A stretch of 57,268 nt of DNA, from the NCBI GenBank assembly GCA_949291575.1, contig CASEWH010000067.1, positions 1 through 57,268 of the forward strand, written 5' to 3'. The notes beneath the pieces were generated by a model. It was not told the DNA's origin. It saw only the letters and a list, made by a program, of their open reading frames with translations, and made no database searches. Position numbers and translations under genes: made by a program. How positions within the stretch are numbered: the first letter of the stretch is position 1; the number at the start of each line of letters is the position of its first letter. This document shows, piece by piece, positions 1-57,268 of the stretch. This DNA is from an uncultured bacterium (lineage in GTDB: Bacteria; Bacillota_I; Bacilli_A; RF39; UBA660).

Positions 1-616
1 CTAGACTAGAACCATATGCAACTAAACCCTAACGAGAAACTCTTCCATAAGTAGGTTTTAATCCTACAATACCTGTATAATTAGAAGGATTTCTTATACT
101 TCCACCTGTATCACTACCAATGGCAAGAGGAACAAGACCACCTGCAACAGAAACAGCACTACCACCAGAACTACCACCACTAACACGTTTTTTATCATGA
201 GGGTTTAAAGGAGCACCAAAGTAACTAGTCTCACTAGTAGAACCCATAGCAAACTCATCCATGTTTGTTTTACCAATAATTAGCATTTTCTTATCTTTAA
301 GTTTTTTTACAACAGTTGCATCATATATAGGTATAAAATTATCTAAGATATGTGAGGCACAGGTTGTTCTTAAGTCTTTAGTTACAATATTATCTTTAAC
401 AGCGATAGGAATACCAAAGAAAATATTATCAGGGTCTACTTCTCCTAAGTCTTCCGCTTCTTCTCTTACTTTATCATTTATGGTAATAAAAGCATTTAAA
501 TCTTTATTTTCTTCTATTCTTTTTAATGCTTCTTCTACTAAATCAAGAGGAGTTATTTTTTTCTCAACTAATAACTCATGTATTTCTTTAATACTTAAAT
601 CTAAATATTTACTCAT
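1..616 (-). CDS. gatA: Glu/Asp-tRNA amidotransferase subunit A, N-terminal ~205 codons. The gene runs off the window start and carries an in-frame TAG at 29-31.
   Basis: Amidase signature [12 protein letters not shown] and [11 protein letters not shown]. After the TAG the same frame continues GLVAYGSSL, the conserved GatA continuation. Confidence 0.9.
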
Positions 617-902
617 TAATCATCACCGGCACTTCTATAAAACTTCCATTCTTTTTAGGAGCATTTATTGTCGCTTCTTTCGCACTTAACATATCTCCTA
701 CAACATCTTCTCTTAATCTAGTATTCTCTTCTATTGGTGTATACATCATTTCATCATCAAAGTCTTTTACATCTTTTATTTTATCTATATCATCCATTAG
801 TACTTTAAGATCTCCTCTAAACTTCTCTATTTCTTCTTCAGTTAAAGAAATACGAGCTAGATGAGCAACATGTAGTACTTCTTCTCTACTTAATTTATCC
901 AT
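609..902 (-). CDS. gatC: Glu/Asp-tRNA amidotransferase subunit C
   Basis: 97 aa with [21 protein letters not shown]. The stop overlaps the gatA start by 8 nt. Confidence 0.9.
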
Positions 903-974
903 AATTCCTCCTTTTTCTTACTAGCTTAGTATACCACAGATTAAAAACAAAAAAAAGTAATAGTACTTATATTG

Positions 975-1568
975 CTATACTTTCCTACTACCTAATTTTA
1001 AAACTCTTTCATTCGCTTTCGCCATTTCCTCTTTTCTTTTATAATCATTTTCTAAAGCTATTTCAAGAAAATACTTTTGATCTAAGAAACGTTCAACTTT
1101 ATAAAAATCTCTATTCTTCTCCAATTCATCTAACTCTCTTTTAATTATTTCATCTTTAACATAATTTTCTTTATATTCAAAATTAAATATTTGTAAATAT
1201 TCTTCTAAAGCTTTTAAATAATCTGGACTATTGTTTTCCCTTAAAAATATATCTATTTCCTTAAAACTAATAATATCTTGGCCATAATTAATTGATGTTA
1301 ATGGTTTAAGAAAAGGACTTTCTTGTAAATATATTTTATAAGTAGCAGGATAAACTTTCTTTCCTATCTTTCTTTTATCCTTTAATTTAATTTTTCTTAA
1401 ATAATTATCATTAACTGGTATTAATCTATCAGTTATATCAACTACTCTATTACCAAAGCTTGTAGAGATTTTATCTGTAATAAGATTAAAATCACTTTCT
1501 AAATAACTAATGTTATATAAACTTAAAACTCCTTTATTAGGTAAATAAAATTCTTTTCTAATTTCCAT
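975..1568 (-). CDS. Hypothetical protein, downstream member of a tandem paralog pair
   Basis: 197 aa. The first ~28 residues (MEIRKEFYLPNKGVLSLYNI.YLESDFNL) and the C-terminal EEMAK.NER.LKL match the neighbour 1581-2267. RBS AAGGAGAAAATT precedes the ATG. Confidence 0.7.
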   Translation of the reverse strand: MEIRKEFYLPNKGVLSLYNISYLESDFNLITDKISTSFGNRVVDITDRLIPVNDNYLRKIKLKDKRKIGKKVYPATYKIYLQESPFLKPLTSINYGQDIISFKEIDIFLRENNSPDYLKALEEYLQIFNFEYKENYVKDEIIKRELDELEKNRDFYKVERFLDQKYFLEIALENDYKRKEEMAKANERVLKLGSRKV

Positions 1569-1580
1569 AATTTTCTCCTT

Positions 1581-2267
1581 TTATTTATTAGTACAAACTA
1601 ATTTTAAAATTCTTTCATTAGATTTCGCCATTTCCTGTTTTCTATGATACTCTTCTTCTATCTGTTTTTCAAGAGAATACTTATTACTAAATAGATTACT
1701 AAAATCACTCTTAATTATCCGATTTAACTCTTCTTTAATTAAATCTTCTTTAGAATAAACTTCTCTATATTCAAAATTAAAAACTTTTAAATATTCTCTT
1801 AGATATTTTTGATATTTATCTATATTATCACTATTTAAGAAACTAGCAATTTTATCAAAGGTAATAATATTAGTAGGAAATGTTAGTCCATATAGACTTT
1901 CTTGATAAGTTATAGAATTAGTATTAATTTGGTTAAATAACTGTAAATAAGACTGGTAATTATAATCAATAGGAGTTAAATATTCTATAAATTCATCTTC
2001 TATCATAGTATCTTTAAACATATAAAATGGTTTTTCCTTCTTTTCTTCACTTCTTGTTTTTAAATCAGAAAAAATCATTTTCAAATCATTATCTTTAAAT
2101 GAAGGCAATTTACTACTAATAGAATTATAAAGTTCTTTAGAAGCCTCACATTTTAAACTATCAGAAATATTTTTTATAACTAAATTAAAATCACTTTCTA
2201 AATATCTTATATTATATAAACTTAAAACTCCTTTATTAGGTAAATAAAATTCTTTTCTAATTTCCAT
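1581..2267 (-). CDS. Hypothetical protein, upstream member of a tandem paralog pair
   Basis: 228 aa, same N- and C-terminal blocks as 975-1568. The start overlaps the stop of the U32 gene. Confidence 0.7.
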   Translation of the reverse strand: MEIRKEFYLPNKGVLSLYNIRYLESDFNLVIKNISDSLKCEASKELYNSISSKLPSFKDNDLKMIFSDLKTRSEEKKEKPFYMFKDTMIEDEFIEYLTPIDYNYQSYLQLFNQINTNSITYQESLYGLTFPTNIITFDKIASFLNSDNIDKYQKYLREYLKVFNFEYREVYSKEDLIKEELNRIIKSDFSNLFSNKYSLEKQIEEEYHRKQEMAKSNERILKLVCTNK

Positions 2268-4260
2268 GATTTTCTCCTACAAAATAAACATTATCATAAT
2301 TAAACTCTTTTTCATCTAAATTAAGACTATAACTAGAATTAATATGAGTACATCTTCCATCAAAGTAAGTTTTAAATTTATCATTTTTAACATTAACTAA
2401 AGTATAAGTAGTATCTTTATCTATATTTAGAATATTACCTTTAATAATCATCACTTCTACATAACCTTTAGTTTTAACTACTAAAGGAATATTACCGTGC
2501 TTTTTTCTAATAGATTCTATTAAGTCTTTTAACTCTATATTATTAAGTTCTACTGATAAAGCAACTGCTTTATACCCCAACTTATAAAGATAATAAGCGG
2601 TATATGAATTAAAGACATTTAAATGGTAGGAGCTGGTTACATCAGTAGTTGGTCTAAATAAATTACTAACAACACTTTTATCTTTTAAGACATCTTTAAT
2701 ATATAAAGGGTTTCTTTCTACTTCCCCGTAATTATCTAAATCTATTATCTCTTTAGTATTTATTTTATCAAAAGTTACTTCATTAATAATAGGTTCTTTA
2801 TAATCATTAAGACGTTCCCCTATTAATCTTTCTGATAAAGTTCTTCTTGCAATATTTAAATCTCCTATTCTAATAAAAATATCTTCATCCATATCTATAG
2901 ATATATGTTTAGAAACAAATGGAGTATTACCTAATTTTTCTAACTGACTAATTAATCTATCTTTAGATATAGGATTATTAATAGATTTCTCTACTACATT
3001 ACCAGTATAAGTAACAGTATGAGATAAATCACTAAAACTTAAAGTAAATACTTCCCCAACCTTTGCTTTCACATCTATATTAATAGGAACTTTTCTTGTA
3101 ATAGTAAAGTCAGTTATTTCAAGAGATTTATCAGTAGTCTTTCTAACTTCATCTAAACTAGTTAACTTAACTTTATTATCTACTTCAACTATTTGTTTAG
3201 GATTTCCTTTATTTATTAAATTATCTTTTAGATCATATAGATAATTAACAATCATTCCTTTATTACTTTCTCTAAATCTAATACCATCACCTTGTAATAG
3301 AGATCTATCAAGTTCTATTTTAATCCTCTCATCATTAACATCTATAACTTTACCCAAATGACTTCCTAAATGATTAGGACTTTTCTTATTAATTAAGTCT
3401 TCATCATTAAATAAATGACCTTTCGTAAAACCTCTATAAAACATACTCTTTAAGTCTTCTAAATCCTTAGTAGTTAATTCTTCGTCATCAAGTATTTTAC
3501 GATAATATTTTGTAATAAAACCTACATAAGATGGACTTTTCATTCTTCCTTCTATCTTAAGACTAGTAATATTACTAGGCAATTTCTTAATATCAACGGA
3601 AGTATTTAACTCTTTCATTGATAAAAGGTATCCTTCATCTATTAGAGTTTTATCTTTATATAATTTATAAGGTAATCTACAACTACCAACACACTCTCCT
3701 CTATTACCACTTCTACCACCTAGCATAGAGCTAAAGAGACAATTACCTGAATAACTTACACATAAGGCTCCATGAATAAAGACTTCTATTTCAATAGGAA
3801 TATCTATTTTCTTAATATCATCAATACTCATCTCTCTTGGTAGTACTACACGTTTTACACCCATCTCATATAGAAGTTTAATAGTCTCATAACTACTACT
3901 ATTAACTTGAGTTGAAGCGTGTATTTCAAGATTAGGATACTTTTCTAAACATAAAGAAATCATCCCAAAGTCTTGCATAAGAATAGCATCTACTCCTAGA
4001 CTATATAAAAACTCTACTTCTTTAAGAAAATTTTCTACTTCATTTTCCTTTACTAAAGTATTCATTGTTACATAAACCTTAACACCATATATTTTACCAA
4101 GTTTTAAAACAGTTTTTAATTCTTCTTCCGTAAAATTTTTAGCATAACTTCTTGCTCCAAACATTTTACCTGATAAATAGATAGCATCTGCCCCATTGTT
4201 TAATGCTGCATAAAATGAATTTATATCTCCTGCTGGTACTAATAGTTCCATAAATATCAC
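2257..4260 (-). CDS. Peptidase U32 family protein (collagenase-like / RNA-hydroxylation family)
   Basis: MELLVPAGD start region and U32 signature EVFIHGALCVSYSGNCLFS plus GNRGECVGSCR. The true start may be the ATG at 4251. Confidence 0.85.
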   Translation of the reverse strand: MIFMELLVPAGDINSFYAALNNGADAIYLSGKMFGARSYAKNFTEEELKTVLKLGKIYGVKVYVTMNTLVKENEVENFLKEVEFLYSLGVDAILMQDFGMISLCLEKYPNLEIHASTQVNSSSYETIKLLYEMGVKRVVLPREMSIDDIKKIDIPIEIEVFIHGALCVSYSGNCLFSSMLGGRSGNRGECVGSCRLPYKLYKDKTLIDEGYLLSMKELNTSVDIKKLPSNITSLKIEGRMKSPSYVGFITKYYRKILDDEELTTKDLEDLKSMFYRGFTKGHLFNDEDLINKKSPNHLGSHLGKVIDVNDERIKIELDRSLLQGDGIRFRESNKGMIVNYLYDLKDNLINKGNPKQIVEVDNKVKLTSLDEVRKTTDKSLEITDFTITRKVPINIDVKAKVGEVFTLSFSDLSHTVTYTGNVVEKSINNPISKDRLISQLEKLGNTPFVSKHISIDMDEDIFIRIGDLNIARRTLSERLIGERLNDYKEPIINEVTFDKINTKEIIDLDNYGEVERNPLYIKDVLKDKSVVSNLFRPTTDVTSSYHLNVFNSYTAYYLYKLGYKAVALSVELNNIELKDLIESIRKKHGNIPLVVKTKGYVEVMIIKGNILNIDKDTTYTLVNVKNDKFKTYFDGRCTHINSSYSLNLDEKEFNYDNVYFVGENHGN

Positions 4261-4273
4261 CGTCTTTCATGTC

Positions 4274-4642
4274 TTATAAATATAATTTTGATATTAAATC
4301 ATCTTGGTATGCTTGATATTTCTTTACAAACTCTTCTTTTTTACTAGATGGTAATTCTGCTATTTTAACACCTAACTTACTTCTAGGTCCTGTATATATC
4401 TTAGTTGTTTTAATTATAGACTCTCTTGCTAATCCTAATTCTTTCGCTAACTTTTTATCTAATAAGATATCATAAATACCACATTCTGCAGATGATGAAA
4501 TAATTACATAATGAATATCTACATATTGTAACTGATTATTACTATCATCTCCAATTACTAAAACTGGTCTTACTTTCGCTTCACCTGTATTATTAGGTTT
4601 TGTCGCTAAATATGTCCAAATTTCTCCCTGCATTAATCCCAC
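4274..4642 (-). CDS. PemK/MazF-fold toxin-like protein
   Basis: 122 aa. GEIW...VRPVLVIG...VIISSS...SIIKTT pattern typical of the MazF/PemK fold. Overlaps the upstream DUF4065 gene by 10 nt. Confidence 0.6.
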   Translation of the reverse strand: MGLMQGEIWTYLATKPNNTGEAKVRPVLVIGDDSNNQLQYVDIHYVIISSSAECGIYDILLDKKLAKELGLARESIIKTTKIYTGPRSKLGVKIAELPSSKKEEFVKKYQAYQDDLISKLYL

Positions 4643-5097
4643 TCCTCATCATCTGGTTGTAATACATAACTAGTAAAATAGGCAGCGATATTAGATTTTG
4701 GTATGGTCTTATCACTTCTCTCATCCGGATCTAATCCCGTGCGTGATAATAACCATGGCTCTTCTTTATGAGTTCTCTCTTCTAAATATTTAGCATCATA
4801 CTTTGCATAGTTTTTCTTTACATATTCTAACAAATCAATTACATCGTTACTAAATTCTTTTAGGTTATAATTTAAATCAATAGGATTATACTCATAGCTT
4901 TTATATTCATGATATATAGAAGGAATAACTGGTCCATGAACCCAAGCTTCAAAGTCATCATTAAATAGTTCTTTATCATAAAAAGCATAAGAAAAACCTT
5001 GAGCAAAATATAATAATTTTTGTAATTTTAAAGGTTCAGGATGTAGTTCATTTATAAAGTATTTAGCAATGTCCATAGCTTTATATTCATTTTCCAT
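4633..5097 (-). CDS. Panacea (DUF4065, SocA/GepA-like) domain protein, putative antitoxin
   Basis: 154 aa. MDIAKYFI...KLQKLLYFAQGFSYAF...EAWVHGPVIPSIY is the characteristic DUF4065 core. Confidence 0.75.
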   Translation of the reverse strand: MENEYKAMDIAKYFINELHPEPLKLQKLLYFAQGFSYAFYDKELFNDDFEAWVHGPVIPSIYHEYKSYEYNPIDLNYNLKEFSNDVIDLLEYVKKNYAKYDAKYLEERTHKEEPWLLSRTGLDPDERSDKTIPKSNIAAYFTSYVLQPDDEEWD

Positions 5098-5216
5098 TAA
5101 TTAATCTCCTCCTAACGTTTTATTAAATATAGAATAGCATAACCTAAACAAATATTCTAGTTATTTTATGAAAAAAAGTACTAAGAGTTATCTTAATACT
5201 TTTTATCAAAAAAATA

Positions 5217-5531
5217 CTATTTCATTTTTCTTACTTTCTCTTCTGCTTTAGCTTGTGAGATTGCAACTGGAATAGATGCTAAAGCACCACTAGTTACTGC
5301 TGCACCAAGCCAAGTTTCTATAGTTCCATAAAAATTATTGACAAAATCACCAACAAAAGTAGCATCATCCATTCTAAAATTCATTCCAAAAACATTATTT
5401 GCTACAGCAAATCCCATAGGAATAGCAGCTAAAGCAACTCCTGCAACTGCTCCTTTAATAGCATAATTCTTCTTCAAATTTTTCTCATAGATTTCTAAAT
5501 TAGAAACTTTATTTTCTTTAGCATTTTTCAT
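5217..5531 (-). CDS. Small membrane protein, unknown function
   Basis: 104 aa with two hydrophobic Gly/Ala-rich segments. Good RBS AAAGGGGGAA. Confidence 0.6.
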   Translation of the reverse strand: MKNAKENKVSNLEIYEKNLKKNYAIKGAVAGVALAAIPMGFAVANNVFGMNFRMDDATFVGDFVNNFYGTIETWLGAAVTSGALASIPVAISQAKAEEKVRKMK

Positions 5532-5586
5532 AAATTATTCCCCCTTTACTAAAGTAGCTATATTATAATATTTTTTCTTATAAAAG

Positions 5587-6228
5587 TCAAATAATTTCTT
5601 GATCATCTTTAATTATTTGCATTTCATTATTTAACTTTAACATCTTTTGGTCTAGTGCATGAATATCCTCTGCACACTTATGCATACCTTCTTTTATTTC
5701 TTCTGGTATTTCTCCTTTAAATTTATAAGTTATTTTATGGTCTAAACTAGCCCAGAAGTCCATGGCAACGGTTCTAATCTGTATTTCTGCTTCTACCAAA
5801 GTAACACCATCTATTAAGTAAACTGGTACATAAACTAGTAAATGATAACTATAATATCCAGTATCTTTAGGATTACTTATATAATCTTTCTTATCACGAA
5901 TTGTAATTTGATTACTATCTTCTATTATTTTTACTATTTCATATACATCTGATAAAAATGAACAAACTATTCTAAGTCCTACCATATCATGGACATGTTC
6001 TTCTATATTTTTAGTTGTTAATTCATAACCTCTAGAAATTAATTTTTTTGTAGCACTGTCATAACTTTTAATACGAGACTTTATATGTTCTACAGGATTA
6101 TAATTATTTTTATGTTCATAATCTTGTAATAAAATACTAATTTGTGTTTCTAAGGTTTTTAGGGCTGCTGTATATTTTAAGATTAACCCTTCTAATTCTT
6201 TATCTTCTTCCATAAATCTCCTTTCCAA
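5587..6228 (-). CDS. Small alarmone synthetase (RelQ/RelP-type GTP pyrophosphokinase)
   Basis: 213 aa single-domain RelA/SpoT synthetase: MVGLRIVC, YYSYHLLV, EIQIRTVAMDFWASLDHK. Confidence 0.85.
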   Translation of the reverse strand: MERRFMEEDKELEGLILKYTAALKTLETQISILLQDYEHKNNYNPVEHIKSRIKSYDSATKKLISRGYELTTKNIEEHVHDMVGLRIVCSFLSDVYEIVKIIEDSNQITIRDKKDYISNPKDTGYYSYHLLVYVPVYLIDGVTLVEAEIQIRTVAMDFWASLDHKITYKFKGEIPEEIKEGMHKCAEDIHALDQKMLKLNNEMQIIKDDQEII

Positions 6229-6245
6229 GATATAAGAACACTAGA

Positions 6246-6683
6246 CTATTTATCTTCTAAGTCTAGTGTTTCTATTTCTTCTACTACAGCCATTTGTTGT
6301 TCTACAATAATTTTTAATTTGCGTTTAAATATCTTTACATTTTTCTCTAATCTATCCGCTTCATCTTCTATTTTTCTAGCTTTTAATAATGACTCTCCCA
6401 CTATCCTTGAAGCATTATGTTTAGCATCACTAACTATAATATCAGCTTCTTCTCTTGCTAGTCTTTTAACATTATCAGCAGTCTTTTCAGCATTAATTAA
6501 AGATTGTTTTAAGGTATTCTCTAAATCCTCATAGTGACTTAATTTGTCTTTAAGATCTGCTATTTCTTTTTTTTGGTCTTTACACTTTTTTATTATACCT
6601 TCAGTCTCTTTAATTACATCTGTTACAAATTTATTAACTTCTGCACGATTATAACCATTCGCTTCATAGTTAAATTTGTCCAT
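6246..6683 (-). CDS. DivIVA-domain protein
   Basis: N-terminal FNYEANGYNRAEVNKFV followed by coiled coil. The start is moved to the ATG preceded by AAGGGATG. Confidence 0.8.
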   Translation of the reverse strand: MDKFNYEANGYNRAEVNKFVTDVIKETEGIIKKCKDQKKEIADLKDKLSHYEDLENTLKQSLINAEKTADNVKRLAREEADIIVSDAKHNASRIVGESLLKARKIEDEADRLEKNVKIFKRKLKIIVEQQMAVVEEIETLDLEDK

Positions 6684-6710
6684 TAATATCACATCCCTTA
6701 GTACGGGTTA

Positions 6711-7139
6711 TTACCAATCAAATTCGTCATCTTCTTGTTTTTTAGATTTTCTTGTAGTCTTAGGAGCAGCATCATCACTAATTTCTCCTTCTACATTAAC
6801 ATTATTCGGAGTACACAAAAATATTCCTCCTCCTAATTTTTGTAAGTCTCCTCCTATAGCATATAAAGTACCACTTAAAAAGTCTACTATTCTTTTCGCT
6901 TGATCTGGTGTTACACGTTTTAAATTAACAACAACAGCATTTCTTTCTTTTAGGTAATCTGCTATTTGTTGGCTCTCAGAATAAGCACGTGGTTCTAATA
7001 ACATCATTTTACTGCCTGCAACACCATTTTCATCCATATAATCTTCTCTACTCACTTTATAATACTCCTCCTCTTTCACTTCTTCTTCATAATTACCATC
7101 ATCACTACCTATTAATTTTTTTAATTTATCTAAAGCCAT
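6711..7139 (-). CDS. sepF: Cell division protein SepF
   Basis: [31 protein letters not shown]...[17 protein letters not shown] core. Lies next to the DivIVA gene. Confidence 0.9.
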
Positions 7140-7199
7140 ATCTTATCCTCCTATTAACTATATATTATACTAACATATTTTTTTAAATTAGAAAAGTAT

Positions 7200-8969
7200 T
7201 TAATTACTTTTATACCAAATATTTTTAATATCAACGTTATTTGATAAAGGTTCAGGATCTGCTTTTTGAAATTGCATATTAATTGGAACTTTAAAAGCAC
7301 TACCAAAGGCAATAGCATTACCTGGTTTTAAACTCTTAAGTTGGTTAGCAACTTCTAGAGTAATTGATGGTACCATATCTTTAATATAAGCCAAATCTTT
7401 TGGATGCAGTGTTCTTAAAATAACAAAGTTTGAACATTGAGATATAGCAGTATCGGAAAGTTCACTAGGTCTTTGCGTAATTAATCCTAATAGAACACCA
7501 TATTTACGTCCTTCTTTAGTAATTCGATCAAAGATATTATAACCAAGTATTTCTGTATCTGTATCTTTTTGAACATATCTATGCGCTTCCTCAATAATTA
7601 TATGATATGGAACACTACCTCTAGCCTCATTTGTAACCGCTGTGTCAAAAATTAGTTTTGATATTATTTTAGTTATAACTTTTGCAAGTCTATCTTCTAT
7701 ATAACTAATATTAAAGTTTACTATTTGACACCTATTTCCGTCCATATTAGTAAATAATCTATCTAAATAAGTTTCTTTATTTATATAAGAAGTTGAATCA
7801 AAGAAAACATGATTAGGACTATTAGCAAGAGTATGTAATCTAACACTTAGGACATTAGCATAGTCATAAACTTTATCACTTTTTAATATACCTTCACTAA
7901 TAAGAGCGAAATCCATTGCGGTTTCTAAATCTTTTAGAGTATAGGCAATAAACTTCTCTGGTCTATCTTCTAAGTTAAAGTCATCCATTATAAATTGTTT
8001 TACAAAGTTAACTACTAACTCCATTTCCATTAGTTTACCAGTCTTATCTATATATAAACATTGTTTAAAAGTCCTAGTATAACCAGGTTGTACTATTTTA
8101 GCATCAAGACTTAAATCTTTGGTATTAAACTTAGTAAGTACTGCAATTACTTGATCTCTTATCTTTGTAGATTGATGTCCACTTAATAAAATATCAAGAA
8201 CCGCTCTTGCAATGATATCATTTTTATATTTAATAACATCAGGATCATCTCCTGTTAAGATATTAACAAGACTTAAAGCTTTCTCAATAATAGGTATTTG
8301 ATTAGGAGTTGTAACATCAAGAAGTAATGCTAAATCATCTACTCCAAGTAACCATAGAGGTATATTTAATATTTCACTCATAGCATTTTCAGGATTAGTT
8401 GTATAAGTTTTATAATGCATATTAGGATTTACTTTATCAATATTACCTAAAGCTCTTGTATACTCTCCATAAGCATCAAACATTATAACATGGGCACCAA
8501 CTGGACTTTTTTTAGGATCTGCAAAAACATTTTGTAAAATACGACTAACTGAGAAAGATTTACCTGCTCCAGAGTTACCTAATATTGCAAAATGATTACT
8601 GAAAAATCCATTTATATCAACATTTATTTTATAGTTTTGATAAATATTAGAAAAGCCAAAAGTAACCTCTTTATCAGTTGGTTCCATCGGTCCTAATATT
8701 AAAGCAAGTTCATCCATTGTTACTATTCTAGTAGTAGATTTAAATGATGGTTTAGCACTAATACCTGGTAAAAATCTATTATCTTTTATTTCTCCTACGA
8801 TATTTATTTTTAAAGTTGTTTTAGTACTATTAACAATCTCTCCTACTATTTTAGTTCCATTATCTTCAAAGATAACATGTAAATTCAATAGATTAGCTTG
8901 CTTAGTTATATCTATAGTCAAATCTAAAATAACATTGTTATCTACTATTTCTCTAATTGTACCTAACAC
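7200..8969 (-). CDS. HerA-like (DUF87) AAA/FtsK-type ATPase
   Basis: 589 aa. N-terminal barrel-like region, Walker A GNSGAGKS, IIIEEAHRY, GRKYGVLLGLITQRPSEL. GTG start with RBS GAAGGTG. Confidence 0.8.
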   Translation of the reverse strand: MLGTIREIVDNNVILDLTIDITKQANLLNLHVIFEDNGTKIVGEIVNSTKTTLKINIVGEIKDNRFLPGISAKPSFKSTTRIVTMDELALILGPMEPTDKEVTFGFSNIYQNYKINVDINGFFSNHFAILGNSGAGKSFSVSRILQNVFADPKKSPVGAHVIMFDAYGEYTRALGNIDKVNPNMHYKTYTTNPENAMSEILNIPLWLLGVDDLALLLDVTTPNQIPIIEKALSLVNILTGDDPDVIKYKNDIIARAVLDILLSGHQSTKIRDQVIAVLTKFNTKDLSLDAKIVQPGYTRTFKQCLYIDKTGKLMEMELVVNFVKQFIMDDFNLEDRPEKFIAYTLKDLETAMDFALISEGILKSDKVYDYANVLSVRLHTLANSPNHVFFDSTSYINKETYLDRLFTNMDGNRCQIVNFNISYIEDRLAKVITKIISKLIFDTAVTNEARGSVPYHIIIEEAHRYVQKDTDTEILGYNIFDRITKEGRKYGVLLGLITQRPSELSDTAISQCSNFVILRTLHPKDLAYIKDMVPSITLEVANQLKSLKPGNAIAFGSAFKVPINMQFQKADPEPLSNNVDIKNIWYKSN

Positions 8970-9044
8970 GTTAACACCTTCTTATTCTATAGAAATTATA
9001 CTATAAAATTCTATTCGTAACAAGTGTATTTTTAATAAGAATTT

Positions 9045-9074
9045 AGAAAAAGACACCTCGTAAAACTTGGTGTC
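9045..9074 (-). terminator. Rho-independent terminator, probably the original host terminator of the tRNA-Arg gene
   Basis: Stem GACACC/GGTGTC (9052-9057 with 9069-9074) followed by a U-run on the minus strand. Confidence 0.5.
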
Positions 9075-9154
9075 AAAATAAAAGTTATAAAAATAATTAT
9101 AGTATACCTTTTTATGTAAATATCTTTAGTATATTACTAAAAATAATAATATCT

Positions 9155-9175
9155 ACTGGCGTCCCCAGAGGGAAT
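9155..9175. repeat. att core copy (displaced 3' end of tRNA-Arg)
   Basis: ACTGGCGTCCCCAGAGGGAAT is identical to 47582-47602. Homology to the tRNA stops after GGAAT. Confidence 0.9.
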
Positions 9176-9277
9176 TGATTTTCAATGATATTTAATAATA
9201 TATTAAAAGAAAATCCTTTATTTTATAACAAATAGTAATATAAAAAAATATACAAAAGTATGTAATTATAGACTTTT

Positions 9278-9300
9278 AAGAGGTAAATAAGGGGTAAAAT
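9278..9300 (+). repeat. 23-bp direct repeat shared with the integrase 3' end; candidate integrase arm-type site
   Basis: AAGAGGTAAATAAGGGGTAAAAT is identical to 47513-47535. In the excised circle the two copies flank the att core. Confidence 0.6.
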
Positions 9301-9330
9301 ATAATAATATAATATTTTTCAAAAAAACTA

Positions 9331-9359
9331 TTGACTGACTGACCGACTTATGCTATAAT
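9331..9359 (+). promoter_or_regulatory. Sigma-A-type promoter of the accessory operon
   Basis: TTGACT, 17-nt spacer, TATAAT. The spacer contains the recurring CTGACCGACTT motif. Confidence 0.6.
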
Positions 9360-9387
9360 GAATATGTAATTTGAAAGGAAGAGAAAT

Positions 9388-9642
9388 ATGAAAATTAAAA
9401 ATTTATTAAAACTTAATATTTTAAACGAAATGGCAAGTACTTGCCTAAACAAAAGAATTGATGATGACTTTTATGATTTTTACTTTGAAAAAAATGTAGA
9501 ATGGTTAATAAAAAATAAAGATAAAATCATAAATGACTTTTATAGCCTAGATACTACATTTGAAAAAGAAAATGGTTTACTATTTCATACAAAAGATTTT
9601 AGTAAGCAAGATGTTATTGATATTTTGAAAGAAGATGAATAA
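9388..9642 (+). CDS. Hypothetical protein (first gene of the accessory operon)
   Basis: 84 aa. RBS GAAAGGAAGAG. No recognisable motif. Confidence 0.6.
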   Translation: MKIKNLLKLNILNEMASTCLNKRIDDDFYDFYFEKNVEWLIKNKDKIINDFYSLDTTFEKENGLLFHTKDFSKQDVIDILKEDE

Positions 9643-10042
9643 TATGTGGAAAAATATTGAAATTAACATACAAAATATTGAATACGATACTGGAAAAGCA
9701 ACACTAATTAAAATGCCAAATAAAAGCAATTATGCAGGATATAAATTTTGGCATCCAAGTAAACTAATTAGATATGGTTCTAATTCTTATGCAAGAAGTT
9801 TAGGATATACAGATGATTTTACTTTTAAACTAAAAAAATATGGTAAGGGTAAATATAATTCACATGATATAATTGATGAAATTGACATATCTGCAGAAGA
9901 GTTCGAAGAAGCATTTGAATGTATGGAAAGCTGTACTAGAGCTAAATCTGACGAAACATATTTACATATAACTGAGCCAGAAAAAATTGAAAAAGATGTT
10001 AAAGTAAAGGAGGAATTAAAAAATGAAAGTAACAAGAGATGA
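9635..10042 (+). CDS. Hypothetical protein
   Basis: 135 aa. Overlaps the previous stop. Contains YKFWHPSKLIR and an acidic C-terminus. Confidence 0.6.
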   Translation: MNNMWKNIEINIQNIEYDTGKATLIKMPNKSNYAGYKFWHPSKLIRYGSNSYARSLGYTDDFTFKLKKYGKGKYNSHDIIDEIDISAEEFEEAFECMESCTRAKSDETYLHITEPEKIEKDVKVKEELKNESNKR

Positions 10043-10289
10043 AATGCTAAATGCACTTAAAAAAAATAGTGATTTACATTTATTTAATGGTTTTTATAGC
10101 AATAAAGGTAACGAATATATAGATATCGTCAATGGTTACCAAATTTTACAAGGATGGGGTGCAGAACACATATCTCAAAATAATAAATATTTTTATGTTG
10201 TAAATGGAGGCTTTGCTACAGAGTACATTTATAATAAAATATTTAAGAAAGAAAATAAAAATGAACAATACTCAACTATTAGCATTTGA
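10023..10289 (+). CDS. Hypothetical protein
   Basis: 88 aa. Strong RBS AAAGGAGGAA. Overlaps both neighbours. Confidence 0.6.
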   Translation: MKVTRDEMLNALKKNSDLHLFNGFYSNKGNEYIDIVNGYQILQGWGAEHISQNNKYFYVVNGGFATEYIYNKIFKKENKNEQYSTISI

Positions 10290-11490
10290 ACAATTTTCTA
10301 AATTAAAAGTTGGAGCATTGTTTATGAAAATGGGAACTGGGAAAACGAGAGTTGCATTAGAGCTAGTGAATTACAATAAAGTAGATCTACTAATATATGT
10401 AGCCCCTTTCTCTACCCTATCTAATATTAAAGAGGAAATAAATAAATGGGGCATAAATTGTGAATGCATTTTAATTGGTTATGAAACGATTTCTTCAAGT
10501 GATTCTAAATATTTAGAACTTTTAAAAAAGATAAAAAATAAAAAATGTTTTATAATAGCAGATGAAAGCATCTTTATAAAGAACGAAGAAACAAAAAGAT
10601 TTAAAAGGCTCTGTAATATTCGTAAAGGATGTAGTTACGCATTAATTTTAAATGGTACACCACTTACTAAAAACGAATGGGACTTGTATAATCAAATGTA
10701 CTTTTTAAGTCCCTTAATAATTGATATGAGCCGAGAACAATTTTTAAATACTTTCTTTAAGAAGATAACCTATAAAAAGTATCATCAAAGAGAACATACT
10801 TTTTATAAATTTAGTAATATTAATGCTAAGCTGTTATATAAAATGATTAAACCATATATATTTGAATGCGATTTAGATTTTTTTAAAGAAGAAGTGGAAA
10901 ACTATGTATATATAGATTATGAAGATGATAATTATTATAATGAAAAAGAGAAAAGGCTAAATCACTATATAGAAACAAGAAATAGTGAATCAATTATTAA
11001 TATGCTTACATCATTAAATGTAATTGCAAGTAATTATTCTAAAAAAAACGATAAAGTTATTGAATATGTAAAAGATAAGCAAATTATTGTTTTTTGTAGT
11101 TTTATTGAAGAAATAGAATATATAAGTGAAAAATTAGATTGTTATGTAATTACTGGTAATACAAAAAATAGAGATAAAATCATAAAAGCATTTAAAAACA
11201 ATTCTAAACCGTTATTAATGACTTTTGGTGTAGGGTCATATTCTTTAAATCTACAATTTTGTAATGAAATAGTTTATACTAGTCTTACTTATGACTATTC
11301 TAAATTAGAACAAAGCAAATATAGAATCAAGCGAATAGGGCAAAATAAAGATATAAAATATACCTATTTTTTAACTAATTTAGGAATAACAAAATTAATA
11401 ATCGAAAGTATAAAAAGAAAATGTACTTTAGAAAATTTAATAAAAGAAAAAATAATGGAAGGTGGTATTGAATGGCTAAAGTCTATTTAG
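10261..11490 (+). CDS. Minimal SNF2-family helicase/ATPase
   Basis: GTGKT (motif I), IIADESIFIKN (motif II), LILNGTPLTKN (motif III), GVGSYSLNLQ...EQSKYRIKRIGQ (motifs V-VI). The start is taken at MNNTQLLAF. Confidence 0.8.
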   Translation: MNNTQLLAFEQFSKLKVGALFMKMGTGKTRVALELVNYNKVDLLIYVAPFSTLSNIKEEINKWGINCECILIGYETISSSDSKYLELLKKIKNKKCFIIADESIFIKNEETKRFKRLCNIRKGCSYALILNGTPLTKNEWDLYNQMYFLSPLIIDMSREQFLNTFFKKITYKKYHQREHTFYKFSNINAKLLYKMIKPYIFECDLDFFKEEVENYVYIDYEDDNYYNEKEKRLNHYIETRNSESIINMLTSLNVIASNYSKKNDKVIEYVKDKQIIVFCSFIEEIEYISEKLDCYVITGNTKNRDKIIKAFKNNSKPLLMTFGVGSYSLNLQFCNEIVYTSLTYDYSKLEQSKYRIKRIGQNKDIKYTYFLTNLGITKLIIESIKRKCTLENLIKEKIMEGGIEWLKSI

Positions 11491-12755
11491 AGAAAGATGT
11501 CTTAACAGCTTTTTTTGAAAGAACAGAAGAAGTTTTTAAAGAAGCAGATAATGTTATTTTTTCTGTAAGTGGTGGTAAAGACAGTGGTATAATGGTCCAA
11601 CTTGCTAATATAGTAGCGAAAAAACTAAATAAAAAATATGATGTCATGTATATTGATTTTGAGGCACAATATAAAGCTACAATAGATTACATAAATAGAT
11701 TAAAGAAATTGTCAAATGTAAGAACCTTTTATCATATAGCTTTACCAATGTACTTAAGAAATGCAGTATCTGTACTCCAACCCAAATGGATATGTTGGAA
11801 TCCCGATGATGAAGATATATGGGTACGTAAATTACCTAAGGATAGCATAAATTTATCTAATAATATCTTTCCATTTTATAATAGACCTATTGAATTTGAA
11901 GAATTTGTACCATTATTTCAAGAATGGTACCAAAAAACTCATGGGGGTTTATGCTTTGTTGGTGTTGGAATTAGAGCAGATGAAAGTATAAACCGTTTTA
12001 GAACTATAGCTTTAATGCCGAATAAAGTTGAGTACAAAAGCCATCATTGGACGACAAAAGTTGGAGAGAATATGTACTCTTTTTACCCAATGTATGATTG
12101 GCGAACAGAAGATGACTGGGGTGCAACTACTAAATTTAATCTTGACATGAATAATATTTATGAATTAATGTATAAAAATGGATTATCAATTCATGAACAA
12201 CGTCTGTGTCAACCATATGGAGATGACCAAAGAAATGGATTAGACCAATTTAAAGCACTAGAAAGTGAAACTTGGGAGAAAGTCTTAAACAGAGTTAATG
12301 GTGTTAATTTTGGTAATATCTATTGCAAAACATCTGCCTTAGGAAATATCACTTCTATGAAACCTGAGCATATGACATGGCAACAATATACAATTTATTT
12401 GTTAGAAAGTTTAGGATTATATAATAAAGATTTAGAATTGCATTATTATGGCAAGATTAAAAAGTTTATGAAATGGTATAAAGATAAAGAAGGAATTGAT
12501 TTGAAAGATATTCCTGAAGAAGCAGATAAAAAAGAAGAAAGTATGAAAAAAGTTATTTCCTGGCGAAGAATTGCAAGAGCAATTGAAAAAAATGATTTTT
12601 ATATGAAACGATTATCATTTTCAGAAAATAAGAGTGATTTTGAAAAGTTAAAAAAAATGATAAGTAAATGGGATAATTTATTAAATGAAACCACAGAAAC
12701 TACTGATAAATCTTTAAGAAAAGCTAAGGAGGTATTAATAAATGAAAGAAATTAA
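11472..12755 (+). CDS. PP-loop ATPase of the PAPS-reductase family (IbrA/DndC-like)
   Basis: 427 aa. VIFSVSGGKDSGIMV PP-loop, GVGIRADES, and a long C-terminal extension as in DUF3440-type proteins. RBS GGAAGGTGG. Confidence 0.75.
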   Translation: MAKVYLEKDVLTAFFERTEEVFKEADNVIFSVSGGKDSGIMVQLANIVAKKLNKKYDVMYIDFEAQYKATIDYINRLKKLSNVRTFYHIALPMYLRNAVSVLQPKWICWNPDDEDIWVRKLPKDSINLSNNIFPFYNRPIEFEEFVPLFQEWYQKTHGGLCFVGVGIRADESINRFRTIALMPNKVEYKSHHWTTKVGENMYSFYPMYDWRTEDDWGATTKFNLDMNNIYELMYKNGLSIHEQRLCQPYGDDQRNGLDQFKALESETWEKVLNRVNGVNFGNIYCKTSALGNITSMKPEHMTWQQYTIYLLESLGLYNKDLELHYYGKIKKFMKWYKDKEGIDLKDIPEEADKKEESMKKVISWRRIARAIEKNDFYMKRLSFSENKSDFEKLKKMISKWDNLLNETTETTDKSLRKAKEVLINERN

Positions 12756-13275
12756 AATGAAAGCTTTAGAAGCTAAATTAGTACCAATAGAAAAACTAAG
12801 TGCTAACAATTGGAATCCTAATAAGGTTGCTAAACCAGAAATGGATTTATTACAACGTTCAATTGAAGATAACGGTTTTTGTTTTCCTATTGCTACTATC
12901 TATGATAAAGAAAAAGATGAGTATATAATAATAGATGGATATCATAGGTATTTAGTTTCTAAAGACAGATTACATTTAAAAGAAATTCCAGTAGTAGTAT
13001 TGGATTATGATGTTAAAATGCAAATGAGTGCGACTATCCAATTTAATAGAGCAAGAGGTACTCATCAGATACCTGATATGAGTAAAATTGTAATTAAATT
13101 ATTAAATGAAGGATGGGGAGATAAGCAAATATGTGAACATTTAGGTATGGAACTTGACGAAGTTATAAGACTTAAACAAGTTAGTGGATTAAAAGAAGCT
13201 TTTGCTAATCATACTTTTAGCAAGAGTTGGGAAGAATTTGAAAGAAATTTATTGGAGGAAAATTATGAGAACTAA
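12742..13275 (+). CDS. ParB/sulfiredoxin-fold protein (IbrB/DndB-like)
   Basis: 177 aa. NPNKV...IIIDGYHRYLVS ParB N-terminal-domain motif. RBS AAGGAGG. Overlaps the PP-loop gene by 14 nt. Confidence 0.75.
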   Translation: MKEIKMKALEAKLVPIEKLSANNWNPNKVAKPEMDLLQRSIEDNGFCFPIATIYDKEKDEYIIIDGYHRYLVSKDRLHLKEIPVVVLDYDVKMQMSATIQFNRARGTHQIPDMSKIVIKLLNEGWGDKQICEHLGMELDEVIRLKQVSGLKEAFANHTFSKSWEEFERNLLEENYEN

Positions 13276-13699
13276 AGAATGGTTAAAAGAAAAAAGAATA
13301 AAATATTGTTACACGCAAAGGCAACTTGCTAAAGAAATTGGCTTATCGCCTTTTACAATTGAGCAAATAGAACAAGGAAAAAGGCTAGGCTCTGTTGAGA
13401 CATGGGAAAAAATAGAAAACTTTTTTAAGAATGAAGATGAGATTGATATTATAGTGTCTTATGAAAGCGATGATTTAATAGTAGAACTAAAAGAAGACAT
13501 TGAAGAATTTGGAGAAGATAATCCATGTATATTAGTATATAAAATAGTAGGAAATCACATTATTTTTACAAATTATGACTTTATCACAGAAGAAGACCCA
13601 TTTAATCCTGATAAAGAACTAGAAGAAGATGAATATTACATAGAAACCACTTTTAAATATGCACTTGAGGTATTTGAAAGACAAAATAAAATATTATAA
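13265..13699 (+). CDS. XRE-type HTH protein with unknown acidic C-terminal domain
   Basis: YTQRQLAKEIGLSPFTIEQIEQGKR helix-turn-helix. RBS TTGGAGGAAA. Overlaps the ParB-like gene. Confidence 0.7.
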   Translation: MRTKEWLKEKRIKYCYTQRQLAKEIGLSPFTIEQIEQGKRLGSVETWEKIENFFKNEDEIDIIVSYESDDLIVELKEDIEEFGEDNPCILVYKIVGNHIIFTNYDFITEEDPFNPDKELEEDEYYIETTFKYALEVFERQNKIL

Positions 13700-13711
13700 A
13701 ATAAAAAAACA

Positions 13712-13738
13712 GGTAGAGCCAATTAAGACTCTACCTTT
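13712..13738. terminator. Bidirectional terminator between the accessory operon and the endolysin
   Basis: GGTAGAG/CTCTACC stem flanked by an A-run and a T-run, between convergent genes. Confidence 0.65.
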
Positions 13739-14630
13739 AATTATTAGATACTTCGTATAAAGGTCCACAATCACATCTGAATTGAACTCCATCAGCTTCA
13801 AGAATTGCTACACCATTTTTTAAATATTTAGTTGGTAGCTCAACACCTTTTACAGTAAAAGTATTATCACATTTCCAGTAATCACCAACATTTAATACTG
13901 CATTATAATTAGCATTACTACCATCAGAATTACATTTAGCAAGTGGACCACTAGGAATGTAATCATTTACTCCACATGGAGAACCATAGCAGGTATCGTA
14001 GCATCCAATAGCACCATTAGGGTATTTGCTGTTTGGAAGTATTATTTCATTTACTCTAAACACTCCATTGAATTTTACCTTTGACCCTACTTTAAGTATT
14101 TGATCACCTGCAGTTGATATAGAACTTCCATTATTTAATTTCTCTTGAACTTTAGCAACAAATGTATTCCAGTCATAAGGATTACCTCGTCTTATATCGT
14201 AAGGACAGTCTTTACCAGTCCAAGCATTATGTTGAAATAAGTAACCTATAACATTTGTAACACCATATCTTCTTAATATCTCTGCACATAGTTCTACTGC
14301 ATTGTCAGTAGCTTTTCTAATATCTCCATCAGAATTATCACAGATTTCAATAGAGATAGTTTTCATGTTACCATCGCCACGTCCATCACCTTGACACCAA
14401 GCCACCTCGTTTTCTGGTACACATCTAACAGCTCTATCTTGATCTACTACGTAGTTCCAAGAGGTGGTTACATTCTTCCAAGAGCCTCTTAATAGATTTG
14501 CATGAGCTATTGCATTAGCACCTTTATTGTGATTTGACGTATTATGAATAGTAATACCTCTAAATCCAGTTCTTGATATACCTGGTCTACAACTATAGCC
14601 AAGTGGTGCTAGCATTTCAATTATTTCCAT
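13737..14630 (-). CDS. Endolysin: N-acetylmuramoyl-L-alanine amidase (PGRP/Amidase_2-type) plus C-terminal binding repeats
   Basis: ITIHNTSN...AWCQGDG...SIEICDN catalytic pattern. Two Cys-rich C-terminal repeats. Last gene of the late operon. Confidence 0.85.
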   Translation of the reverse strand: MEIIEMLAPLGYSCRPGISRTGFRGITIHNTSNHNKGANAIAHANLLRGSWKNVTTSWNYVVDQDRAVRCVPENEVAWCQGDGRGDGNMKTISIEICDNSDGDIRKATDNAVELCAEILRRYGVTNVIGYLFQHNAWTGKDCPYDIRRGNPYDWNTFVAKVQEKLNNGSSISTAGDQILKVGSKVKFNGVFRVNEIILPNSKYPNGAIGCYDTCYGSPCGVNDYIPSGPLAKCNSDGSNANYNAVLNVGDYWKCDNTFTVKGVELPTKYLKNGVAILEADGVQFRCDCGPLYEVSNN

Positions 14631-14731
14631 TATTCATCACTCCCTTTACCATCTTCAACTATTCCAGTTTCTACTTTATCTACATTAGCCTCTTCTTTTG
14701 AAAGAGTTTCTTCTTCTTTTATTGTTGCCAT
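14630..14731 (-). CDS. Small acidic ORF (33 aa) translationally coupled to the endolysin
   Basis: MATIKEEETLSKEEANVDKVETGIVEDGKGSDE. RBS GAGGAGAAA. Its stop overlaps the endolysin ATG (TAATG). Below the cut-off of the ORF track. Confidence 0.4.
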   Translation of the reverse strand: MATIKEEETLSKEEANVDKVETGIVEDGKGSDE

Positions 14732-14745
14732 ATTTTATTTCTCCT

Positions 14746-14994
14746 CTACTTATTTTTAATATTAATCAAATCTGCAATTCCACCTGCACCCATAGTCGCT
14801 ACTAAACATAATACTAATGCCTGTAGTAAGTTAGGCTCTATGCCTGTGAAAAAGCAAATTAATGCACTTACAATACCAACTATAACATTCTGAATAGGAA
14901 TATACTTGTTAGGTACTGTGTCTATAAATATTTTAGTAATAGCACCTAAGATATAGGCTACTATTGCTATGATTACTACATAAGTTATTTCCAT
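14746..14994 (-). CDS. Holin
   Basis: 82 aa with three hydrophobic segments and a charged C-terminus (NIKNK). Lies just upstream of the endolysin. Confidence 0.8.
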   Translation of the reverse strand: MEITYVVIIAIVAYILGAITKIFIDTVPNKYIPIQNVIVGIVSALICFFTGIEPNLLQALVLCLVATMGAGGIADLINIKNK

Positions 14995-15012
14995 AGTTAG
15001 TCATCTCCTTTC

Positions 15013-15621
15013 TTACTTTGAATTAATAAGATGCTCTTCAACATACCATACAAGTTGATTAATCACATCTTTATTTACTTTCATATTTTCTTTGTTAAAC
15101 CAATGTATTGCAATAAAACCTATGGTGTTACCTTCTTTGTTGTGGATTGCTATATCACAGAAAGAATCTACATCTATACTCTTCTTAAAATTATAAGTAC
15201 TTGGCATAGATGTTTTTAGTTCTTCTAAGTCTTTACATATAAACTTACCATCTTCTGTAATCCTATGTATAAACTGAGGCATACAGTTGGTAGGTAAGTT
15301 TATACATCTCTGTTGAACTGGTTGATTACCAGCTTTAAAAACTTCATATGTACATGAGAATTTATATGCTGACCTATAATCAGAATAATGTTCGCCGTTA
15401 TGAAACTCATACACATGGATTCTATCAGCATTTAGAATCTCTTTTACATACTCTAGTTTATTAAGTATTTCTAAATCTAATTTGTTCTGTCTAGGTAACA
15501 TCTTACCTACATTTGTCTTTTTAAAGTACTGATTTAGATATTGTTTACAAAAGAATAGACTTACTATAACTAATGCTATAAATTGTCCTATTTCTTTTGC
15601 AGAATTAATTATTTCATTCAT
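15013..15621 (-). CDS. Membrane-anchored protein with a possible GAF-like domain
   Basis: 202 aa. N-terminal TM IGQFIALVIVSLFF. C-terminal ...DIAIHNKEGNTIGFIAIHWFN resembles a GAF beta-strand pair. Sits between the fibre cassettes and the holin. Confidence 0.5.
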   Translation of the reverse strand: MNEIINSAKEIGQFIALVIVSLFFCKQYLNQYFKKTNVGKMLPRQNKLDLEILNKLEYVKEILNADRIHVYEFHNGEHYSDYRSAYKFSCTYEVFKAGNQPVQQRCINLPTNCMPQFIHRITEDGKFICKDLEELKTSMPSTYNFKKSIDVDSFCDIAIHNKEGNTIGFIAIHWFNKENMKVNKDVINQLVWYVEEHLINSK

Positions 15622-15630
15622 TGTTCCTCC

Positions 15631-16026
15631 TTAAAATTTTATTCCAATACAATAAAGTGGTATTGCATTGTTATAGTCTTCGCCCCCAGGAGCATAACCA
15701 GCTGATACAGTATATTTAGTATCAGAAACATAATTTAATTGACGTCTTACTTGTGTGTTGCTAGATATTGTTGAAGTGTATAATATGCAATTATTCCCCT
15801 TCATACAAGCTGATAAGCAATTATTCTGTATTCCACTAACTGATGTTGAAAAAATCCAAAACAACATATCATAATCATCATTTGATAAATTTATTTCTGT
15901 TCCTTCAAGCATTGATGTTTTACTTGTATTTTCCCATAAGATCTTAAATCTTCTTTTTTCGTATCTAGGAATTATTAAATTTAATATATTTCCTAATTTA
16001 TCTTTTAATACATTATTTATTGCCAT
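15631..16026 (-). CDS. Tail-fibre-tip / receptor-binding-type cassette 3
   Basis: 131 aa. Conserved N-terminus VLKDKLGNILNLIIPRYEK shared with 16050-16454 and 16490-16831. The C-terminus is unrelated. Confidence 0.65.
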   Translation of the reverse strand: MAINNVLKDKLGNILNLIIPRYEKRRFKILWENTSKTSMLEGTEINLSNDDYDMLFWIFSTSVSGIQNNCLSACMKGNNCILYTSTISSNTQVRRQLNYVSDTKYTVSAGYAPGGEDYNNAIPLYCIGIKF

Positions 16027-16049
16027 ATAATTGGCTATTTAATTCTCTC

Positions 16050-16454
16050 TCATTTATATGTAAAACTAATTTCGGCTTGAGCGCTAAAGTTTGATCGATC
16101 AATAGTAGTTTCAATTAATAAGTATAAAATATCATTTGTAACTTTAGTATTTAATCCAATATGAGCATTAGCCATACTTATAAATGGAATAGGTATGTAT
16201 GTTCTGTCGCTACTTCTATAAGCTAAACATTTTATATATGTAACATTTATCTCGTCAATGTTTAATCCAGTATTTACCTCTAATGAACTTGCATTAGGCA
16301 ATTGAAGTATGCTTATTTTTTCTACATATTCATCTTTTCCATCAATTTTACGTCCTGTTTTAATAGGCTCTTCGTTTGTATATAAATTGCATTCGTATCT
16401 TGGTATCTTAGGATTTAGTATTTTTCCTAATTTATCTTTTAATACTTCATTCAC
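16050..16454 (-). CDS. Tail-fibre-tip / receptor-binding-type cassette 2
   Basis: 134 aa, GTG start. N-terminus VLKDKLGKILNPKIPRYE. 23 nt are identical to cassette 3 at the 5' end. Confidence 0.65.
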   Translation of the reverse strand: MNEVLKDKLGKILNPKIPRYECNLYTNEEPIKTGRKIDGKDEYVEKISILQLPNASSLEVNTGLNIDEINVTYIKCLAYRSSDRTYIPIPFISMANAHIGLNTKVTNDILYLLIETTIDRSNFSAQAEISFTYK

Positions 16455-16489
16455 GTGTTTCGCTTATTAGCTTTAACTATGAGTTATGC

Positions 16490-16831
16490 TCATTCTTCGA
16501 ATATGAAATACATAACACTATAATTATTTGAGTGTGGTTGAGAATTTATCCAAATTCTACATCCTGTTGTGCTTAAATTCTCTACTAATGTTTGAACAAA
16601 CCCCATATTATCGACTTTTGTTCTAGGCTCTAAAACAACCTTAGGTATATTATTATAGGCTCTTTCAAATGTTAAATCATAATAAGCACCTGTTATACCT
16701 CCAATTTGACCATTAGTCATTTGATTAGTTAATATCTCACCACTTTCAAATTTTTTTTGGAATTTTTCGTATCTCGGTATCTTAGGGTTTAATATGTTTT
16801 CATCCTTGTCTTTAAGTACACTATTACTCAT
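16490..16831 (-). CDS. Tail-fibre-tip / receptor-binding-type cassette 1
   Basis: 113 aa. N-terminus VLKDKDENILNPKIPRYEK. RBS AGAGGTG. Confidence 0.65.
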   Translation of the reverse strand: MSNSVLKDKDENILNPKIPRYEKFQKKFESGEILTNQMTNGQIGGITGAYYDLTFERAYNNIPKVVLEPRTKVDNMGFVQTLVENLSTTGCRIWINSQPHSNNYSVMYFIFEE

Positions 16832-16940
16832 AGTTACACCTCTTTTGAGAGAGAGAATTAATTACTAGCCTCTCCCTCCTTTCATAAGAGGAGTTAAGCA
16901 GTAAGCTCCCCCCCCCATGTAACATATTGTAAACTTTCAT
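16824..16940 (-). CDS. Possible 38-aa leader ORF containing the G9 tract
   Basis: MKVYNMLHGGGSLLLNSSYERRERLVINSLSQKRCNYE. Its stop overlaps the ATG of cassette 1. It stays open only with 9 G. Confidence 0.3.
   Translation of the reverse strand: MKVYNMLHGGGSLLLNSSYERRERLVINSLSQKRCNYE
16903..16934 (-). repeat. Homopolymer tract (C9 on plus, G9 on minus) with conserved flanks
   Basis: AAGCT-C9-ATGTAACATATTGTAAAC matches AAGCA-C10-AGGTAACAAATTGTAAAC at 51863-51895, in a genome that is otherwise very AT-rich. Confidence 0.8.
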
Positions 16941-16959
16941 TATTATCACTTTCCTTTCT

Positions 16960-17217
16960 TTAATCACTTTCTGCAATTGCTTGTTCTAGTTCTTCGTCCG
17001 TGCAAGTACCTTGATAGACACCTATTGCATTCATCTCATTAATTCTTTGATTTGTTGCATTTATATCATTTGATCCAAAATCATCACCTTCTATTTCATA
17101 GTCTGTTACATCTTCAAGAGATACAGTTCCATCAGAATTGTTAATCAAATTGAATTTTTTATTGCCTACATATGTATAATCTTGATAATCAGTTTTTAAA
17201 TTTTGTTGCTCGTCCAT
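16960..17217 (-). CDS. Small tail-fibre-associated protein
   Basis: 85 aa, acidic. RBS GGGAGGAGG. Lies between the fibre protein and the cassette array. Confidence 0.6.
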   Translation of the reverse strand: MDEQQNLKTDYQDYTYVGNKKFNLINNSDGTVSLEDVTDYEIEGDDFGSNDINATNQRINEMNAIGVYQGTCTDEELEQAIAESD

Positions 17218-17365
17218 CTTTAATTCCTCCTCCCAATTTACTAGATAATTTAAAAGCTAATTTATTTAAAGCTTTTTCATCTTTTGAAACTTTTACTTGT
17301 ATAGAAAATGTATTGCCTTGATAAACTTTCTGTGGATTTAACCTTACTTCGTCTATTCTTATCAA
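17189..17365 (-). CDS. Possible 58-aa ORF (TTG start)
   Basis: (M)IRIDEVRLNPQKVYQGNTFSIQVKVSKDEKALNKLAFKLS... RBS GAAGGTGA. TTG overlaps the TGA of the upstream gene. Below the cut-off of the ORF track. Confidence 0.3.
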   Translation of the reverse strand: MIRIDEVRLNPQKVYQGNTFSIQVKVSKDEKALNKLAFKLSSKLGGGIKDGRATKFKN

Positions 17366-18105
17366 CTGTCATCACCTTCTATAATTTCATATTGGTCTTT
17401 AGATATCTTTTCTACACTATTTTCAGTTGCTATATAAATTTCTGCATCTTTAAATGTTGCTCCATTAACAGAAACCATAGCAAAAGTACCAGCTACTGTC
17501 TTAAAAGAAATTGTGTTACTAGAACCCCATATCTGATTACTCGCTTTTTTACCTCTTATTTGATATGTATAATTTGTATCATCAGACAAGTTAGATAAGG
17601 TAATAGGATTATTCATTGATATATTTTGCCAATTTCCACTATTTAATCTTCCTTGTAAACTGTCAAGAGTACTGTTTGTACTGTAATTAAATGTTGCTGT
17701 TTCTTCTGCAATAGATTTAGCAGATAGACTAATTGATGGTGCATTTCTATCAATTTTTGGCAAATATATTGTTCCGCCACAATTACCACTCATTACAAAA
17801 GAAGTATTAATAGAGCCACCAACATATATAGAAGCATCTCCGTTAGAATCATGATATACTGTTATATCTTGACTATTAACAACTGTTTCGCCTCGATAAT
17901 AAGTATTAGCCAGTCCAAAAGAAGTGTTATAAAGGGAAGCAGAACCACTAGACCAACTAATATTATTAGCACCTACATAAATACTGGCTTGAACTCTAAT
18001 CGTTGACCTATTATTTATTTGGTCTTGACTCAATAATTGCCATTTTAAAATATAAGCATAATAAAAAGAGCCATAATTAAATCCAGCTCTTGCAAATTCA
18101 TTCAT
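17362..18105 (-). CDS. Tail fibre / baseplate protein with C-terminal FN3-like domain
   Basis: 247 aa. N-terminal region similar to siphovirus DUF859-type proteins. C-terminal APSISLSAK...TNYTYQIRGK fibronectin-III pattern. Confidence 0.6.
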   Translation of the reverse strand: MNEFARAGFNYGSFYYAYILKWQLLSQDQINNRSTIRVQASIYVGANNISWSSGSASLYNTSFGLANTYYRGETVVNSQDITVYHDSNGDASIYVGGSINTSFVMSGNCGGTIYLPKIDRNAPSISLSAKSIAEETATFNYSTNSTLDSLQGRLNSGNWQNISMNNPITLSNLSDDTNYTYQIRGKKASNQIWGSSNTISFKTVAGTFAMVSVNGATFKDAEIYIATENSVEKISKDQYEIIEGDDS

Positions 18106-18111
18106 ACATCA

Positions 18112-18759
18112 CTACCCCTTTGGTTTAATCCAGACTATTGTCTTGTTTACTATTGGTGAAGGTTGTGTATCAGAAACAACTAATATAGGATTACTATTAA
18201 GTTCTTCTACTGTTTCTTTAACTGGATTAAATTCATTTTTAGTAACATATAGACCATTATCTTCTATCATCTCTATTTGACTTTCTATATACTCAAAAAT
18301 TGAATTATAATCTAAGAAAGTTCTGTTATCTACAAAATCTGATATTCCAGTCGCTAATGCTCTAAATCTAGCAAATTCATACTGATAAATACCAGCATTT
18401 TCAGTTAGTTTCTGTTGTGTTAAAGCTGGATAGGAACTTTGGCCAGTTAAAACTCTAAATTGACCTTGAGTAAAACTTGTGTCAGTATTATCTTTTGACA
18501 TATCTAATTCATATACTAAAATACAATAAGAACCATCTAAAATTACTGATAATGTTTCTGAGTTAACAACTTCAGTAAGTCCTCCTTGTACAATAAAAAA
18601 ACCATTACTAACAGTAACAGTATTATTTGTATAAGATAAAGCACATCCAGCACCCTCATTTTCAAATATTCCATTTGAACCATTTAAAAACGTATTATTA
18701 ATTATTCTATCAGCAGCTGAATAATATATTTGTTTATCGTAAGAATGTCCTTTTAACAT
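18112..18759 (-). CDS. Baseplate/tail structural protein, unknown
   Basis: Start moved to MLKGHSYDK, preceded by AAGAAAGGAGAAA. Position is downstream of the Tal-like gene. Confidence 0.6.
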   Translation of the reverse strand: MLKGHSYDKQIYYSAADRIINNTFLNGSNGIFENEGAGCALSYTNNTVTVSNGFFIVQGGLTEVVNSETLSVILDGSYCILVYELDMSKDNTDTSFTQGQFRVLTGQSSYPALTQQKLTENAGIYQYEFARFRALATGISDFVDNRTFLDYNSIFEYIESQIEMIEDNGLYVTKNEFNPVKETVEELNSNPILVVSDTQPSPIVNKTIVWIKPKG

Positions 18760-18760
18760 C

Positions 18761-20017
18761 TTAATTTCTCCTTTCTTGTAAAACCTTATCAATATAATCA
18801 ATTCTTATATTTCCACAACTTAATGTTAAATAATTGTGATTATTATCCACAATTTTAGAAATATAAGTATCTTGAATAATATTGTTTTGAGTTTTTATTA
18901 AAATTGGTGTTCCTAAATTAATTTTAGAAACATCGTATAGTTTAGATTTCTTTAGAATATCAAATGTTATATTATGTTCATAAGAATTTCCTTTAAATAC
19001 ATCAATAGAAGCTTGTTCTGCATCTTCTTCATTTTCTACAGTTATCTTTTGTGTTTTTCCATTTACTCTATTAGGAGCGTTTTTATTAGTTGTCGTTGTT
19101 CTATCATTTAGAAGATATCTATAATATTTTGTTTTAGTAGTATTAATATAGCATTCTACTTTTGCAGTATAATTTAATGAAAAAACCTCAGTATAATTTG
19201 AAATATCTGAGGTAGTAGCATCAATTAACATTTTATCTTCTGTTTTAGAAGCAATTTGAAGTTTAATTGTATCTTTATTTAAGATAAAGTTAAAATCAAG
19301 ATCATAATTTTTTATAGCATTGTTAATAAAAGTTAATAAATTATACATATTACTCGAAACAGTTACAATACTACTTATACTGATGTTCTTCTTGCTATGT
19401 GTTAAAGCTTCTACTGAAAGAAATTCTCTATTAACAAATGTATCAGTATTATTTATAAATTCACTTTCTATTGTTTGTTTAATAAAGTCTTCTATTCCTG
19501 TAGATGATATTACTTCTTCATTCTCAACAAACATAGAAATATCAAATAACGATAAAATGTCTTTGCAAGTTATTGTATATAAAACACTATCTGAGGATTT
19601 TTCTTGACTTACTACAACACCAAGAAAATTAGTTTTATCATTTTTCTTTAAATATATAAAGTCACCTTCCTCAATATTTAACTTTTTAATGCTTGTGAAT
19701 AAAGAATTACCATTTGTTTCTAAATCCCTATTTATCTCCTCAATACTTAATTGAATAACTTCTAATATTTCAAGAGTCATTTTATCAAGAAAATAAGCAA
19801 TAGTTTCTTCTGAAGGTATTTCTCTCTCTTCTAATTTTAAAACTATCAAGTCAATATCATCTATAGCAGTATCATCACCTGATGTATAAGATACTTCTAT
19901 GTTGTGTACACCAGTTTGAAGTGGAGCTTCTAAAGATAACTCATACAAGTCAGTTTGTTCATTGTAAACTAATTCATACTCTTCATTGTCTAATATTATT
20001 TTTACACTATCTTCCAT
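18761..20017 (-). CDS. Tail-associated (Tal / baseplate hub-like) minor structural protein
   Basis: 418 aa. Synteny: TMP, Dit, then this gene. Confidence 0.6.
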   Translation of the reverse strand: MEDSVKIILDNEEYELVYNEQTDLYELSLEAPLQTGVHNIEVSYTSGDDTAIDDIDLIVLKLEEREIPSEETIAYFLDKMTLEILEVIQLSIEEINRDLETNGNSLFTSIKKLNIEEGDFIYLKKNDKTNFLGVVVSQEKSSDSVLYTITCKDILSLFDISMFVENEEVISSTGIEDFIKQTIESEFINNTDTFVNREFLSVEALTHSKKNISISSIVTVSSNMYNLLTFINNAIKNYDLDFNFILNKDTIKLQIASKTEDKMLIDATTSDISNYTEVFSLNYTAKVECYINTTKTKYYRYLLNDRTTTTNKNAPNRVNGKTQKITVENEEDAEQASIDVFKGNSYEHNITFDILKKSKLYDVSKINLGTPILIKTQNNIIQDTYISKIVDNNHNYLTLSCGNIRIDYIDKVLQERRN

Positions 20018-20026
20018 AAACCACCT

Positions 20027-20893
20027 CTAAATTGATTTATAATATGGATAAATATTTAATTTAGCAGATACTATCTCGTTATCAGCTTGTATTGTAATAT
20101 TAGATGTTCCAAGTGGTAGTTTGAAAATATTATTGTTTTCTATGTCAATATAATCTTGTTTAAATAAATTTTCATAAGTACCATCTACATTTTGTTTAAG
20201 TATCTTTATATCTCCATCTACAGAACTATATATGAATTTTTCATATTGAGCTATAGTAATATTGATTAGTAAATTAAATAATGTTGTCCCGTTGGAATCG
20301 GTAACAATGATTTCAGGATTAGTTACAGCACCATCTATTTCTAGATAAATAGGTGCTAGTGTATGTCCAGTATTATTAAACTCTAGCTTCCTAGAGTTAT
20401 AGTTAGCAAATCTACTACCCCATCTAAAATCCCAACGAACCTCATTATCTTCTGCAGACATATCATAAGTATATTCTTTTTGTTCATACCAAAGAGATGT
20501 CATATCAAAAGAAATAGGACAACTTAATATTCCATTTTCTTCTTTTTCTGTTTTCCCTAAAGATTGTATTTCAATGTTTTTAAAATATTCTATTTGTGAA
20601 CCATCTTTCAAAGGAATTTTATAACTTAATCTAAGACTTTCTGAACTTTCAATAAAATTAACAAGATTAGTATAGTTTTCATAATATAAAAAGTTACATA
20701 TCCCAGTTATTTGTACTTGTTCTTGTTCTTTTATATTATTAATGAAAACTTCTCCTACTTTTGTATAAGATGTTGAATATGAGTATCCTAATCCGTCAGG
20801 CTCAGTTAATAAAGCATAGTCTTTTATATCCATCAATGAATACGTTTGTCCTTTTTCATTTACAAGTTTAAATTCTCTTACCTTATTTGCCAT
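20027..20893 (-). CDS. Distal tail protein (Dit)-like
   Basis: Start at MANKVREFKLVNEKGQTYSL after AGAGGTGG. Lies immediately downstream of the tape measure gene. Confidence 0.7.
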   Translation of the reverse strand: MANKVREFKLVNEKGQTYSLMDIKDYALLTEPDGLGYSYSTSYTKVGEVFINNIKEQEQVQITGICNFLYYENYTNLVNFIESSESLRLSYKIPLKDGSQIEYFKNIEIQSLGKTEKEENGILSCPISFDMTSLWYEQKEYTYDMSAEDNEVRWDFRWGSRFANYNSRKLEFNNTGHTLAPIYLEIDGAVTNPEIIVTDSNGTTLFNLLINITIAQYEKFIYSSVDGDIKILKQNVDGTYENLFKQDYIDIENNNIFKLPLGTSNITIQADNEIVSAKLNIYPYYKSI

Positions 20894-20903
20894 ATAACCA
20901 CCT

Positions 20904-23900
20904 CTAATACTGACTTCCAAATTTCTTGTTAATATAATTGAAAGCTAGATCTAAATTTTCTTTATTTAAAGTCTGAACATTAAATTGAATATTAGGAGTT
21001 GTAAAAATAGTTTTAGTAGCATCTGTTATTTGTTTATTAATATTAGCATCAATAGAACCAGTAGCAAATTTATTTGAATAATCTAACTCATTCAGAACTT
21101 TATTACCCAAATCTTTAGCTGCCTTTATAGCATTTTTTTCTTCGTCTAAAATACCTAGCGTAAATCCTTTAGTATAATTAATACCAGATGCTCTAGCTTT
21201 TTTAGATGGACTATGCTCTCCTAAAGCCTTTCGCATACTTTCTAAAGTTTTGTTAGCCATGTCAACTGCTGCACCTACTGCAGCATTAACTGCTTCTCTA
21301 TCTCCAACTCCTAGTGCAAATCCTTTAGTTAAATTAACACCAGCTACTTCTGCTTCACCTTGCCTATTTAATTCATTAACAACATTATCAGCAAGTGTTT
21401 TAGCTTCATCAGTAACCTCGCCACCATTTTCATTAATGATAGAAACTAAGTTTAAAATTTGTTCCTGCATATCAGGGCTTAACATAGAAATATTATTTTT
21501 AAACTCTTGTTCTGAAGTAATAGCCATATTAGCCCATGCAAGAGCAACTGCTTCTGTTTGATTATAAGCAACACCAGTCATTTTTACTACTGTATTTCTA
21601 ACATCTTCAGGTAATGTTGCTAAAGTTGCTTGATATTGTCCTTTAGATGTTTCTGCTAATGTCTTCCAAGCTTGTACTACAGCAGGAGAATTTTCATTTA
21701 TAGCAGATGTTTGTGAAACTAAAGTTGTAATTGTATCATTTAATACTTGTTGATACATTCTATTATTAGATTCTAGGACTTGTTTTTCATACTCATCTGC
21801 ATCTTTAATCCTTTTCTTATACTCATTCTTTATAGTTTCAGTTTGTCTTAACTGACTTGCTAATTCATTAGAAAAGGCTTTCTTTTTTATTTTGCCATTT
21901 TCATCAACAATTCTAGTATTAGTAGAAATTATTTTGTTAAGTTCATTTATATCATCTGTTTGCATTCTTAATGAATTAGTTTCATATGTGGTTATTGCCC
22001 CCATAGCAGAATCGTAATTAGATTGAGCATCTTTTAAACTTTTATTAGCTTCATCTAACTCCTTGCGTAATCCTTCAACTTGCCCCTCTAACTTAGCATT
22101 ATTAGGAGCTACATTTTCTTGGTATTCTTTAAGTTCTTCGACAGCATTATTATATTTTTTTTGTGCATCTTCTTGTGCTTTTTCAGCTTCTGTTAAACTC
22201 TTAGTATATTCGTCTATGTTTTCTTTAGCATCTTTATAATCTTGTTCTTGTGAACCTAAAATAACTTCTGCTCTTTTTTTTGCAAGGACTAAATCTAAAG
22301 TATCATTTAACTCATCATACTTTTTAATCACACCATCAACTAAAGAATATTCAGTTCCCATCGCAGAATTAAATTCATTTAAAATAAAATTTACTCTTTC
22401 TTCATAACCTTCTTTTACTTTACCATTAGCATCAACTAATAAATTAAGTTCATTCATTAATCCCGCAATACTATCTATTTCTCTTAAAGATGATTCTACC
22501 TCTTTTTGCCTTTCGTTATATAGTTCTTTTCTTGCAGTAGTTTGCTCTTTTATTTTATTATTTAAAGCTTCAATTCTTTTTTCTTCTTCTGTTTGCCTTG
22601 TAGAAAGAACTAAAGTTGTAGCTGCTAAACCTGCCAATGCTATTGTTAATATTCCTACTGGGCTTGCCGCTGCACTTAATACTTTTGCTAATGTTGCAGC
22701 AGAACCTGTAGCAGTCCCTATACCATTTTGCATTAATACTATAGCTTGAGTAAATGTCCCTACTCCTTTAGTTGCAGTTCCTAATACCTTTCCTAAATTA
22801 CCAACTATTTTAATAGCTGGACCTATACCTGCAACTAATGCAGCAGTCTTTAGTACTGCCTGTTGTTCTTCATCAGTCATATCAGCAAAGCTTTCTGCTA
22901 AATCTCCTAAGAAGTCTAATAAATCGTTAATATGAGGTAATAGTTCATCACCCATAGTAATTGCTAAGGCTTTAGCTTTATTTTGAGCCATATTTAATTG
23001 TGATTCTGATGTTTTATATCTTTCGTTTGCTTCCTTAGTTAAAGCCGTATTTTCTTGCCAAGCTTTAGAACCTATTTCTAATGACTGATTAAATAAATCT
23101 GCAGCACCACTAGCACGTAATAATGTATCTCTAACTCTTATTTCACTTAAGCCCATTTCATCAAGTACACCAATTGCAGATTTACCAGTTCCATCTAAAT
23201 TAGACAAGCCATTTATAAATGCTATAATAGCACCTGCAGCATCCTCCTTAAACGCTACTTTAAACTGGTCTGCACTCATTCCTGCAACTTCTGCAAATTG
23301 GCTTAATTGTTCATTGCCCTTTTCTACAGCTAATTGCATTTGAACCATAACTCTAGAAAATGCAGAACCTCCAGCTTCTGCCTCTATTCCAACTGATGAT
23401 AAAGCACCCGCAAAAGATAATATTTGATCTTCTGTCATTCCTACTTGAGCACCAGCACCTGCTAGTCTTAATCCCATTTCTACTATTTCAGATTCAGTAG
23501 ATGCTAATTTATTACCTAAATCAGTAACAACAGCACCTAGATTAGAAAATTCACTTTGGTCCATCTGAGTAATATTTGCAAATCTTGCTAATGCTGTAGC
23601 AGCTTCATCAGAAGTCATGTTTGAAGCTTCTCCTAAATCAACCATAGTACGAGTAAAACTTAATATAGCACTTTTTTGAATGCCTAATTGTCCTGCAGCT
23701 TCTGCAACTGCTGCTATCTCTTCTGCACTTGCAGGAAGCACTTTAGACATTTCAAGAATACCTTCTCTAAATTCGCTATACTCTTCTTCAGTCGCATCAA
23801 CTGTTTTCCTTACACCTGCAAAAGCACTTTCAAAATCCATTGCAGATTTAACTGAATAAGTACCTAAAGCAACTATAGGCAAAGTTAGTCCTGTTGTTAC

Positions 23901-24341
23901 TTTACTTCCAACATTATCAACTGTATTACCTAAATTGTATATTGTAGTACCTACTTTTTCTATCTCTTTACCTGCTTTAGTAAAATTACTTGTTTCATTT
24001 TTTAAATTAGTTAATTTCTGAGTGGTAGATTCTATTTCTCTTTGTAAATCTCTATATTCTGCACTGTGTTTATCAACACCTGCATCATCTAATTTCTGTT
24101 GTGCTTGTTGTAATGCAGTTAATCTGTTTTCAGTTTCCTTTAATGTTTCTGATAAGACCTCTGTCTTCTGATTTAATAATGTTGTATTAGAGGGATCAAA
24201 TTTTAGTAAAGTATTAATACCTCTTAATTCTTTGCTAAGACTATTAGTAGTTTTATCTACATCTTTTAAAGCTGTTTGAAGTTTAGTAGTATCTCCTCCA
24301 ATTTCAACCAATAAACCTCTTACTTTTTTACTGCTTGCCAT
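20904..24341 (-). CDS. Tape measure protein
   Basis: 1145 aa. Long coiled-coil and Gly/Ala-rich hydrophobic segments. Position is after the chaperone pair. Confidence 0.9.
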   Translation of the reverse strand: MASSKKVRGLLVEIGGDTTKLQTALKDVDKTTNSLSKELRGINTLLKFDPSNTTLLNQKTEVLSETLKETENRLTALQQAQQKLDDAGVDKHSAEYRDLQREIESTTQKLTNLKNETSNFTKAGKEIEKVGTTIYNLGNTVDNVGSKVTTGLTLPIVALGTYSVKSAMDFESAFAGVRKTVDATEEEYSEFREGILEMSKVLPASAEEIAAVAEAAGQLGIQKSAILSFTRTMVDLGEASNMTSDEAATALARFANITQMDQSEFSNLGAVVTDLGNKLASTESEIVEMGLRLAGAGAQVGMTEDQILSFAGALSSVGIEAEAGGSAFSRVMVQMQLAVEKGNEQLSQFAEVAGMSADQFKVAFKEDAAGAIIAFINGLSNLDGTGKSAIGVLDEMGLSEIRVRDTLLRASGAADLFNQSLEIGSKAWQENTALTKEANERYKTSESQLNMAQNKAKALAITMGDELLPHINDLLDFLGDLAESFADMTDEEQQAVLKTAALVAGIGPAIKIVGNLGKVLGTATKGVGTFTQAIVLMQNGIGTATGSAATLAKVLSAAASPVGILTIALAGLAATTLVLSTRQTEEEKRIEALNNKIKEQTTARKELYNERQKEVESSLREIDSIAGLMNELNLLVDANGKVKEGYEERVNFILNEFNSAMGTEYSLVDGVIKKYDELNDTLDLVLAKKRAEVILGSQEQDYKDAKENIDEYTKSLTEAEKAQEDAQKKYNNAVEELKEYQENVAPNNAKLEGQVEGLRKELDEANKSLKDAQSNYDSAMGAITTYETNSLRMQTDDINELNKIISTNTRIVDENGKIKKKAFSNELASQLRQTETIKNEYKKRIKDADEYEKQVLESNNRMYQQVLNDTITTLVSQTSAINENSPAVVQAWKTLAETSKGQYQATLATLPEDVRNTVVKMTGVAYNQTEAVALAWANMAITSEQEFKNNISMLSPDMQEQILNLVSIINENGGEVTDEAKTLADNVVNELNRQGEAEVAGVNLTKGFALGVGDREAVNAAVGAAVDMANKTLESMRKALGEHSPSKKARASGINYTKGFTLGILDEEKNAIKAAKDLGNKVLNELDYSNKFATGSIDANINKQITDATKTIFTTPNIQFNVQTLNKENLDLAFNYINKKFGSQY

Positions 24342-24351
24342 TGTAACCCTC

Positions 24352-24606
24352 CTAACTCATAAATTTATCAATATCTTTTTGAGTAGCCATCTTCGTTCCC
24401 TCTTTTTTATTAGATTTTAAAAAAGAGAAGAGAACTTTCATGATTGAAACATAAGTCCTCTTCTCTAAATCACTTAATGATATTCCTGCTCTTAAGCATG
24501 AGGCTTCAAAAGTATGGGCAGGAAAATAAACGGGTTCATTTGAATCATTATTTTCAATAGTTTTTAATGCTTCTATTAATTTCTCGTCAACAAAAGCAAT
24601 TGGCAC
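24352..24606 (-). CDS. Tail assembly chaperone, distal (T-like) ORF
   Basis: 84 aa. Overlaps the 3' end of 24587-24979 in the +1 frame. Sits between the major tail protein and the TMP. Confidence 0.55.
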   Translation of the reverse strand: MPIAFVDEKLIEALKTIENNDSNEPVYFPAHTFEASCLRAGISLSDLEKRTYVSIMKVLFSFLKSNKKEGTKMATQKDIDKFMS

Positions 24607-24979
24607 AAAGTGCCATCACCTCCGTAATCCATTTGTCTGATAAAGATAATCTTTCTAATGAGGCATACCACTCATCATAACAAGTGATATCTTTATTATT
24701 ATCATAAATACATATCCAACACATTTTAGTAATACATTCAATAAAGTCATTTAAATCATCTGCAGTTTCTTCAAAAATCAATTCATGAATTTCTTGCTCT
24801 GAAGCATTTGGCATATCTTCTTTATGCTTTTCTAAAGACTTTATTTGTTTTCTAAAAAAATTTTGTGTAGTATTTAAATCTTTCATGATATTTCTATCAA
24901 AAATATCTGCATAATCTCTATATGTAGATGCATGACAAGAAATCTTAAACTCTTGTGAACCTATTTTAATTGTCTTCAT
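24587..24979 (-). CDS. Tail assembly chaperone (G-like)
   Basis: 130 aa. Canonical position between the major tail protein and the TMP. Confidence 0.65.
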   Translation of the reverse strand: MKTIKIGSQEFKISCHASTYRDYADIFDRNIMKDLNTTQNFFRKQIKSLEKHKEDMPNASEQEIHELIFEETADDLNDFIECITKMCWICIYDNNKDITCYDEWYASLERLSLSDKWITEVMALCANCFC

Positions 24980-24986
24980 TTAAAAC

Positions 24987-25559
24987 CTATACTGATGGAA
25001 TAGTAGATGGCTCATAAACATTTGAAAAGAAACTATTAAATGCTGTTGTATTAGTATCAGATAATGTCATTACTGCTTTACCATTCTTATTGTCTTCTCT
25101 TGGTGTTGCTGTAATACTTAATGTATCAGTTTGTGGTGTTCTTGTATCTTCTGTAGTAGAAGCTTCTGTAGATGGTCTTGTTACCATACAATTGTAAAGT
25201 ACAGACCTTCTAGGTTTCTCATCTCCTGTTACTTCAAACAATAATGCAAATGGTTTAATTGTAGCATCTGCATTTTCAATTAAAGCACCATTATTATCAA
25301 CAATATAACCTAATACATCTTTTTGAAATGATTCAGGAATATCTGCTATTTCTAGATCACCACTATAACCATTATTATTACTTGCAGAATAATAAGTAAT
25401 ATTATCTGCATAAAATGGTGTTATTTCTCCTTCTTGGTCTAATGAAAGATTAACAGCACCTGGAATTCTTACAGGTGTTGCATAAGATACTTCTCCCTCT
25501 GGTGAAGTTGTTTTAACTGCATAATATACATTGCTTAATCCAAATTTTACTTTATTCAT
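24987..25559 (-). CDS. Major tail protein (phi13-like)
   Basis: 190 aa. MNKVKFGLSNVYYAVKT N-terminus typical of this family. Synteny supports the call. Confidence 0.75.
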   Translation of the reverse strand: MNKVKFGLSNVYYAVKTTSPEGEVSYATPVRIPGAVNLSLDQEGEITPFYADNITYYSASNNNGYSGDLEIADIPESFQKDVLGYIVDNNGALIENADATIKPFALLFEVTGDEKPRRSVLYNCMVTRPSTEASTTEDTRTPQTDTLSITATPREDNKNGKAVMTLSDTNTTAFNSFFSNVYEPSTIPSV

Positions 25560-25562
25560 TTT

Positions 25563-25880
25563 TTATTCCTCCTCTATATTAAAAAAATAAGAGATGTTAT
25601 AAACACCCTCATCTGCTATTTGATTTTCTGTTTTATCCCAATAAATGTCTTTAAGTAGTTCATTTTCAACTTTACTTTCAAGACTTAAATCCTTTTTTAT
25701 GGTTGTAAGCTCTAATCTAAAATTACAATTCTTATACCAGACCTTATTATCAGCACCGAAATTATCTGTATCTATAACAGTTCCTATTAGGTGCGGTGGA
25801 CTTATAGGTTCTGTAGACTTTCCATAAGCATAAGGAATATTAATCTCTTTGCATAAATCGTCTAATTCACTTAACTTCAT
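25563..25880 (-). CDS. Tail completion / head-tail joining protein
   Basis: 105 aa. Called on synteny only. Confidence 0.5.
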   Translation of the reverse strand: MKLSELDDLCKEINIPYAYGKSTEPISPPHLIGTVIDTDNFGADNKVWYKNCNFRLELTTIKKDLSLESKVENELLKDIYWDKTENQIADEGVYNISYFFNIEEE

Positions 25881-26278
25881 CTTTTAACTTTCCTTTCAAA
25901 CTCATCAACAAATTTTTCTTTATATTTTTGTTCTGTAGGTCGTATATGAGGTTGAGCAATAGTATGACCACCATTTTTAGTAGCATGACCAAATTCTAGT
26001 AAGTGAGTTAATCTATAATGCTTTTTATTCCATACTGCTTTTGAAAAGAAACTTATACCTTTTTGCTTTACTGTTATAGTCCAGCCATCTCTATACTCTC
26101 CAGTTTCTCCAACTGGACTTATAGTTTTTAATTCATTCTTTGCTTCTTTAGTTACCTCATCAGTTATATCTACAACTAAATCATCAATGTCGTCTTTATA
26201 TTCAGTAAGAATATCAGCTATTTCATTAGCAAGACTATTGACTGTTACTTTCTTTGACGTTGCCAACTCTATGCTCAC
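25877..26278 (-). CDS. HK97 gp10-family tail component
   Basis: 133 aa. ...HLLEFGHATKNGG motif. Synteny supports the call. Confidence 0.6.
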   Translation of the reverse strand: MSIELATSKKVTVNSLANEIADILTEYKDDIDDLVVDITDEVTKEAKNELKTISPVGETGEYRDGWTITVKQKGISFFSKAVWNKKHYRLTHLLEFGHATKNGGHTIAQPHIRPTEQKYKEKFVDEFERKVKR

Positions 26279-26558
26279 AAATTAAAGAAACTTCATCTGG
26301 ATTAGTAGATGTAGTTCTTACAATTTTGTATCTTTCTCCCATATACTCTAATTCTTGCTCTCTATTGTAGTTTAATGATGAAATAACAAACCTAACTTCT
26401 GGTCTAATACCTTGTTCATTAGCTTCATAGAACTCCTCAAACATAATAGAATTTTGCTTTATTATTGGAACATCTTTTCTGATTTCATTTTTTATCTCTT
26501 GTCCTATTTCATCTTTTGAAATAGAAAAAGAAAGAAGAGTTAATTCTACAGCTATCAT
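26235..26558 (-). CDS. Head closure / head-tail adaptor protein
   Basis: 107 aa. Called on synteny. Confidence 0.55.
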   Translation of the reverse strand: MIAVELTLLSFSISKDEIGQEIKNEIRKDVPIIKQNSIMFEEFYEANEQGIRPEVRFVISSLNYNREQELEYMGERYKIVRTTSTNPDEVSLICEHRVGNVKESNSQ

Positions 26559-26872
26559 AGATTATCACTCTTCTTTCTATATCCATCTGATAAAGATAGA
26601 CTTTGCTCTAAAGTGTTAAAAGTTCTTAAGGCATATTCTTTTTCTTTAATATCTACATTACCAAATGTTGATTTAACATAAAACATAATAGCAGTAGTAA
26701 TCAAACTATCAAATTGTTCTGTTTCAATAGAATAATTATATTTAGTATCTATTCCACTTCGTTCAAGCTCTAAAATAGCTGAACGTATTAGAAGTTTTAT
26801 CTCTTCATCTTTTAATGTAGATGTTTCTACTATGCTTAAGAACTGTTTAGCTTGTTTTAACAAATTATTCAT
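26555..26872 (-). CDS. gp6-like head-tail connector protein
   Basis: 105 aa. Lies immediately after the capsid gene. Start and stop overlap the neighbours. Confidence 0.6.
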   Translation of the reverse strand: MNNLLKQAKQFLSIVETSTLKDEEIKLLIRSAILELERSGIDTKYNYSIETEQFDSLITTAIMFYVKSTFGNVDIKEKEYALRTFNTLEQSLSLSDGYRKKSDNL

Positions 26873-26893
26873 AGCCTACCTCCTTCTAACTTA

Positions 26894-28096
26894 CTATACT
26901 GATGGAATTGAACTTACTTTACCTTTAGCGAAAGCTTTAGGATAAGGTGCACCATCATAAATAGCATAAGTTGAATAAATTGTTCTTCTAGGTGTTACTT
27001 TAACCTCTTTATTTACTTCCATACCTTTTACAGTATTAAGTACATAATTTTGAGCATTACCTACAAGCATATCTTCTGCATCCAAGAATGGATCAACTTC
27101 AATTTTAAATAGCGCAGTAGCATCTAATCCTCTTAGATATGGATAATTACCATTATTATCTTTATAACCTACAATTTGTACTGCATAAGCATTAGATATA
27201 TAAGCTTTAGCACCTATTTTCATTTCATTAGATAATGAATCATAAGTTTTAATCATTGTAGCGATTACTTCATCTCCATTTACTGCAGATAATCCATGTA
27301 ATGCACCTGTAGGCTTTTTATCTCCATCACCATAAATAACATTTTTGGCAAGAGCTCTACCCATTTTATTAGCAAGTTCTAAACTTATAAAACTAATAAA
27401 TGCATCAACAGCCATTGCTTCTAACTTCCAAGTAACTTCTACTTGTTTAGCAAGTTCATGACCAGTTAAGCTAATAGTCTTATACTCTTGTCCCTCGTTT
27501 TTAGTATCAGTAAGTTCTGCATACCAATTTGCATCATCTGAAGCATTTAGATAAGGCATTGTAATATTACCAGCAACAGCAATTTTTCTTACATCTCTTA
27601 AAAATGGTGAACTTTCATCTATGATTCTTAACATATCTAATCTAACTGATGTTGGAATAAATAAACCTCCATTGTTGATACCTTGAGTACTTGCATTACT
27701 TTCTACAAATGTAGTAGATGTAGTAGTAATTGCATCTCCTAAAGCTCTTTTTTCTGCTTCAGTAAAATCAGTTCTATTCATTAACTTTTTAGCCCAAGCA
27801 GAACGATACTCTTCTGATTTAAGCACTTCTTCAAGACTTCTTTTCTCTTCTTTCATATCATCATTTCCTTTCTTTTCTACTTTTACAAATTTTCTTTCTT
27901 CTTTCTCATTTGAGTCTGTTTCTCTAATGAGTTTTCTTTCTTCTTCTTTAGAAATAGAACTATCATCAGACAACTCTTTTTCTAGTTCTTCCTTTTTCTT
28001 TTCAACTTCTAAAGCTTCAACTTGTGAACGTAGTTCTTCTACTTCTTCCATTGTTTTAGCTTCTTTAATTTTTTTCATTAATTCTTCTTTATTCAT
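26894..28096 (-). CDS. Major capsid protein, HK97 family
   Basis: 400 aa. N-terminal charged coiled-coil delta-like region followed by the capsid fold region. Follows the prohead protease. Confidence 0.85.
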   Translation of the reverse strand: MNKEELMKKIKEAKTMEEVEELRSQVEALEVEKKKEELEKELSDDSSISKEEERKLIRETDSNEKEERKFVKVEKKGNDDMKEEKRSLEEVLKSEEYRSAWAKKLMNRTDFTEAEKRALGDAITTTSTTFVESNASTQGINNGGLFIPTSVRLDMLRIIDESSPFLRDVRKIAVAGNITMPYLNASDDANWYAELTDTKNEGQEYKTISLTGHELAKQVEVTWKLEAMAVDAFISFISLELANKMGRALAKNVIYGDGDKKPTGALHGLSAVNGDEVIATMIKTYDSLSNEMKIGAKAYISNAYAVQIVGYKDNNGNYPYLRGLDATALFKIEVDPFLDAEDMLVGNAQNYVLNTVKGMEVNKEVKVTPRRTIYSTYAIYDGAPYPKAFAKGKVSSIPSV

Positions 28097-28170
28097 TATT
28101 TTTTCCTCCTATTTTTTTGATTTATACTGCCTCTCGCAGTTCTATAACTAGCCCTATTTTTCTCTCACAG

Positions 28171-28199
28171 AAAAAAAGACATTCTCTCACAGAAATGTC
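28171..28199 (-). terminator. Hairpin plus U-run between the protease and capsid genes (partial terminator or processing site)
   Basis: GACATT/AATGTC stem followed by U7 on the minus strand. Overlaps one copy of a duplicated 14-mer. Confidence 0.35.
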
Positions 28200-28209
28200 C
28201 TTGTCAGGA

Positions 28210-28800
28210 TTATATACATTTAAGTATTGTAGATAGCTTTTCTTTTTCAAGCTTCAACTCATCATACTTCTTCTTACCTTCTAAAAATCTAGATTCACTT
28301 TTTTCTAGGTTTCTAGCAAATACTTCTGTTGTATCATAAAATGGTACATCTACAATAGAAACATCAAAAATCTTATCAAACTGTAATATTCTTCTAGTAT
28401 CAGTTTCATAGTCATTTTCTTCTGCTTCTACTGTAAATGCAAAACTCATCTTATCTAAGAGTTTAGCTTGAATAGATTTATAAATATCTCTATTACTTGT
28501 TGTATCAATTAATTCAGCATGAATAAATAACCCTTTATCATCTATTGTTAATTGTAAAGAATTATTACGTGTCCTTGCCAATAACAGATGGCTATCATCA
28601 TGATTATATCTTAAGATAACATCTTTCATATCTGCTCCGTTAAAAGCATTTTTATCTATAATTTCTGTATAGCCATGAGTAGCTGGACTTTCAAATACTA
28701 CTGCATAACCTTCAATTATCATTCTATCGTCAATATTTCTACATTCTAAATTAGTATTAAATAACCTAACTTCTTTTTCTTTCTTAATCATCATTTCCAT
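28210..28800 (-). CDS. HK97-family prohead protease
   Basis: 196 aa. IEGYAVVFES...RYNHD pattern. Lies between the portal and capsid genes. Confidence 0.8.
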   Translation of the reverse strand: MEMMIKKEKEVRLFNTNLECRNIDDRMIIEGYAVVFESPATHGYTEIIDKNAFNGADMKDVILRYNHDDSHLLLARTRNNSLQLTIDDKGLFIHAELIDTTSNRDIYKSIQAKLLDKMSFAFTVEAEENDYETDTRRILQFDKIFDVSIVDVPFYDTTEVFARNLEKSESRFLEGKKKYDELKLEKEKLSTILKCI

Positions 28801-30016
28801 CTCCTTCCTTTAATTTTTGCCCTAACTGATATACATCTGCAATTTCTGCATTAATATAGTTAAGAGACTGCATTCTTTTCTTTCCTTCTTCTCCTCCAAT
28901 AGGAGCTAAATCTAAAATCATTAATGCTTGATCTACTGTTAATAGTCCCATTGCACCAACTTCTTTGACTAATTTTACTTTTTCTTCTAAAGAAGCATAT
29001 TGAACCCTGTTAACAGAAAATGAAATACTATTGCCATCTCTAATAGCTTTTTTAGAAAATATTTTCATTTTAAAAGACTGTTCTAAATAAATAGCCAAAG
29101 GCTCTAAAACAGTCTCGTAGAAAGCATTCCATTGAGCAGGAGTAAAATCTCCAGAAATTATAGATTTATTAAGATTAAAATAATTAAGAACTCGTTGGTC
29201 AACGTGTTCTAACTGGTCTTTATCTAAAGTTATCGGCTTTATATTTAATTCATTAAATTCTGTCTTATTGTCTATTGCTGCAATACCATCATTATCTGTT
29301 GCATTAATAAATGAATCAACAAACTCTTTTTTATTCTTCTCTATATCTTCTTTCTTTAAATTCTGTGTAAATTTTAATACACCTCTTAAAGAATTAGAAA
29401 CCTTTATAGCATTACTTATTCCCTCTTCTGCAGTAACTTGATTCTGTAACGCAGGCATTAAAACTCTATTGCTACTACCTATCAAATCATCATCATTATA
29501 AAATCTTCTTAAATGGATTAAATCGCCATAAGGTAATATATAACACTTGCCATTAGATAACCAAAATTTTAAATATAAATTGTTACTATCATCTTTAAGC
29601 CATTCTGCTGTACTATAATTAATCGGATAAAATCCTATAATGAATCCTTTCTCATCTTTATCAATATATATAAAAACATTATTTTGAAGATATAGCAAAG
29701 AGATAGTTTTATAAATAAAATCATAAGTTGTCATAATAGGATTAGGCTGATTTGCTAACAAGTAATTTATATCGCCTTTTATATAAACTCTTTGTCCATT
29801 TTTTATCTTATAATGTTTAGGTTCAAATTTAGCACAATGTTTTGCAATAGTGTCAACACATACTGCTACTGTATCATTTAAACTTATATTCTTATTCACT
29901 GTACTAAATGTTGGATTAAATGTATTCATAAGCTTTAAAAGAGTCCTTTGAACAAAGCCTTCGTTACTCTTCCCATTTAATAATTTATCAAAAAAACTTC
30001 TTTTTTCTTTTGCCAT
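28784..30016 (-). CDS. Portal protein (HK97 family)
   Basis: 410 aa. Position is after the large terminase. Confidence 0.85.
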   Translation of the reverse strand: MAKEKRSFFDKLLNGKSNEGFVQRTLLKLMNTFNPTFSTVNKNISLNDTVAVCVDTIAKHCAKFEPKHYKIKNGQRVYIKGDINYLLANQPNPIMTTYDFIYKTISLLYLQNNVFIYIDKDEKGFIIGFYPINYSTAEWLKDDSNNLYLKFWLSNGKCYILPYGDLIHLRRFYNDDDLIGSSNRVLMPALQNQVTAEEGISNAIKVSNSLRGVLKFTQNLKKEDIEKNKKEFVDSFINATDNDGIAAIDNKTEFNELNIKPITLDKDQLEHVDQRVLNYFNLNKSIISGDFTPAQWNAFYETVLEPLAIYLEQSFKMKIFSKKAIRDGNSISFSVNRVQYASLEEKVKLVKEVGAMGLLTVDQALMILDLAPIGGEEGKKRMQSLNYINAEIADVYQLGQKLKEGDGNDD

Positions 30017-30017
30017 A

Positions 30018-31718
30018 CTATCCCTCCACTATTGCCATATAATCATTATATTTTTCATACATTACACAATAAGCAATTATTAAACTAACTGCTCCATCTA
30101 TTCTTGCTCTTTGTTTTTGACCTTTAACTGGTCTAATATTATCATTATCATCTCTTTTAACTGATGTATTTAACAAACACCACTCAAGAATAGGATTATT
30201 ATTATAATTAACAATTTTATCCATTAAATCAGCTTCAAGTTGTTTCATTGGATTACTCATAGTCTTAGCACCTTGCCTTACCTCATACATTTCAAATCCA
30301 TAGTTTTTCATTTCTTCTACCCAGTATTGAGTATTCCACGGATCATATCCTACCCATAAAGTATTTATCTTTAAATCATCTTGCATTTTTAAAAACCACT
30401 GTGTTACATCACAGTAGTCTATTTTTGCACCATCACATAGAGTAACTAACCCTCTTTTTTCCCATTTGTCATAAGGAATTTTATCATCATTAATTTTGTA
30501 CTCTAATTTTTGTGTAGGAATAAAATATTGCTGTTTTACATATCTTATTCCATTTTTTACAACTATTAATGTTGCACAAGTTAAATCAGTAGTACTCGAT
30601 AAATCTACACCACCTATAGCATAGGTATCATATATTTCGTTATCACTAAATGTTGCAGTATTATGTATAACTTCATAAGTTAACCATTTATCTTGGTCAT
30701 TTTGTCTAATATTAAAGTCTTTACATAATAAATTAGGTAATTCATTAGGATTATTACTTGCAGTTTTTACTTTATCCCTTAATATATTGACATTTTTTAT
30801 CGTTCCTAATCCTGGATTAGGTTTATACCAACATTCCTCTTTTTCTATTTCTTTAGGATTATCTAATTCATAAATAATAAACAATATTCTCTCATCTTTC
30901 ATTACTCCAGTTTTTTCAAATGTTTCTATTAAATCAGAGCCATATTCATACTCATTATCAAAAACATTTTCTCTAACTGTACCCATTGTAGAAAATTCTG
31001 AAAATATTGGTTCTTCTCTACCACTCATAGAATCATACATAACATCAATTAAGTTTTTATCTTTCCATGCATGAATTTCATCTGCTATTACGTAAAATGA
31101 ATTTAAGCCATCTAATGAATTGCTATCACTTGCTAGAGCCTTGAAAAAACTTTCTGTATTATAATAGAAAAGTCCATTTATAAGTGTACGTATTCTTTTA
31201 AATAATGCAGGGGATTTTTTGACCATACGTCTAGCTTCTTCCCAGACTATTTTGGCTTGTTCTTTTTTAGTAGCAACAGAATAAACTTCTGCTCCACCTT
31301 CTCCAGCACTTGTTAGCATATATAAACCTATACCTGCTGCAAGAGTTGATTTACCATTTTTTCTAGCAACAAATAATATAGACTTCTGATATTTTCTTAA
31401 TCCAGTTTCATTATCAACAAAGCCAAATAATGCTTGAATAAAAGCTTTTTGCCATAATTCTAGGATTACAGGTTTACCAGCCCATTTACCTTTAGAATGC
31501 TTACAAAATCTTTCAATAAATTCTATTGGTCTGTTGGCTTTATTTTCATCAAAAATGTAAGTATGAGTTTCTTCCTCTTCTGTTAATTCATTAAAAAATG
31601 ATATTGTTTTAGGATTTACAATATCATCTACAAGCTTATTATATATTATTTTGATTTTTTTATTAACTTTATTAGGATTAGCTTTTATCCAATTATTATA
31701 TTCTTCAATATATGTCAT
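30018..31718 (-). CDS. Terminase large subunit
   Basis: 566 aa. WAGKPVILELWQKAF, Walker A-like ARKNGKST, ADEIHAW. Confidence 0.9.
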   Translation of the reverse strand: MTYIEEYNNWIKANPNKVNKKIKIIYNKLVDDIVNPKTISFFNELTEEEETHTYIFDENKANRPIEFIERFCKHSKGKWAGKPVILELWQKAFIQALFGFVDNETGLRKYQKSILFVARKNGKSTLAAGIGLYMLTSAGEGGAEVYSVATKKEQAKIVWEEARRMVKKSPALFKRIRTLINGLFYYNTESFFKALASDSNSLDGLNSFYVIADEIHAWKDKNLIDVMYDSMSGREEPIFSEFSTMGTVRENVFDNEYEYGSDLIETFEKTGVMKDERILFIIYELDNPKEIEKEECWYKPNPGLGTIKNVNILRDKVKTASNNPNELPNLLCKDFNIRQNDQDKWLTYEVIHNTATFSDNEIYDTYAIGGVDLSSTTDLTCATLIVVKNGIRYVKQQYFIPTQKLEYKINDDKIPYDKWEKRGLVTLCDGAKIDYCDVTQWFLKMQDDLKINTLWVGYDPWNTQYWVEEMKNYGFEMYEVRQGAKTMSNPMKQLEADLMDKIVNYNNNPILEWCLLNTSVKRDDNDNIRPVKGQKQRARIDGAVSLIIAYCVMYEKYNDYMAIVEG

Positions 31719-32167
31719 GATAAATTATTAAATTGATCAAACTCATCTTCTGGATTTATTTTTTTATTTTTAGGTAACTCATCATTAAGTTGTTTTATAA
31801 CAGCAATGTAATTTTTAATCATAGCATTATATGTCTTAGATTCAACAGAGTCTTTATAGCCATACTGGTTATTACCATTTACATACTTTTCCTTGACACC
31901 ATTTTTATTAATAAATTCCTTTAAGTGTTTTAGGGTTACAAACATAAAGCTAGCTTCGTCAATTAAATTTGATAAAAGCGTATTATCATCTTTTTTAAAA
32001 TCAACATCAGGAAATAAACTTCTTAATTTCTTCCGTTGTTTTTTTATTTCTTTTTCTCTTTCTTTAGATTGTTTTTCTGCTAACTGTCTCTCTCTTTGCT
32101 TTTGAATTTCTTCAAGATTTTCTCTCGTTAGCTCTATAGAAGTATCTTCTAATTTTTCATCTGGCAT
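31715..32167 (-). CDS. Terminase small subunit (P27-like)
   Basis: Start moved to MPDEKLEDT after TTAGGAGGTG. The upstream part of the tracked ORF is GC-rich non-coding DNA. Confidence 0.75.
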   Translation of the reverse strand: MPDEKLEDTSIELTRENLEEIQKQRERQLAEKQSKEREKEIKKQRKKLRSLFPDVDFKKDDNTLLSNLIDEASFMFVTLKHLKEFINKNGVKEKYVNGNNQYGYKDSVESKTYNAMIKNYIAVIKQLNDELPKNKKINPEDEFDQFNNLS

Positions 32168-32415
32168 GATTACACCTCCTAACACTACACCCCTCACGCA
32201 AAACGACCTGTGCGATTTTCGAAGGCCCAGCACCCGTTGTTCCTATAGGAAGGCTTTAGGGCTAATATGGGGGGGACTTTTTTTGCATATAACAATTAAA
32301 AAATGCTGTTTTTTTTGACTGTTTTTTCTGTTTTTTTGATTTTTTTGTTAAAAAATATAATAATTTAATATAAACTTACACTATTTATTTAACTAAAACT
32401 ATACTTATTTGTATC
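32168..32415. other. Candidate cos region
   Basis: GC-rich island (32170-32280) in AT-rich DNA, followed by phased T-tracts about every 10-12 bp (32305-32350). Located between the HNH and TerS genes. Confidence 0.45.
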
Positions 32416-32715
32416 TTATATTCTCTTCTCTTTTATTACTATATTCCCATCTTCATCAAAATAATAATTATCTTCTTGTTTAAAATGTTCTTTATTATGA
32501 CAATCAATACATAAAGCTTCTAAGTTGTCCCAGTTTAAGGTAATATCTGGGTTATCTACGTTATCTATAGTTACATATTCTTTATGATGACAAATAGTTG
32601 CCGAGTTGTTACATCTTTCACATATATAATATTTACTACTCATGTATGCTTTGCTTGTATCTTTCCAAGCCTTACTATGATAAAGCTTATCAACTTTAGG
32701 ATTACTTCTTTGCAT
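32416..32715 (-). CDS. HNH endonuclease (packaging-associated)
   Basis: CERCN...CHHKEY...ALCIDCHNKEH. Start moved to MQRSNPK. Confidence 0.85.
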   Translation of the reverse strand: MQRSNPKVDKLYHSKAWKDTSKAYMSSKYYICERCNNSATICHHKEYVTIDNVDNPDITLNWDNLEALCIDCHNKEHFKQEDNYYFDEDGNIVIKEKRI

Positions 32716-32911
32716 TATTTTTAACTTTATCAGTTTTAATAGTTGCTTTCTCAACATTATTGTCTAACATAGCTGTCTCTACTACTTCTTTTACATAATT
32801 ATTTTCAAGAAGTACTTTAGCTCTTTTTTGAGATACATTAAATACTTCATTTATTTCTCTAATCTTATTAGATTCTAAATCTTTAAACTTTTCAATAACA
32901 ATTACTTTCAT
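32702..32911 (-). CDS. Hypothetical protein, first late ORF
   Basis: Start moved to MKVIVIEKF after AATGGAGGA. The tracked upstream extension lies in the ribozyme. Confidence 0.6.
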   Translation of the reverse strand: MKVIVIEKFKDLESNKIREINEVFNVSQKRAKVLLENNYVKEVVETAMLDNNVEKATIKTDKVKNNAKK

Positions 32912-32950
32912 ATATAATCCTCCATTTAATAGTAGTCTTAAAGTATGGGA

Positions 32951-33100
32951 CATCTAGGTCTTCAGTTATTCCCTCAGTTGGAAGACTCCACGCTACACGC
33001 TAGTTGACATTCATAATACTAAATAAGTTAATTACTCTCATCTACTAGTATGTTTCGATTGTAGTCAGCAATCTCATCAGGCGTGTACTGAGGCTAGATG
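32951..33100 (-). ncRNA. Hammerhead ribozyme, type I topology
   Basis: CUGAUGA, stem II GAUUG/CAAUC, GAA, a 14-position stem III, cleavage triplet GUA (A17 at 32994), and a three-block stem I of 5+6+7 bp. All folded by hand from the sequence. Confidence 0.8.
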
Positions 33101-33152
33101 TTTGGATGTCAATGCCCCTGCCAAACCCACGCTTTAAAACTACTATTGTAAT

Positions 33153-33183
33153 ATAAACAAAAAGAATATATTTCTATATTCTT
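33153..33183 (-). terminator. Rho-independent terminator downstream of the late-activator gene
   Basis: AAGAAUAUA-GAAA-UAUAUUCUU stem-loop followed by UUUGUUU on the minus strand. Confidence 0.6.
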
Positions 33184-33241
33184 ATGTGTGCAATAAATTA
33201 GTTTTTTCGCTAATTATCCAACTGCACTATAACACATTTTA

Positions 33242-33261
33242 CTGGACATTGTCTGGACATT
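33242..33261 (-). promoter_or_regulatory. Tandem 9-mers (AATGTCCAG x2, 11-bp phase); candidate late-activator binding site
   Basis: CTGGACATT at 33242-33250 and 33253-33261, directly after the stop of the sigma-like gene. Confidence 0.35.
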
Positions 33262-33705
33262 TTAATTATTTTCTTTAGTTTCTTCTTCAACTGATTTATT
33301 TTCATTAATATCTTTTATTATTCTTTGTATTGTTTTTTCGGAACAGTCAAATTTAGCAGCAATATCAGCATGAGATAGACCATATAAATATTTTGCCTTA
33401 AAAACTTTCTTTTCCATCTCGTCCATTTCCTCTATACTTCTGTCTACTTCATTAAAATAATCATTGATCTTATCTAATTCTTTTTTTATTAAAGTTCTTT
33501 CTTTATCTAATTCCTCTATTTCTGCAAAAGTTGCTGTAAACCTATCAGGATGTTTTTCATTTTGGACTTTAACTTCATCAAAGGTAAATCCATGTAATCC
33601 TAATTTTTCATCTATTTTTAATTGTATTCTTTCGTTTAGAATCTTATAAGTCTTTTCATATAATGTACGATCATTTTTTAGTTTTCTTATAACACTATAT
33701 TTCAT
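33262..33705 (-). CDS. Sigma-70 region-4-like late transcriptional activator (RinA/ArpU-type role)
   Basis: 147 aa. C-terminal EKKVFKAKYLYGLSHADIAAKFDCSEKTIQRIIKD HTH. Located just upstream of the packaging genes. Confidence 0.7.
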   Translation of the reverse strand: MKYSVIRKLKNDRTLYEKTYKILNERIQLKIDEKLGLHGFTFDEVKVQNEKHPDRFTATFAEIEELDKERTLIKKELDKINDYFNEVDRSIEEMDEMEKKVFKAKYLYGLSHADIAAKFDCSEKTIQRIIKDINENKSVEEETKENN

Positions 33706-34844
33706 TTTCCCTCCTTAATCTTTTCTACTTTTACATATCCTGTATCTAGTAACTCTCTAGCCCTTTCGTTGTCATATAAATAATAAATATTATTTTTTCT
33801 TATTATAGCATTTCCAATATCATTATGCTCGAATATATCATCAATTATGAGTTCTGGTCTTTTATCAATGTAATCTTTTAAGGCCCTAATTTTATATTTT
33901 ATTTTAGGGACAGATACTCTCTTATTGAATAATTTATCCCAGTCTTTTATAGTACCTTTTTCTTTATACACAAAGTTTTTTGGAATATTGTTTACTATTT
34001 TATTTATATCTAAATTAGATAAATCCATATCTAATAAATAGCCATTAACACCATCTTCAATCGATTCATAACTACTTGGATAATTTGTGGAAATAACTGG
34101 CGTCCCATATTGTAAGCACTCATTAACAAAATAACAATAACCTTCTGTATCTGATAATTGCACCCCATAATCTGCTTCTGCTATATAATCAAATATATCG
34201 TGTGAAGGTTTTAAATAAACGATTTCTTCCATATCAAAAGGTTTCTGTTGATATAATTTTAAATCGGTAAAAATAATCCATCTAAATTTTATATTATTTG
34301 CTTTTAAAACTTGAGCTAATTTTAGCATTCTACTGTACCCTTTTTCCTTTGAAACTCTAGTTGCTGATATTAATTTTAAAATATGATGAGTATCTTGTTT
34401 ATCATCTAATATATTATAAATGGTTGTTACTTTTTCATTTGGATATAGATTTTTAAAAACAGATGTTATATGTTTACCGACTGCAACATGTTCTGTTGTT
34501 TTATTCCATTTTTCATAGACAAAACCTGTATCTTTAGCTTTTATATAATCAGCATGAATCATCTGTATATATCTTCCAGTTTTAGCAATAACAGTTTCAG
34601 GATATCCTCCCCAAGCACTTGCCAAAAGACAAATGTCACATATATATTTCTTATTTTCTTTATATTTCTCTACTGAAATATTCAATTTCTTTAGTCTGTT
34701 TATAGTATCTAAATGTCCTTCTTTATATAAAAATAAAATATTGTATTTATCTCTCATTTTCTTACAAAAGTTATAATCAAATGTATCAATGCCTCCAATC
34801 TGTAATGGATTAGTATGATATAGAATTATATTCTTTTTTCTCAT
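33702..34844 (-). CDS. GT-B (group 1) glycosyltransferase with extra C-terminal domain
   Basis: LSDTEGYCYFVNECLQYGTPVISTNYPSSYESIEDGVNGYLL (E-x7-E region). Start moved to MRKKNIILY after GGAGG. Confidence 0.7.
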   Translation of the reverse strand: MRKKNIILYHTNPLQIGGIDTFDYNFCKKMRDKYNILFLYKEGHLDTINRLKKLNISVEKYKENKKYICDICLLASAWGGYPETVIAKTGRYIQMIHADYIKAKDTGFVYEKWNKTTEHVAVGKHITSVFKNLYPNEKVTTIYNILDDKQDTHHILKLISATRVSKEKGYSRMLKLAQVLKANNIKFRWIIFTDLKLYQQKPFDMEEIVYLKPSHDIFDYIAEADYGVQLSDTEGYCYFVNECLQYGTPVISTNYPSSYESIEDGVNGYLLDMDLSNLDINKIVNNIPKNFVYKEKGTIKDWDKLFNKRVSVPKIKYKIRALKDYIDKRPELIIDDIFEHNDIGNAIIRKNNIYYLYDNERARELLDTGYVKVEKIKEGK

Positions 34845-34920
34845 GGTACCTCCAACAAATGTATCTTTCATCAATATTTTTCTTTTCTTTTAACTAATAA
34901 TTATATTTCTTTACACATAT

Positions 34921-35157
34921 TTACCACTTTTTAAAACCATCATATTTTTTTAGATATTCTTCTAATTCGTCAAGAGTTGTTTTTGAACTATCTAATATTG
35001 GCCTATTATAATTTGATAAATAATCTTCTACATTTGGATTATACAAAAATAATATCCATCTATAATCATCATCTAAATTTGTTTGAATGCATAAATGAAA
35101 CATATTTTTGTTTAATAAATTTTGTATTTTAAATAATCGTTCTATTTCTTTACTCAT
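34921..35157 (-). CDS. Hypothetical early protein
   Basis: 78 aa. Conserved junction AGGAGAATAGATAATATG at the start. Confidence 0.55.
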   Translation of the reverse strand: MSKEIERLFKIQNLLNKNMFHLCIQTNLDDDYRWILFLYNPNVEDYLSNYNRPILDSSKTTLDELEEYLKKYDGFKKW

Positions 35158-35162
35158 ATTAT

Positions 35163-35291
35163 CTATTCTCCTTTATTCAAGATTTCCTTTACAAACTCAT
35201 CAGTTGTTTCTTTTATTATTTTTTCAGTTTCTTCTTTTCCTAAATGTTTTTCACATATTTTAATTAGTTTTTCTAATAATATATCTTTCAT
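35163..35291 (-). CDS. Hypothetical 42-aa protein
   Basis: MKDILLEKLIKICEKHLGKEETEKIIKETTDEFVKEILNKGE. Same junction motif at its start and stop. Below the cut-off of the ORF track. Confidence 0.45.
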   Translation of the reverse strand: MKDILLEKLIKICEKHLGKEETEKIIKETTDEFVKEILNKGE

Positions 35292-35296
35292 ATTAT

Positions 35297-35917
35297 CTAT
35301 TCTCCTCTATCAAAATGCTCTCTTAACTTGCCATTTTTCATCCTTACATATTTAGTAACATTGTTTTTATAATTTATAACAAACCCCTCCACACTTCTGT
35401 TCACTTTATTACAATATTTTTCATAAATACTATCTAAATGTTCTTTAGTTGGTAAAATATTTAACTCTATTACTTCTGGTACTATCCCTAAACATTTCGG
35501 TAATTCTTGACTTTGAAATGGATATATAAACAAATTGTGGTCATAAATTAAATTATATAGATTAAAGTCATCATCAATATTTGCCTTTGCAAACATATAC
35601 CACCTTTTATCAAATTCATTAACGGCATATTTTAAACATCCCATTCCTAACCATTCTCCACATATAACACTACCTTCGTGTAAATCATTTAAAACTTCTT
35701 TATTATCATTTAACCATTGATATAATCCTTTGTATAGTTTATCTTTTACTTCTTCTAATTCACTAATTTTAAATATATTGTTTCTTTGAGCAAAATATAC
35801 TTCTCCATCCTTTTTAAAGAATACTAAATTACTTCCATCTAATTTTTCAGTAATATATACTTTATCTCCTGCACTACTAACTCTTTTAGTTTTAGGATAT
35901 ATTTCTTTTTTTATCAT
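35297..35917 (-). CDS. ATP-dependent RNA/DNA ligase-type nucleotidyltransferase (RNA-ligase-like, domain-only)
   Basis: 206 aa. Motif I ITEKLDGSN, motif III ICGEWLG, motif IV VEGFVINY, motif V RMKNGK. Confidence 0.7.
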   Translation of the reverse strand: MIKKEIYPKTKRVSSAGDKVYITEKLDGSNLVFFKKDGEVYFAQRNNIFKISELEEVKDKLYKGLYQWLNDNKEVLNDLHEGSVICGEWLGMGCLKYAVNEFDKRWYMFAKANIDDDFNLYNLIYDHNLFIYPFQSQELPKCLGIVPEVIELNILPTKEHLDSIYEKYCNKVNRSVEGFVINYKNNVTKYVRMKNGKLREHFDRGE

Positions 35918-35922
35918 ATTAT

Positions 35923-36195
35923 CTATTCTCCTTTATCTATATCTAACTTGCTGATTATATTTTCTGCTTGTTCTTCCCAACTAAATTCATGTGGTAATAA
36001 TTGTAAACATTCTTTTAATATTTTAATAGCTTCTTTTCTTGCTCTTTCACTAACTTCTAATTGCTCTTTTAATTCTTGTTTTTCTTTAATTAATTTTTCA
36101 ATATAAGCACCAATAGGTTTTGCTTCTTCGATAGGAACATTGTTTTTAAATAAAATAGACGATACCATTAACATATTTTTCTTTTCTTCAATCAT
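35923..36195 (-). CDS. Small coiled-coil protein (LKEQ family)
   Basis: 90 aa. KQELKEQLEV is shared with the two following genes. Confidence 0.55.
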   Translation of the reverse strand: MIEEKKNMLMVSSILFKNNVPIEEAKPIGAYIEKLIKEKQELKEQLEVSERARKEAIKILKECLQLLPHEFSWEEQAENIISKLDIDKGE

Positions 36196-36533
36196 TACTT
36201 ATCACTCCTTATTATTTCTTTATATTTAGATAATATTTCCTCACGCAATTCGTTTCTATCGTGATAAGACATATCATCTCCGTCTGCATATTTTCCCTCA
36301 AAATATTTGCATTTCTCTATTTCTTTATCTAAATAATCTATAAACTCTTTTTGTTGTTCTTTTAATTGTTGATTTTCTTCAACCAATCCCATTGTATTGT
36401 CATATTCTGCTTGACATAAACCAGCCTTATAACTTTCTTGTATCATTTCTAAAATTATTGGTATTAATTCATCATTTTCTGCTAAACCAGTTTTTTCTCT
36501 AATATATTTTATGTTCAAATCTTCTTCAGTCAT
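36195..36533 (-). CDS. Small coiled-coil protein (LKEQ family)
   Basis: 112 aa. ENQQLKEQQKE. Junction AAGGAGTGATAAGTAATG. Confidence 0.55.
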   Translation of the reverse strand: MTEEDLNIKYIREKTGLAENDELIPIILEMIQESYKAGLCQAEYDNTMGLVEENQQLKEQQKEFIDYLDKEIEKCKYFEGKYADGDDMSYHDRNELREEILSKYKEIIRSDK

Positions 36534-36539
36534 TACTCA

Positions 36540-36809
36540 TCACTCTTTTCTTAATTCTAAAAGCACTTCTTCAAAAGCACTTATTCTTCCTTTTAACCAA
36601 GTTTCACTTTCTTTTGGATTAGGAAATTTATCATTATCTTTATTTATTTGAAATTCGCAAAAAGTTTTAATATTGTTTAATTGCTCTTTTAGTTTTTGAT
36701 TTTCTTTTCTTAAACAAACTTCAGCAAGAATTAATCCTCTTATTTCAATATTTAATTCTTTAGGAAGTTCCTCTATTTTATCTAACAACTTTAGTTCTTC
36801 TTCAGTCAT
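36540..36809 (-). CDS. Small coiled-coil protein (LKEQ family)
   Basis: 89 aa. ENQKLKEQLNN. Same junction motif. Confidence 0.55.
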   Translation of the reverse strand: MTEEELKLLDKIEELPKELNIEIRGLILAEVCLRKENQKLKEQLNNIKTFCEFQINKDNDKFPNPKESETWLKGRISAFEEVLLELRKE

Positions 36810-36845
36810 TACTTATCACTCCTTTTTGTAAATAAATTTATTTAC

Positions 36846-37067
36846 TTACTTTGATATCATGATATCACTTATTTTTATTCCACAAGTTGGGCAATAATTT
36901 AAATCGTACGCCTTACTGGTATATTCTCCCTTTTGTTTGCCTTTAACTTTTCTTTCTCCTTTAAACCACCTATATTCACATATTTTTGCATATAATTTTG
37001 TATCACATATTTCATGTTCCAATAATTTCATATATTTAATAAATTCACAAGTCTTGCATTTTTTCAT
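36846..37067 (-). CDS. Zinc-ribbon protein
   Basis: 73 aa. CKTCEF...CPTCG four-Cys arrangement. Confidence 0.55.
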   Translation of the reverse strand: MKKCKTCEFIKYMKLLEHEICDTKLYAKICEYRWFKGERKVKGKQKGEYTSKAYDLNYCPTCGIKISDIMISK

Positions 37068-37073
37068 TATTCA

Positions 37074-37340
37074 TCACTTTCTTTTCCTAAAACACTTTGT
37101 AACTCTAGTTTCATCACTGTTAAGATAATTTATAAAATCTATGTATTCTTGTTCTTTCCCATAATAAACGAATACTGGGAACTCTATATTATCTTTGTAA
37201 TTGTGTTCTATTACTAATATTTTTTCTTTTGTCTGTTCCTCTAATATTAACCAATTTAGACAATATTCAGTTTCTTCCTTGGTGTATTCTCCTAAATCAT
37301 AAAGTCCAGCAGATCCAGTTACATATATCTTATATTTCAT
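37074..37340 (-). CDS. Hypothetical early protein
   Basis: 88 aa. Tightly packed in the operon. Confidence 0.5.
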   Translation of the reverse strand: MKYKIYVTGSAGLYDLGEYTKEETEYCLNWLILEEQTKEKILVIEHNYKDNIEFPVFVYYGKEQEYIDFINYLNSDETRVTKCFRKRK

Positions 37341-37542
37341 TTATCATGCATTCCTTAATTTCTCTTTTTTCACTTATTGGAATACTGCTACAATAATCAT
37401 CAATTAAATCTTCTTTTATTACCTCAATTATCCCACTTGTTAAAACCCCGTATATAAATACAACCATTACTACTCCTGCTAAAGTACATAGTACACTAAT
37501 TAGTGCTACTCTCCAGCTTTCCATTTGTTCTTTACTATCCAT
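37330..37542 (-). CDS. Small membrane protein
   Basis: 70 aa with one TM, VALISVLCTLAGVVMVVFIYGVL. Confidence 0.5.
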   Translation of the reverse strand: MDSKEQMESWRVALISVLCTLAGVVMVVFIYGVLTSGIIEVIKEDLIDDYCSSIPISEKREIKECMINEI

Positions 37543-37544
37543 TT

Positions 37545-37727
37545 TTACCTCCCACTTACAATTATATTTTTTATTTCTACATGGTAATCTCTTATGATAT
37601 TTTGTATGTTTCGTAAATCTTTTACAAGAATAGGCTTACGAATAATCAAAGTCTTAGTCCCCCAATTAAAGTACATATCATATTTTTTGTATCTTTCTAA
37701 GATAGAATTAATTCTTATTATTTTCAT
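37545..37727 (-). CDS. Hypothetical early protein
   Basis: 60 aa. Overlaps its neighbour by 4 nt. Confidence 0.45.
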   Translation of the reverse strand: MKIIRINSILERYKKYDMYFNWGTKTLIIRKPILVKDLRNIQNIIRDYHVEIKNIIVSGR

Positions 37728-37930
37728 TCTTCCTCCACAAAATAATCTCTTCTGATATAAACGAATTTATTTGTATTTTTATTTTTTATACATTTACTAA
37801 CCTTTTTCTTAGATTTAGATAAATAACTTTGAATACAGTCTATACTAGTCCCTAAATAGTTGGAAATTTCTTTATAATTATCAAACTGAGCTATTAATTC
37901 AAACTTCTCATTATATACCGATAAAGTCAT
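37724..37930 (-). CDS. Small HTH-like protein
   Basis: Start moved to MTLSVYNEKF after AGAAGGAGAAAA. YKEISNYLGTSIDCIQSYLSK resembles a NUMOD1 or sigma region-4 HTH. Confidence 0.5.
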   Translation of the reverse strand: MTLSVYNEKFELIAQFDNYKEISNYLGTSIDCIQSYLSKSKKKVSKCIKNKNTNKFVYIRRDYFVEEE

Positions 37931-38053
37931 TTTTCTCCTTCTAATCATTTGCAATATAACCTGATATTATATTGCATAAATCTAATTGCTATTTTCCCTT
38001 TATTCTATAAGTATTAAATCAATATTTTCTTCTTAAAATACTTTTGATATTTT

Positions 38054-38078
38054 TTGACTCGTTTTTTAATGGTATAAT
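38054..38078 (+). promoter_or_regulatory. Extended -10 promoter for the lone plus-strand early gene
   Basis: TGGTATAAT at 38070-38078. TTGACT at 38054-38059, but the spacer is only 13 nt. Confidence 0.4.
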
Positions 38079-38098
38079 TGACCTCGAAAGGAGTTATC

Positions 38099-38263
38099 AT
38101 GAACCAAAAATATACCAAAGAAAAGTTAGAACTAGAAGCCGATATTTTAGCAGGACAATTAATCAAATATCTATATTCTGCTAAAACAAAATCTCGACCA
38201 GAAGTCCTAAAAAAACAAATCAAAGAAGATATTTATAAGTTCTTATTAAATCTATTTAAATAA
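38099..38263 (+). CDS. Hypothetical 54-aa protein, opposite strand to the surrounding operon
   Basis: MNQKYTKEKLELEADILAGQL... RBS GAAAGGAG 6 nt upstream. Its 3' end converges on 38252-38536. Confidence 0.5.
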   Translation: MNQKYTKEKLELEADILAGQLIKYLYSAKTKSRPEVLKKQIKEDIYKFLLNLFK

Positions 38264-38536
38264 ATGATTAATACTTTTATATTTATCTTTTACTTCTTTC
38301 AAAGCAATGTCTATTTCAGAAAACAAGTTATCTAGTTCTTCTGATGTCATTGCTTTTTTTAAATTAAATGTAATATATGAAAGATTATTAATAACGTATT
38401 CTTTTTCATTATCCAATTCTAATTGAAATGTAATATCAACATCATCTAACTCTTTAGTTAGTGACATTAGTGGATTTCCCATATATTGAATCTTAAACCC
38501 ATTAGATTCTAACTCTTTAATTAATTCATTTTCCAT
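38252..38536 (-). CDS. Hypothetical early protein
   Basis: 94 aa. Operon packing. Confidence 0.5.
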   Translation of the reverse strand: MENELIKELESNGFKIQYMGNPLMSLTKELDDVDITFQLELDNEKEYVINNLSYITFNLKKAMTSEELDNLFSEIDIALKEVKDKYKSINHLFK

Positions 38537-38720
38537 TATTCCATGCTTCCTTTGCCATTTTATCTATCGTATAAGTCTCAACTATTGAAATCATTTCTAT
38601 TATTAAAAATAAAACTGAATTTAATAAACTATCAAAAAATATAGAATAAATCATAAAGCAAGTAATAACCATTGTGGTTGATAAAGAAATATACTTCATA
38701 ATACTTAAAAAATATTTCAT
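38526..38720 (-). CDS. Small membrane protein
   Basis: 64 aa with two hydrophobic segments. Confidence 0.45.
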   Translation of the reverse strand: MKYFLSIMKYISLSTTMVITCFMIYSIFFDSLLNSVLFLIIEMISIVETYTIDKMAKEAWNNGK

Positions 38721-38721
38721 G

Positions 38722-39033
38722 CTATTTATCCTCCTTCACTAATTTTGCTAATTCTTCTAGATCAACTACTCCACTTTTAAATAATTGCTCTATCCTTTGT
38801 AACTTATTTTCTCGTTTAGTTAAAAATTTATTTAATTCTTCCAATTTTGGACTATCTTTTACCGCTATAACTTTTGCATTAATATTATCTAAAATAATAT
38901 CTACTGTCTCAGAAGATATTCTCATAGCAAAAGTTTTTGATAATGTTACCCTTACTACTTCTTTTTTACCTTCATTTTCTATTAAATCAAAACTAGTTAC
39001 AAATAAATTTCCTATTTTTAAAATATAAGTCAT
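38722..39033 (-). CDS. Hypothetical early protein
   Basis: 103 aa. RBS GAAGGAGGAA. Confidence 0.55.
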   Translation of the reverse strand: MTYILKIGNLFVTSFDLIENEGKKEVVRVTLSKTFAMRISSETVDIILDNINAKVIAVKDSPKLEELNKFLTKRENKLQRIEQLFKSGVVDLEELAKLVKEDK

Positions 39034-39047
39034 TACTATTCCTCCTT

Positions 39048-39875
39048 CTAAAACTTAATATTTCTTATTTTTAACTCTTTTTCTTTGTTAGTTAACTTTG
39101 TATATATCCTAGTCGTTTCTAATGAATTATGACCAAGTATATCTGCTAAACCCGCTATATCATTTGGATAAGTCTCTAAATAACATCTAGCGAAATAATG
39201 TCTAAAAGCATGAGGGTGTACTGCATCTTTACTTATTCTTGCTCTTCCTGCCAATTTCTTTAATCTTCTCCAAATAGTAGAATCAGCATAAGCTTTACCA
39301 GTCTTAGGATTAAATATAATTAGTCCCTCTTTAATTTTTCTATCTCTACAATATTTTCTTATTTCCCTTAATAAATCTAACTTTACAGGTATTTCTCTTA
39401 CTTTACCTTTCTTTTTTATTTTCATAGTCTTATCTAAATCTTCAATTTTAAAAAAAGCTAACTCAGAAATACGAATACCTGTTTCTGCTAATATTCTTAA
39501 AATAATGTAATTATCATATTCTTCATACTTTTTAGTTGTTCTTAATAACCTATGATAATCAGATTTGCTTAAAGAGTATTCTAAAGAGAATTTCTTTTGT
39601 TGCTTTATGACTTTTACACATAAATCTTTTTTTCCAATAAAATTTAAAAACTTATTAATTACAACTAAATAGTTATTAGTTGTATTAGGCAAATATTCAT
39701 CTACTTGATCTAATTTCTCTTTAAACTCTATAACTGTTCTTTTAGTAAGCTCTTTATCTTTAGAAAATTCTATAAAAGCTTTTATGTTAGTTTTATACTT
39801 TTCAATTGTTTTTTCTGCTTTCTCATCTTCTTTTAAAAATAATTCAAACTCTTCTAACTTCGCTTCTAAATTCAT
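39048..39875 (-). CDS. XerC/XerD-size tyrosine recombinase (second recombinase of the prophage)
   Basis: 275 aa. ETGIRISEL, HPHAFRHYFA, LGHNSLETTRIYT catalytic R...HxxR...Y pattern. No arm-binding N-domain. Confidence 0.85.
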   Translation of the reverse strand: MNLEAKLEEFELFLKEDEKAEKTIEKYKTNIKAFIEFSKDKELTKRTVIEFKEKLDQVDEYLPNTTNNYLVVINKFLNFIGKKDLCVKVIKQQKKFSLEYSLSKSDYHRLLRTTKKYEEYDNYIILRILAETGIRISELAFFKIEDLDKTMKIKKKGKVREIPVKLDLLREIRKYCRDRKIKEGLIIFNPKTGKAYADSTIWRRLKKLAGRARISKDAVHPHAFRHYFARCYLETYPNDIAGLADILGHNSLETTRIYTKLTNKEKELKIRNIKF

Positions 39876-40013
39876 TATTTTCCCCTTTCATAAAATTTAA
39901 CAATGCCAAACTCAGTAAGAACAAACTCGCATTGCTAAAACAAAATAAAATACAAGAAGGGAGGCGATTAAAGATATTCAAGGAGTGTTATTATTCTTAC
40001 TTTTTTATAAAAA

Positions 40014-40262
40014 CTAGCCATTATATTTATCTAAAATTGCTTTTTCAATAGCTTTTCTTAATTCAGATACTATCGGATGCACATAATCGTGATAAGCTTC
40101 ATTCTTATCTTTATAACTTGGAAAAGCAATAAATAGTCTTTCTTTCCCTTCAATTAATCTAATATTATGAATTGCTAGACTATCATCTAAAATAATAGTT
40201 GCATATGCCTTTACAGCTCCGTTTTCTTCTACTTTCTTTAAATTTACATTTGTTACTTTCAT
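40014..40262 (-). CDS. SpoVG-family protein
   Basis: 82 aa. MKVTNVNLKKVEENGAVKAYATIILDDSLAIHNIRLIEGKERLFIAFPS closely follows the SpoVG pattern. Confidence 0.8.
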   Translation of the reverse strand: MKVTNVNLKKVEENGAVKAYATIILDDSLAIHNIRLIEGKERLFIAFPSYKDKNEAYHDYVHPIVSELRKAIEKAILDKYNG

Positions 40263-40774
40263 TATTTATTCTTCCTTTCTTCTCTTCTTAAATAATCTTT
40301 AACTTTCTTTTTACTTGATAATACTTTATTTTTTTCGTTAAGTTGAATAACTGATGTTTGTAATTTACTTTTCTCTATATTAACTTGGTTTAATTCTCCA
40401 TGTAGCTTAGTTTTGTCTTCTTCTAAAAGTCTAATTGTTTTACTTAGTTTCATATTACTCTCTTTTATCATTTCCCTATCAGCAGAAATTTCTTCTATTC
40501 TATTTTTTAACTTTTTATTCTCTTTTTTTAGCCCACCAATAGAACCATTAGCTTTTCTTAAATTATCTTTAAGCTGTTTTACTTTATTTAATAATTTTAA
40601 CTTTTCATTAGAAATAGTCTCAGATGCCTCTTGTATTGTTTCTTTTACTCTTCTTTCATTCATCAGCTCTTGTTGTTTTTTATCTAATCTTTTGCTTAAA
40701 TCAAAGACTCTACGTTCATATGTCTCCAATTCATCCATAATTGCTTCATACCTTTTTCTACTCAATAACTTCAT
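40262..40774 (-). CDS. Coiled-coil protein
   Basis: 170 aa, Lys/Glu-rich heptad-like sequence. Confidence 0.55.
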   Translation of the reverse strand: MKLLSRKRYEAIMDELETYERRVFDLSKRLDKKQQELMNERRVKETIQEASETISNEKLKLLNKVKQLKDNLRKANGSIGGLKKENKKLKNRIEEISADREMIKESNMKLSKTIRLLEEDKTKLHGELNQVNIEKSKLQTSVIQLNEKNKVLSSKKKVKDYLRREERKNK

Positions 40775-41037
40775 ATAATTTCAACCTCCTTATTATTTAG
40801 TTTTAAGAGCAAATTAGTTGCTAGTTCTTCCAGCTGTTTATTCTTAAGTTTTTCTTTTCTTAATTCTTCATGCAATTTTATATTTTCTAAAGCAGTATCA
40901 GTATTTGAAAATACTAATTTAACTAATTCTATAGGTAATCTTACAGAATTTTTAGTCATATAAACGTTATAAGTATTACCTGTTATTTCTTCTAACCTAC
41001 TAACCCTTTTTTCTAATTCTTTCAATTCTGTTTCCAC
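40771..41037 (-). CDS. Hypothetical protein
   Basis: 88 aa. Overlapping start and stop with its neighbours. Confidence 0.5.
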   Translation of the reverse strand: METELKELEKRVSRLEEITGNTYNVYMTKNSVRLPIELVKLVFSNTDTALENIKLHEELRKEKLKNKQLEELATNLLLKLNNKEVEII

Positions 41038-41040
41038 TTC

Positions 41041-42303
41041 TTATTCCTTTCTCCAATTATTTGGTTCATTATAAATTTTATTGGTTCCTTTAACATCAAA
41101 TCTTTGAGTTTGTTGATTATATTCAAGAGTAAGAATCCCAGTTTGACCATTTCTATTTTTGCCAATTATTACCTCTACTTCTTCAACTTTCATTTCAATT
41201 CCTTTGTAATAATTTTCATTATGGAGCATTAGAACTGTTGTAGCAGACTGCTCTAATTCTCCAGTTTCTTTAAGATCACTAATTTTAGGTCTCTTATCTT
41301 TTGTGTTTTCAGAATTTCTATTAATCTGAGCGACTAAAAAGATAGTACAGTCATAATCTAATGATATTTGTCTCAACTCTTTAACAATAGCAGTTGTCTT
41401 CTCATATAAAGATTTAGTCTTATCATTACTCCCTATTAATCCTACATAGTCAATAAATGCTAATGTATGCCCTTGTTTACTTTCTTCGATAATTCTCTTT
41501 CTAATGCTAGAAATAGTCTGACTTCTACTAATTACTTTAATGTTCTTATTAGCAATAGCTTTACTGCCTTTAATCAGTTGTTCTTTCTGATAATCAGTTG
41601 CAGGATTAACTTGATAACTAATTGGAATCTTTGTATTTATTCCAACTAATCTCTGGTATACTTGTTTATCACTCATTTCCATGTTGAATAAAATACAATT
41701 ATATCTATCTGCTAAATCTTCCATTAAATTCAATACGAATCCTGTCTTACCAATACCTGGTCTAGCTGAAACCACAACTAAATCATGTTCTTGTATGTTC
41801 GCATATTTAGATAATTTTTCAAATCTAAAATTAATCCCTTTATTTTTAGAATTTATTATCTTAAATACTTCTTCGCCAGTTAATTTATTAGCTGATGTTT
41901 TAATGCTTAAAGCTTCGTACTTATGAATAGACGTTAATAGTTCTTCCTGTGATATTTGATTATTTTTAAACTTGTCAATAGCACCTAAAATCAAATCATT
42001 TACATATCTTTCAAATAATAATTCCTGATAGTAATCAAACCTATTACCAAACGAGTTTGTCATAATATTAACCATTTTGGTAATTATTACTTCTTGATTA
42101 AATCTCTGATTAAATAAATGCTTATATTTCTCTCCTAAAGCTATTAAATCTATGTTTCTGATATCTTGATACTGTTGCTTTAAAAGCTTAACTATAAATC
42201 TATTTTCTTGATTTTTAAAACAGTCATCTGGAATAACTAATTTTGCAATATTTTCAGGATGTAATATCAAGCAACCTATTACTTCATCTTCTAAATCTAG
42301 CAT
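41041..42303 (-). CDS. Replicative DNA helicase (DnaB/DnaC-type)
   Basis: 420 aa. Walker A ARPGIGKTGFVLNL, FNMEMS, LVAQINR, IIGKNRNGQTG. Confidence 0.85.
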   Translation of the reverse strand: MLDLEDEVIGCLILHPENIAKLVIPDDCFKNQENRFIVKLLKQQYQDIRNIDLIALGEKYKHLFNQRFNQEVIITKMVNIMTNSFGNRFDYYQELLFERYVNDLILGAIDKFKNNQISQEELLTSIHKYEALSIKTSANKLTGEEVFKIINSKNKGINFRFEKLSKYANIQEHDLVVVSARPGIGKTGFVLNLMEDLADRYNCILFNMEMSDKQVYQRLVGINTKIPISYQVNPATDYQKEQLIKGSKAIANKNIKVISRSQTISSIRKRIIEESKQGHTLAFIDYVGLIGSNDKTKSLYEKTTAIVKELRQISLDYDCTIFLVAQINRNSENTKDKRPKISDLKETGELEQSATTVLMLHNENYYKGIEMKVEEVEVIIGKNRNGQTGILTLEYNQQTQRFDVKGTNKIYNEPNNWRKE

Positions 42304-42977
42304 TATTCTAGCCTCCGATAATGATATCCTTCATTATCTTCACTTTGTTGTTCTTTACGTTTCTTTAAGTGCTTTTTAATAGAATTAACATCTTTTAAAT
42401 TAGCTTTCTCCCACTCATAAAGAATTTTATCAGTATATTTAACATTATAAACTTGATTAAGAACTGTTTCTTTAATAGCCAGTTTTATGATTTCAGGATT
42501 ATATTCCCATGAATTAATAAATTCAACTTCAGATGAAGATAATGTTCTTCCAAATTCTTTTTCTGCAAATTCTAATACATTAACATTAGCATTAACATTA
42601 GCATTAACATTTACATTATCATTTACATTAGGTTTTTTATTTTTTAACCTATGGTTTTTATTTTCAAAACCACTGGTTTTTTTATAGTTTTCTTCTTCTG
42701 AAACTATAGTTTCTTCATAGTTATTAGATACGTTTTCATCATCCTTTTTAGATGGTCTTCCACCCTTTTTACCATCCTTTTTTCTCTTAGTGTTAGCATC
42801 TAATTGAGGCTTAACTAGCTTGAACATTCTTGTTAATTCTTTAGATAATTCATTAGGTGGTTTACCATCTAATGAATAGTTAATAATCGCCTCATAGAAA
42901 GCTAATCTATCTTTATCATCCATATCTTCAACCGAATCCCTGAAACTGTCATAAAAAACAAAACTATTTTGTACCAT
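42303..42977 (-). CDS. Phage replisome organiser / DnaD-domain protein
   Basis: N-terminal FVFYDSFRDSVEDMDDKDRLAFYEAIINYSL, C-terminal DnaD-like LSSSEVEFINSW. Contains a central NVNA repeat. Confidence 0.7.
   Translation of the reverse strand: MVQNSFVFYDSFRDSVEDMDDKDRLAFYEAIINYSLDGKPPNELSKELTRMFKLVKPQLDANTKRKKDGKKGGRPSKKDDENVSNNYEETIVSEEENYKKTSGFENKNHRLKNKKPNVNDNVNVNANVNANVNVLEFAEKEFGRTLSSSEVEFINSWEYNPEIIKLAIKETVLNQVYNVKYTDKILYEWEKANLKDVNSIKKHLKKRKEQQSEDNEGYHYRRLE
42578..42630. repeat. 12-nt tandem repeat inside the replisome-organiser gene
   Basis: (ATTAACATTAGC)n encoding NVNDNVNVNANVNANVNV. Confidence 0.8.
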
Positions 42978-42994
42978 AAGTCCTCCCTGCTCGA

Positions 42995-43252
42995 TTAATT
43001 TGCATTTATCTTACTTATCTTTTTTAGATAAGATATATTTATACGATAGTAATCAACTACCCTTTCCATTGGAACTAAATTATTAGGTAGTTCAAAACCT
43101 TCTTCTTTTATTTGCTTTCTCAGTTCATTAAAATCATCTCTTGCATATTGCATACACTTGCCACTAAGCTTTTGCATATCACTTCTTGTAGCCCAATGCT
43201 TATTTAATATTTCTAACATTTCAGAGGCATTAAGTTGTTTAAATTTAGACAT
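42995..43252 (-). CDS. Hypothetical early protein
   Basis: Start moved to MSKFKQLNASEM after AGAGGTGG. Confidence 0.55.
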   Translation of the reverse strand: MSKFKQLNASEMLEILNKHWATRSDMQKLSGKCMQYARDDFNELRKQIKEEGFELPNNLVPMERVVDYYRINISYLKKISKINAN

Positions 43253-43253
43253 A

Positions 43254-43454
43254 CTACTTACCACCTCTTAGCATATAGTTTCTAACTTCGTAATAACTAC
43301 AGATAGAGCCTTTATCTTGATCACACATATTTGCATACTTAATAAAGTCATCACTTTTATTAAATAATAAATGAGTTAAAATAAAGACAATAGAAATCAA
43401 AGCAATTACTACTATCAGAATCTTAACCCACTTTCTTAATCTTAATTTTTTCAT
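43254..43454 (-). CDS. Small membrane protein
   Basis: 66 aa. TM WVKILIVVIALISIVFILTHLLF. Confidence 0.5.
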   Translation of the reverse strand: MKKLRLRKWVKILIVVIALISIVFILTHLLFNKSDDFIKYANMCDQDKGSICSYYEVRNYMLRGGK

Positions 43455-43467
43455 AATATCAAATCCC

Positions 43468-43489
43468 TTCTTAGTCTTGACCGACTTTT
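43468..43489 (+). repeat. 22-bp element TTCTTAGTCTTGACCGACTTTT (left copy of a perfect inverted repeat)
   Basis: Exact reverse complement of 46273-46294. The core TGACCGACTT also occurs at 44531-44540 and 9340-9349. Confidence 0.85.
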
Positions 43490-43503
43490 ATATTTTTTTA
43501 TTG

Positions 43504-43532
43504 TTGATTTTATACTTTACCTCATTTACAAT
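43504..43532 (+). promoter_or_regulatory. Promoter of the DUF4145 gene
   Basis: TTGATT, 17-nt spacer, TACAAT. Confidence 0.5.
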
Positions 43533-43557
43533 AAATTAATTGAAAGGAGGTGTAAGT

Positions 43558-44241
43558 TTGAAACATTATTTAACCTCTAGAGACCATTCTAATTCACATA
43601 TTGTTTGCGATTATCCAAATATCTGCCCTATATGTAATAACAAAATTTCCCCAATAAATGAGTTTGAAAAATGTAATAAAGATATTAATTTAGTATCTAT
43701 ACTCTTTACCTGTCCAGCTTGTGGGAAAGGATTTATTACTCATTACGAATATGACGAAAACAAAGGTGTAAATAGAGGAACATATAGTTATAAAAATTTA
43801 ACTCTTTTACAATCATTTCCAGTTAAACCTAAAGAAACAATATTTGAAGAGTGCATTCGTAATTTATCTCCTACATTTTGTAACATATATAACCAGGCTG
43901 TTGCATCAGAAACATATGGATTAGATCAACTATCTGGAATTGGTTATCGAAAATCCATTGAATTTCTAATTAAAGATTTTTGCATTTATAAGCACCCTAA
44001 TGATGAAGAAAAAATTAAATCTACATTATTAGGTCAAGTCATCAATACTTATATAGATGAAACATCAAAAATTCGAACATTAGCTAAAGCCTCTGTATGG
44101 CTCGGAAATGATGAAACACATTATATTAAAAAATTTGATGACAAAGATATAAATGATTTAAAACGATTTATTAGAGCAACTGTAAGTTATATAACCTATG
44201 AACTTGTATCTGATGAAGCTGAAGAATTAGTTAATTCATAA
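43558..44241 (+). CDS. Zn-ribbon + DUF4145 (HEPN-like) domain protein
   Basis: TTG start 7 nt after GGAGG. CPICNN...CPACGKGF. C-terminal GYRKSIEFLIKDF...WLGNDETHY as in DUF4145. Confidence 0.65.
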   Translation: MKHYLTSRDHSNSHIVCDYPNICPICNNKISPINEFEKCNKDINLVSILFTCPACGKGFITHYEYDENKGVNRGTYSYKNLTLLQSFPVKPKETIFEECIRNLSPTFCNIYNQAVASETYGLDQLSGIGYRKSIEFLIKDFCIYKHPNDEEKIKSTLLGQVINTYIDETSKIRTLAKASVWLGNDETHYIKKFDDKDINDLKRFIRATVSYITYELVSDEAEELVNS

Positions 44242-44378
44242 TCATCAACAGTAGCTAATAAATTTCCTTTTAAGTCCCAGTATTGAGTTATTACTCTTAC
44301 TGGATTTTCTTTTGTCCCTTCGCCTATGATAGCAGTTGTTTTAATTACCTTTATTTCTTTCACACTTTCTATGCTCAT
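44196..44378 (-). CDS. Hypothetical 60-aa protein
   Basis: RBS TAGGAGGTTATATG. Its 3' end overlaps the DUF4145 gene by 46 nt (convergent). Confidence 0.5.
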   Translation of the reverse strand: MSIESVKEIKVIKTTAIIGEGTKENPVRVITQYWDLKGNLLATVDDYELTNSSASSDTSS

Positions 44379-44386
44379 ATAACCTC

Positions 44387-44506
44387 CTATTTATTCTCTT
44401 TTTCATATTCAAGAATAATTTTAAGTAGTTCTACTTTATCTTTACCATTTAATATTTTTATCTTATCAATTAAATCTTTAATCAATACTTCTTTTAATTC
44501 TTCCAT
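44387..44506 (-). CDS. Hypothetical 39-aa protein
   Basis: MEELKEVLIKDLIDKIKILNGKDKVELLKIILEYEKENK. RBS GAAAGGAGGA. Below the cut-off of the ORF track. Confidence 0.45.
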   Translation of the reverse strand: MEELKEVLIKDLIDKIKILNGKDKVELLKIILEYEKENK

Positions 44507-44527
44507 TTATAAATCCTCCTTTCTTCT

Positions 44528-44545
44528 CCTTGACCGACTTTTTTA
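44528..44545 (+). promoter_or_regulatory. Third copy of the TTGACCGACTTTT motif (possible cro-antisense promoter -35 or regulator site)
   Basis: CCTTGACCGACTTTTTT lies just downstream of the cro-like stop, oriented toward cI, next to operator copy 44553-44569. Confidence 0.35.
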
Positions 44546-44776
44546 CTCCTTTATATGAGTATTCTCATACATTGATTTAAAAAAAATATATAAATCTGTA
44601 TTATACGCATCTTTTAAGATTTTCTCTAATGTACATACTTTAATTTTTATTTTATTATTTTCGTATTCTGATAAGGTTTGAGCATATATACCAGTTTTTT
44701 CTTCAACTTCTTTCAAGCTCAAATTATTTCTACTTCTAATAGCTCTTAATTCATTACCTACGAAATTTGAATACAT
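44543..44776 (-). CDS. Cro-like XRE-family HTH regulator
   Basis: Start moved to MYSNFVGNELRAIR after AGGAGGG. LSLKEVEEKTGIYAQTLSEYENNK HTH. Divergent from cI. Confidence 0.75.
   Translation of the reverse strand: MYSNFVGNELRAIRSRNNLSLKEVEEKTGIYAQTLSEYENNKIKIKVCTLEKILKDAYNTDLYIFFKSMYENTHIKE
44553..44569. promoter_or_regulatory. Operator-type palindrome copy inside the 3' end of the cro-like gene
   Basis: ATATGAGTATTCTCATA is identical to 44807-44823. Confidence 0.55.
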
Positions 44777-44801
44777 ATATTTTTCCCTCCTATCTAATTT
44801 C

Positions 44802-44888
44802 ATTTTATATGAGTATTCTCATAATGTCAATAGCAAATATGAGTATTTTCATTTTTTTATTGTATTTTACATTAGTTTGGGTTATACT
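44802..44888. promoter_or_regulatory. Genetic switch: divergent promoters and two operators
   Basis: Leftward TTGACA (44830-44825), 17-nt spacer, TAAAAT (44807-44802), with operator 44807-44823 in the spacer. Second operator at 44837-44852. Rightward TTGTAT (44860), 17-nt spacer, TATACT (44883). Confidence 0.6.
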
Positions 44889-44912
44889 TTTAATTAAGAA
44901 AAGGAGAATAAT

Positions 44913-45554
44913 ATGAGTTATTTTAATAGTAATCTTCCCTTCATAAGAAAGAAGAAAGGGATTTCTCAAACCGAGTTAGCTGAAAAAATAGGTGTAGATC
45001 AATCAACAATTTCTCTTTGGGAAAAAGGAATGGATACTACAGTAGATAATGCAATTAAGGTTGCCGAAGTACTAAATGTATCTATACCAGATTTTTTAGG
45101 TAAAGATTTAAGATTTGACAATGCAAAAGTAATAGATGTAAATTCTGACATAATTAAAATACCTGTATATGGCACCATCAAAGCTGGAATACCGATAGAA
45201 AGCCAAACTGATATTATTGATTATGTAGATATACCTAGAAGTTGGACTAAAGGTGGTAAAGAGTTTTATGGTCTTAAAGTTAGTGGTGATTCTATGTTTC
45301 CTAAGTATCAAGATGAAGATATAGTTATTTTTGAAAAAACTGATGACACTACATTGTATAATGGTAAAGATTGTGCTGTTATGATAAATGGAACTGAATC
45401 AACATTTAAAAAGGTATTAATTAATGACCAAGGAATCGTATTACAAGCCTATAATATGGCTTATGGTATTAAAATGTATTCAAAAGAAGATGTTATAAAT
45501 AAACCTATTAAAATTGTAGGTATTGCTCGTGAAAAGAGAACTAAAATTGATTAA
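44913..45554 (+). CDS. CI-type repressor (XRE HTH + LexA/S24 peptidase domain)
   Basis: GISQTELAEKIGVDQSTISLWEKG HTH, GDSMFP serine motif, FKKV lysine region. Confidence 0.85.
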   Translation: MSYFNSNLPFIRKKKGISQTELAEKIGVDQSTISLWEKGMDTTVDNAIKVAEVLNVSIPDFLGKDLRFDNAKVIDVNSDIIKIPVYGTIKAGIPIESQTDIIDYVDIPRSWTKGGKEFYGLKVSGDSMFPKYQDEDIVIFEKTDDTTLYNGKDCAVMINGTESTFKKVLINDQGIVLQAYNMAYGIKMYSKEDVINKPIKIVGIAREKRTKID

Positions 45555-45610
45555 GGGTATGCTAGTATAGGTACTTTTAATAAATTTAGCATAGGAAAGG
45601 AGGTAAACTT

Positions 45611-46231
45611 ATGGTTTGGTTTTTATTAATAATTTCAATTGTTGCACTTATTGCTTTTATCATAAGAGTAACTACTACTTCTGATGATTCTGATGAAAAT
45701 AATAACAATTCAAATAATAGCGATGAAAACGACAATAAACCTAAAATTAAAAGAATGCTTTTTGAATGTGTTGGGGAAATGGCTGACAACGATAATGGAA
45801 AAAACAGACAAGATATAATAAAAAGAATAACAAAGAATTATAAAAAAGAGATTTTAAGTAGTGCGGATTTATTCAATGGTTATTCTACAGCTGAAATAAA
45901 AGAAATGTATGGTTCTGTAAGTGAATTTGAAGATGTAGAATTTGATGGAATATACAAAAAAGTTGAATACAAGGGTAAGCCTGCTTATATAATCCTTATG
46001 AAAGATACTGATGACAATTATTATGAAGTAGCTAATATAGCAAAGGATGATATAAGTAAATTTGAAGATATAGTTAATAATAATGAAGTATTAAATACAG
46101 TTATTTATGTAACTGGTGGAAAAACAAAAGAAGGAACTTATAATGACTATGGAAAAGAAATTGTTGAAACAACAGAGTTAAACTATGGAATAGATTTAAG
46201 AATTTCTTTTAAAAATAAAGACGAAAAATAA
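45611..46231 (+). CDS. Membrane-anchored protein of unknown function (candidate superinfection-exclusion gene)
   Basis: 206 aa. N-terminal TM, a Ser/Asp/Asn-rich acidic linker, then a globular C-domain. RBS GGAAAGGAGG. Lies between cI and int. Confidence 0.65.
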   Translation: MVWFLLIISIVALIAFIIRVTTTSDDSDENNNNSNNSDENDNKPKIKRMLFECVGEMADNDNGKNRQDIIKRITKNYKKEILSSADLFNGYSTAEIKEMYGSVSEFEDVEFDGIYKKVEYKGKPAYIILMKDTDDNYYEVANIAKDDISKFEDIVNNNEVLNTVIYVTGGKTKEGTYNDYGKEIVETTELNYGIDLRISFKNKDEK

Positions 46232-46236
46232 AAAAA

Positions 46237-46258
46237 GTCTCGTGCGGGAACACGAGAC
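46237..46258 (-). terminator. GC-rich hairpin oriented as a minus-strand terminator
   Basis: GTCTCGTG-CGGGAA-CACGAGAC. The U-run is present only on the minus strand. Confidence 0.4.
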
Positions 46259-46272
46259 GATGAAAAACCACA

Positions 46273-46294
46273 AAAAGTCGGTCAAGACTAAGAA
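46273..46294 (-). repeat. 22-bp element, right (inverted) copy
   Basis: AAAAGTCGGTCAAGACTAAGAA is the reverse complement of 43468-43489. Confidence 0.85.
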
Positions 46295-46307
46295 ACAAAA
46301 TACCAAT

Positions 46308-46356
46308 AGAATTGATATAATGCTTTTGGATTTTTCTATTACATTATATCAATTCT
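46308..46356. promoter_or_regulatory. 15-bp perfect inverted repeat upstream of int
   Basis: AGAATTGATATAATG, 19 nt, CATTATATCAATTCT. Each arm contains a TATAAT-like hexamer. Confidence 0.45.
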
Positions 46357-46388
46357 GATATTAAAAATCAATAGAAAGAGATGATATA

Positions 46389-47525
46389 ATGCCAGTTTAT
46401 AGAGAAAAAAATAAAAAGAAATGGACTAAAGATGGAAGATCATATTACTTTAGATGTTACTATACAGATATGTATGGTAATAGAAAACAAAAAGAAAGTA
46501 AATTATATAAATTAAGTAGTGAAGCGAAAGAAGCTGAAAGAGAATTTTTAAATAGTATTGAAAAGAAAGATATAACAGATAATAATATTAGCTTTGAAGA
46601 TGTATATAATGAGTGGTTACTAATTAAAAAACGAGTTATTAAATGTACTACTTTTTATCGGCTAAAAAAATGTTTAAATAAGCAAGTATTAAGTTTTTTT
46701 AAAAAATATAAACTTCATACAATAAAAATGGATACAATTAACAAATGGTATTCATATTTAGAAAGTACAAATACAAGTGAAGAGTATCAGAACTCTCTAA
46801 TTGGCTCTTTTAAAGAGATTTTAACATATGCTAAGGATAATTATGAGTTTGACCCTAAAATAATATCTAAAGTGCAAAAAAAACGCATTTCAAGAGAAAT
46901 TAAGACTATTAGGGAAGCAGAATGGAACTTTTGGACAAATGAAGAATTTGACACTTTTATAAAATGTGTTGATAATTCTCTTTATTATACAATTTTTAAC
47001 TTTCTATATTATACTGGACTACGAATAGGTGAAATGATTGCTTTAACATGGAAAGATATAAATCTAGAAAAAAAAGAACTTTATATAAGAAATAATTTTA
47101 CAGATAAGATAGAAGATAAAGTATATGATATTGTAGATCCAAAATCAAAAAATTCTATTAGAATAGTTGATTTAGATGATTATACATATGAATTACTTAC
47201 AGAGCATTATATAAAAGAAAAAAATATATATAATTTTTCTAAAGAAATGTTTGTGTTTGGTAATGTTAAATATATTGCACCTACAACTTTTAGAAGAAAA
47301 TTAAACAAATATATAGATATATCAAAAGTAAAAAGAATAACACCACATGGTTTCAGACATTCTCATGCTTCCTTATTAATTCATTTAGGATGTGATAGTA
47401 GAGAGGTAGCAAAAAGATTAGGAGATACTGTTCAAGTAATAGAAAGTACTTATTATCATATGTTCCCTGAAAAAGAAAAACATACAATAACAGTATTAAA
47501 TAATTTTAAAAAAAGAGGTAAATAA
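46389..47525 (+). CDS. int: Tyrosine integrase
   Basis: 378 aa. Arm-binding-type N-terminus, YYTGLRIGEM, HGFRHSHASLLI, ESTYYHM. Adjacent to the att/tRNA. Confidence 0.9.
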   Translation: MPVYREKNKKKWTKDGRSYYFRCYYTDMYGNRKQKESKLYKLSSEAKEAEREFLNSIEKKDITDNNISFEDVYNEWLLIKKRVIKCTTFYRLKKCLNKQVLSFFKKYKLHTIKMDTINKWYSYLESTNTSEEYQNSLIGSFKEILTYAKDNYEFDPKIISKVQKKRISREIKTIREAEWNFWTNEEFDTFIKCVDNSLYYTIFNFLYYTGLRIGEMIALTWKDINLEKKELYIRNNFTDKIEDKVYDIVDPKSKNSIRIVDLDDYTYELLTEHYIKEKNIYNFSKEMFVFGNVKYIAPTTFRRKLNKYIDISKVKRITPHGFRHSHASLLIHLGCDSREVAKRLGDTVQVIESTYYHMFPEKEKHTITVLNNFKKRGK

Positions 47526-47535
47526 GGGGTAAAAT
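47513..47535 (+). repeat. 23-bp direct repeat (partner of 9278-9300)
   Basis: AAGAGGTAAATAAGGGGTAAAAT spans the int stop codon. Confidence 0.6.
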
Positions 47536-47540
47536 GCAAT

Positions 47541-47570
47541 TTAAATAATAAAACCCTTATAAAATAAGGG
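47541..47570 (-). terminator. Phage-supplied terminator for tRNA-Arg
   Basis: CCCTTAT-AAA-ATAAGGG hairpin followed by UUUUAUU on the minus strand, 14 nt downstream of the tRNA 3' end. Confidence 0.55.
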
Positions 47571-47581
47571 TAAAAATCTAA

Positions 47582-47602
47582 CTGGCGTCCCCAGAGGGAA
47601 TC
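47582..47602. repeat. att core copy within the intact tRNA 3' end
   Basis: Identical to 9155-9175. Confidence 0.9.
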
Positions 47603-47658
47603 GAACCTTCATCTAAGCCTTAGGAGGGCCTTGTTCTATCCGTTGAACTATGGGGACA
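47584..47658 (-). tRNA. tRNA-Arg(CCU): tRNA-Arg (anticodon CCU)
   Basis: 75 nt. Acceptor GTCCCCA/TGGGGAC, D-stem GTTC/GAAC, anticodon loop CUCCUAA, T-loop TTCGATT, encoded CCA. One A-C mismatch in the T-stem. Confidence 0.85.
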
Positions 47659-47701
47659 AATTAAAAAGATAACTATATTTTAGCATATCTTTTAATATTT
47701 G

Positions 47702-48190
47702 TTAAGCCATAGTAGGATTTAATAAAATATTTAAATTACCATTAACCTCTTCACTATCATTAATCCACATAGTAATAGTATAAGTTTTAGTCTCATTTTT
47801 ACCTAAATTATTTTCTAGAATATACCCATCAAGTGATAGATTTCTAATATCACTTTGATATCCTTCATTATCAGTTAAAACATAACTAATGTAGTTATTA
47901 TTATCATTAGCTAAATTATTAAAATTAATAATAAAACTTATCTCTTCATCACTATCATTAGTAACTGTCAAATCTTTTGTAATTTTATTAGAAGAGAGTT
48001 CTAAGTAATCAAAACCTGTATAGGCAATATCTTTATTAAAGTCAATATTATTAGTTTTTAAAGACTCCCTTATTCTCACCTTATGTTGATACGGACCAAA
48101 CCAAAACCAAGTAAGTAATGATATAACTACTACTACAAAAATTATATCTATAATATATTTTCTAATTAATGAATCTCTTGTATTAGTCAT
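47702..48190 (-). CDS. Membrane-anchored secreted protein, unknown
   Basis: 162 aa. N-terminal TM followed by a beta-rich Asn/Asp-rich domain. Confidence 0.6.
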   Translation of the reverse strand: MTNTRDSLIRKYIIDIIFVVVVISLLTWFWFGPYQHKVRIRESLKTNNIDFNKDIAYTGFDYLELSSNKITKDLTVTNDSDEEISFIINFNNLANDNNNYISYVLTDNEGYQSDIRNLSLDGYILENNLGKNETKTYTITMWINDSEEVNGNLNILLNPTMA

Positions 48191-48238
48191 ATTAGTACCC
48201 CCCTTTAATTAAGGCATATTATAACATATTATCTTTAA

Positions 48239-49558
48239 TTAGACAAGACTATCTATAATTTTATCTAACTCTTCTCTTTCTTCTTCATTAGTATTATCAG
48301 TATCTAATTCTTTACCAAACCAGTCTGGTAATATTTCTTCTTTCGCTATTTTTTTAGATACAGTTTTATTTTTAGTGGTATTAGTGGCAAGTTTTTTCAT
48401 CTTTTTATATTCCTTTTCTGTTAACTTCATCGCTTCTTCTACTGTTTCAATATTAAGTCGTTTCCACTGTCCTGCAATTGTTTCTAAGTAATTACGGTTT
48501 AACTTCTGATTATTTATCTTCAAAGCATAAGAAATTAAAACATTAACTACACCTGCACTTAATTTTTGATCTAGCATCAAGTCTTCTATTAGATTTAAAT
48601 CCCTTTTAGTAGGTTCTGCTCCTTTCATTTTACTTTTTAGATAATCATAAGGACTAGTATTTTCAAAAGTATAAGCCATTTTAGCCCATTTAGAAGTGTC
48701 CCCTGCAGGTTTCTTTAGATAATCTGGTTGTGTTTGATAAACAAGAGTTGGAAGACTTCCTACATTTTCAAAAGAATAATAGTTACGACAATTCTTTCTT
48801 AAGAGAGTTTTATCAATTAAACCTTTCTCATTTAAAGAAGTCCTAACAAGTCCACTCATTCTTTCTGTATCAATGTTATAGACTAGAGCAAGGTTATTAA
48901 TTAGTTTTTTAGTCTCTTTATCAAAACATCTATTACTAACAAGACCACTAGGAATAGAAGATATTAAAAGATTAAAGTCTATCATATCATCTAGAATTAT
49001 AGAAGAAGTTTCTTTCTTTTCTACATCTTCTATTACTTCAAATGGTTTTAAGTTACTACTTTTAAACACTTCATTAAATTTATGAGAGATATCTTCATAA
49101 TCAGTTAATCTAACTCTTGGTACTTTAAACATTTCTAAACGTTTATCATATTCTTTTTTACCAATATTATTGTATAGGACGATATTTAATATTGGATGAT
49201 TAAAAAACTCATTAGCACTGATAGGAGAATATAGAAGATAAACATAGTTATTGACACTTCCTTTTTTTAAATAGGTTTTTAAAAGTCCTACTGCTTCTAA
49301 TTTCTCTCTTGCTATCATAATATCTTCAAGTCTAAGTTGCATTATACTCATTAAATGATGATGATTTAAATCATCACTGAGACGATTAAACTCATCTAAA
49401 TCATCTATTAAAGTAAAGTAAAGACTAACAGCAGTATAACCTATTATAGGTTGATAAAGCATAGTTAAAAGCCGTCTATCTTCTTCATGAAGGACTGTTT
49501 TATTAACTACTATATAAGTATCTGCTGGTAATAAGGTAATATTCTTCATAGTCTTCAC
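48239..49558 (-). CDS. Replication initiation and membrane attachment protein (B. subtilis DnaB type, DnaD-domain family)
   Basis: 439 aa. LLPADTYIVVNKTVLHEEDRRLLTMLYQPIIGYTAVSLYFTL parallels the B. subtilis DnaB N-terminus. Confidence 0.75.
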   Translation of the reverse strand: MKTMKNITLLPADTYIVVNKTVLHEEDRRLLTMLYQPIIGYTAVSLYFTLIDDLDEFNRLSDDLNHHHLMSIMQLRLEDIMIAREKLEAVGLLKTYLKKGSVNNYVYLLYSPISANEFFNHPILNIVLYNNIGKKEYDKRLEMFKVPRVRLTDYEDISHKFNEVFKSSNLKPFEVIEDVEKKETSSIILDDMIDFNLLISSIPSGLVSNRCFDKETKKLINNLALVYNIDTERMSGLVRTSLNEKGLIDKTLLRKNCRNYYSFENVGSLPTLVYQTQPDYLKKPAGDTSKWAKMAYTFENTSPYDYLKSKMKGAEPTKRDLNLIEDLMLDQKLSAGVVNVLISYALKINNQKLNRNYLETIAGQWKRLNIETVEEAMKLTEKEYKKMKKLATNTTKNKTVSKKIAKEEILPDWFGKELDTDNTNEEEREELDKIIDSLV

Positions 49559-49606
49559 CTCTAGAAATAGTATAGAGGAAAATAAAAAAAAAGACTAGAA
49601 CTTTTT

Positions 49607-49864
49607 CTAATCTTTTTTATTTTTCTTTTTCTTATCAATTGGTACTATCTTAACAGTATAACCAATTGGTTCTAATATTTTGATAAGTGTATTGACTTGT
49701 GGAGATGTTATTAAATTTTCAATTCTTGTAATAGTTAATCTAATAACTCCAGATTGATTAGCCATTGCTTCTTGAGTTAGATGATTATCCTTTCTTAATT
49801 TAATAAAATCTTGTACAAAATCATACTCTAATTCTTTTAACTTATCTTCTTTATTTTTATCCAT
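49607..49864 (-). CDS. XRE-family HTH protein
   Basis: Start moved to MDKNKEDK after GGAGGG. LTQEAMANQSGVIRLTITRIEN. Confidence 0.65.
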   Translation of the reverse strand: MDKNKEDKLKELEYDFVQDFIKLRKDNHLTQEAMANQSGVIRLTITRIENLITSPQVNTLIKILEPIGYTVKIVPIDKKKKNKKD

Positions 49865-49956
49865 GAGTATCCCTCCTGCTAATAATGTAACATAGCATAT
49901 ACGGTTAATCAATAGTTTTTTGAAAAAAATTACGAAAATTCGTAAATTTTGTTGTT

Positions 49957-51759
49957 TTATGGGGCTAAATCAAGGGTAAAAGGATTTTGTAAAGTACCAT
50001 TTCCTCCTGTTATTATAACATTAGATTTAAGGTTTAGAGATGGTTTGATACCAACACTAGAAGAAGGGGCGTAACTATATGCCTGACCAAATTGAATCAT
50101 ATTCCAAATATTTGCACTATTAATTGGTGTTAAATAAGTACAATTTGCATTATTACTACTATTATTATATTGGCCACCCATCAATTCTCCTAATCTTAAC
50201 AAACCTACCTTAGAAATAGTGATATTTGAAGTTAAATTACTCATATTTATATCACCATATTTTGCTAATCTATAACTAGCACCACTTCCTACTGTTCCTA
50301 AATACCAAGTTGTATTATCTTCTATCATATTAACTTGTTCGCTTGTTAAATAATTACCACTATCTAAGTATTCTCCATTAAGAAAACTTCCTACTTCATT
50401 TGTATTGGAGTAATATACACCATCTCCAAAAGCCATAGTTTTAAATTTCCCATTTTCTTTTAAAGGTTCGGCACTTGTTATTTTAGTCAATCCTTCTGTT
50501 TCATGACTTACTATTCTGTATAGATTATTCTCTCCCGTTCCAAAGCTTATATACTCTCCACTGTATCTTGTATTTAGTTTTACTCCATTTAAATCTTTAT
50601 CATTGTCTCCCATTAATCTATATGGATTATCTTCTGTTCCATTTCCACTCACTACTTTTATTTCAGGTTTTAAATTTATTGATGGACGAATACCATTAGC
50701 AGCACTAACATCATTTCCCCCTATCCCACCATTTATTCCAACAGTTATAACTCCACCTGTAGGATTAGGCGTCAAAGTCCACCATTGTAAACTATTATTC
50801 AAATAACTTGATAACTTACCAACAGCATTATATTCATAACTATTTAGTAGCCCTACCGAACTTTCTACTTCTAAAGCAGTTTCTGCCCCATCTGCTTTAG
50901 GATCCCATTTACTATCCATCTTAATAAAATCTTCCGGACTCCTTAAATTTCCAAGAAAACCATCTACTGTTGTATCGTTTAGCCATTCTTCCATATAACT
51001 TCCTTCAAAAGAACTACTATTATCATCATATGATATTGAACTTATATTCCACTGAGTTACTAACTTAACACTATTATCACTTGTATCTATGCTTACTACT
51101 CTCCATAATTTTCCACTATACCATATATAATTATAAGGATTACTCCCCGTTACAAAGGTCTGTTCAGAGTCATCATAATTTAACCTATTCATGATATCAT
51201 CTTCTATTACTTCTTTAACTGTTCCAGTTGATGTTATTTTTCTTAATAGATGGCCATTTTCAGGTAACTCTAAATCATTATAATCTAATCCGACACTTAC
51301 TCCTAATCCTATACTTATTTTACTTTCTGTAGTATTTGATACTCTTACTAAATATGTATTACTACTTCCTGTTGTATCTACTTTCTCTAAATTTATTCCA
51401 GTCTCAGTTGGAGGAACATTAAATTCATCTTTTTCTATATATCCTATATCTACTCCATCAGGTAAACTTTCTTCATAATAAAAGTTAAATCTTCCTACTC
51501 TATTATTAGGGTTAGATAAAGTTACTATAAAATCTTTTCTACTATTAGATGGTACTGTTAAAGTATTTCCTTCTTCTCCATCTACTTTTAATTCATAAGT
51601 TAAATTACCTGTTACTATACTTATAGCATTTTCTTTTTCTTTTGTTACTGTAAACATAGCATAAGAAAAGTATCCTCCTAATATTAATAGAGTTACTATA
51701 ATCATCACTATCATATATATCTTACTAAAACTTGTTTCTAATAATATCTTTTTCATCAT
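49957..51759 (-). CDS. Large membrane-anchored surface protein with two C-terminal repeats
   Basis: 600 aa. N-terminal TM. Repeats NGIRPSINLK...GNGTEDNPYRL and VGIKPSLNLK...GNGTLQNPFTL. Confidence 0.7.
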   Translation of the reverse strand: MMKKILLETSFSKIYMIVMIIVTLLILGGYFSYAMFTVTKEKENAISIVTGNLTYELKVDGEEGNTLTVPSNSRKDFIVTLSNPNNRVGRFNFYYEESLPDGVDIGYIEKDEFNVPPTETGINLEKVDTTGSSNTYLVRVSNTTESKISIGLGVSVGLDYNDLELPENGHLLRKITSTGTVKEVIEDDIMNRLNYDDSEQTFVTGSNPYNYIWYSGKLWRVVSIDTSDNSVKLVTQWNISSISYDDNSSSFEGSYMEEWLNDTTVDGFLGNLRSPEDFIKMDSKWDPKADGAETALEVESSVGLLNSYEYNAVGKLSSYLNNSLQWWTLTPNPTGGVITVGINGGIGGNDVSAANGIRPSINLKPEIKVVSGNGTEDNPYRLMGDNDKDLNGVKLNTRYSGEYISFGTGENNLYRIVSHETEGLTKITSAEPLKENGKFKTMAFGDGVYYSNTNEVGSFLNGEYLDSGNYLTSEQVNMIEDNTTWYLGTVGSGASYRLAKYGDINMSNLTSNITISKVGLLRLGELMGGQYNNSSNNANCTYLTPINSANIWNMIQFGQAYSYAPSSSVGIKPSLNLKSNVIITGGNGTLQNPFTLDLAP

Positions 51760-51782
51760 CTTACTCCTTCCATTATTACACT

Positions 51783-51812
51783 CAAAAAAGAATAGAATTA
51801 TACTCTATTCTT
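51783..51812 (-). terminator. Terminator/attenuator in the leader of the surface-protein gene
   Basis: AAGAAUAGA-GUAUAAU-UCUAUUCUU followed by UUUU on the minus strand, about 25 nt upstream of the RBS. Confidence 0.6.
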
Positions 51813-51860
51813 TTAAGGCACGATGAAAGAAAGTAATGATTAAACTACCATTCTGGTAAT

Positions 51861-51953
51861 TTAAGCACCCCCCCCCCAGGTAACAAATTGTAAACGGGTG
51901 TTAGTATATGTAGATTGACGAATTATTTTACCCTGATAAATTGAATTAGCCAT
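51861..51953 (-). CDS. Possible 30-aa leader ORF ending in the G10 tract
   Basis: MANSIYQGKIIRQSTYTNTRLQFVTWGGGA. Weak RBS AGAGAGTGA. Confidence 0.3.
   Translation of the reverse strand: MANSIYQGKIIRQSTYTNTRLQFVTWGGGA
51863..51895 (-). repeat. Homopolymer tract (C10 on plus, G10 on minus) with conserved flanks
   Basis: AAGCA-C10-AGGTAACAAATTGTAAAC. Partner of 16903-16934. Confidence 0.8.
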
Positions 51954-51986
51954 ATAATCACTCTCTTTCTTATCTTTGTTACCTTA

Positions 51987-52016
51987 ATATTACCATAATT
52001 ATAAGTTATATAGCAA
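51987..52016 (-). promoter_or_regulatory. Candidate promoter of the leader and surface-protein transcript
   Basis: TTGCTA, 18-nt spacer, TAATAT with a TGn extended -10 on the minus strand. Confidence 0.4.
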
Positions 52017-52031
52017 GTAAATTAATTATTA

Positions 52032-52910
52032 TTATTTTAATTTATCTAATAGATTGTGTAAAATTCCTTTGTCTTCTATCTTAGTAATAGAAAAACAATT
52101 CTTACCTAAATCTTTAAAACTTGCTCCAGAGTGATATAGAACTTTCTTATCTAAAATAATAAATCTATCATGAAAAGAATTATCAATTACTAATGTTACA
52201 TTATTATATTGTTCTCTATACTTTTCATAGTCTTGTATTTTATATTTATTAGTAATTAAAGTTACTTGTTTATTAGTCTTAGATAATATATCTAAAATAT
52301 TCTTATCTATATAATTATCTATTATAATGATACTAGTTTCAGCATTATCAAATATCTTTAACATAAGAGAATAAGCATCATAAATTTGTCCTTCAAAAAA
52401 TATATGATTATTTTTCTCTTTAAAATTATCAAAGGTATTTTCTAATAAAGTAAGTCTATTTTCATGACTAATTAGCATTTTACTATGTTCCATTAAATCA
52501 CTCGATATATATTTTCTCATTGCCACAAAAGCATTAATAATTCTAATACTAGCATTTATGGCAACTTTTGTATTTATAATTGCTGATAGCATAGCGACTC
52601 CTTGCTCTGTAAATACATAAGGAGCTCTTCTAAGACCCATTTTATCTGAATTGGACATCACAATTTGTGATTTCCAATTTTCAAACTCTAGTTCTGTCAT
52701 TTGAAAGCAAAAATCTTTAGGAAATCTTTCTATATTTCTTTTTACTTTTTGAATAAGAACTCTTGTTTCAACATGATATAATTTTGCTAAATCTCTAGCT
52801 ATCATTACTTGTTTACCTCTAATCTCATATATCATATTTTCTACTTCTATATCTTCTTTTTCTACTAAATCATTAATAACAATTACCTCCTTTCGTTTTA
52901 GTAAATACAC
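52032..52910 (-). CDS. ORF6N (KilA-N-like) DNA-binding domain protein with C-terminal PLD-like/HDR-motif domain
   Basis: IYEIRGKQVMIARDLAKLYHVETRVLIQKVKRNIERFP...YVFTEQGVAMLS, C-terminal SFHDRFIILD. The exact start is uncertain (possible non-ATG start after AAAGGAGG). Confidence 0.7.
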   Translation of the reverse strand: MYLLKRKEVIVINDLVEKEDIEVENMIYEIRGKQVMIARDLAKLYHVETRVLIQKVKRNIERFPKDFCFQMTELEFENWKSQIVMSNSDKMGLRRAPYVFTEQGVAMLSAIINTKVAINASIRIINAFVAMRKYISSDLMEHSKMLISHENRLTLLENTFDNFKEKNNHIFFEGQIYDAYSLMLKIFDNAETSIIIIDNYIDKNILDILSKTNKQVTLITNKYKIQDYEKYREQYNNVTLVIDNSFHDRFIILDKKVLYHSGASFKDLGKNCFSITKIEDKGILHNLLDKLK

Positions 52911-53056
52911 TCTAACATAAGGAGATAATTAATGCAAAGAGGCAATTTTGTAAATTCCAAAAAAAATTAAGGTCAATATTTTAAATTCGTCTAGAGAAAA
53001 TTAAAAATTGACCCCAAATTTAAGGCCAATTTACAATATTCATACTTTTTTATTTT

Positions 53057-54184
53057 TTAGTCTAACTTCTGTTGTAGCTCTTTTAACTTAGATAAAAACT
53101 CATTAGTTTTTCTAATCTCTTCATCAAACTTATCATAATTAGCAGTATTTTCGAGTTCTAAAGTTGTATTTTTCTTAACTGGTTCCTCTTCAATACCATA
53201 TATAGGACTAATAATAGGACTTGGATGATAAGTACTCTTCTTTTCACTATAAGCTTCTTTTAATGATGTAACTTTCTCTTTAGCACTTAAGAAGTCATCA
53301 ATAGAAAGTTTAGGCTTTTCTTCTTTAGGTTCTTCCTCTACTTCTAGTACTTCAACTTGTTCTTTTTCTTTTCTATATCTTTCTTCTAATTCTTGAATAC
53401 TTATAGGTTCATTACCATCATCTTGATATTGTGTTACTTCATTTTGTTCTGTAATTGTTTTACCTTTAGCGATTAGTTCATCTAAACTAATAATAGCATT
53501 TTCTTCTTGTTCTGTTTCAAATTTAGTAAGTTCAATATTTTCTTCTTTTTCTTCATTCTCAAGTTTCTTTAACTCTTCTGTAATTCTTTCAAGTTCAGCT
53601 TTCGCTTCACTTTCAGTATAAACTTCATCTTTATATTTAATTACTTCTTCTTCATTTTTAGGACTTTCAACAGGTGTAATAACAGTAGGCTCTACTACCT
53701 CTACCTTTTCTTCAAACTGATTATTTAACATAATACTGTCATTTATATTAACAGGATTTTCTTTAACACTAACAACTACTGGTTCTACTTCAATAGGACT
53801 AGAGGCAACACTTTCTATAACAACTTCAGGAGTTGGTGTGACTTCTACTACTTCAACTTTTTCTTCAGGGACAATGGCTGGATTAACTATAGTAATATTG
53901 CTAACTAGAGGAACTTCTATTTTTTCTTCTTTTATTTCTTCCATTTTAGGTTCTTCTTTAGTAATAGGAGTATTTTTTTGAACATTTTCTTCCTTATTCG
54001 CTCTTGCAACTTCTTCTACTAATTTATTTAGTTGCATAGTATTATTTTGTAATTTTTTCTTCTCTTCATGTTTTTTCATAAATTCATGGAACCATAGGAT
54101 AAAATAAACAAATAAAATAAGTCCAATAATTGCTAGAACTATTAAAACCTCCTTAGTTGCTAAAAAATCTATTATATTTTTCAT
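53057..54184 (-). CDS. Membrane-anchored Glu/Lys/Val/Pro-rich protein
   Basis: 375 aa. N-terminal TM, low-complexity acidic repeats, conserved-looking C-terminal PSPIISPIYG. Confidence 0.65.
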   Translation of the reverse strand: MKNIIDFLATKEVLIVLAIIGLILFVYFILWFHEFMKKHEEKKKLQNNTMQLNKLVEEVARANKEENVQKNTPITKEEPKMEEIKEEKIEVPLVSNITIVNPAIVPEEKVEVVEVTPTPEVVIESVASSPIEVEPVVVSVKENPVNINDSIMLNNQFEEKVEVVEPTVITPVESPKNEEEVIKYKDEVYTESEAKAELERITEELKKLENEEKEENIELTKFETEQEENAIISLDELIAKGKTITEQNEVTQYQDDGNEPISIQELEERYRKEKEQVEVLEVEEEPKEEKPKLSIDDFLSAKEKVTSLKEAYSEKKSTYHPSPIISPIYGIEEEPVKKNTTLELENTANYDKFDEEIRKTNEFLSKLKELQQKLD

Positions 54185-54373
54185 TAATCGACACCTCTTT
54201 ACTACACTGATAAATTCAGTTTAGCATAGTCTTAAATATTAAAAAAGTAGTTACATAAAATTTTACAGAAAAATTACACAGACTTTACAAAAGATATTTA
54301 CATTTATTTACGAACATATTTTTACATATTTTTTAAGTTTTACAGTCATATATATAATTAGGAGGAGTACTAT

Positions 54374-55669
54374 ATGCGAAAAGAGACTTTTATAAAATCG
54401 ACAATTATTCTAATTATTGGAGGCTTCTTAACTAAAGCATTAGGAATGATTATAAAGATAGTTATGAGTAGACTAATGGGTAGTGAAGGAATTGGATTAT
54501 ATATGTTAGTCTTACCTACTTTCTCTTTATTAATTGGTCTATGTCAATTTGGTATTCCCACTGCTTTATCAAAACTCATTGCAGAAGACTCTAAAAATAA
54601 TAAAAGACTTCTCTTTTCTCTGTTACCTATTTCTTTAATAATTAATATTATAATAATTTCTTTTGTTATTGTTATTGCCCCTACTCTTGCCTTTAACTTT
54701 TTACATGAAGAGCGAGCCCTACTTCCTATTCTTGCAATATGTGTAGTTTTACCATTAACTAGTACTTCTAGTATCTTAAGAAGTTATTTCTTTGGTAAAC
54801 AACAGATGCTTCCTCATGTTACTTCTAATGTTTTAGAAGATATTATAAGACTTATTTTAATTATTATAGGTGTTCCTATTTTTATAAATAAAGGTTTAGA
54901 AGTTGCCGTTACTTTTGTAATATTAACTAATATTATTAGTGAACTCTCATCTATTTTAGTATTATTTTTCTTCTTACCAAAGAATCTAACTATAAAGAAA
55001 AAAGATCTTGCTTTTTCAAAGGGGTATGCAAAAGAAGCGATGAATATAAGTATTCCATCTACTGCAAGTAGACTTATTGGTTCTTTTGGTTACTTTTTAG
55101 AGCCGATAATATTAACTAATGCTCTAACTTATGTAGGATATAGTTCTAAATTTATTGTAACAGAATATGGTGTTATCAGTGGTTTTGTTATGCCCCTACT
55201 TCTATTACCATCTTTCTTTACAATGGCGATAAGTCAAGCCTTACTACCAGTTATATCAAAAGCGACTAGTAATAAGCATTATGACTATGCTAAAAAGAAA
55301 TTAAAACAAGCAATTGGAATATCTCTTTTAATAGGAGTTCCTGCTTCTCTTCTTCTTGCTATATTCCCAGAGTTCTTTCTAGGTTTAATTTATAATACTC
55401 ATGAAGGAGTCGCTTATATGAGATTTCTTGCCCCTATTTGTATTTTACAGTATATCCAAGCACCACTCTCCGCTTGTTTAGATGCTATGGGATTAACTAA
55501 GTTAGGACTTAAGGCAACTATTATAGGTACTTTAATTAGAACTATCTTCCTACTTATTTTCTCTTTATTAAAAATTGGAATGTGGGGACTTATCTTCTCA
55601 ACAAGTTTAAATGTAATATTTACAACTTTCTATAACTTATATCAAGTTAAAACAAGCCTAAAAAAATAG
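54374..55669 (+). CDS. MOP-superfamily flippase (MurJ/SpoVB/polysaccharide biosynthesis protein type)
   Basis: 431 aa with about 12-14 hydrophobic segments. N-terminal FIKSTIILIIGGFLTKALGMIIKIVMSRLMGSEGIGLY. Confidence 0.75.
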   Translation: MRKETFIKSTIILIIGGFLTKALGMIIKIVMSRLMGSEGIGLYMLVLPTFSLLIGLCQFGIPTALSKLIAEDSKNNKRLLFSLLPISLIINIIIISFVIVIAPTLAFNFLHEERALLPILAICVVLPLTSTSSILRSYFFGKQQMLPHVTSNVLEDIIRLILIIIGVPIFINKGLEVAVTFVILTNIISELSSILVLFFFLPKNLTIKKKDLAFSKGYAKEAMNISIPSTASRLIGSFGYFLEPIILTNALTYVGYSSKFIVTEYGVISGFVMPLLLLPSFFTMAISQALLPVISKATSNKHYDYAKKKLKQAIGISLLIGVPASLLLAIFPEFFLGLIYNTHEGVAYMRFLAPICILQYIQAPLSACLDAMGLTKLGLKATIIGTLIRTIFLLIFSLLKIGMWGLIFSTSLNVIFTTFYNLYQVKTSLKK

Positions 55670-55711
55670 TTAGTAATACAAGTCAACTAACTACAATATA
55701 AATAAATATTT

Positions 55712-55978
55712 TTATCTTCCTCTACCTCTATAAGTTATTTCCTTTACAATACTACCTTTTTCATCTCTATGCTCTTTATGCCCAAAATCACAACTTGGTA
55801 ATATAGCATCCGGATGCTCTTCATAGTATTTTTTTATAGCTTCTAAATGTTCAATCTCAATTCTACGTCTTTCACTATCTTCAAAACTAAGCGTTGTAAT
55901 AGCTAACTTACTTTTTCCTGCTTCTGGATAATCTATTGTATCTAATCCAAATGCTCCTAAACCAAAATTATCTTTCAT
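55712..55978 (-). CDS. Hypothetical protein
   Basis: 88 aa, isolated ORF. Coding potential is plausible. Confidence 0.5.
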   Translation of the reverse strand: MKDNFGLGAFGLDTIDYPEAGKSKLAITTLSFEDSERRRIEIEHLEAIKKYYEEHPDAILPSCDFGHKEHRDEKGSIVKEITYRGRGR

Positions 55979-56121
55979 CTTTTTTTTCCTTCCTCGTTTT
56001 GTTTTGTCATATTATAACAAAATAGGAGCATTTTGTAAAGAAACAAGCAAAACTCACTTTGCAAAATCGAAAAAAATTACTTTTTGCGAAGTGAAAGGCT
56101 TATGTAGGAAGAATGGGGTTT

Positions 56122-56370
56122 TTATTCTATTCTTTTCACTTTATCATTCTCTAACTCTTTCATCTCTTTATGATTTGCATAAATAAACTTTGCCATTAAG
56201 ACTCCATAAATTAGACTTGTCGCAAAAAATTCTTCTTTATTATTAAGAGAAATATTATTCTCTACTATACTGACATTATATAAAGTGTTAACTGTATAGG
56301 CTCCACTTATTAGTCCTAAAACTGTATTATTAAACTTTATATTCTTTACTATACTTTTAATTTTTTTCAT
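56122..56370 (-). CDS. Small membrane protein
   Basis: 82 aa with two hydrophobic segments. Confidence 0.45.
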   Translation of the reverse strand: MKKIKSIVKNIKFNNTVLGLISGAYTVNTLYNVSIVENNISLNNKEEFFATSLIYGVLMAKFIYANHKEMKELENDKVKRIE

Positions 56371-56419
56371 TTCTTCACCTTTTACTTATGCTATAATATA
56401 TGCCAAAGAGGTGGTAGTT

Positions 56420-57091
56420 TTGCAGAAAGTAAAAATTCTAATCGTAGATGATGAGAAGAATATTAGGGAGGTTATTAAAGAATACTCTACTTTAGAAGGT
56501 TATGCAGTTAAGGAAGCAGACTCTGGTGTTAAAGCTTTAGAACTATTAAATAGTGAAAAGTTTGATTTAATGATTTTAGATATTATGATGCCTATTATGG
56601 ATGGATTTACTCTACTTAATAGTATTCCTAAAGAAAAAAGAATACCTACAATAATATTATCAGCTAGGGACGATGAAATTGATAAATTAGAAGGTTTTGA
56701 TAGAGGTATAGATGATTATTTATGTAAGCCTTTCTCTCCTCGTGAATTAATGGCTAGAGTAAAAGCTATATTAAAGAGGACTAAAGGAGATGTTGATAGT
56801 TATTCTTATGATAAGTTGGTTGTTAATTTCTTAGAACATACTGTTAAAATAGATGATAAAGAGATTAATGTTACTCCTAAAGAGTTTCTTATATTAAAGT
56901 TCTTTATTCATAATAAAAGAATGGCTATTTCAAGAGAACAGCTTTTAAATAAAATATGGGGTTATGACTTTTATGGAGATGATAGAACTGTTGATACTCA
57001 TATAAAGATGCTTAGAAATAATTTAGGTAGATATAGAGATTTGATTATTACTGTTAGAGGTATAGGATATAAATTTGATGATGAAAAATAA
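56420..57091 (+). CDS. OmpR-family response regulator
   Basis: KILIVDDE...DLMILDIMMP receiver domain, and winged-helix C-terminus RTVDTHIKMLR...VRGIGYKF. TTG start after AGAGGTGG. Confidence 0.9.
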   Translation: MQKVKILIVDDEKNIREVIKEYSTLEGYAVKEADSGVKALELLNSEKFDLMILDIMMPIMDGFTLLNSIPKEKRIPTIILSARDDEIDKLEGFDRGIDDYLCKPFSPRELMARVKAILKRTKGDVDSYSYDKLVVNFLEHTVKIDDKEINVTPKEFLILKFFIHNKRMAISREQLLNKIWGYDFYGDDRTVDTHIKMLRNNLGRYRDLIITVRGIGYKFDDEK

Positions 57092-57268
57092 ACTTGCTAC
57101 TAAAATATTTATGTACTTGGCTATATTTTCTCTATTTATTTTAATATTTCTTTTCTTTTTCCAAGTTATATTTATAGATACTTTCTATGAATGGACTAAG
57201 ACTAAAACTATTAAAAATCTATCTAAAGATATTTTAGTTACTGAGAGAGATACTTCTTTATACGATAA
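57078..57268 (+). CDS. Sensor histidine kinase, N-terminal fragment (runs off the window)
   Basis: ATG overlaps the regulator stop. MMKNKLATKIFMYLAIFSLFILIFLFFFQV transmembrane start. Position is typical of a cognate kinase. Confidence 0.6.
   Translation, partial: MMKNKLATKIFMYLAIFSLFILIFLFFFQVIFIDTFYEWTKTKTIKNLSKDILVTERDTSLYD

What the first reader, a model, noticed from the sequence alone, without database searches (positions are those of the whole stretch)
9331..13738. Self-promoted accessory operon: minimal SNF2 helicase + PP-loop (DndC/IbrA-like) + ParB/Srx-fold (DndB/IbrB-like) + HTH + three unknown genes
Seven co-directional, overlapping plus-strand genes sit between the endolysin and the attL end, antiparallel to the whole late operon. 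They have their own near-consensus promoter (TTGACT, 17 nt, TATAAT) and a terminator shared with the endolysin. This is the classic slot for genes expressed from the lysogen. Seen in sequence: (a) SNF2 motifs GTGKT, DESIFIKN, LNGTPL and RIKRIGQ in a helicase of only about 410 aa; (b) an SGGKDSG PP-loop in a 427-aa PAPS-reductase-like protein; (c) a DGYHR ParB/Srx motif in a 177-aa protein that overlaps it; (d) an XRE-HTH protein overlapping that. A PP-loop enzyme paired with a ParB-fold protein is the logic of DndC/DndB (DNA phosphorothioation) and of the poorly understood prophage IbrA/IbrB pair. I do not recognise the combination with a dedicated helicase, a regulator and three unknown small proteins as any named modification or defence system. 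The promoter spacer also carries the CTGACCGACTT motif found in the immunity region, which suggests phage-controlled expression. This is the best candidate here for an undescribed DNA-modification, anti-restriction or prophage-encoded defence module.
Basis: partly seen in the sequence, partly recalled or inferred. Interest (0 to 1): 0.75.

Follow-up and report, generated by a model that had tools for sequence, protein, structure and literature searches.

The report
Phage IbrA/IbrB module with helicase
The seven-gene operon is real, but its conserved core is a four-gene phage cassette (small partner protein, minimal SNF2 motor, IbrA-type ATP enzyme, IbrB-type ParB protein) that recurs in many temperate and strictly lytic phages and whose function has never been worked out.

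Summary
Seven overlapping plus-strand genes (9388-13699) lie at the far end of a 38-kb prophage, with a near-consensus promoter and a hairpin terminator shared with the endolysin gene. Domain calls are confirmed: SNF2 helicase (409 aa), PAPS_reduct+DUF3440, ParB_N and HTH_3.

The interpretation needs correction.
- The PP-loop/ParB pair is the already named but mechanistically unknown IbrA/IbrB (E. coli YbdN/YbdM) family. It has thousands of homologues and occurs in 142 isolated phage genomes.
- Only four genes are conserved: orf2, SNF2, IbrA and IbrB. Of 175 related loci, 50 carry the SNF2 gene, and 40 of those also have orf2 or an alternative partner ('c6').
- The module is two co-inherited cassettes, orf2+SNF2 (r=0.99) and IbrA+IbrB (r=0.89), that re-assort yet stay adjacent.
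- It occurs in lytic Streptococcus thermophilus phages beside anti-CRISPR AcrIIA5, and beside orphan DNA methylases elsewhere. That argues against a lysogen-only defence system.
- It is not Dnd-like. It hits no DndC, SspD or BrxP model, has no Fe-S cysteine cluster, and has no desulfurase or nuclease partner.

My best guess (about 0.4) is a DNA-directed, ATP-dependent modification or remodelling module used for counter-defence or gene control. No paper I could search characterises it.

The parts
9156..9175 (.). Prophage attachment-site repeat: a displaced copy of the tRNA-Arg 3' end that marks the prophage boundary just upstream of the operon
   Evidence: The 20-nt CTGGCGTCCCCAGAGGGAAT is identical to 47582-47601, the 3' end of tRNA-Arg(CCT) at 47583-47657 on the minus strand. 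The integrase gene at 46389-47525 lies next to the intact tRNA.
9331..9359 (+). Operon promoter: TTGACT, 17 nt, TATAAT with an extended -10 TG
   Evidence: It scores 11/12 and is the best promoter-like site in 8900-14800. A homologous promoter (TTGACA-17-TATAAT) with a different spacer precedes the same module in L094.
9339..9349 (+). CTGACCGACTT motif inside the promoter spacer; candidate regulator-binding site
   Evidence: One exact copy plus three one-mismatch copies in the lysogeny region, against 0.14 expected by chance. The orientation differs from the other copies. The motif is absent from all 98 loci held at the time of that search.
9388..9642 (+). orf1, 84 aa, variable accessory gene of unknown function
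   Evidence: No Pfam, PHROG, NCBIfam or PADLOC hit. Its only homologue is the C-terminal part of a 147-aa protein in the same slot of L093-L096 (63% identity).
9635..10042 (+). orf2, 135 aa, conserved partner of the SNF2 helicase (phrog_27058); all-beta domain with a disordered acidic tail
   Evidence: phrog_27058 at 1.6e-39. 237 close homologues and 472 clusters at 50% identity. It lies directly upstream of SNF2 in 20 loci. Its identity to the window protein tracks that of SNF2 (r=0.99). AF2 model: pLDDT 70.6, 8 strands, no PDB match. The domain is fused to the c6-type N-terminus in P0271, P0323 and P0352.
10023..10289 (+). orf3, 88 aa, variable accessory gene of unknown function
   Evidence: No family hits. 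There is a 34%-identical 87-aa protein in the same slot of L093-L096 only.
10261..11490 (+). Minimal SNF2-family ATPase/translocase, 409 aa (the ORF is open from 10204)
   Evidence: SNF2-rel_dom and Helicase_C above cut-off. phrog_62 at 1.5e-72. Motifs GTGKT, DESI, LNGTP and RIKRIGQ are present. It gives only partial, sub-threshold matches to DrmD, BrxH, DpdE and ZorD. Homologues are 409-411 aa.
11472..12755 (+). IbrA/YbdN-type PP-loop ATP alpha-hydrolase (PAPS_reduct domain plus DUF3440), 427 aa
   Evidence: Pfam. phrog_2302 at 1.7e-76. More than 6,500 homologues, 60-90% identical among the top 120. The PP-loop SGGKDS, the GIRxDES..R motif and the PxYDW motif are at least 95% conserved. Foldseek finds PAPS reductase, CysD, FMN adenylyltransferase and NAD synthetase folds for residues ~1-235 only. 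No solved structure is found by sequence.
12742..13275 (+). IbrB/YbdM-type ParB/Srx-fold protein with a C-terminal helical (HTH-like) region, 177 aa
   Evidence: ParB_N above cut-off. phrog_2159 at 3.3e-60. Adjacent to IbrA in 166 of 175 loci. The NPN, DGxHR and NRARGxH motifs are at least 95% conserved. Its closest solved relatives by sequence are the ParB/Srx-fold serine kinases SerK and SbnI, then Noc and ParB.
13265..13699 (+). XRE-type HTH protein, 144 aa, specific to this locus; candidate autoregulator of the operon
   Evidence: HTH_3 at 33.5 bits. Hits PHROG repressor and regulator families. Not found next to the module in any other locus.
13711..13736 (.). Hairpin terminator shared with the convergent endolysin (amidase) gene at 13737-14630
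   Evidence: 10-bp stem with 5 GC pairs; a T-run on the minus strand; sequence. Amidase_2 domain.

Best explanation
The operon is an IbrA/IbrB-type phage accessory module extended by a helicase cassette.

Shown:
- Four genes form a recurrent unit: orf2 (a small beta-domain partner), a minimal SNF2 ATPase, IbrA (a PAPS-reductase/CysD-type PP-loop ATP alpha-hydrolase plus the helical DUF3440) and IbrB (a ParB/Srx nucleotide-binding domain plus a helical DNA-binding-like tail).
- The unit is built from two separately inherited cassettes, orf2+SNF2 and IbrA+IbrB, that are repeatedly brought together in the same order.
- It is carried by temperate and lytic phages in the accessory-gene hotspot after the lysis genes.

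Inferred mechanism:
- IbrB binds DNA and a nucleotide and recruits or activates IbrA.
- IbrA uses ATP to adenylylate, and so activate, a group on DNA or on a DNA-bound substrate. The chemistry does not involve sulfur.
- The SNF2 motor, targeted by orf2, translocates on duplex DNA to give the enzymes access or processivity.
- The phage benefits through protection of its DNA from host nucleases or other defences, or through altered expression of silenced DNA.

In this prophage the module has a strong promoter of its own. The locus-specific HTH protein probably autoregulates it, in the way anti-CRISPR-associated (Aca) regulators control anti-CRISPR operons.
For: - Identity of the parts.
- Pair conservation: IbrA is adjacent to IbrB in 166 of 175 loci.
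- Four-gene architecture: orf2-SNF2-IbrA-IbrB in 20 loci, c6-SNF2-IbrA-IbrB in 17, and SNF2-IbrA-IbrB in 9.
- orf2 and c6 are alternative forms of one partner family. Some proteins join the c6 N-terminus to the orf2 domain.
- Cassette structure: identity to the window proteins correlates at r=0.99 for orf2/SNF2 and r=0.89 for IbrA/IbrB, but at r=-0.14 for SNF2/IbrA.
- Gene overlaps suggest translational coupling, here and in L093.
- The catalytic PP-loop and PAPS-reductase-family motifs are conserved.
- Lytic carriers: S. thermophilus D4276 and the CHPC phages, the S. equinus phages (no integrase annotated near the module), Lactobacillus AQ113 and the Flavobacterium FCL-2 group.
- Anti-defence neighbours: AcrIIA5 lies directly upstream of orf2 in D4276, CHPC877 and CHPC1062, and in an unrelated Nosocomiicoccus contig. 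Orphan DNA methyltransferases lie directly downstream of IbrB in L099-L104.
- No nuclease or other effector gene is conserved with the module.
- The prophage has its own DnaB/DnaD replication genes, so the SNF2 protein is not the replicative helicase.
- Literature: IbrA/IbrB are reported only as activators of prophage eib genes. E. coli ybdNM is a repressed pair of the same family.
Against: - No biochemical activity, substrate or phenotype is known for any member beyond eib activation. The DNA-modification step is pure inference.
- Many IbrA/IbrB pairs stand alone among housekeeping genes in Clostridia genomes and in E. coli K-12. A phage counter-defence role does not predict that.
- IbrB's nearest solved relatives are small-molecule kinases (SerK, SbnI), not DNA clamps.
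- The DUF3440 region was modelled poorly (pLDDT below 50 for residues 236-296), so DNA binding by IbrA is not shown.
- The AcrIIA5 link may only reflect a shared insertion hotspot. Most phages with AcrIIA5, such as Sfi21, O1205 and TP-778L, do not appear among the hits for the module genes (compare).
- The loci compared are not phylogenetically independent.
Confidence: 0.4

Rival explanations
1. Transcription control module. IbrB acts as a ParB/KorB-like DNA-binding regulator, IbrA as its nucleotide-dependent co-factor and SNF2 as a RapA-like remodeller of RNA polymerase or nucleoid proteins. Together they switch on silenced phage or host genes (host takeover, or lysogenic conversion).
For: [quoted passage not shown]
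- YbdM is predicted to be a transcription factor, and ybdNM is H-NS- and YbdO-controlled.
- SbnI, a ParB/Srx-fold relative of IbrB, is both an enzyme and a transcription regulator (NCBIfam name).
- The module sits next to cro and antirepressor genes in lytic phages.
Against: - A plain regulator would not need a fully conserved PP-loop catalytic site.
- A plain regulator would not need a dedicated SNF2 motor with its own partner protein.
- eib activation could be an indirect result of DNA modification or prophage induction.
- No conserved binding site was found. The promoter motif is locus-specific.
Confidence: 0.25
2. Prophage-encoded defence or superinfection-exclusion system. The module recognises and inactivates incoming foreign DNA, or marks self DNA for an unidentified effector.
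For: - It lies at the prophage end with its own strong promoter, antiparallel to the late genes.
- SNF2 helicases and PP-loop/ParB proteins are components of DISARM, BREX, Dpd, Dnd and Ssp; there are weak partial PADLOC hits to DrmD, BrxH and DpdE.
- Related prophages keep the same position next to attP.
Against: - The module is present in lytic phages.
- No nuclease or other effector is conserved with it.
- No PADLOC system or candidate model matches IbrA or IbrB.
- All NCBIfam defence equivalogs score far below cut-off, for example DrmD at 48 bits against a cut-off of 950.
- Its neighbours are anti-defence genes and orphan methylases, not defence islands.
Confidence: 0.15
3. Nucleotide or small-molecule enzyme pair. 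IbrA acts as a CysD- or FMN-adenylyltransferase-like enzyme and IbrB as a SerK- or Srx-like kinase. Together they make or destroy a nucleotide-linked metabolite or signalling molecule, for example to interfere with nucleotide-based immune signalling. The helicase cassette would be a separate function that merely shares the hotspot.
For: - The best structural matches of IbrA are CysD, PAPS reductase and FMN adenylyltransferase.
- The best sequence matches of IbrB are the serine kinases SerK and SbnI, which share the DG[HY]HR motif.
- The pair occurs without a helicase in 115 of 175 loci.
- The SNF2 and IbrA cassettes do not co-vary.
- There is an IbrA-GNAT fusion in L076.
Against: - When an SNF2 gene is present it is almost always immediately upstream and overlapping IbrA, across very divergent cassettes. 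That argues for a shared, DNA-linked function.
- IbrB keeps a helical C-terminal region typical of DNA-binding ParB relatives.
Confidence: 0.12
4. Dnd/Ssp-like DNA phosphorothioation: IbrA acts as DndC or SspD, and IbrB as DndB.
For: It shares the PAPS_reduct PP-loop domain, and its ParB/Srx partner has a DGxHR-type motif.
Against: - No hit to DndC, DndB, SspD or BrxP models at E<=0.01 in NCBIfam or PADLOC.
- No cysteine cluster for an Fe-S centre. The single widely conserved Cys246 is lost in the Streptococcus phage clade.
- No cysteine desulfurase, DndD/E or SspB/C gene lies in or near the module.
Confidence: 0.04

Closest known systems
IbrA/IbrB of E. coli ECOR-9 and their K-12 paralogues YbdN/YbdM
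   Same: - Same two-protein architecture: PAPS_reduct+DUF3440 next to a ParB_N protein.
- Same gene order.
- Frequent prophage location.
- GenBank phage records name homologues of the window proteins IbrA and IbrB.
   Different: - The window module adds a dedicated SNF2 ATPase and its partner orf2 upstream, plus three locus-specific small genes.
- No eib-type target genes are evident.
- The mechanism is unknown for both.
Helicase-PAPS reductase-ParB clusters of isolated phages (S. thermophilus D4276, CHPC877 and CHPC1062; S. equinus phages; Lactobacillus AQ113; C. scindens phiCs5676-1)
   Same: - Same order: partner, SNF2, IbrA, IbrB.
- Same position after the lysis genes.
- Overlapping ORFs.
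- Identities to the window proteins of 29-55% (orf2, SNF2) and 32-53% (IbrA, ParB).
   Different: - Those phages are lytic, or have the integrase on the other side.
- phiCs5676-1 has the c6-type partner instead of orf2.
- None has the terminal HTH gene.
- The records annotate these genes only by domain.
Dnd (DndB/DndC) and Ssp (SspD) DNA phosphorothioation systems; BrxP of BREX type 4
   Same: A PAPS-reductase-family PP-loop enzyme is paired with a ParB/Srx-fold protein (DndB), and ATP-dependent chemistry on DNA is presumed.
   Different: - No model-level similarity.
- No Fe-S cysteines.
- No sulfur-donor, SMC-like, nickase or restriction partner.
- The BREX type-4 PAPS reductase carries DUF4007 and extra domains (PMC12839542), not DUF3440.
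Dpd 7-deazaguanine DNA modification system (DpdA/DpdB, with the SNF2 protein DpdE)
   Same: The logic is similar: a base- or backbone-modifying enzyme is helped by a ParB-like ATPase (DpdB), with an SNF2-family helicase in the same locus (PMC12839542).
   Different: - No TGT or DpdA homologue.
- The SNF2 protein matches DpdE only weakly and partially (29 bits against a cut-off of 500).
- It is a four-gene cassette, not an 11-gene island.
Anti-CRISPR operons with an Aca regulator
   Same: A strong constitutive-type promoter drives small accessory genes, with an HTH gene at the end of the operon. The module is adjacent to AcrIIA5 in other phages.
   Different: No tested anti-CRISPR gene is present here. 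The HTH protein has no detected Aca family match. Autoregulation is inferred only.

Membership tests
IbrA/IbrB (YbdN/YbdM) pair | One protein combines a PAPS_reduct PP-loop domain with DUF3440 | tested here: met
   PF01507 at 33.5 bits (cut-off 22.5) and PF11922 at 92.9 bits (cut-off 25). [quoted passage not shown]
IbrA/IbrB (YbdN/YbdM) pair | An adjacent, co-directional ParB/Srx-fold protein | tested here: met
   ParB_N at 29.9 bits (cut-off 26.3). The two genes overlap by 14 nt. The pair is adjacent in 166 of 175 loci.
IbrA/IbrB (YbdN/YbdM) pair | Sequence homology to proteins named IbrA and IbrB | tested here: met
   tblastn gives E values of 2e-82 to 9e-65 against S. thermophilus CHPC phage genes annotated IbrA and IbrB. 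The E. coli ECOR-9 IbrA sequence itself was not compared.
IbrA/IbrB (YbdN/YbdM) pair | Activates expression of prophage (eib) genes | not testable with these tools
   The phenotype is reported only in the literature.
SNF2 family ATPase | SNF2-related N-lobe plus Helicase_C lobe with intact Walker A, DExx and motif VI | tested here: met
   Both Pfam domains score above cut-off. GTGKT, DESI and RIKRIGQ are present.
Dnd phosphorothioation (DndC/DndB) | Match to the DndC and DndB family models | tested here: not met
   Neither is listed at E<=0.01 in NCBIfam or PADLOC.
Dnd phosphorothioation (DndC/DndB) | Conserved cysteines for a [4Fe-4S] cluster in the PP-loop protein (feature recalled from the Dnd literature) | tested here: not met
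   Only Cys108, Cys246 and Cys285 are frequent, and there is no CxxC cluster. D4276 lacks Cys108 and Cys246.
Dnd phosphorothioation (DndC/DndB) | Partner genes: cysteine desulfurase (DndA), DndD and DndE | tested here: not met
   None is among the seven genes or among the recurrent neighbours.
BREX type 4, DISARM, Dpd, Zorya (SNF2-containing defence systems) | Full-length match to the system's SNF2 component, plus the other core genes | tested here: not met
   Only partial C-terminal helicase matches were found. Examples: DrmD 48 bits against a cut-off of 950, DpdE 29 against 500, ZorD 19 against 1500. No PglZ, BrxA/B/C, DrmA/B, DpdA or ZorA/B is present.
Canonical ParB CTPase partition proteins | parB_part family model; a ParA partner and parS sites | tested here: not met
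   TIGR00180 scores 25.7 bits against a cut-off of 58.45. There is no ParA in the prophage ORF set that was scanned. parS sites were not searched for.

The most novel reading that the evidence does not exclude
The four-gene unit (orf2 or c6 partner, minimal SNF2 motor, IbrA, IbrB) is a widespread, unnamed phage system. It would perform a new, sulfur-independent, adenylylation-based modification of DNA, or of DNA-bound targets, to evade host immunity. That would explain the 20-year-old IbrAB 'co-activator' phenotype as a side effect.
Probability: 0.3. Interest if true: 0.8.

Novelty: new variant of a known kind. Interest (0 to 1): 0.6.

Why it matters
IbrA/IbrB-type pairs are very common. The search found more than 6,500 homologues, and they occur in 142 isolated phage genomes and in E. 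coli K-12 as ybdNM. Yet no mechanism is known, and annotators label them 'PAPS reductase', 'partition protein' or 'virulence regulator'.

This work gives a concrete hypothesis in a tractable system. The pair repeatedly recruits a dedicated SNF2 motor and partner protein. It sits in lytic dairy phages beside a validated anti-CRISPR gene. It lacks the hallmarks of Dnd chemistry. Phage D4276 and S. thermophilus are easy to grow and to engineer.

If the module modifies DNA or blocks a defence, that would add a new enzymatic class to phage counter-defence. It would also correct many genome annotations.

Tried and rejected
- PADLOC and NCBIfam scans of all seven proteins found no system-level or equivalog match.
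- A PDB sequence search for IbrA returned nothing.
- Foldseek on the IbrA model gave only generic PP-loop folds, and the DUF3440 part was modelled too poorly to use.
- Foldseek on the orf2 model found no PDB match, and only uncharacterised phage proteins in BFVD.
- hhalign of the orf2 family against the c6 family found no direct similarity. The link came from fusion proteins instead.
- Ten literature searches found no functional study of IbrA/IbrB, DUF3440, or a PAPS-reductase/ParB/SNF2 module in phages. Several were swamped by unrelated words such as 'Ibrahim' and 'iBRB'.
- I tested whether the promoter-spacer motif is a conserved operator. It is absent from all related loci. The related prophage L094 has a different spacer, unrelated to its own immunity-region palindromes. 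This is unresolved.
- Inverted repeats around the promoter are AT-rich and weak.
- I tested whether the AcrIIA5 link is general. Only two independent contexts were found, so it counts as hotspot sharing, not strict linkage.
- Rfam found nothing in the operon.
- I rejected a replicative-helicase role for the SNF2 protein, because the prophage has its own DnaB and DnaD genes.
- I rejected a partition role for IbrB, because the element is integrated and I found no ParA.

Full report
**1. What is in the sequence**

The region 9331-13738 holds seven plus-strand ORFs:
- orf1, 9388-9642
- orf2, 9635-10042
- orf3, 10023-10289
- a helicase ORF, 10204-11490
- a PP-loop protein, 11472-12755
- a ParB-like protein, 12742-13275
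- an HTH protein, 13265-13699 (ATG preceded by AGGAGG)

Each gene overlaps the next by 8-29 nt. GC skew is positive only across 9-14 kb of an otherwise negative-skew window. The block therefore runs against the surrounding genes.

Pfam places the four larger proteins above the curated cut-offs: SNF2-rel_dom plus Helicase_C; PAPS_reduct plus DUF3440; ParB_N; and HTH_3.

The promoter TTGACT-17-TATAAT with an extended -10 TG lies at 9331-9359. It scores 11 of 12 and is the best promoter-like site in 8900-14800. A 10-bp hairpin at 13711-13736 separates the HTH stop codon from the stop codon of the convergent Amidase_2 endolysin gene.

The helicase most likely starts at the internal ATG at 10261. 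That gives 409 aa, the length of its homologues.

**2. Where it sits**

The only tRNA is tRNA-Arg(CCT), at 47583-47657 on the minus strand. A tyrosine integrase gene (46389-47525) lies beside it. The 20 nt at the tRNA 3' end (47582-47601) are repeated at 9156-9175. The prophage therefore spans about 9156-47601 (38.4 kb), and the operon is the first transcription unit inside the end far from the integrase.

To the left are host genes: SepF, DivIVA, a small RelA/SpoT synthetase and a U32 peptidase. The host is related to the uncultured gut Bacilli 'Candidatus Onthousia'.

The prophage has its own DnaB and DnaD-type replication genes. The SNF2 protein is therefore not the replicative helicase.

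**3. The PP-loop/ParB pair is IbrA/IbrB**

The PP-loop protein has more than 6,500 homologues at E<=1e-5. All of the top 120 carry PAPS_reduct plus DUF3440, and the top hits are 60-90% identical.

A tblastn search of isolated phages found it in 142 records. Hosts include Flavobacterium, Streptococcus, Mycobacterium, Microbacterium, Lactobacillus, Clostridium, Fusobacterium and Faecalibacterium. Several of these records annotate the pair as 'IbrA' and 'IbrB' or as 'co-activator of prophage gene expression'.

E. coli K-12 YbdN ('PAPS reductase/DUF3440') and YbdM ('ParB-like nuclease domain') are the same pair. They are repressed by YbdO.

The papers I could search treat IbrA/IbrB only as regulators of immunoglobulin-binding (eib) prophage genes, or as proteins of unknown function. 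None gives a mechanism. From memory, the original description is Sandt et al. 2002; I could not read that paper here.

**4. The conserved unit has four genes**

I collected 175 loci from viral contigs, genomes and GenBank phages and scored them with family profiles.

| Architecture | Loci |
|---|---|
| IbrA-IbrB | 69 |
| IbrB-IbrA | 46 |
| orf2-SNF2-IbrA-IbrB | 20 |
| c6-SNF2-IbrA-IbrB | 17 |
| SNF2-IbrA-IbrB | 9 |
| other rare forms | 14 |

The pair is thus the core. An SNF2 gene joins it in 50 of the 175 loci. In 46 of those 50 the SNF2 gene lies immediately upstream of IbrA. In 40 of them the locus also has one of two partner proteins: orf2 (phrog_27058) or a 330-400-aa protein I call c6.

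orf2 and c6 show no direct profile similarity. However, an exhaustive profile search found 472 orf2-family clusters. Some 320-366-aa members join the c6-type N-terminus to a C-terminal orf2 domain. That N-terminus has a Zn-ribbon-like CGH...CPxC motif, then 'LPELTGSEKQVAWA..IR', then 'WWIDxR'. orf2 and c6 are therefore two forms of one helicase-partner family.

orf1 and orf3 have homologues only in one closely related prophage (L093-L096). The HTH gene accompanies the module nowhere else.

**5. Two cassettes**

Across loci with all the genes, identity to the window proteins correlates as follows:
- orf2 with SNF2: r=0.99 (n=20)
- IbrA with IbrB: r=0.89 (n=42)
- SNF2 with IbrA: r=-0.14

For example, L093 is 73%/72% identical for orf2/SNF2 but 34%/49% for IbrA/IbrB. 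L099 is 29%/34% and 70%/66%.

Diverged helicase cassettes and IbrAB cassettes have therefore been recombined repeatedly, yet they end up adjacent, in the same order and overlapping. I read this as a functional link through a common substrate, not through an obligate SNF2-IbrA complex. The loci are not independent samples, so the correlations are descriptive.

**6. Carriers and neighbours**

The same four genes lie after the lysis genes in several isolated phages:
- Lytic S. thermophilus phage D4276, directly downstream of the validated anti-CRISPR gene AcrIIA5 and upstream of cro and antirepressor genes.
- The S. equinus phages, which have no integrase annotated near the module.
- Lactobacillus phage AQ113.
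- Temperate C. scindens phage phiCs5676-1, between the endolysin and integrase genes, with a c6-type partner.

Prophage L093-L096 reproduces the window layout. The order is att site, orf1-like, orf2, orf3-like, SNF2, IbrA, IbrB, then convergent tail genes. Circularised contigs of the same phage place the integrase gene just upstream.

An AcrIIA5 homologue also lies directly upstream of orf2 in a Nosocomiicoccus contig. However, most AcrIIA5-bearing phages do not appear among the hits for the module genes (compare). The association is best described as a shared accessory-gene hotspot.

In the oral-type phage group L099-L104, an orphan DNA methyltransferase follows IbrB and precedes the recombinase gene.

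Among 128 flanking proteins the recurrent families are integrases, lysins, DNA methylases, HNH and antirepressor proteins. No nuclease or other effector recurs with the module.

Many stand-alone pairs lie among housekeeping genes in Clostridia genomes.

**7. What the proteins look like**

IbrA:
- Residues ~1-235 are a canonical PAPS-reductase/CysD-type adenine-nucleotide alpha-hydrolase. The PP-loop SGGKDS, GIRxDES..R and PxYDW motifs are at least 95% conserved.
- The AlphaFold model is confident there. It matches CysD, PAPS reductases, FMN adenylyltransferase/FAD synthase, NAD synthetase, TilS and TtuA.
- DUF3440 is helical, rich in conserved Arg and Lys, poorly modelled, and without a structural match.
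- There is no cysteine cluster. Cys246 is 96% conserved but absent from the Streptococcus phage clade.
- One homologue carries a C-terminal GNAT domain.

IbrB:
- It has conserved NPN, DGxHR and NRARGxH motifs plus a helical tail.
- Its best solved relatives by sequence are the ParB/Srx-fold serine kinases SerK and SbnI, ahead of Noc and ParB.

orf2:
- It is an eight-stranded beta domain with a disordered acidic tail and no PDB match.

SNF2:
- It has all the ATPase motifs.
- It gives only partial, far sub-threshold matches to the defence helicases DrmD, BrxH, DpdE and ZorD.

**8. Interpretation**

The identity of the locus is secure. It is an IbrA/IbrB-type phage accessory module with a helicase cassette.

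The Dnd analogy fails its tests. There is no DndC, DndB, SspD or BrxP model hit. There are no Fe-S cysteines. There is no sulfur-donor or restriction partner.

A lysogen-only defence role fits poorly with the lytic carriers and the lack of an effector.

I favour (about 0.4) a DNA-directed, ATP-dependent activation or modification function:
- IbrB targets DNA and a nucleotide.
- IbrA adenylylates a substrate.
- The SNF2-orf2 cassette provides translocation or access.
- The phage uses the module for counter-defence or to alter expression of DNA.

The rivals are:
- a transcription-control module, the only phenotype on record (0.25);
- a prophage defence or exclusion system (0.15);
- a small-molecule or nucleotide enzyme pair (0.12);
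- Dnd-like thiolation (0.04).

All steps after 'conserved ATP-using enzymes linked to DNA-binding and DNA-translocating partners' are inference.

**9. Regulation here**

The promoter is conserved in the related prophage L094 (TTGACA-17-TATAAT), but the spacer differs.

The window's spacer motif recurs three times, with one mismatch, in the lysogeny region. There it has the opposite orientation relative to the downstream genes. It is found in no other locus. L094's spacer is unrelated to that phage's own operator palindromes.

Phage-specific control is therefore plausible but not shown.

The terminal HTH gene behind a strong promoter resembles anti-CRISPR operons with an Aca autoregulator. This is analogy only.

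**10. Verdict**

The feature is real and conserved. It is not 'undescribed' at the level of the IbrAB pair or of GenBank annotation. The four-gene, two-cassette architecture and its anti-defence-type neighbourhood do not appear in any paper I could search, and the function remains open.

- Novelty: new variant of a known kind.
- Interest: 0.6.

Noticed in passing
window 9278-9300 and 47513-47535: A 23-nt direct repeat, AAGAGGTAAATAAGGGGTAAAAT, lies inside both prophage ends. In the circular phage it would flank the attP core on both sides. These may be integrase arm-binding sites.
   Followed up: no
window 43477-43487 (+), 44530-44540 (+), 46275-46285 (-): Three copies of TTGACCGACTT lie in intergenic spots of the lysogeny region. 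Each is 20-40 nt upstream of a start codon on the opposite reading of the motif. Together with the operon copy they make 4 against 0.14 expected by chance. The binding factor is unknown.
   Followed up: partly
window 7200-8969 (-): A 589-aa DUF87/HerA-type ATPase lies just outside the prophage. It matches a PADLOC HerA model very strongly (1.2e-116). It has no Sir2 or DUF4297 partner; the next gene is SepF. It is either a lone HerA or a remnant of a defence pair.
   Followed up: partly
window 33262-35917 (-): The prophage early/middle region encodes a sigma-70 region-4 protein (33262-33705), a group-1 glycosyltransferase (33702-34874) and an RNA ligase (35297-35917). This is unusual cargo and could relate to modification or repair functions.
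   Followed up: no
window 39048-39875 (-): A second tyrosine recombinase (XerC/D-like, 275 aa) lies inside the prophage, in addition to the integrase at 46389-47525.
   Followed up: no
window 43540-44241 (+) and 45611-46231 (+): Two lysogeny-region proteins have no family match. One is 233 aa and cysteine-rich (Zn-ribbon-like). The other is 206 aa with an N-terminal hydrophobic segment, lies between the CI-like repressor and integrase genes, and is a candidate superinfection-exclusion protein.
   Followed up: no
L076 8001-9710: In Paratissierella segnis the IbrA homologue carries a C-terminal GNAT acetyltransferase domain (Acetyltransf_1, 22.7 bits against a cut-off of 20.7). This possible clue to the chemistry suggests an amine-bearing product.
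   Followed up: no
P0271, P0323, P0352 (protein ids); L069, L072 and L076 c6 genes: The c6-type N-terminal module has a Zn-ribbon-like CGH...CPxC motif, then 'LPELTGSEKQVAWA..IR', then 'WWIDxR'. It has no Pfam family and occurs with two different C-terminal domains.
   Followed up: partly
L099-L104, about 8600-9900: Orphan DNA methyltransferases (N6_N4_Mtase or N6_Mtase) lie directly downstream of IbrB and upstream of the integrase or serine recombinase gene in a group of oral-type phage contigs.
   Followed up: partly

What the first reader, a model, noticed from the sequence alone, without database searches (positions are those of the whole stretch)
32951..33100. Complete type I hammerhead ribozyme in the leader of the late (packaging/structural) operon
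The minus-strand RNA contains every invariant hammerhead element in canonical order. CUGAUGA is at 33080-33074. Stem II is GAUUG/CAAUC with a 7-nt loop (33073-33057). GAA is at 33056-33054. Stem III has 14 positions (33053-33040 with 33008-32995: 10 Watson-Crick, 2 G-U, 2 mismatches) and opens with the A15.1-U16.1 and C15.2-G16.2 pairs. The cleavage triplet is GUA (32996-32994). Stem I is GCGUG/CACGC (32993-32989 with 33085-33081) and is extended by CUGAGG/CCUCAG and CUAGAUG/CAUCUAG. Its 3'-strand internal loops could contact loop II. A chance occurrence of this arrangement in about 57 kb is very unlikely. The ribozyme lies downstream of the late-activator gene and a terminator, and about 40 nt upstream of the first late ORF. 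Cleavage would therefore detach read-through transcripts and give the late mRNA a defined 5'-OH end. Hammerheads are known in prophages, but their function there is unresolved.
Basis: partly seen in the sequence, partly recalled or inferred. Interest (0 to 1): 0.65.

Follow-up and report, generated by a model that had tools for sequence, protein, structure and literature searches.

The report
Hammerhead ribozyme nested in unclassified phage RNA
The hammerhead self-cleaving motif is real, but it sits inside a loop of a conserved ~100-nt double-pseudoknot phage RNA that matches no Rfam 15 family, often lies in phage tRNA gene arrays, and carries a hammerhead at this same loop in about 70% of the copies I sampled.

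Summary
It is the only such match in the window, and 5 of 1000 shuffles gave one as good. Rfam 15 gives no hammerhead hit for it, even at E<=10. Comparative data support it instead: in 26 parsed hammerheads (20 distinct after trimming), stems I, II and III covary and the core is kept.

It belongs to a ~100-nt RNA with hairpins P0 and Pb, helix Pa and two pseudoknots (PK, S2). I recovered 96 distinct copies from phage contigs, MAGs and metagenomes, plus cultured-phage copies. All helices except Pa covary strongly.

The hammerhead lies in loop L1. It uses the scaffold's conserved GCGUG as its stem I strand and cuts just 5' of it (32994|32993). Of 96 copies, 69 have a hammerhead there, 21 have no insert and 6 have other inserts. 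Two enterobacterial phages carry a circularly permuted gene.

Two of the window's closest relatives lack the ~205-nt element and two have it. The late-leader position is therefore one insertion site among several, not the motif's purpose. The scaffold's function is unknown.

The parts
33133..33147 (-). Outer closing helix, 5' strand (AAUAGUAGUUUUAAA). It pairs with 32928-32942.
   Evidence: Recovered in the minimum-free-energy fold of 33150-32925 (z = -3.9). The sibling L108 has AAUAAUAGU/ACUAUUAUU where the window has AAUAGUAGU/ACUACUAUU. L082 has an unrelated but complementary pair of arms. This helix is not universal: it is absent in tRNA-array copies.
33126..33132 (-). box1, GCGUGGG: the conserved 5' box of the scaffold RNA.
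   Evidence: CGUGGG occurs in 94 of 96 distinct members. In L109 and L146 it starts right after the upstream tRNA's discriminator base. In L147 its first base coincides with the last annotated tRNA base.
33101..33125 (-). Hairpin P0 (UUUGG / CCAAA). Its loop is CAGGGGCAUUGACAU, and loop bases 33118-33112 (GGGGCAU) form the 5' strand of pseudoknot PK.
   Evidence: P0: 5 of 6 pairs show changes on both sides. In 96 members, 474 Watson-Crick, 3 G-U and 3 mismatched cells out of 480, with 31 distinct 5' strands.
33094..33100 (-). CAUCUAG: a conserved junction. CUAG (33097-33094) is the 5' strand of helix Pa.
   Evidence: CAUCU is nearly invariant. Pa is 94.6% paired but shows only G-U/A-U alternation and no double changes.
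33088..33093 (-). Hairpin Pb, 5' strand (CCUCAG).
   Evidence: 6 of 6 pairs show double changes. In 96 members, 571 Watson-Crick, 4 G-U and 1 mismatch out of 576, with 42 distinct 5' strands.
32994..33085 (-). Hammerhead inserted in loop L1 of Pb. Stem I 5' strand CACGC 33085-33081; core CUGAUGA 33080-33074; stem II hairpin 33073-33057; GAA 33056-33054; long stem III domain 33053-32995; H17 = A 32994. The predicted cut is between 32994 and 32993.
   Evidence: Direct reading. Only descriptor hit in the window. 5 of 1000 shuffles as good. Covariation in stems I, II and III, and one C3-G8 to U3-A8 change in A3 (three such cores among 69 hammerheads). No Rfam hit for this copy.
32987..32993 (-). 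box2, GCGUGGA: a conserved scaffold box. Its first five bases are the 3' strand of hammerhead stem I, and its 5' end is the predicted cleavage product end.
   Evidence: CG(U/C)GGA occurs in 96 of 96 members, with or without a hammerhead. Position 1.1/2.1 covaries as C-G, G-C and U-A.
32981..32986 (-). Pseudoknot S2, 5' strand (GUCUUC), inside the Pb loop.
   Evidence: Pairs with 32963-32958. In 96 members, 575 Watson-Crick and 1 G-U out of 576 cells, with 17 distinct S2 sequences. First seen in cultured phages.
32972..32980 (-). L2 (CAA, 32980-32978) and the Pb 3' strand (CUGAGG, 32977-32972).
32964..32971 (-). L3, GAAUAACU: the most conserved single-stranded segment of the scaffold.
   Evidence: Kept in members found by BLAST rather than by pattern. 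In the pattern-derived members it was fixed by the search pattern.
32958..32963 (-). Pseudoknot S2, 3' strand (GAAGAC).
32947..32957 (-). Pa 3' strand (CUAG, 32957-32954) and PK 3' strand (AUGUCCC, 32953-32947).
   Evidence: PK: 7 of 7 pairs show double changes. In 96 members, 7 of 7 positions pair in 85 and 6 of 7 in 11, with 61 distinct 3' strands.
32928..32946 (-). Tail and outer closing helix, 3' strand (AUAC UUUAAG ACUACUAUU).
   Evidence: The first two tail bases pair with U4 and G3 of box1 in most members.
33226..33260 (-). Context: the direct repeat ATGTCCAG-N3-ATGTCCAG and an extended -10 (TGTTATAGT). This is the candidate late promoter that would transcribe the element.
   Evidence: Promoter-like site CAGACA-18-TATAGT with TG. 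Conserved in siblings that lack the element.
33158..33183 (-). Context: an AT-rich hairpin plus T-run in the leader, upstream of the element.
   Evidence: Direct reading. Conserved in L001, L003, L104 and L108. The scanner does not call it a terminator because it has too few G-C pairs.
32702..32911 (-). Context: the first downstream ORF (phrog_933-like; RBS GGAGGA, ATG 32911). It is followed by HNH, TerS, TerL and portal genes.

Best explanation
The motif is a genuine type I hammerhead that forms part of a composite RNA gene.

The host RNA (the 'scaffold') is about 100 nt. It consists of box1 (NCGUGGG); hairpin P0; the junction CAUCU(A/G)G, which gives helix Pa; hairpin Pb; the junction GAAUAACU; and a 3' tail. 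Two pseudoknots lock it. PK pairs the P0 loop with the 3' tail. S2 pairs the Pb loop with the strand just 3' of Pb.

The hammerhead occupies loop L1 of the Pb/S2 pseudoknot. It borrows the scaffold's conserved box2 (GCGUG...) as the 3' strand of its stem I.

Inferred mechanism:
1. During transcription from the late promoter, the hammerhead folds as soon as box2 emerges.
2. It cuts between A32994 and G32993.
3. This converts the continuous precursor into a nicked, two-piece scaffold held together by Pb, Pa, PK and S2.
4. It frees box2, now with a 5'-OH, from the 5-bp stem I so that box2 can take the conformation it has in hammerhead-less copies.

L1 is a permissive site: it tolerates no insert, hairpin inserts, hammerheads, or being the place where a permuted gene begins and ends. 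In this window the 3' piece stays attached to the late (packaging) mRNA, so the mRNA is also separated from its promoter-proximal leader. I regard that as a side effect of where this portable element sits.

Shown: the anatomy, the family, the covariation, the constant cut position, and the presence/absence polymorphism. Inferred: actual cleavage, the two-piece assembly, and its purpose. Unknown: what the scaffold RNA does.
For: Hammerhead:
- Canonical core and stems.
- Chance expectation about 0.005 per window.
- 95% of stem cells are paired against 76% in shuffles. Double changes occur in stems I, II and III, and there is one U3-A8 core covariation.
- Compact hammerheads at the same position in relatives score just under Rfam's cut-off (L148: 28.7 bits against 34, E = 0.0017).

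Scaffold:
- Alignment A2 (37 distinct sequences): 97.1% of cells paired against 75.9% in shuffles, and 21 of 29 pairs with double changes, both pseudoknots included.
- In 96 distinct members, S2 is 575/576 Watson-Crick with 17 sequences, Pb 571/576 with 42, P0 474/480 with 31, and PK is fully paired in 85 of 96 with 61 sequences.
- G-U cells outnumber A-C cells 35 to 10, so the minus strand is the RNA strand.
- Every nearest tRNA that ARAGORN reports is co-oriented with the element.

L1 as a hot spot:
- 69 hammerhead, 21 no insert, 6 other insert. The hammerhead always ends exactly at box2.

Permuted genes (Enterobacter phage SDFMU_EhYP, Pectobacterium phage Pappous):
- The RNA starts with a hammerhead that cuts at box2.
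- It ends in L1.
- In Pappous it ends 9 nt before the annotated 5' end of tRNA-Met.

Portability:
- Absent from siblings L001 and L003, present in L104 and L108.
- A copy that differs at only a few positions sits in an unrelated phage, L082.
- None in about 80 HNH-related loci.
Against: - No experiment shows cleavage.
- Rfam's hammerhead models do not score this copy at all. They also score 16 relatives with compact hammerheads below threshold.
- 31 of 69 hammerheads in the family have a non-Watson-Crick 10.1/11.1 pair, a position where a mispair led Perreault et al. 2011 to reject candidates. Some may therefore be slow or inactive. The window's copy has G-C there.
- 21 members work without any nick in L1, so a break is not required for scaffold function.
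- The purpose of the nick is inferred only from constancy of position and from the permuted genes.
- Members were collected with sequence patterns that fix parts of box2, S2 or L3. Conservation of those blocks is therefore inflated, apart from the 8 cultured-phage records found by BLAST.
- Alignments A2 and A3 were trimmed by me: L1 inserts and hammerhead loops were excised, and the GAA position was chosen to favour stem II pairing.
- The function of the scaffold is unknown.
Confidence: 0.55

Rival explanations
1. The hammerhead exists to process the late-operon leader: cleavage detaches read-through or leader RNA and gives the packaging mRNA a defined 5'-OH end, which changes its stability or translation.
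For: - Position between the late-activator gene, a promoter-like site and leader hairpin, and the first late ORF.
- Several other Bacillota-phage copies also lie downstream of a similar-looking activator-like protein (L083, L086; resemblance by eye only, no Pfam match for L083) or 16-30 nt upstream of a small ORF.
- Cleavage would necessarily cut the mRNA here.
Against: - Siblings L001 and L003 have the same promoter, leader and ORFs without the element.
- About 80 related HNH/terminase junctions lack it.
- The same RNA sits in tRNA arrays, between TerL and portal, and as an apparently stand-alone unit.
- The cut site is fixed relative to the scaffold, not relative to any ORF.
- This model does not explain the roughly 100 nt of conserved pseudoknotted RNA around the hammerhead.
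Confidence: 0.17
2. A selfish or neutral passenger. Hammerheads spread into the permissive L1 loop and persist because self-cleavage removes the constraint they would otherwise put on box2. The nick itself has no use for the phage.
For: - L1 also tolerates unrelated inserts and no insert at all.
- The hammerheads at this site differ widely in form: long stem III types, compact types, and core or 10.1/11.1 variants.
- L104 has a broken stem II.
Against: - 72% of sampled members keep a hammerhead with an intact core and compensatory changes. That indicates purifying selection.
- Permuted genes use a hammerhead to make the 5' end at box2, which is a functional role.
Confidence: 0.15
3. An allosteric ribozyme. 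The scaffold is a sensor (for a ligand, protein or tRNA) that switches hammerhead cleavage on or off, for example by offering box1 instead of box2 to the CACGC strand. This would control the late operon.
For: - The first base of box1 and the first base of box2 are identical in 94 of 96 members. The hammerhead's stem I 5' strand can therefore pair with either box.
- The conserved unpaired segments resemble a binding pocket (inference only).
Against: - The box identity also holds in all 21 hammerhead-less members.
- No ligand or partner is known.
- No terminator or RBS alternative pairing is seen in the window (read by eye).
- Many copies are not upstream of any gene.
Confidence: 0.08
4. A chance or decayed hammerhead-like motif, or a DNA-level element (inverted-repeat insertion or recombination site) with no RNA function.
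For: - No Rfam hit.
- The element is an indel flanked by inverted repeats and TTAAA-like ends.
Against: - Covariation of hammerhead and scaffold helices across phages of at least four bacterial phyla.
- G-U outnumbers A-C 35 to 10.
- Constant orientation with the nearest tRNA genes.
- The pseudoknots make sense only for RNA.
Confidence: 0.04

Closest known systems
Type I hammerhead ribozymes of phages and prophages (Rfam RF00163; Perreault et al. 2011, PMC3088659)
   Same: - Same catalytic core, three-stem junction and cut after H17.
- Intergenic position in long phage transcripts.
- U3-A8 core covariation, as reported there.
   Different: - Stem I is not a free helix with a loop or bulge. Its 3' strand is a conserved box of another structured RNA, and it abuts two pseudoknot helices.
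- Stem III here is a 59-nt domain.
- Rfam models miss this copy and score relatives below threshold.
- Many relatives have A.A or U.U at 10.1/11.1, a feature that the 2011 search criteria rejected.
Theta (HDV-like) ribozymes next to phage tRNA genes (Kienbeck et al. 2024, PMC10879173)
   Same: - A small structured or self-cleaving RNA that directly abuts phage tRNA genes and is co-oriented with them.
- A role in tRNA-linked processing has been postulated for theta ribozymes. Several scaffold copies start right at a tRNA 3' end.
   Different: - Different fold: there is no P1/P1.1/P2/P3/P4 nested double pseudoknot. The P0 loop is too short to hold P3/L3 (my reading).
- No Rfam HDV-family hit.
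- The catalytic part here is a hammerhead that cuts inside the RNA, not at its 5' end.
GOLLD and ROOL: large ornate ncRNAs of phages found near tRNA genes (Rfam RF02032; PMC12286853)
   Same: - Phage-borne, function unknown, found in tRNA neighbourhoods.
- GOLLD lies next to the scaffold RNA in L130 and in the same array region in L097.
   Different: - About 100 nt against 400-800 nt.
- No sequence or model match.
- GOLLD and ROOL are not reported to host a hammerhead (my knowledge).
Natural circular permutation of small RNAs (hammerhead types I-III, twister P1/P3/P5). From my own knowledge; the related paper PMC10085705 was listed but not read.
   Same: The same scaffold fold is encoded in two gene orders, with the ends either at the outer helix or in loop L1.
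   Different: Here the permutation is of the host RNA. The hammerhead serves as the device that makes the new 5' end.

Membership tests
Hammerhead ribozyme | Core C3 U4 G5 A6 N7 G8 A9 ... G12 A13 A14, in that order | tested here: met
   CUGAUGA 33080-33074 and GAA 33056-33054. Across 69 family hammerheads the cores are CUGAUGA 39, CUGACGA 17, CUGAAGA 10, UUGAUAA 2 and UUGAAAA 1.
Hammerhead ribozyme | A15.1-U16.1 pair and a cleavage-site nucleotide H17 that is not G | tested here: met
   A 33053 pairs with U 32995, and H17 is A 32994. Family H17: A 36, C 31, U 2. A15.1-U16.1 is invariant in the A3 alignment.
Hammerhead ribozyme | Three helices I, II and III around the core, kept by compensatory changes | tested here: met
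   95% of cells paired against 76% in shuffles. Double changes in 2 of 5 (stem I), 3 of 4 (stem II) and 2 of 4 (stem III) pairs. Caveat: the alignment was trimmed by my own parser.
Hammerhead ribozyme | Watson-Crick pairs next to the core (10.1-11.1, 1.1-2.1) | tested here: met
   The window has G 33073 - C 33057 and G 32993 - C 33081. In the family, 31 of 69 have a non-canonical 10.1/11.1 pair.
Hammerhead ribozyme | Score at or above the gathering cut-off of an Rfam hammerhead covariance model | tested here: not met
   No hit for the window at gathering score or at E<=10. Relatives: 28.7, 19.4 and 20.9 bits against cut-offs of 34, 34 and 48.5. None of 16 further relatives reaches threshold. 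Probable causes (my inference) are the long stem III insert and an open, short stem I. This is a detection criterion, not a defining property of the ribozyme.
Hammerhead ribozyme | Mg2+-dependent self-cleavage giving 2',3'-cyclic phosphate and 5'-OH ends | not testable with these tools
   Needs in vitro transcription of 33150-32925 (minus strand). Expected fragments are 157 nt and 69 nt.
Hammerhead ribozyme, type I topology | Stems II and III are capped by loops and stem I is the open helix | tested here: met
   Direct reading. The same holds in all parsed relatives.
Hammerhead ribozyme | A tertiary contact between stem I and stem II elements that supports fast cleavage | tested here: inconclusive
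   Loop II CUGACUA is conserved within the long-stem-III subgroup. I found no covarying partner. Compact relatives have unrelated loops.
HDV-like / theta ribozymes | Nested double pseudoknot (P1, P1.1, P2, P3, P4) with the cut at the 5' end, or an Rfam HDV-family match | tested here: not met
   No Rfam hit on hammerhead-less copies, even at E<=10, E<=5 or E<=1. The helix order P0 / PK / Pa / Pb / S2 does not map onto the HDV fold (my reading).
Hatchet ribozyme | Four stems P1-P4 with conserved L2 residues and the cut at the 5' end of P1 | tested here: not met
   Architecture as described in PMC6561176 has no equivalent of PK or S2. No Rfam hit.
T4 stable RNAs: species 1 (rnaC) and species 2 (rnaD) of the tRNA cluster | Sequence similarity to T4 rnaC or rnaD | tested here: not met
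   Reading the T4 region shows none of the scaffold boxes. The scaffold covariance model finds nothing in L144.
Any Rfam 15 family (for the scaffold RNA) | A covariance-model match | tested here: not met
   Searches (gathering score; E-value mode) cover copies with and without a hammerhead. Only tRNA and GOLLD neighbours are hit.

The most novel reading that the evidence does not exclude
The scaffold is a previously undescribed and widespread class of phage non-coding RNA. It is a compact double-pseudoknot RNA carried in or near tRNA arrays by phages of Bacillota, Actinomycetota, Cyanobacteriota and Pseudomonadota. It may function as a nicked or permuted two-piece molecule. Hammerheads of many forms, including 10.1/11.1 variants that standard searches discard, are built into one loop and make a 5'-OH end at a conserved box. 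The nearly invariant unpaired segments (CGUGGG, CAUCU, CGYGGA, GAAUAACU) and the unusual identity covariation between the first bases of box1 and box2 would then mark an active site or a binding site. Candidate roles are a new ribozyme, a tRNA-processing or tRNA-repair cofactor, or an anti-defence decoy.
Probability: 0.45. Interest if true: 0.88.

Novelty: new variant of a known kind. Interest (0 to 1): 0.78.

Why it matters
Hammerheads have been known in prophages since 2011, but what they do there is unresolved (PMC3088659). This family gives one concrete context. The ribozyme is a built-in part of another conserved RNA and always cuts at the same conserved nucleotide of that RNA. Its role can therefore be tested as RNA maturation rather than generic mRNA processing.

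The family also shows that curated hammerhead models miss a sizeable natural group: Rfam gave no above-threshold hit for the window or for any relative tested.

It adds an apparently unclassified structured RNA to the short list of phage ncRNAs that travel with tRNA genes (GOLLD, ROOL, theta ribozymes).

Members occur in cultured phages, so genetics is feasible: Mycobacterium phage Gaia, Arthrobacter phage Constance, Pectobacterium phage Pappous, Enterobacter phage SDFMU_EhYP and Microcystis phage Mwe-JY26.

Tried and rejected
- Rfam scans of the window and of 40 related loci, in gathering and E-value modes. No family fits the scaffold. The hammerhead models are sub-threshold or silent.
- blastn of the window element against cultured phages: nothing. 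A hammerhead-less copy as query did find divergent members.
- T4 rnaC/rnaD as possible homologues: rejected.
- HDV-like/theta, hatchet, pistol, twister and hairpin ribozymes, and riboswitch classes, as identities for the scaffold. Rejected on Rfam silence and on topology. Only the hatchet architecture was checked against a paper; the others rest on my recall.
- Reading the scaffold itself as a permuted hammerhead because it contains CUGAAGA and GUC. Rejected: those bases pair as S2 and vary (CUGAGCAC, CUGCGGAC and others).
- A tRNA-Phe-like anticodon loop (CUGAAGA): rejected for the same reason.
- A protein partner. Flanking genes are heterogeneous (glycosyltransferases, ThiF, DUF2828/DUF7788, SprT-like, terminase, portal), and none recurs.
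- A third base that would explain the box1/box2 identity. A mutual-information scan found none. The closing helix reaches only U4 and G3 of box1.
- Literature searches for the conserved sequences and for phage, tRNA and hammerhead combinations. No description of this RNA was found in the held library, which lacks most subscription journals.
- Whether hammerhead-less copies are preferentially next to tRNAs. By ARAGORN, 5 of 9 against 4 of 25 in the first set. This is only a tendency and is not corrected for relatedness.
Full report
**1. The observation**

- CUGAUGA, 33080-33074.
- Stem II GAUUG/CAAUC with a 7-nt loop, 33073-33057.
- GAA, 33056-33054.
- A15.1-U16.1 and C15.2-G16.2.
- GUA, 32996-32994.
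- Stem I CACGC (33085-33081) with GCGUG (32993-32989).

A descriptor scan I wrote finds this as the only hit on either strand of the 57-kb window. Among 1000 dinucleotide-preserving shuffles, 5 contained a hit with stems at least as long, and 55 contained a hit under looser limits. The core alone is therefore unlikely by chance, but not overwhelmingly so for a genome-wide scan.

Rfam 15 does not support it. There is no hammerhead hit at gathering score and none at E<=10 on a 401-nt stretch.

**2. Context**

- The upstream gene (33262-33705) encodes a sigma-70 region 4 protein.
- Downstream lie a small phrog_933 ORF (true start ATG 32911), then HNH, TerS, TerL and portal genes.
- Between them, on the minus strand, are a direct repeat ATGTCCAG-N3-ATGTCCAG, an extended -10 and an AT-rich hairpin with a T-run.

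**3. The element is an indel**

- Two of the closest relatives keep the promoter, the leader hairpin and the ORFs but lack about 205 nt. These are L001 (90% identical activator protein) and L003. The gap runs from just after GTTTTAAA to just before the RBS.
- Two other siblings, L104 and L108 (MAGs of Bacilli), have the element at the same site.
- A copy that differs at only a few positions lies in an unrelated phage contig, L082. There too it is upstream of a small ORF, TerS and TerL.
- A covariance model of the element finds nothing in about 80 loci that carry a related HNH gene at this junction. It finds no second copy in the window.

**4. A family, and what the 'extended stem I' really is**

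Pattern scans of viral, genome and metagenome collections, plus BLAST against cultured phages, recovered many copies. After parsing there are 96 distinct full-length members.

All members share a scaffold of about 100 nt, in this order:
- box1, NCGUGGG;
- hairpin P0;
- CAUCU(A/G)G;
- hairpin Pb;
- GAAUAACU;
- a 3' tail.

Seven bases in the P0 loop pair with the tail (pseudoknot PK). Six bases in the Pb loop pair with the six bases that follow GAAUAACU (pseudoknot S2).

On a 37-sequence alignment, 97.1% of cells are paired against 75.9% in shuffles. Double changes occur in P0 (5 of 6 pairs), PK (7 of 7), Pb (6 of 6) and S2 (3 of 6). Helix Pa shows only G-U/A-U alternation.

In the 96 members:

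| Helix | Pairing | Distinct sequences |
|---|---|---|
| S2 | 575 of 576 cells Watson-Crick | 17 |
| Pb | 571 of 576 cells Watson-Crick | 42 |
| P0 | 474 of 480 cells Watson-Crick | 31 |
| PK | all 7 positions paired in 85 of 96 members | 61 |

G-U cells outnumber A-C cells 35 to 10, which identifies the transcribed strand.

- CCUCAG/CUGAGG is Pb.
- CAUCUAG/CUAGAUG is Pa plus the start of PK.
- The two 'internal loops' are the S2 strands and the conserved junctions.

**5. Where the hammerhead sits**

The hammerhead lies in loop L1, between the Pb 5' strand and box2 (NCG(U/C)GGA). The first five bases of box2 are the 3' strand of stem I, so the cut falls exactly 5' of box2 in every case.

Of the 96 members, 69 have a hammerhead there, 21 have only a 2-5-nt linker and 6 have other short inserts that match no Rfam family.

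The hammerheads differ widely:
- The window's type has a 59-nt stem III domain, a conserved inner hairpin and a conserved loop II.
- Most others are compact.
- Cores are CUGAUGA, CUGACGA or CUGAAGA. Three have the U3-A8 covariation already known from natural hammerheads (PMC3088659).

On a trimmed alignment of 20 distinct hammerheads, 95% of stem cells pair against 76% in shuffles, and stems I, II and III all show double changes.

Compact relatives reach 28.7, 19.4 and 20.9 bits against Rfam cut-offs of 34, 34 and 48.5. Sixteen further relatives do not reach threshold. Thirty-one of 69 have A.A, U.U or C.A at 10.1/11.1, a feature that earlier searches used as a reason for rejection. The window's copy has the canonical G-C.

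I conclude that the hammerhead is genuine and that the Rfam miss is a sensitivity problem.

**6. Contexts of the family**

tRNA neighbourhoods:
- The scaffold is co-oriented with every nearest tRNA gene that ARAGORN reports.
- It often lies inside phage tRNA arrays. In L109 it fills exactly the 99-nt gap between two tRNA-Leu genes.
- In L109 and L146, box1 starts right after a tRNA's discriminator base. In Mycobacterium phage Gaia (L147) its first base coincides with the last annotated tRNA base.

Other settings:
- Between TerL and portal (L095).
- Behind what reads as a T-phi-like terminator in a T7-like phage (L148).
- As a unit that appears to have its own -10 box and terminator (L087, read by eye).
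- Downstream of proteins that resemble the window's activator (L083, L086; no family match).
- GOLLD RNA is a neighbour in L130 and L097.

No protein gene recurs next to it.

**7. Circular permutation**

In Enterobacter phage SDFMU_EhYP and Pectobacterium phage Pappous the gene is permuted. Their close hits, phages Taid and Setonix, gave an identical BLAST alignment but I did not read their sequence. The order is:
- a hammerhead;
- box2, S2a, Pb 3' strand, GAAUAACU, S2b, Pa 3' strand, PK 3' strand;
- a capped helix;
- box1, P0, CAUCU, Pb 5' strand.

P0, PK and Pb differ between the two phages by compensatory changes. Here the hammerhead makes the RNA's 5' end at box2. In Pappous the 3' end in L1 lies 9 nt before the annotated 5' end of tRNA-Met.

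A discontinuity in L1 is therefore compatible with the fold, and a 5' end at box2 is produced in both gene orders.

**8. Most likely mechanism**

The hammerhead is a processing module of a composite RNA.

Shown:
- the anatomy;
- the constant cut position;
- purifying selection on the core and stems;
- a permissive L1;
- portability of the element.

Inferred:
- the hammerhead cuts co-transcriptionally between 32994 and 32993;
- the two pieces stay together through Pb, Pa, PK and S2;
- after cleavage the 5-bp stem I can open, so that box2 adopts the conformation it has in hammerhead-less members.

In this window the 3' piece remains fused to the late mRNA, which would start with a 5'-OH inside a structured RNA. 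I regard this as a by-product of the insertion site, because siblings do without it.

What the scaffold does is unknown. Its breadth across phages of four bacterial phyla and its invariant unpaired segments point to either an intrinsic activity or a universal partner.

**9. Rivals**

- Late-leader processing as the selected function. This is possible for the Bacillota subgroup, but it does not explain the scaffold or the other contexts.
- A selfish passenger in a permissive loop. The diversity of inserts fits this, but conservation and the permuted genes argue against it.
- An allosteric ribozyme. The first bases of box1 and box2 are identical in 94 of 96 members, so the CACGC strand could pair with either box. 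But the identity also holds in all 21 hammerhead-less members.
- A chance motif or a DNA-level element. Covariation, strand asymmetry and the pseudoknots argue against it.

**10. Unexplained**

The box1/box2 identity carries 1.30 bits of mutual information, far above any other position, and I found no complementary third position. The non-hammerhead inserts in L1 are also unexplained.

**11. Limits**

- There is no experimental evidence.
- Members were gathered with sequence patterns, which inflates apparent conservation of the fixed blocks.
- I made the alignments by excising L1 inserts or hammerhead loops.
- The literature library lacks most subscription journals. 'Not described' therefore means not in Rfam 15 and not found in the held papers.

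**12. Verdict**

The real object is larger and more unusual than reported: a hammerhead nested in an apparently unclassified, widespread phage RNA.

Noticed in passing
window 33226-33260 (- strand): The direct repeat ATGTCCAG-N3-ATGTCCAG lies immediately upstream of an extended -10 (TGTTATAGT). It is conserved in siblings with and without the element. It is a candidate operator and late promoter for the adjacent sigma-70-region-4 protein.
   Followed up: partly
window 33158-33183 (- strand): An AT-rich hairpin (AAGAATATA-GAAA-TATATTCTT) plus a T-run lies in the late leader and is conserved in all four siblings. It may be a promoter-proximal terminator or attenuator. The weak Rfam STnc370 hit (27.9 bits, cut-off 54) covers this region and is probably spurious.
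   Followed up: partly
all 96 family members; window 33132 and 32993: The first base of box1 and the first base of box2 are identical in 94 of 96 distinct members (G/G 51, C/C 36, U/U 5, A/A 2). This also holds in hammerhead-less members. No complementary third position was found. It is identity covariation rather than pairing covariation.
   Followed up: partly
L130 416-872 and L097 632-1115: GOLLD RNA (Rfam RF02032, 195 and 154 bits) lies next to the scaffold RNA in L130, and in the same tRNA-array region in L097.
   Followed up: no
L148 ~1450-1660 (Enterobacter phage SDFMU_EhYP); L149 ~870-1050 (Pectobacterium phage Pappous): These carry circularly permuted genes for the scaffold RNA. The 5' end is made by a hammerhead. 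In Pappous the 3' end lies 9 nt before the annotated 5' end of tRNA-Met. In Pappous a 'hypothetical protein' CDS is annotated over the RNA.
   Followed up: yes
family hammerheads, e.g. L162, L184, L233 (A.A); L110, L112, L122 (U.U); L147/L203 (UUGAUAA): 31 of 69 hammerheads have a non-Watson-Crick 10.1/11.1 pair, and 3 have the U3-A8 core variant. None of the 16 compact relatives tested at gathering threshold reached an Rfam hammerhead cut-off, and three others scanned in E-value mode scored below cut-off.
   Followed up: partly
L113, L118, L139, L238, L240, L251 (loop L1): Six members have non-hammerhead inserts of 16-36 nt in L1. Some share GGCUAAGAAAUAGCAA or GAGAUACCACAU. The three that were scanned (L113, L118, L139) match no Rfam family.
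   Followed up: partly
window 32702-32953 (- strand): The mechanical 83-aa ORF is over-extended. The PHROG match starts at residue 15, and an RBS (GGAGGA) precedes ATG 32911. The upstream 14 codons overlap the 3' end of the RNA element.
   Followed up: yes
window 33702-34874 and L087 downstream ORF: Glycosyltransferase genes (GT1 family in the window, GT2 family in L087) lie close to the element in two unrelated phages. This is probably coincidental.
   Followed up: no
window 47586-47657 (- strand): A single tRNA gene (Rfam 62 bits; ARAGORN calls it tRNA-Arg) lies about 14 kb from the element on the same strand.
   Followed up: no
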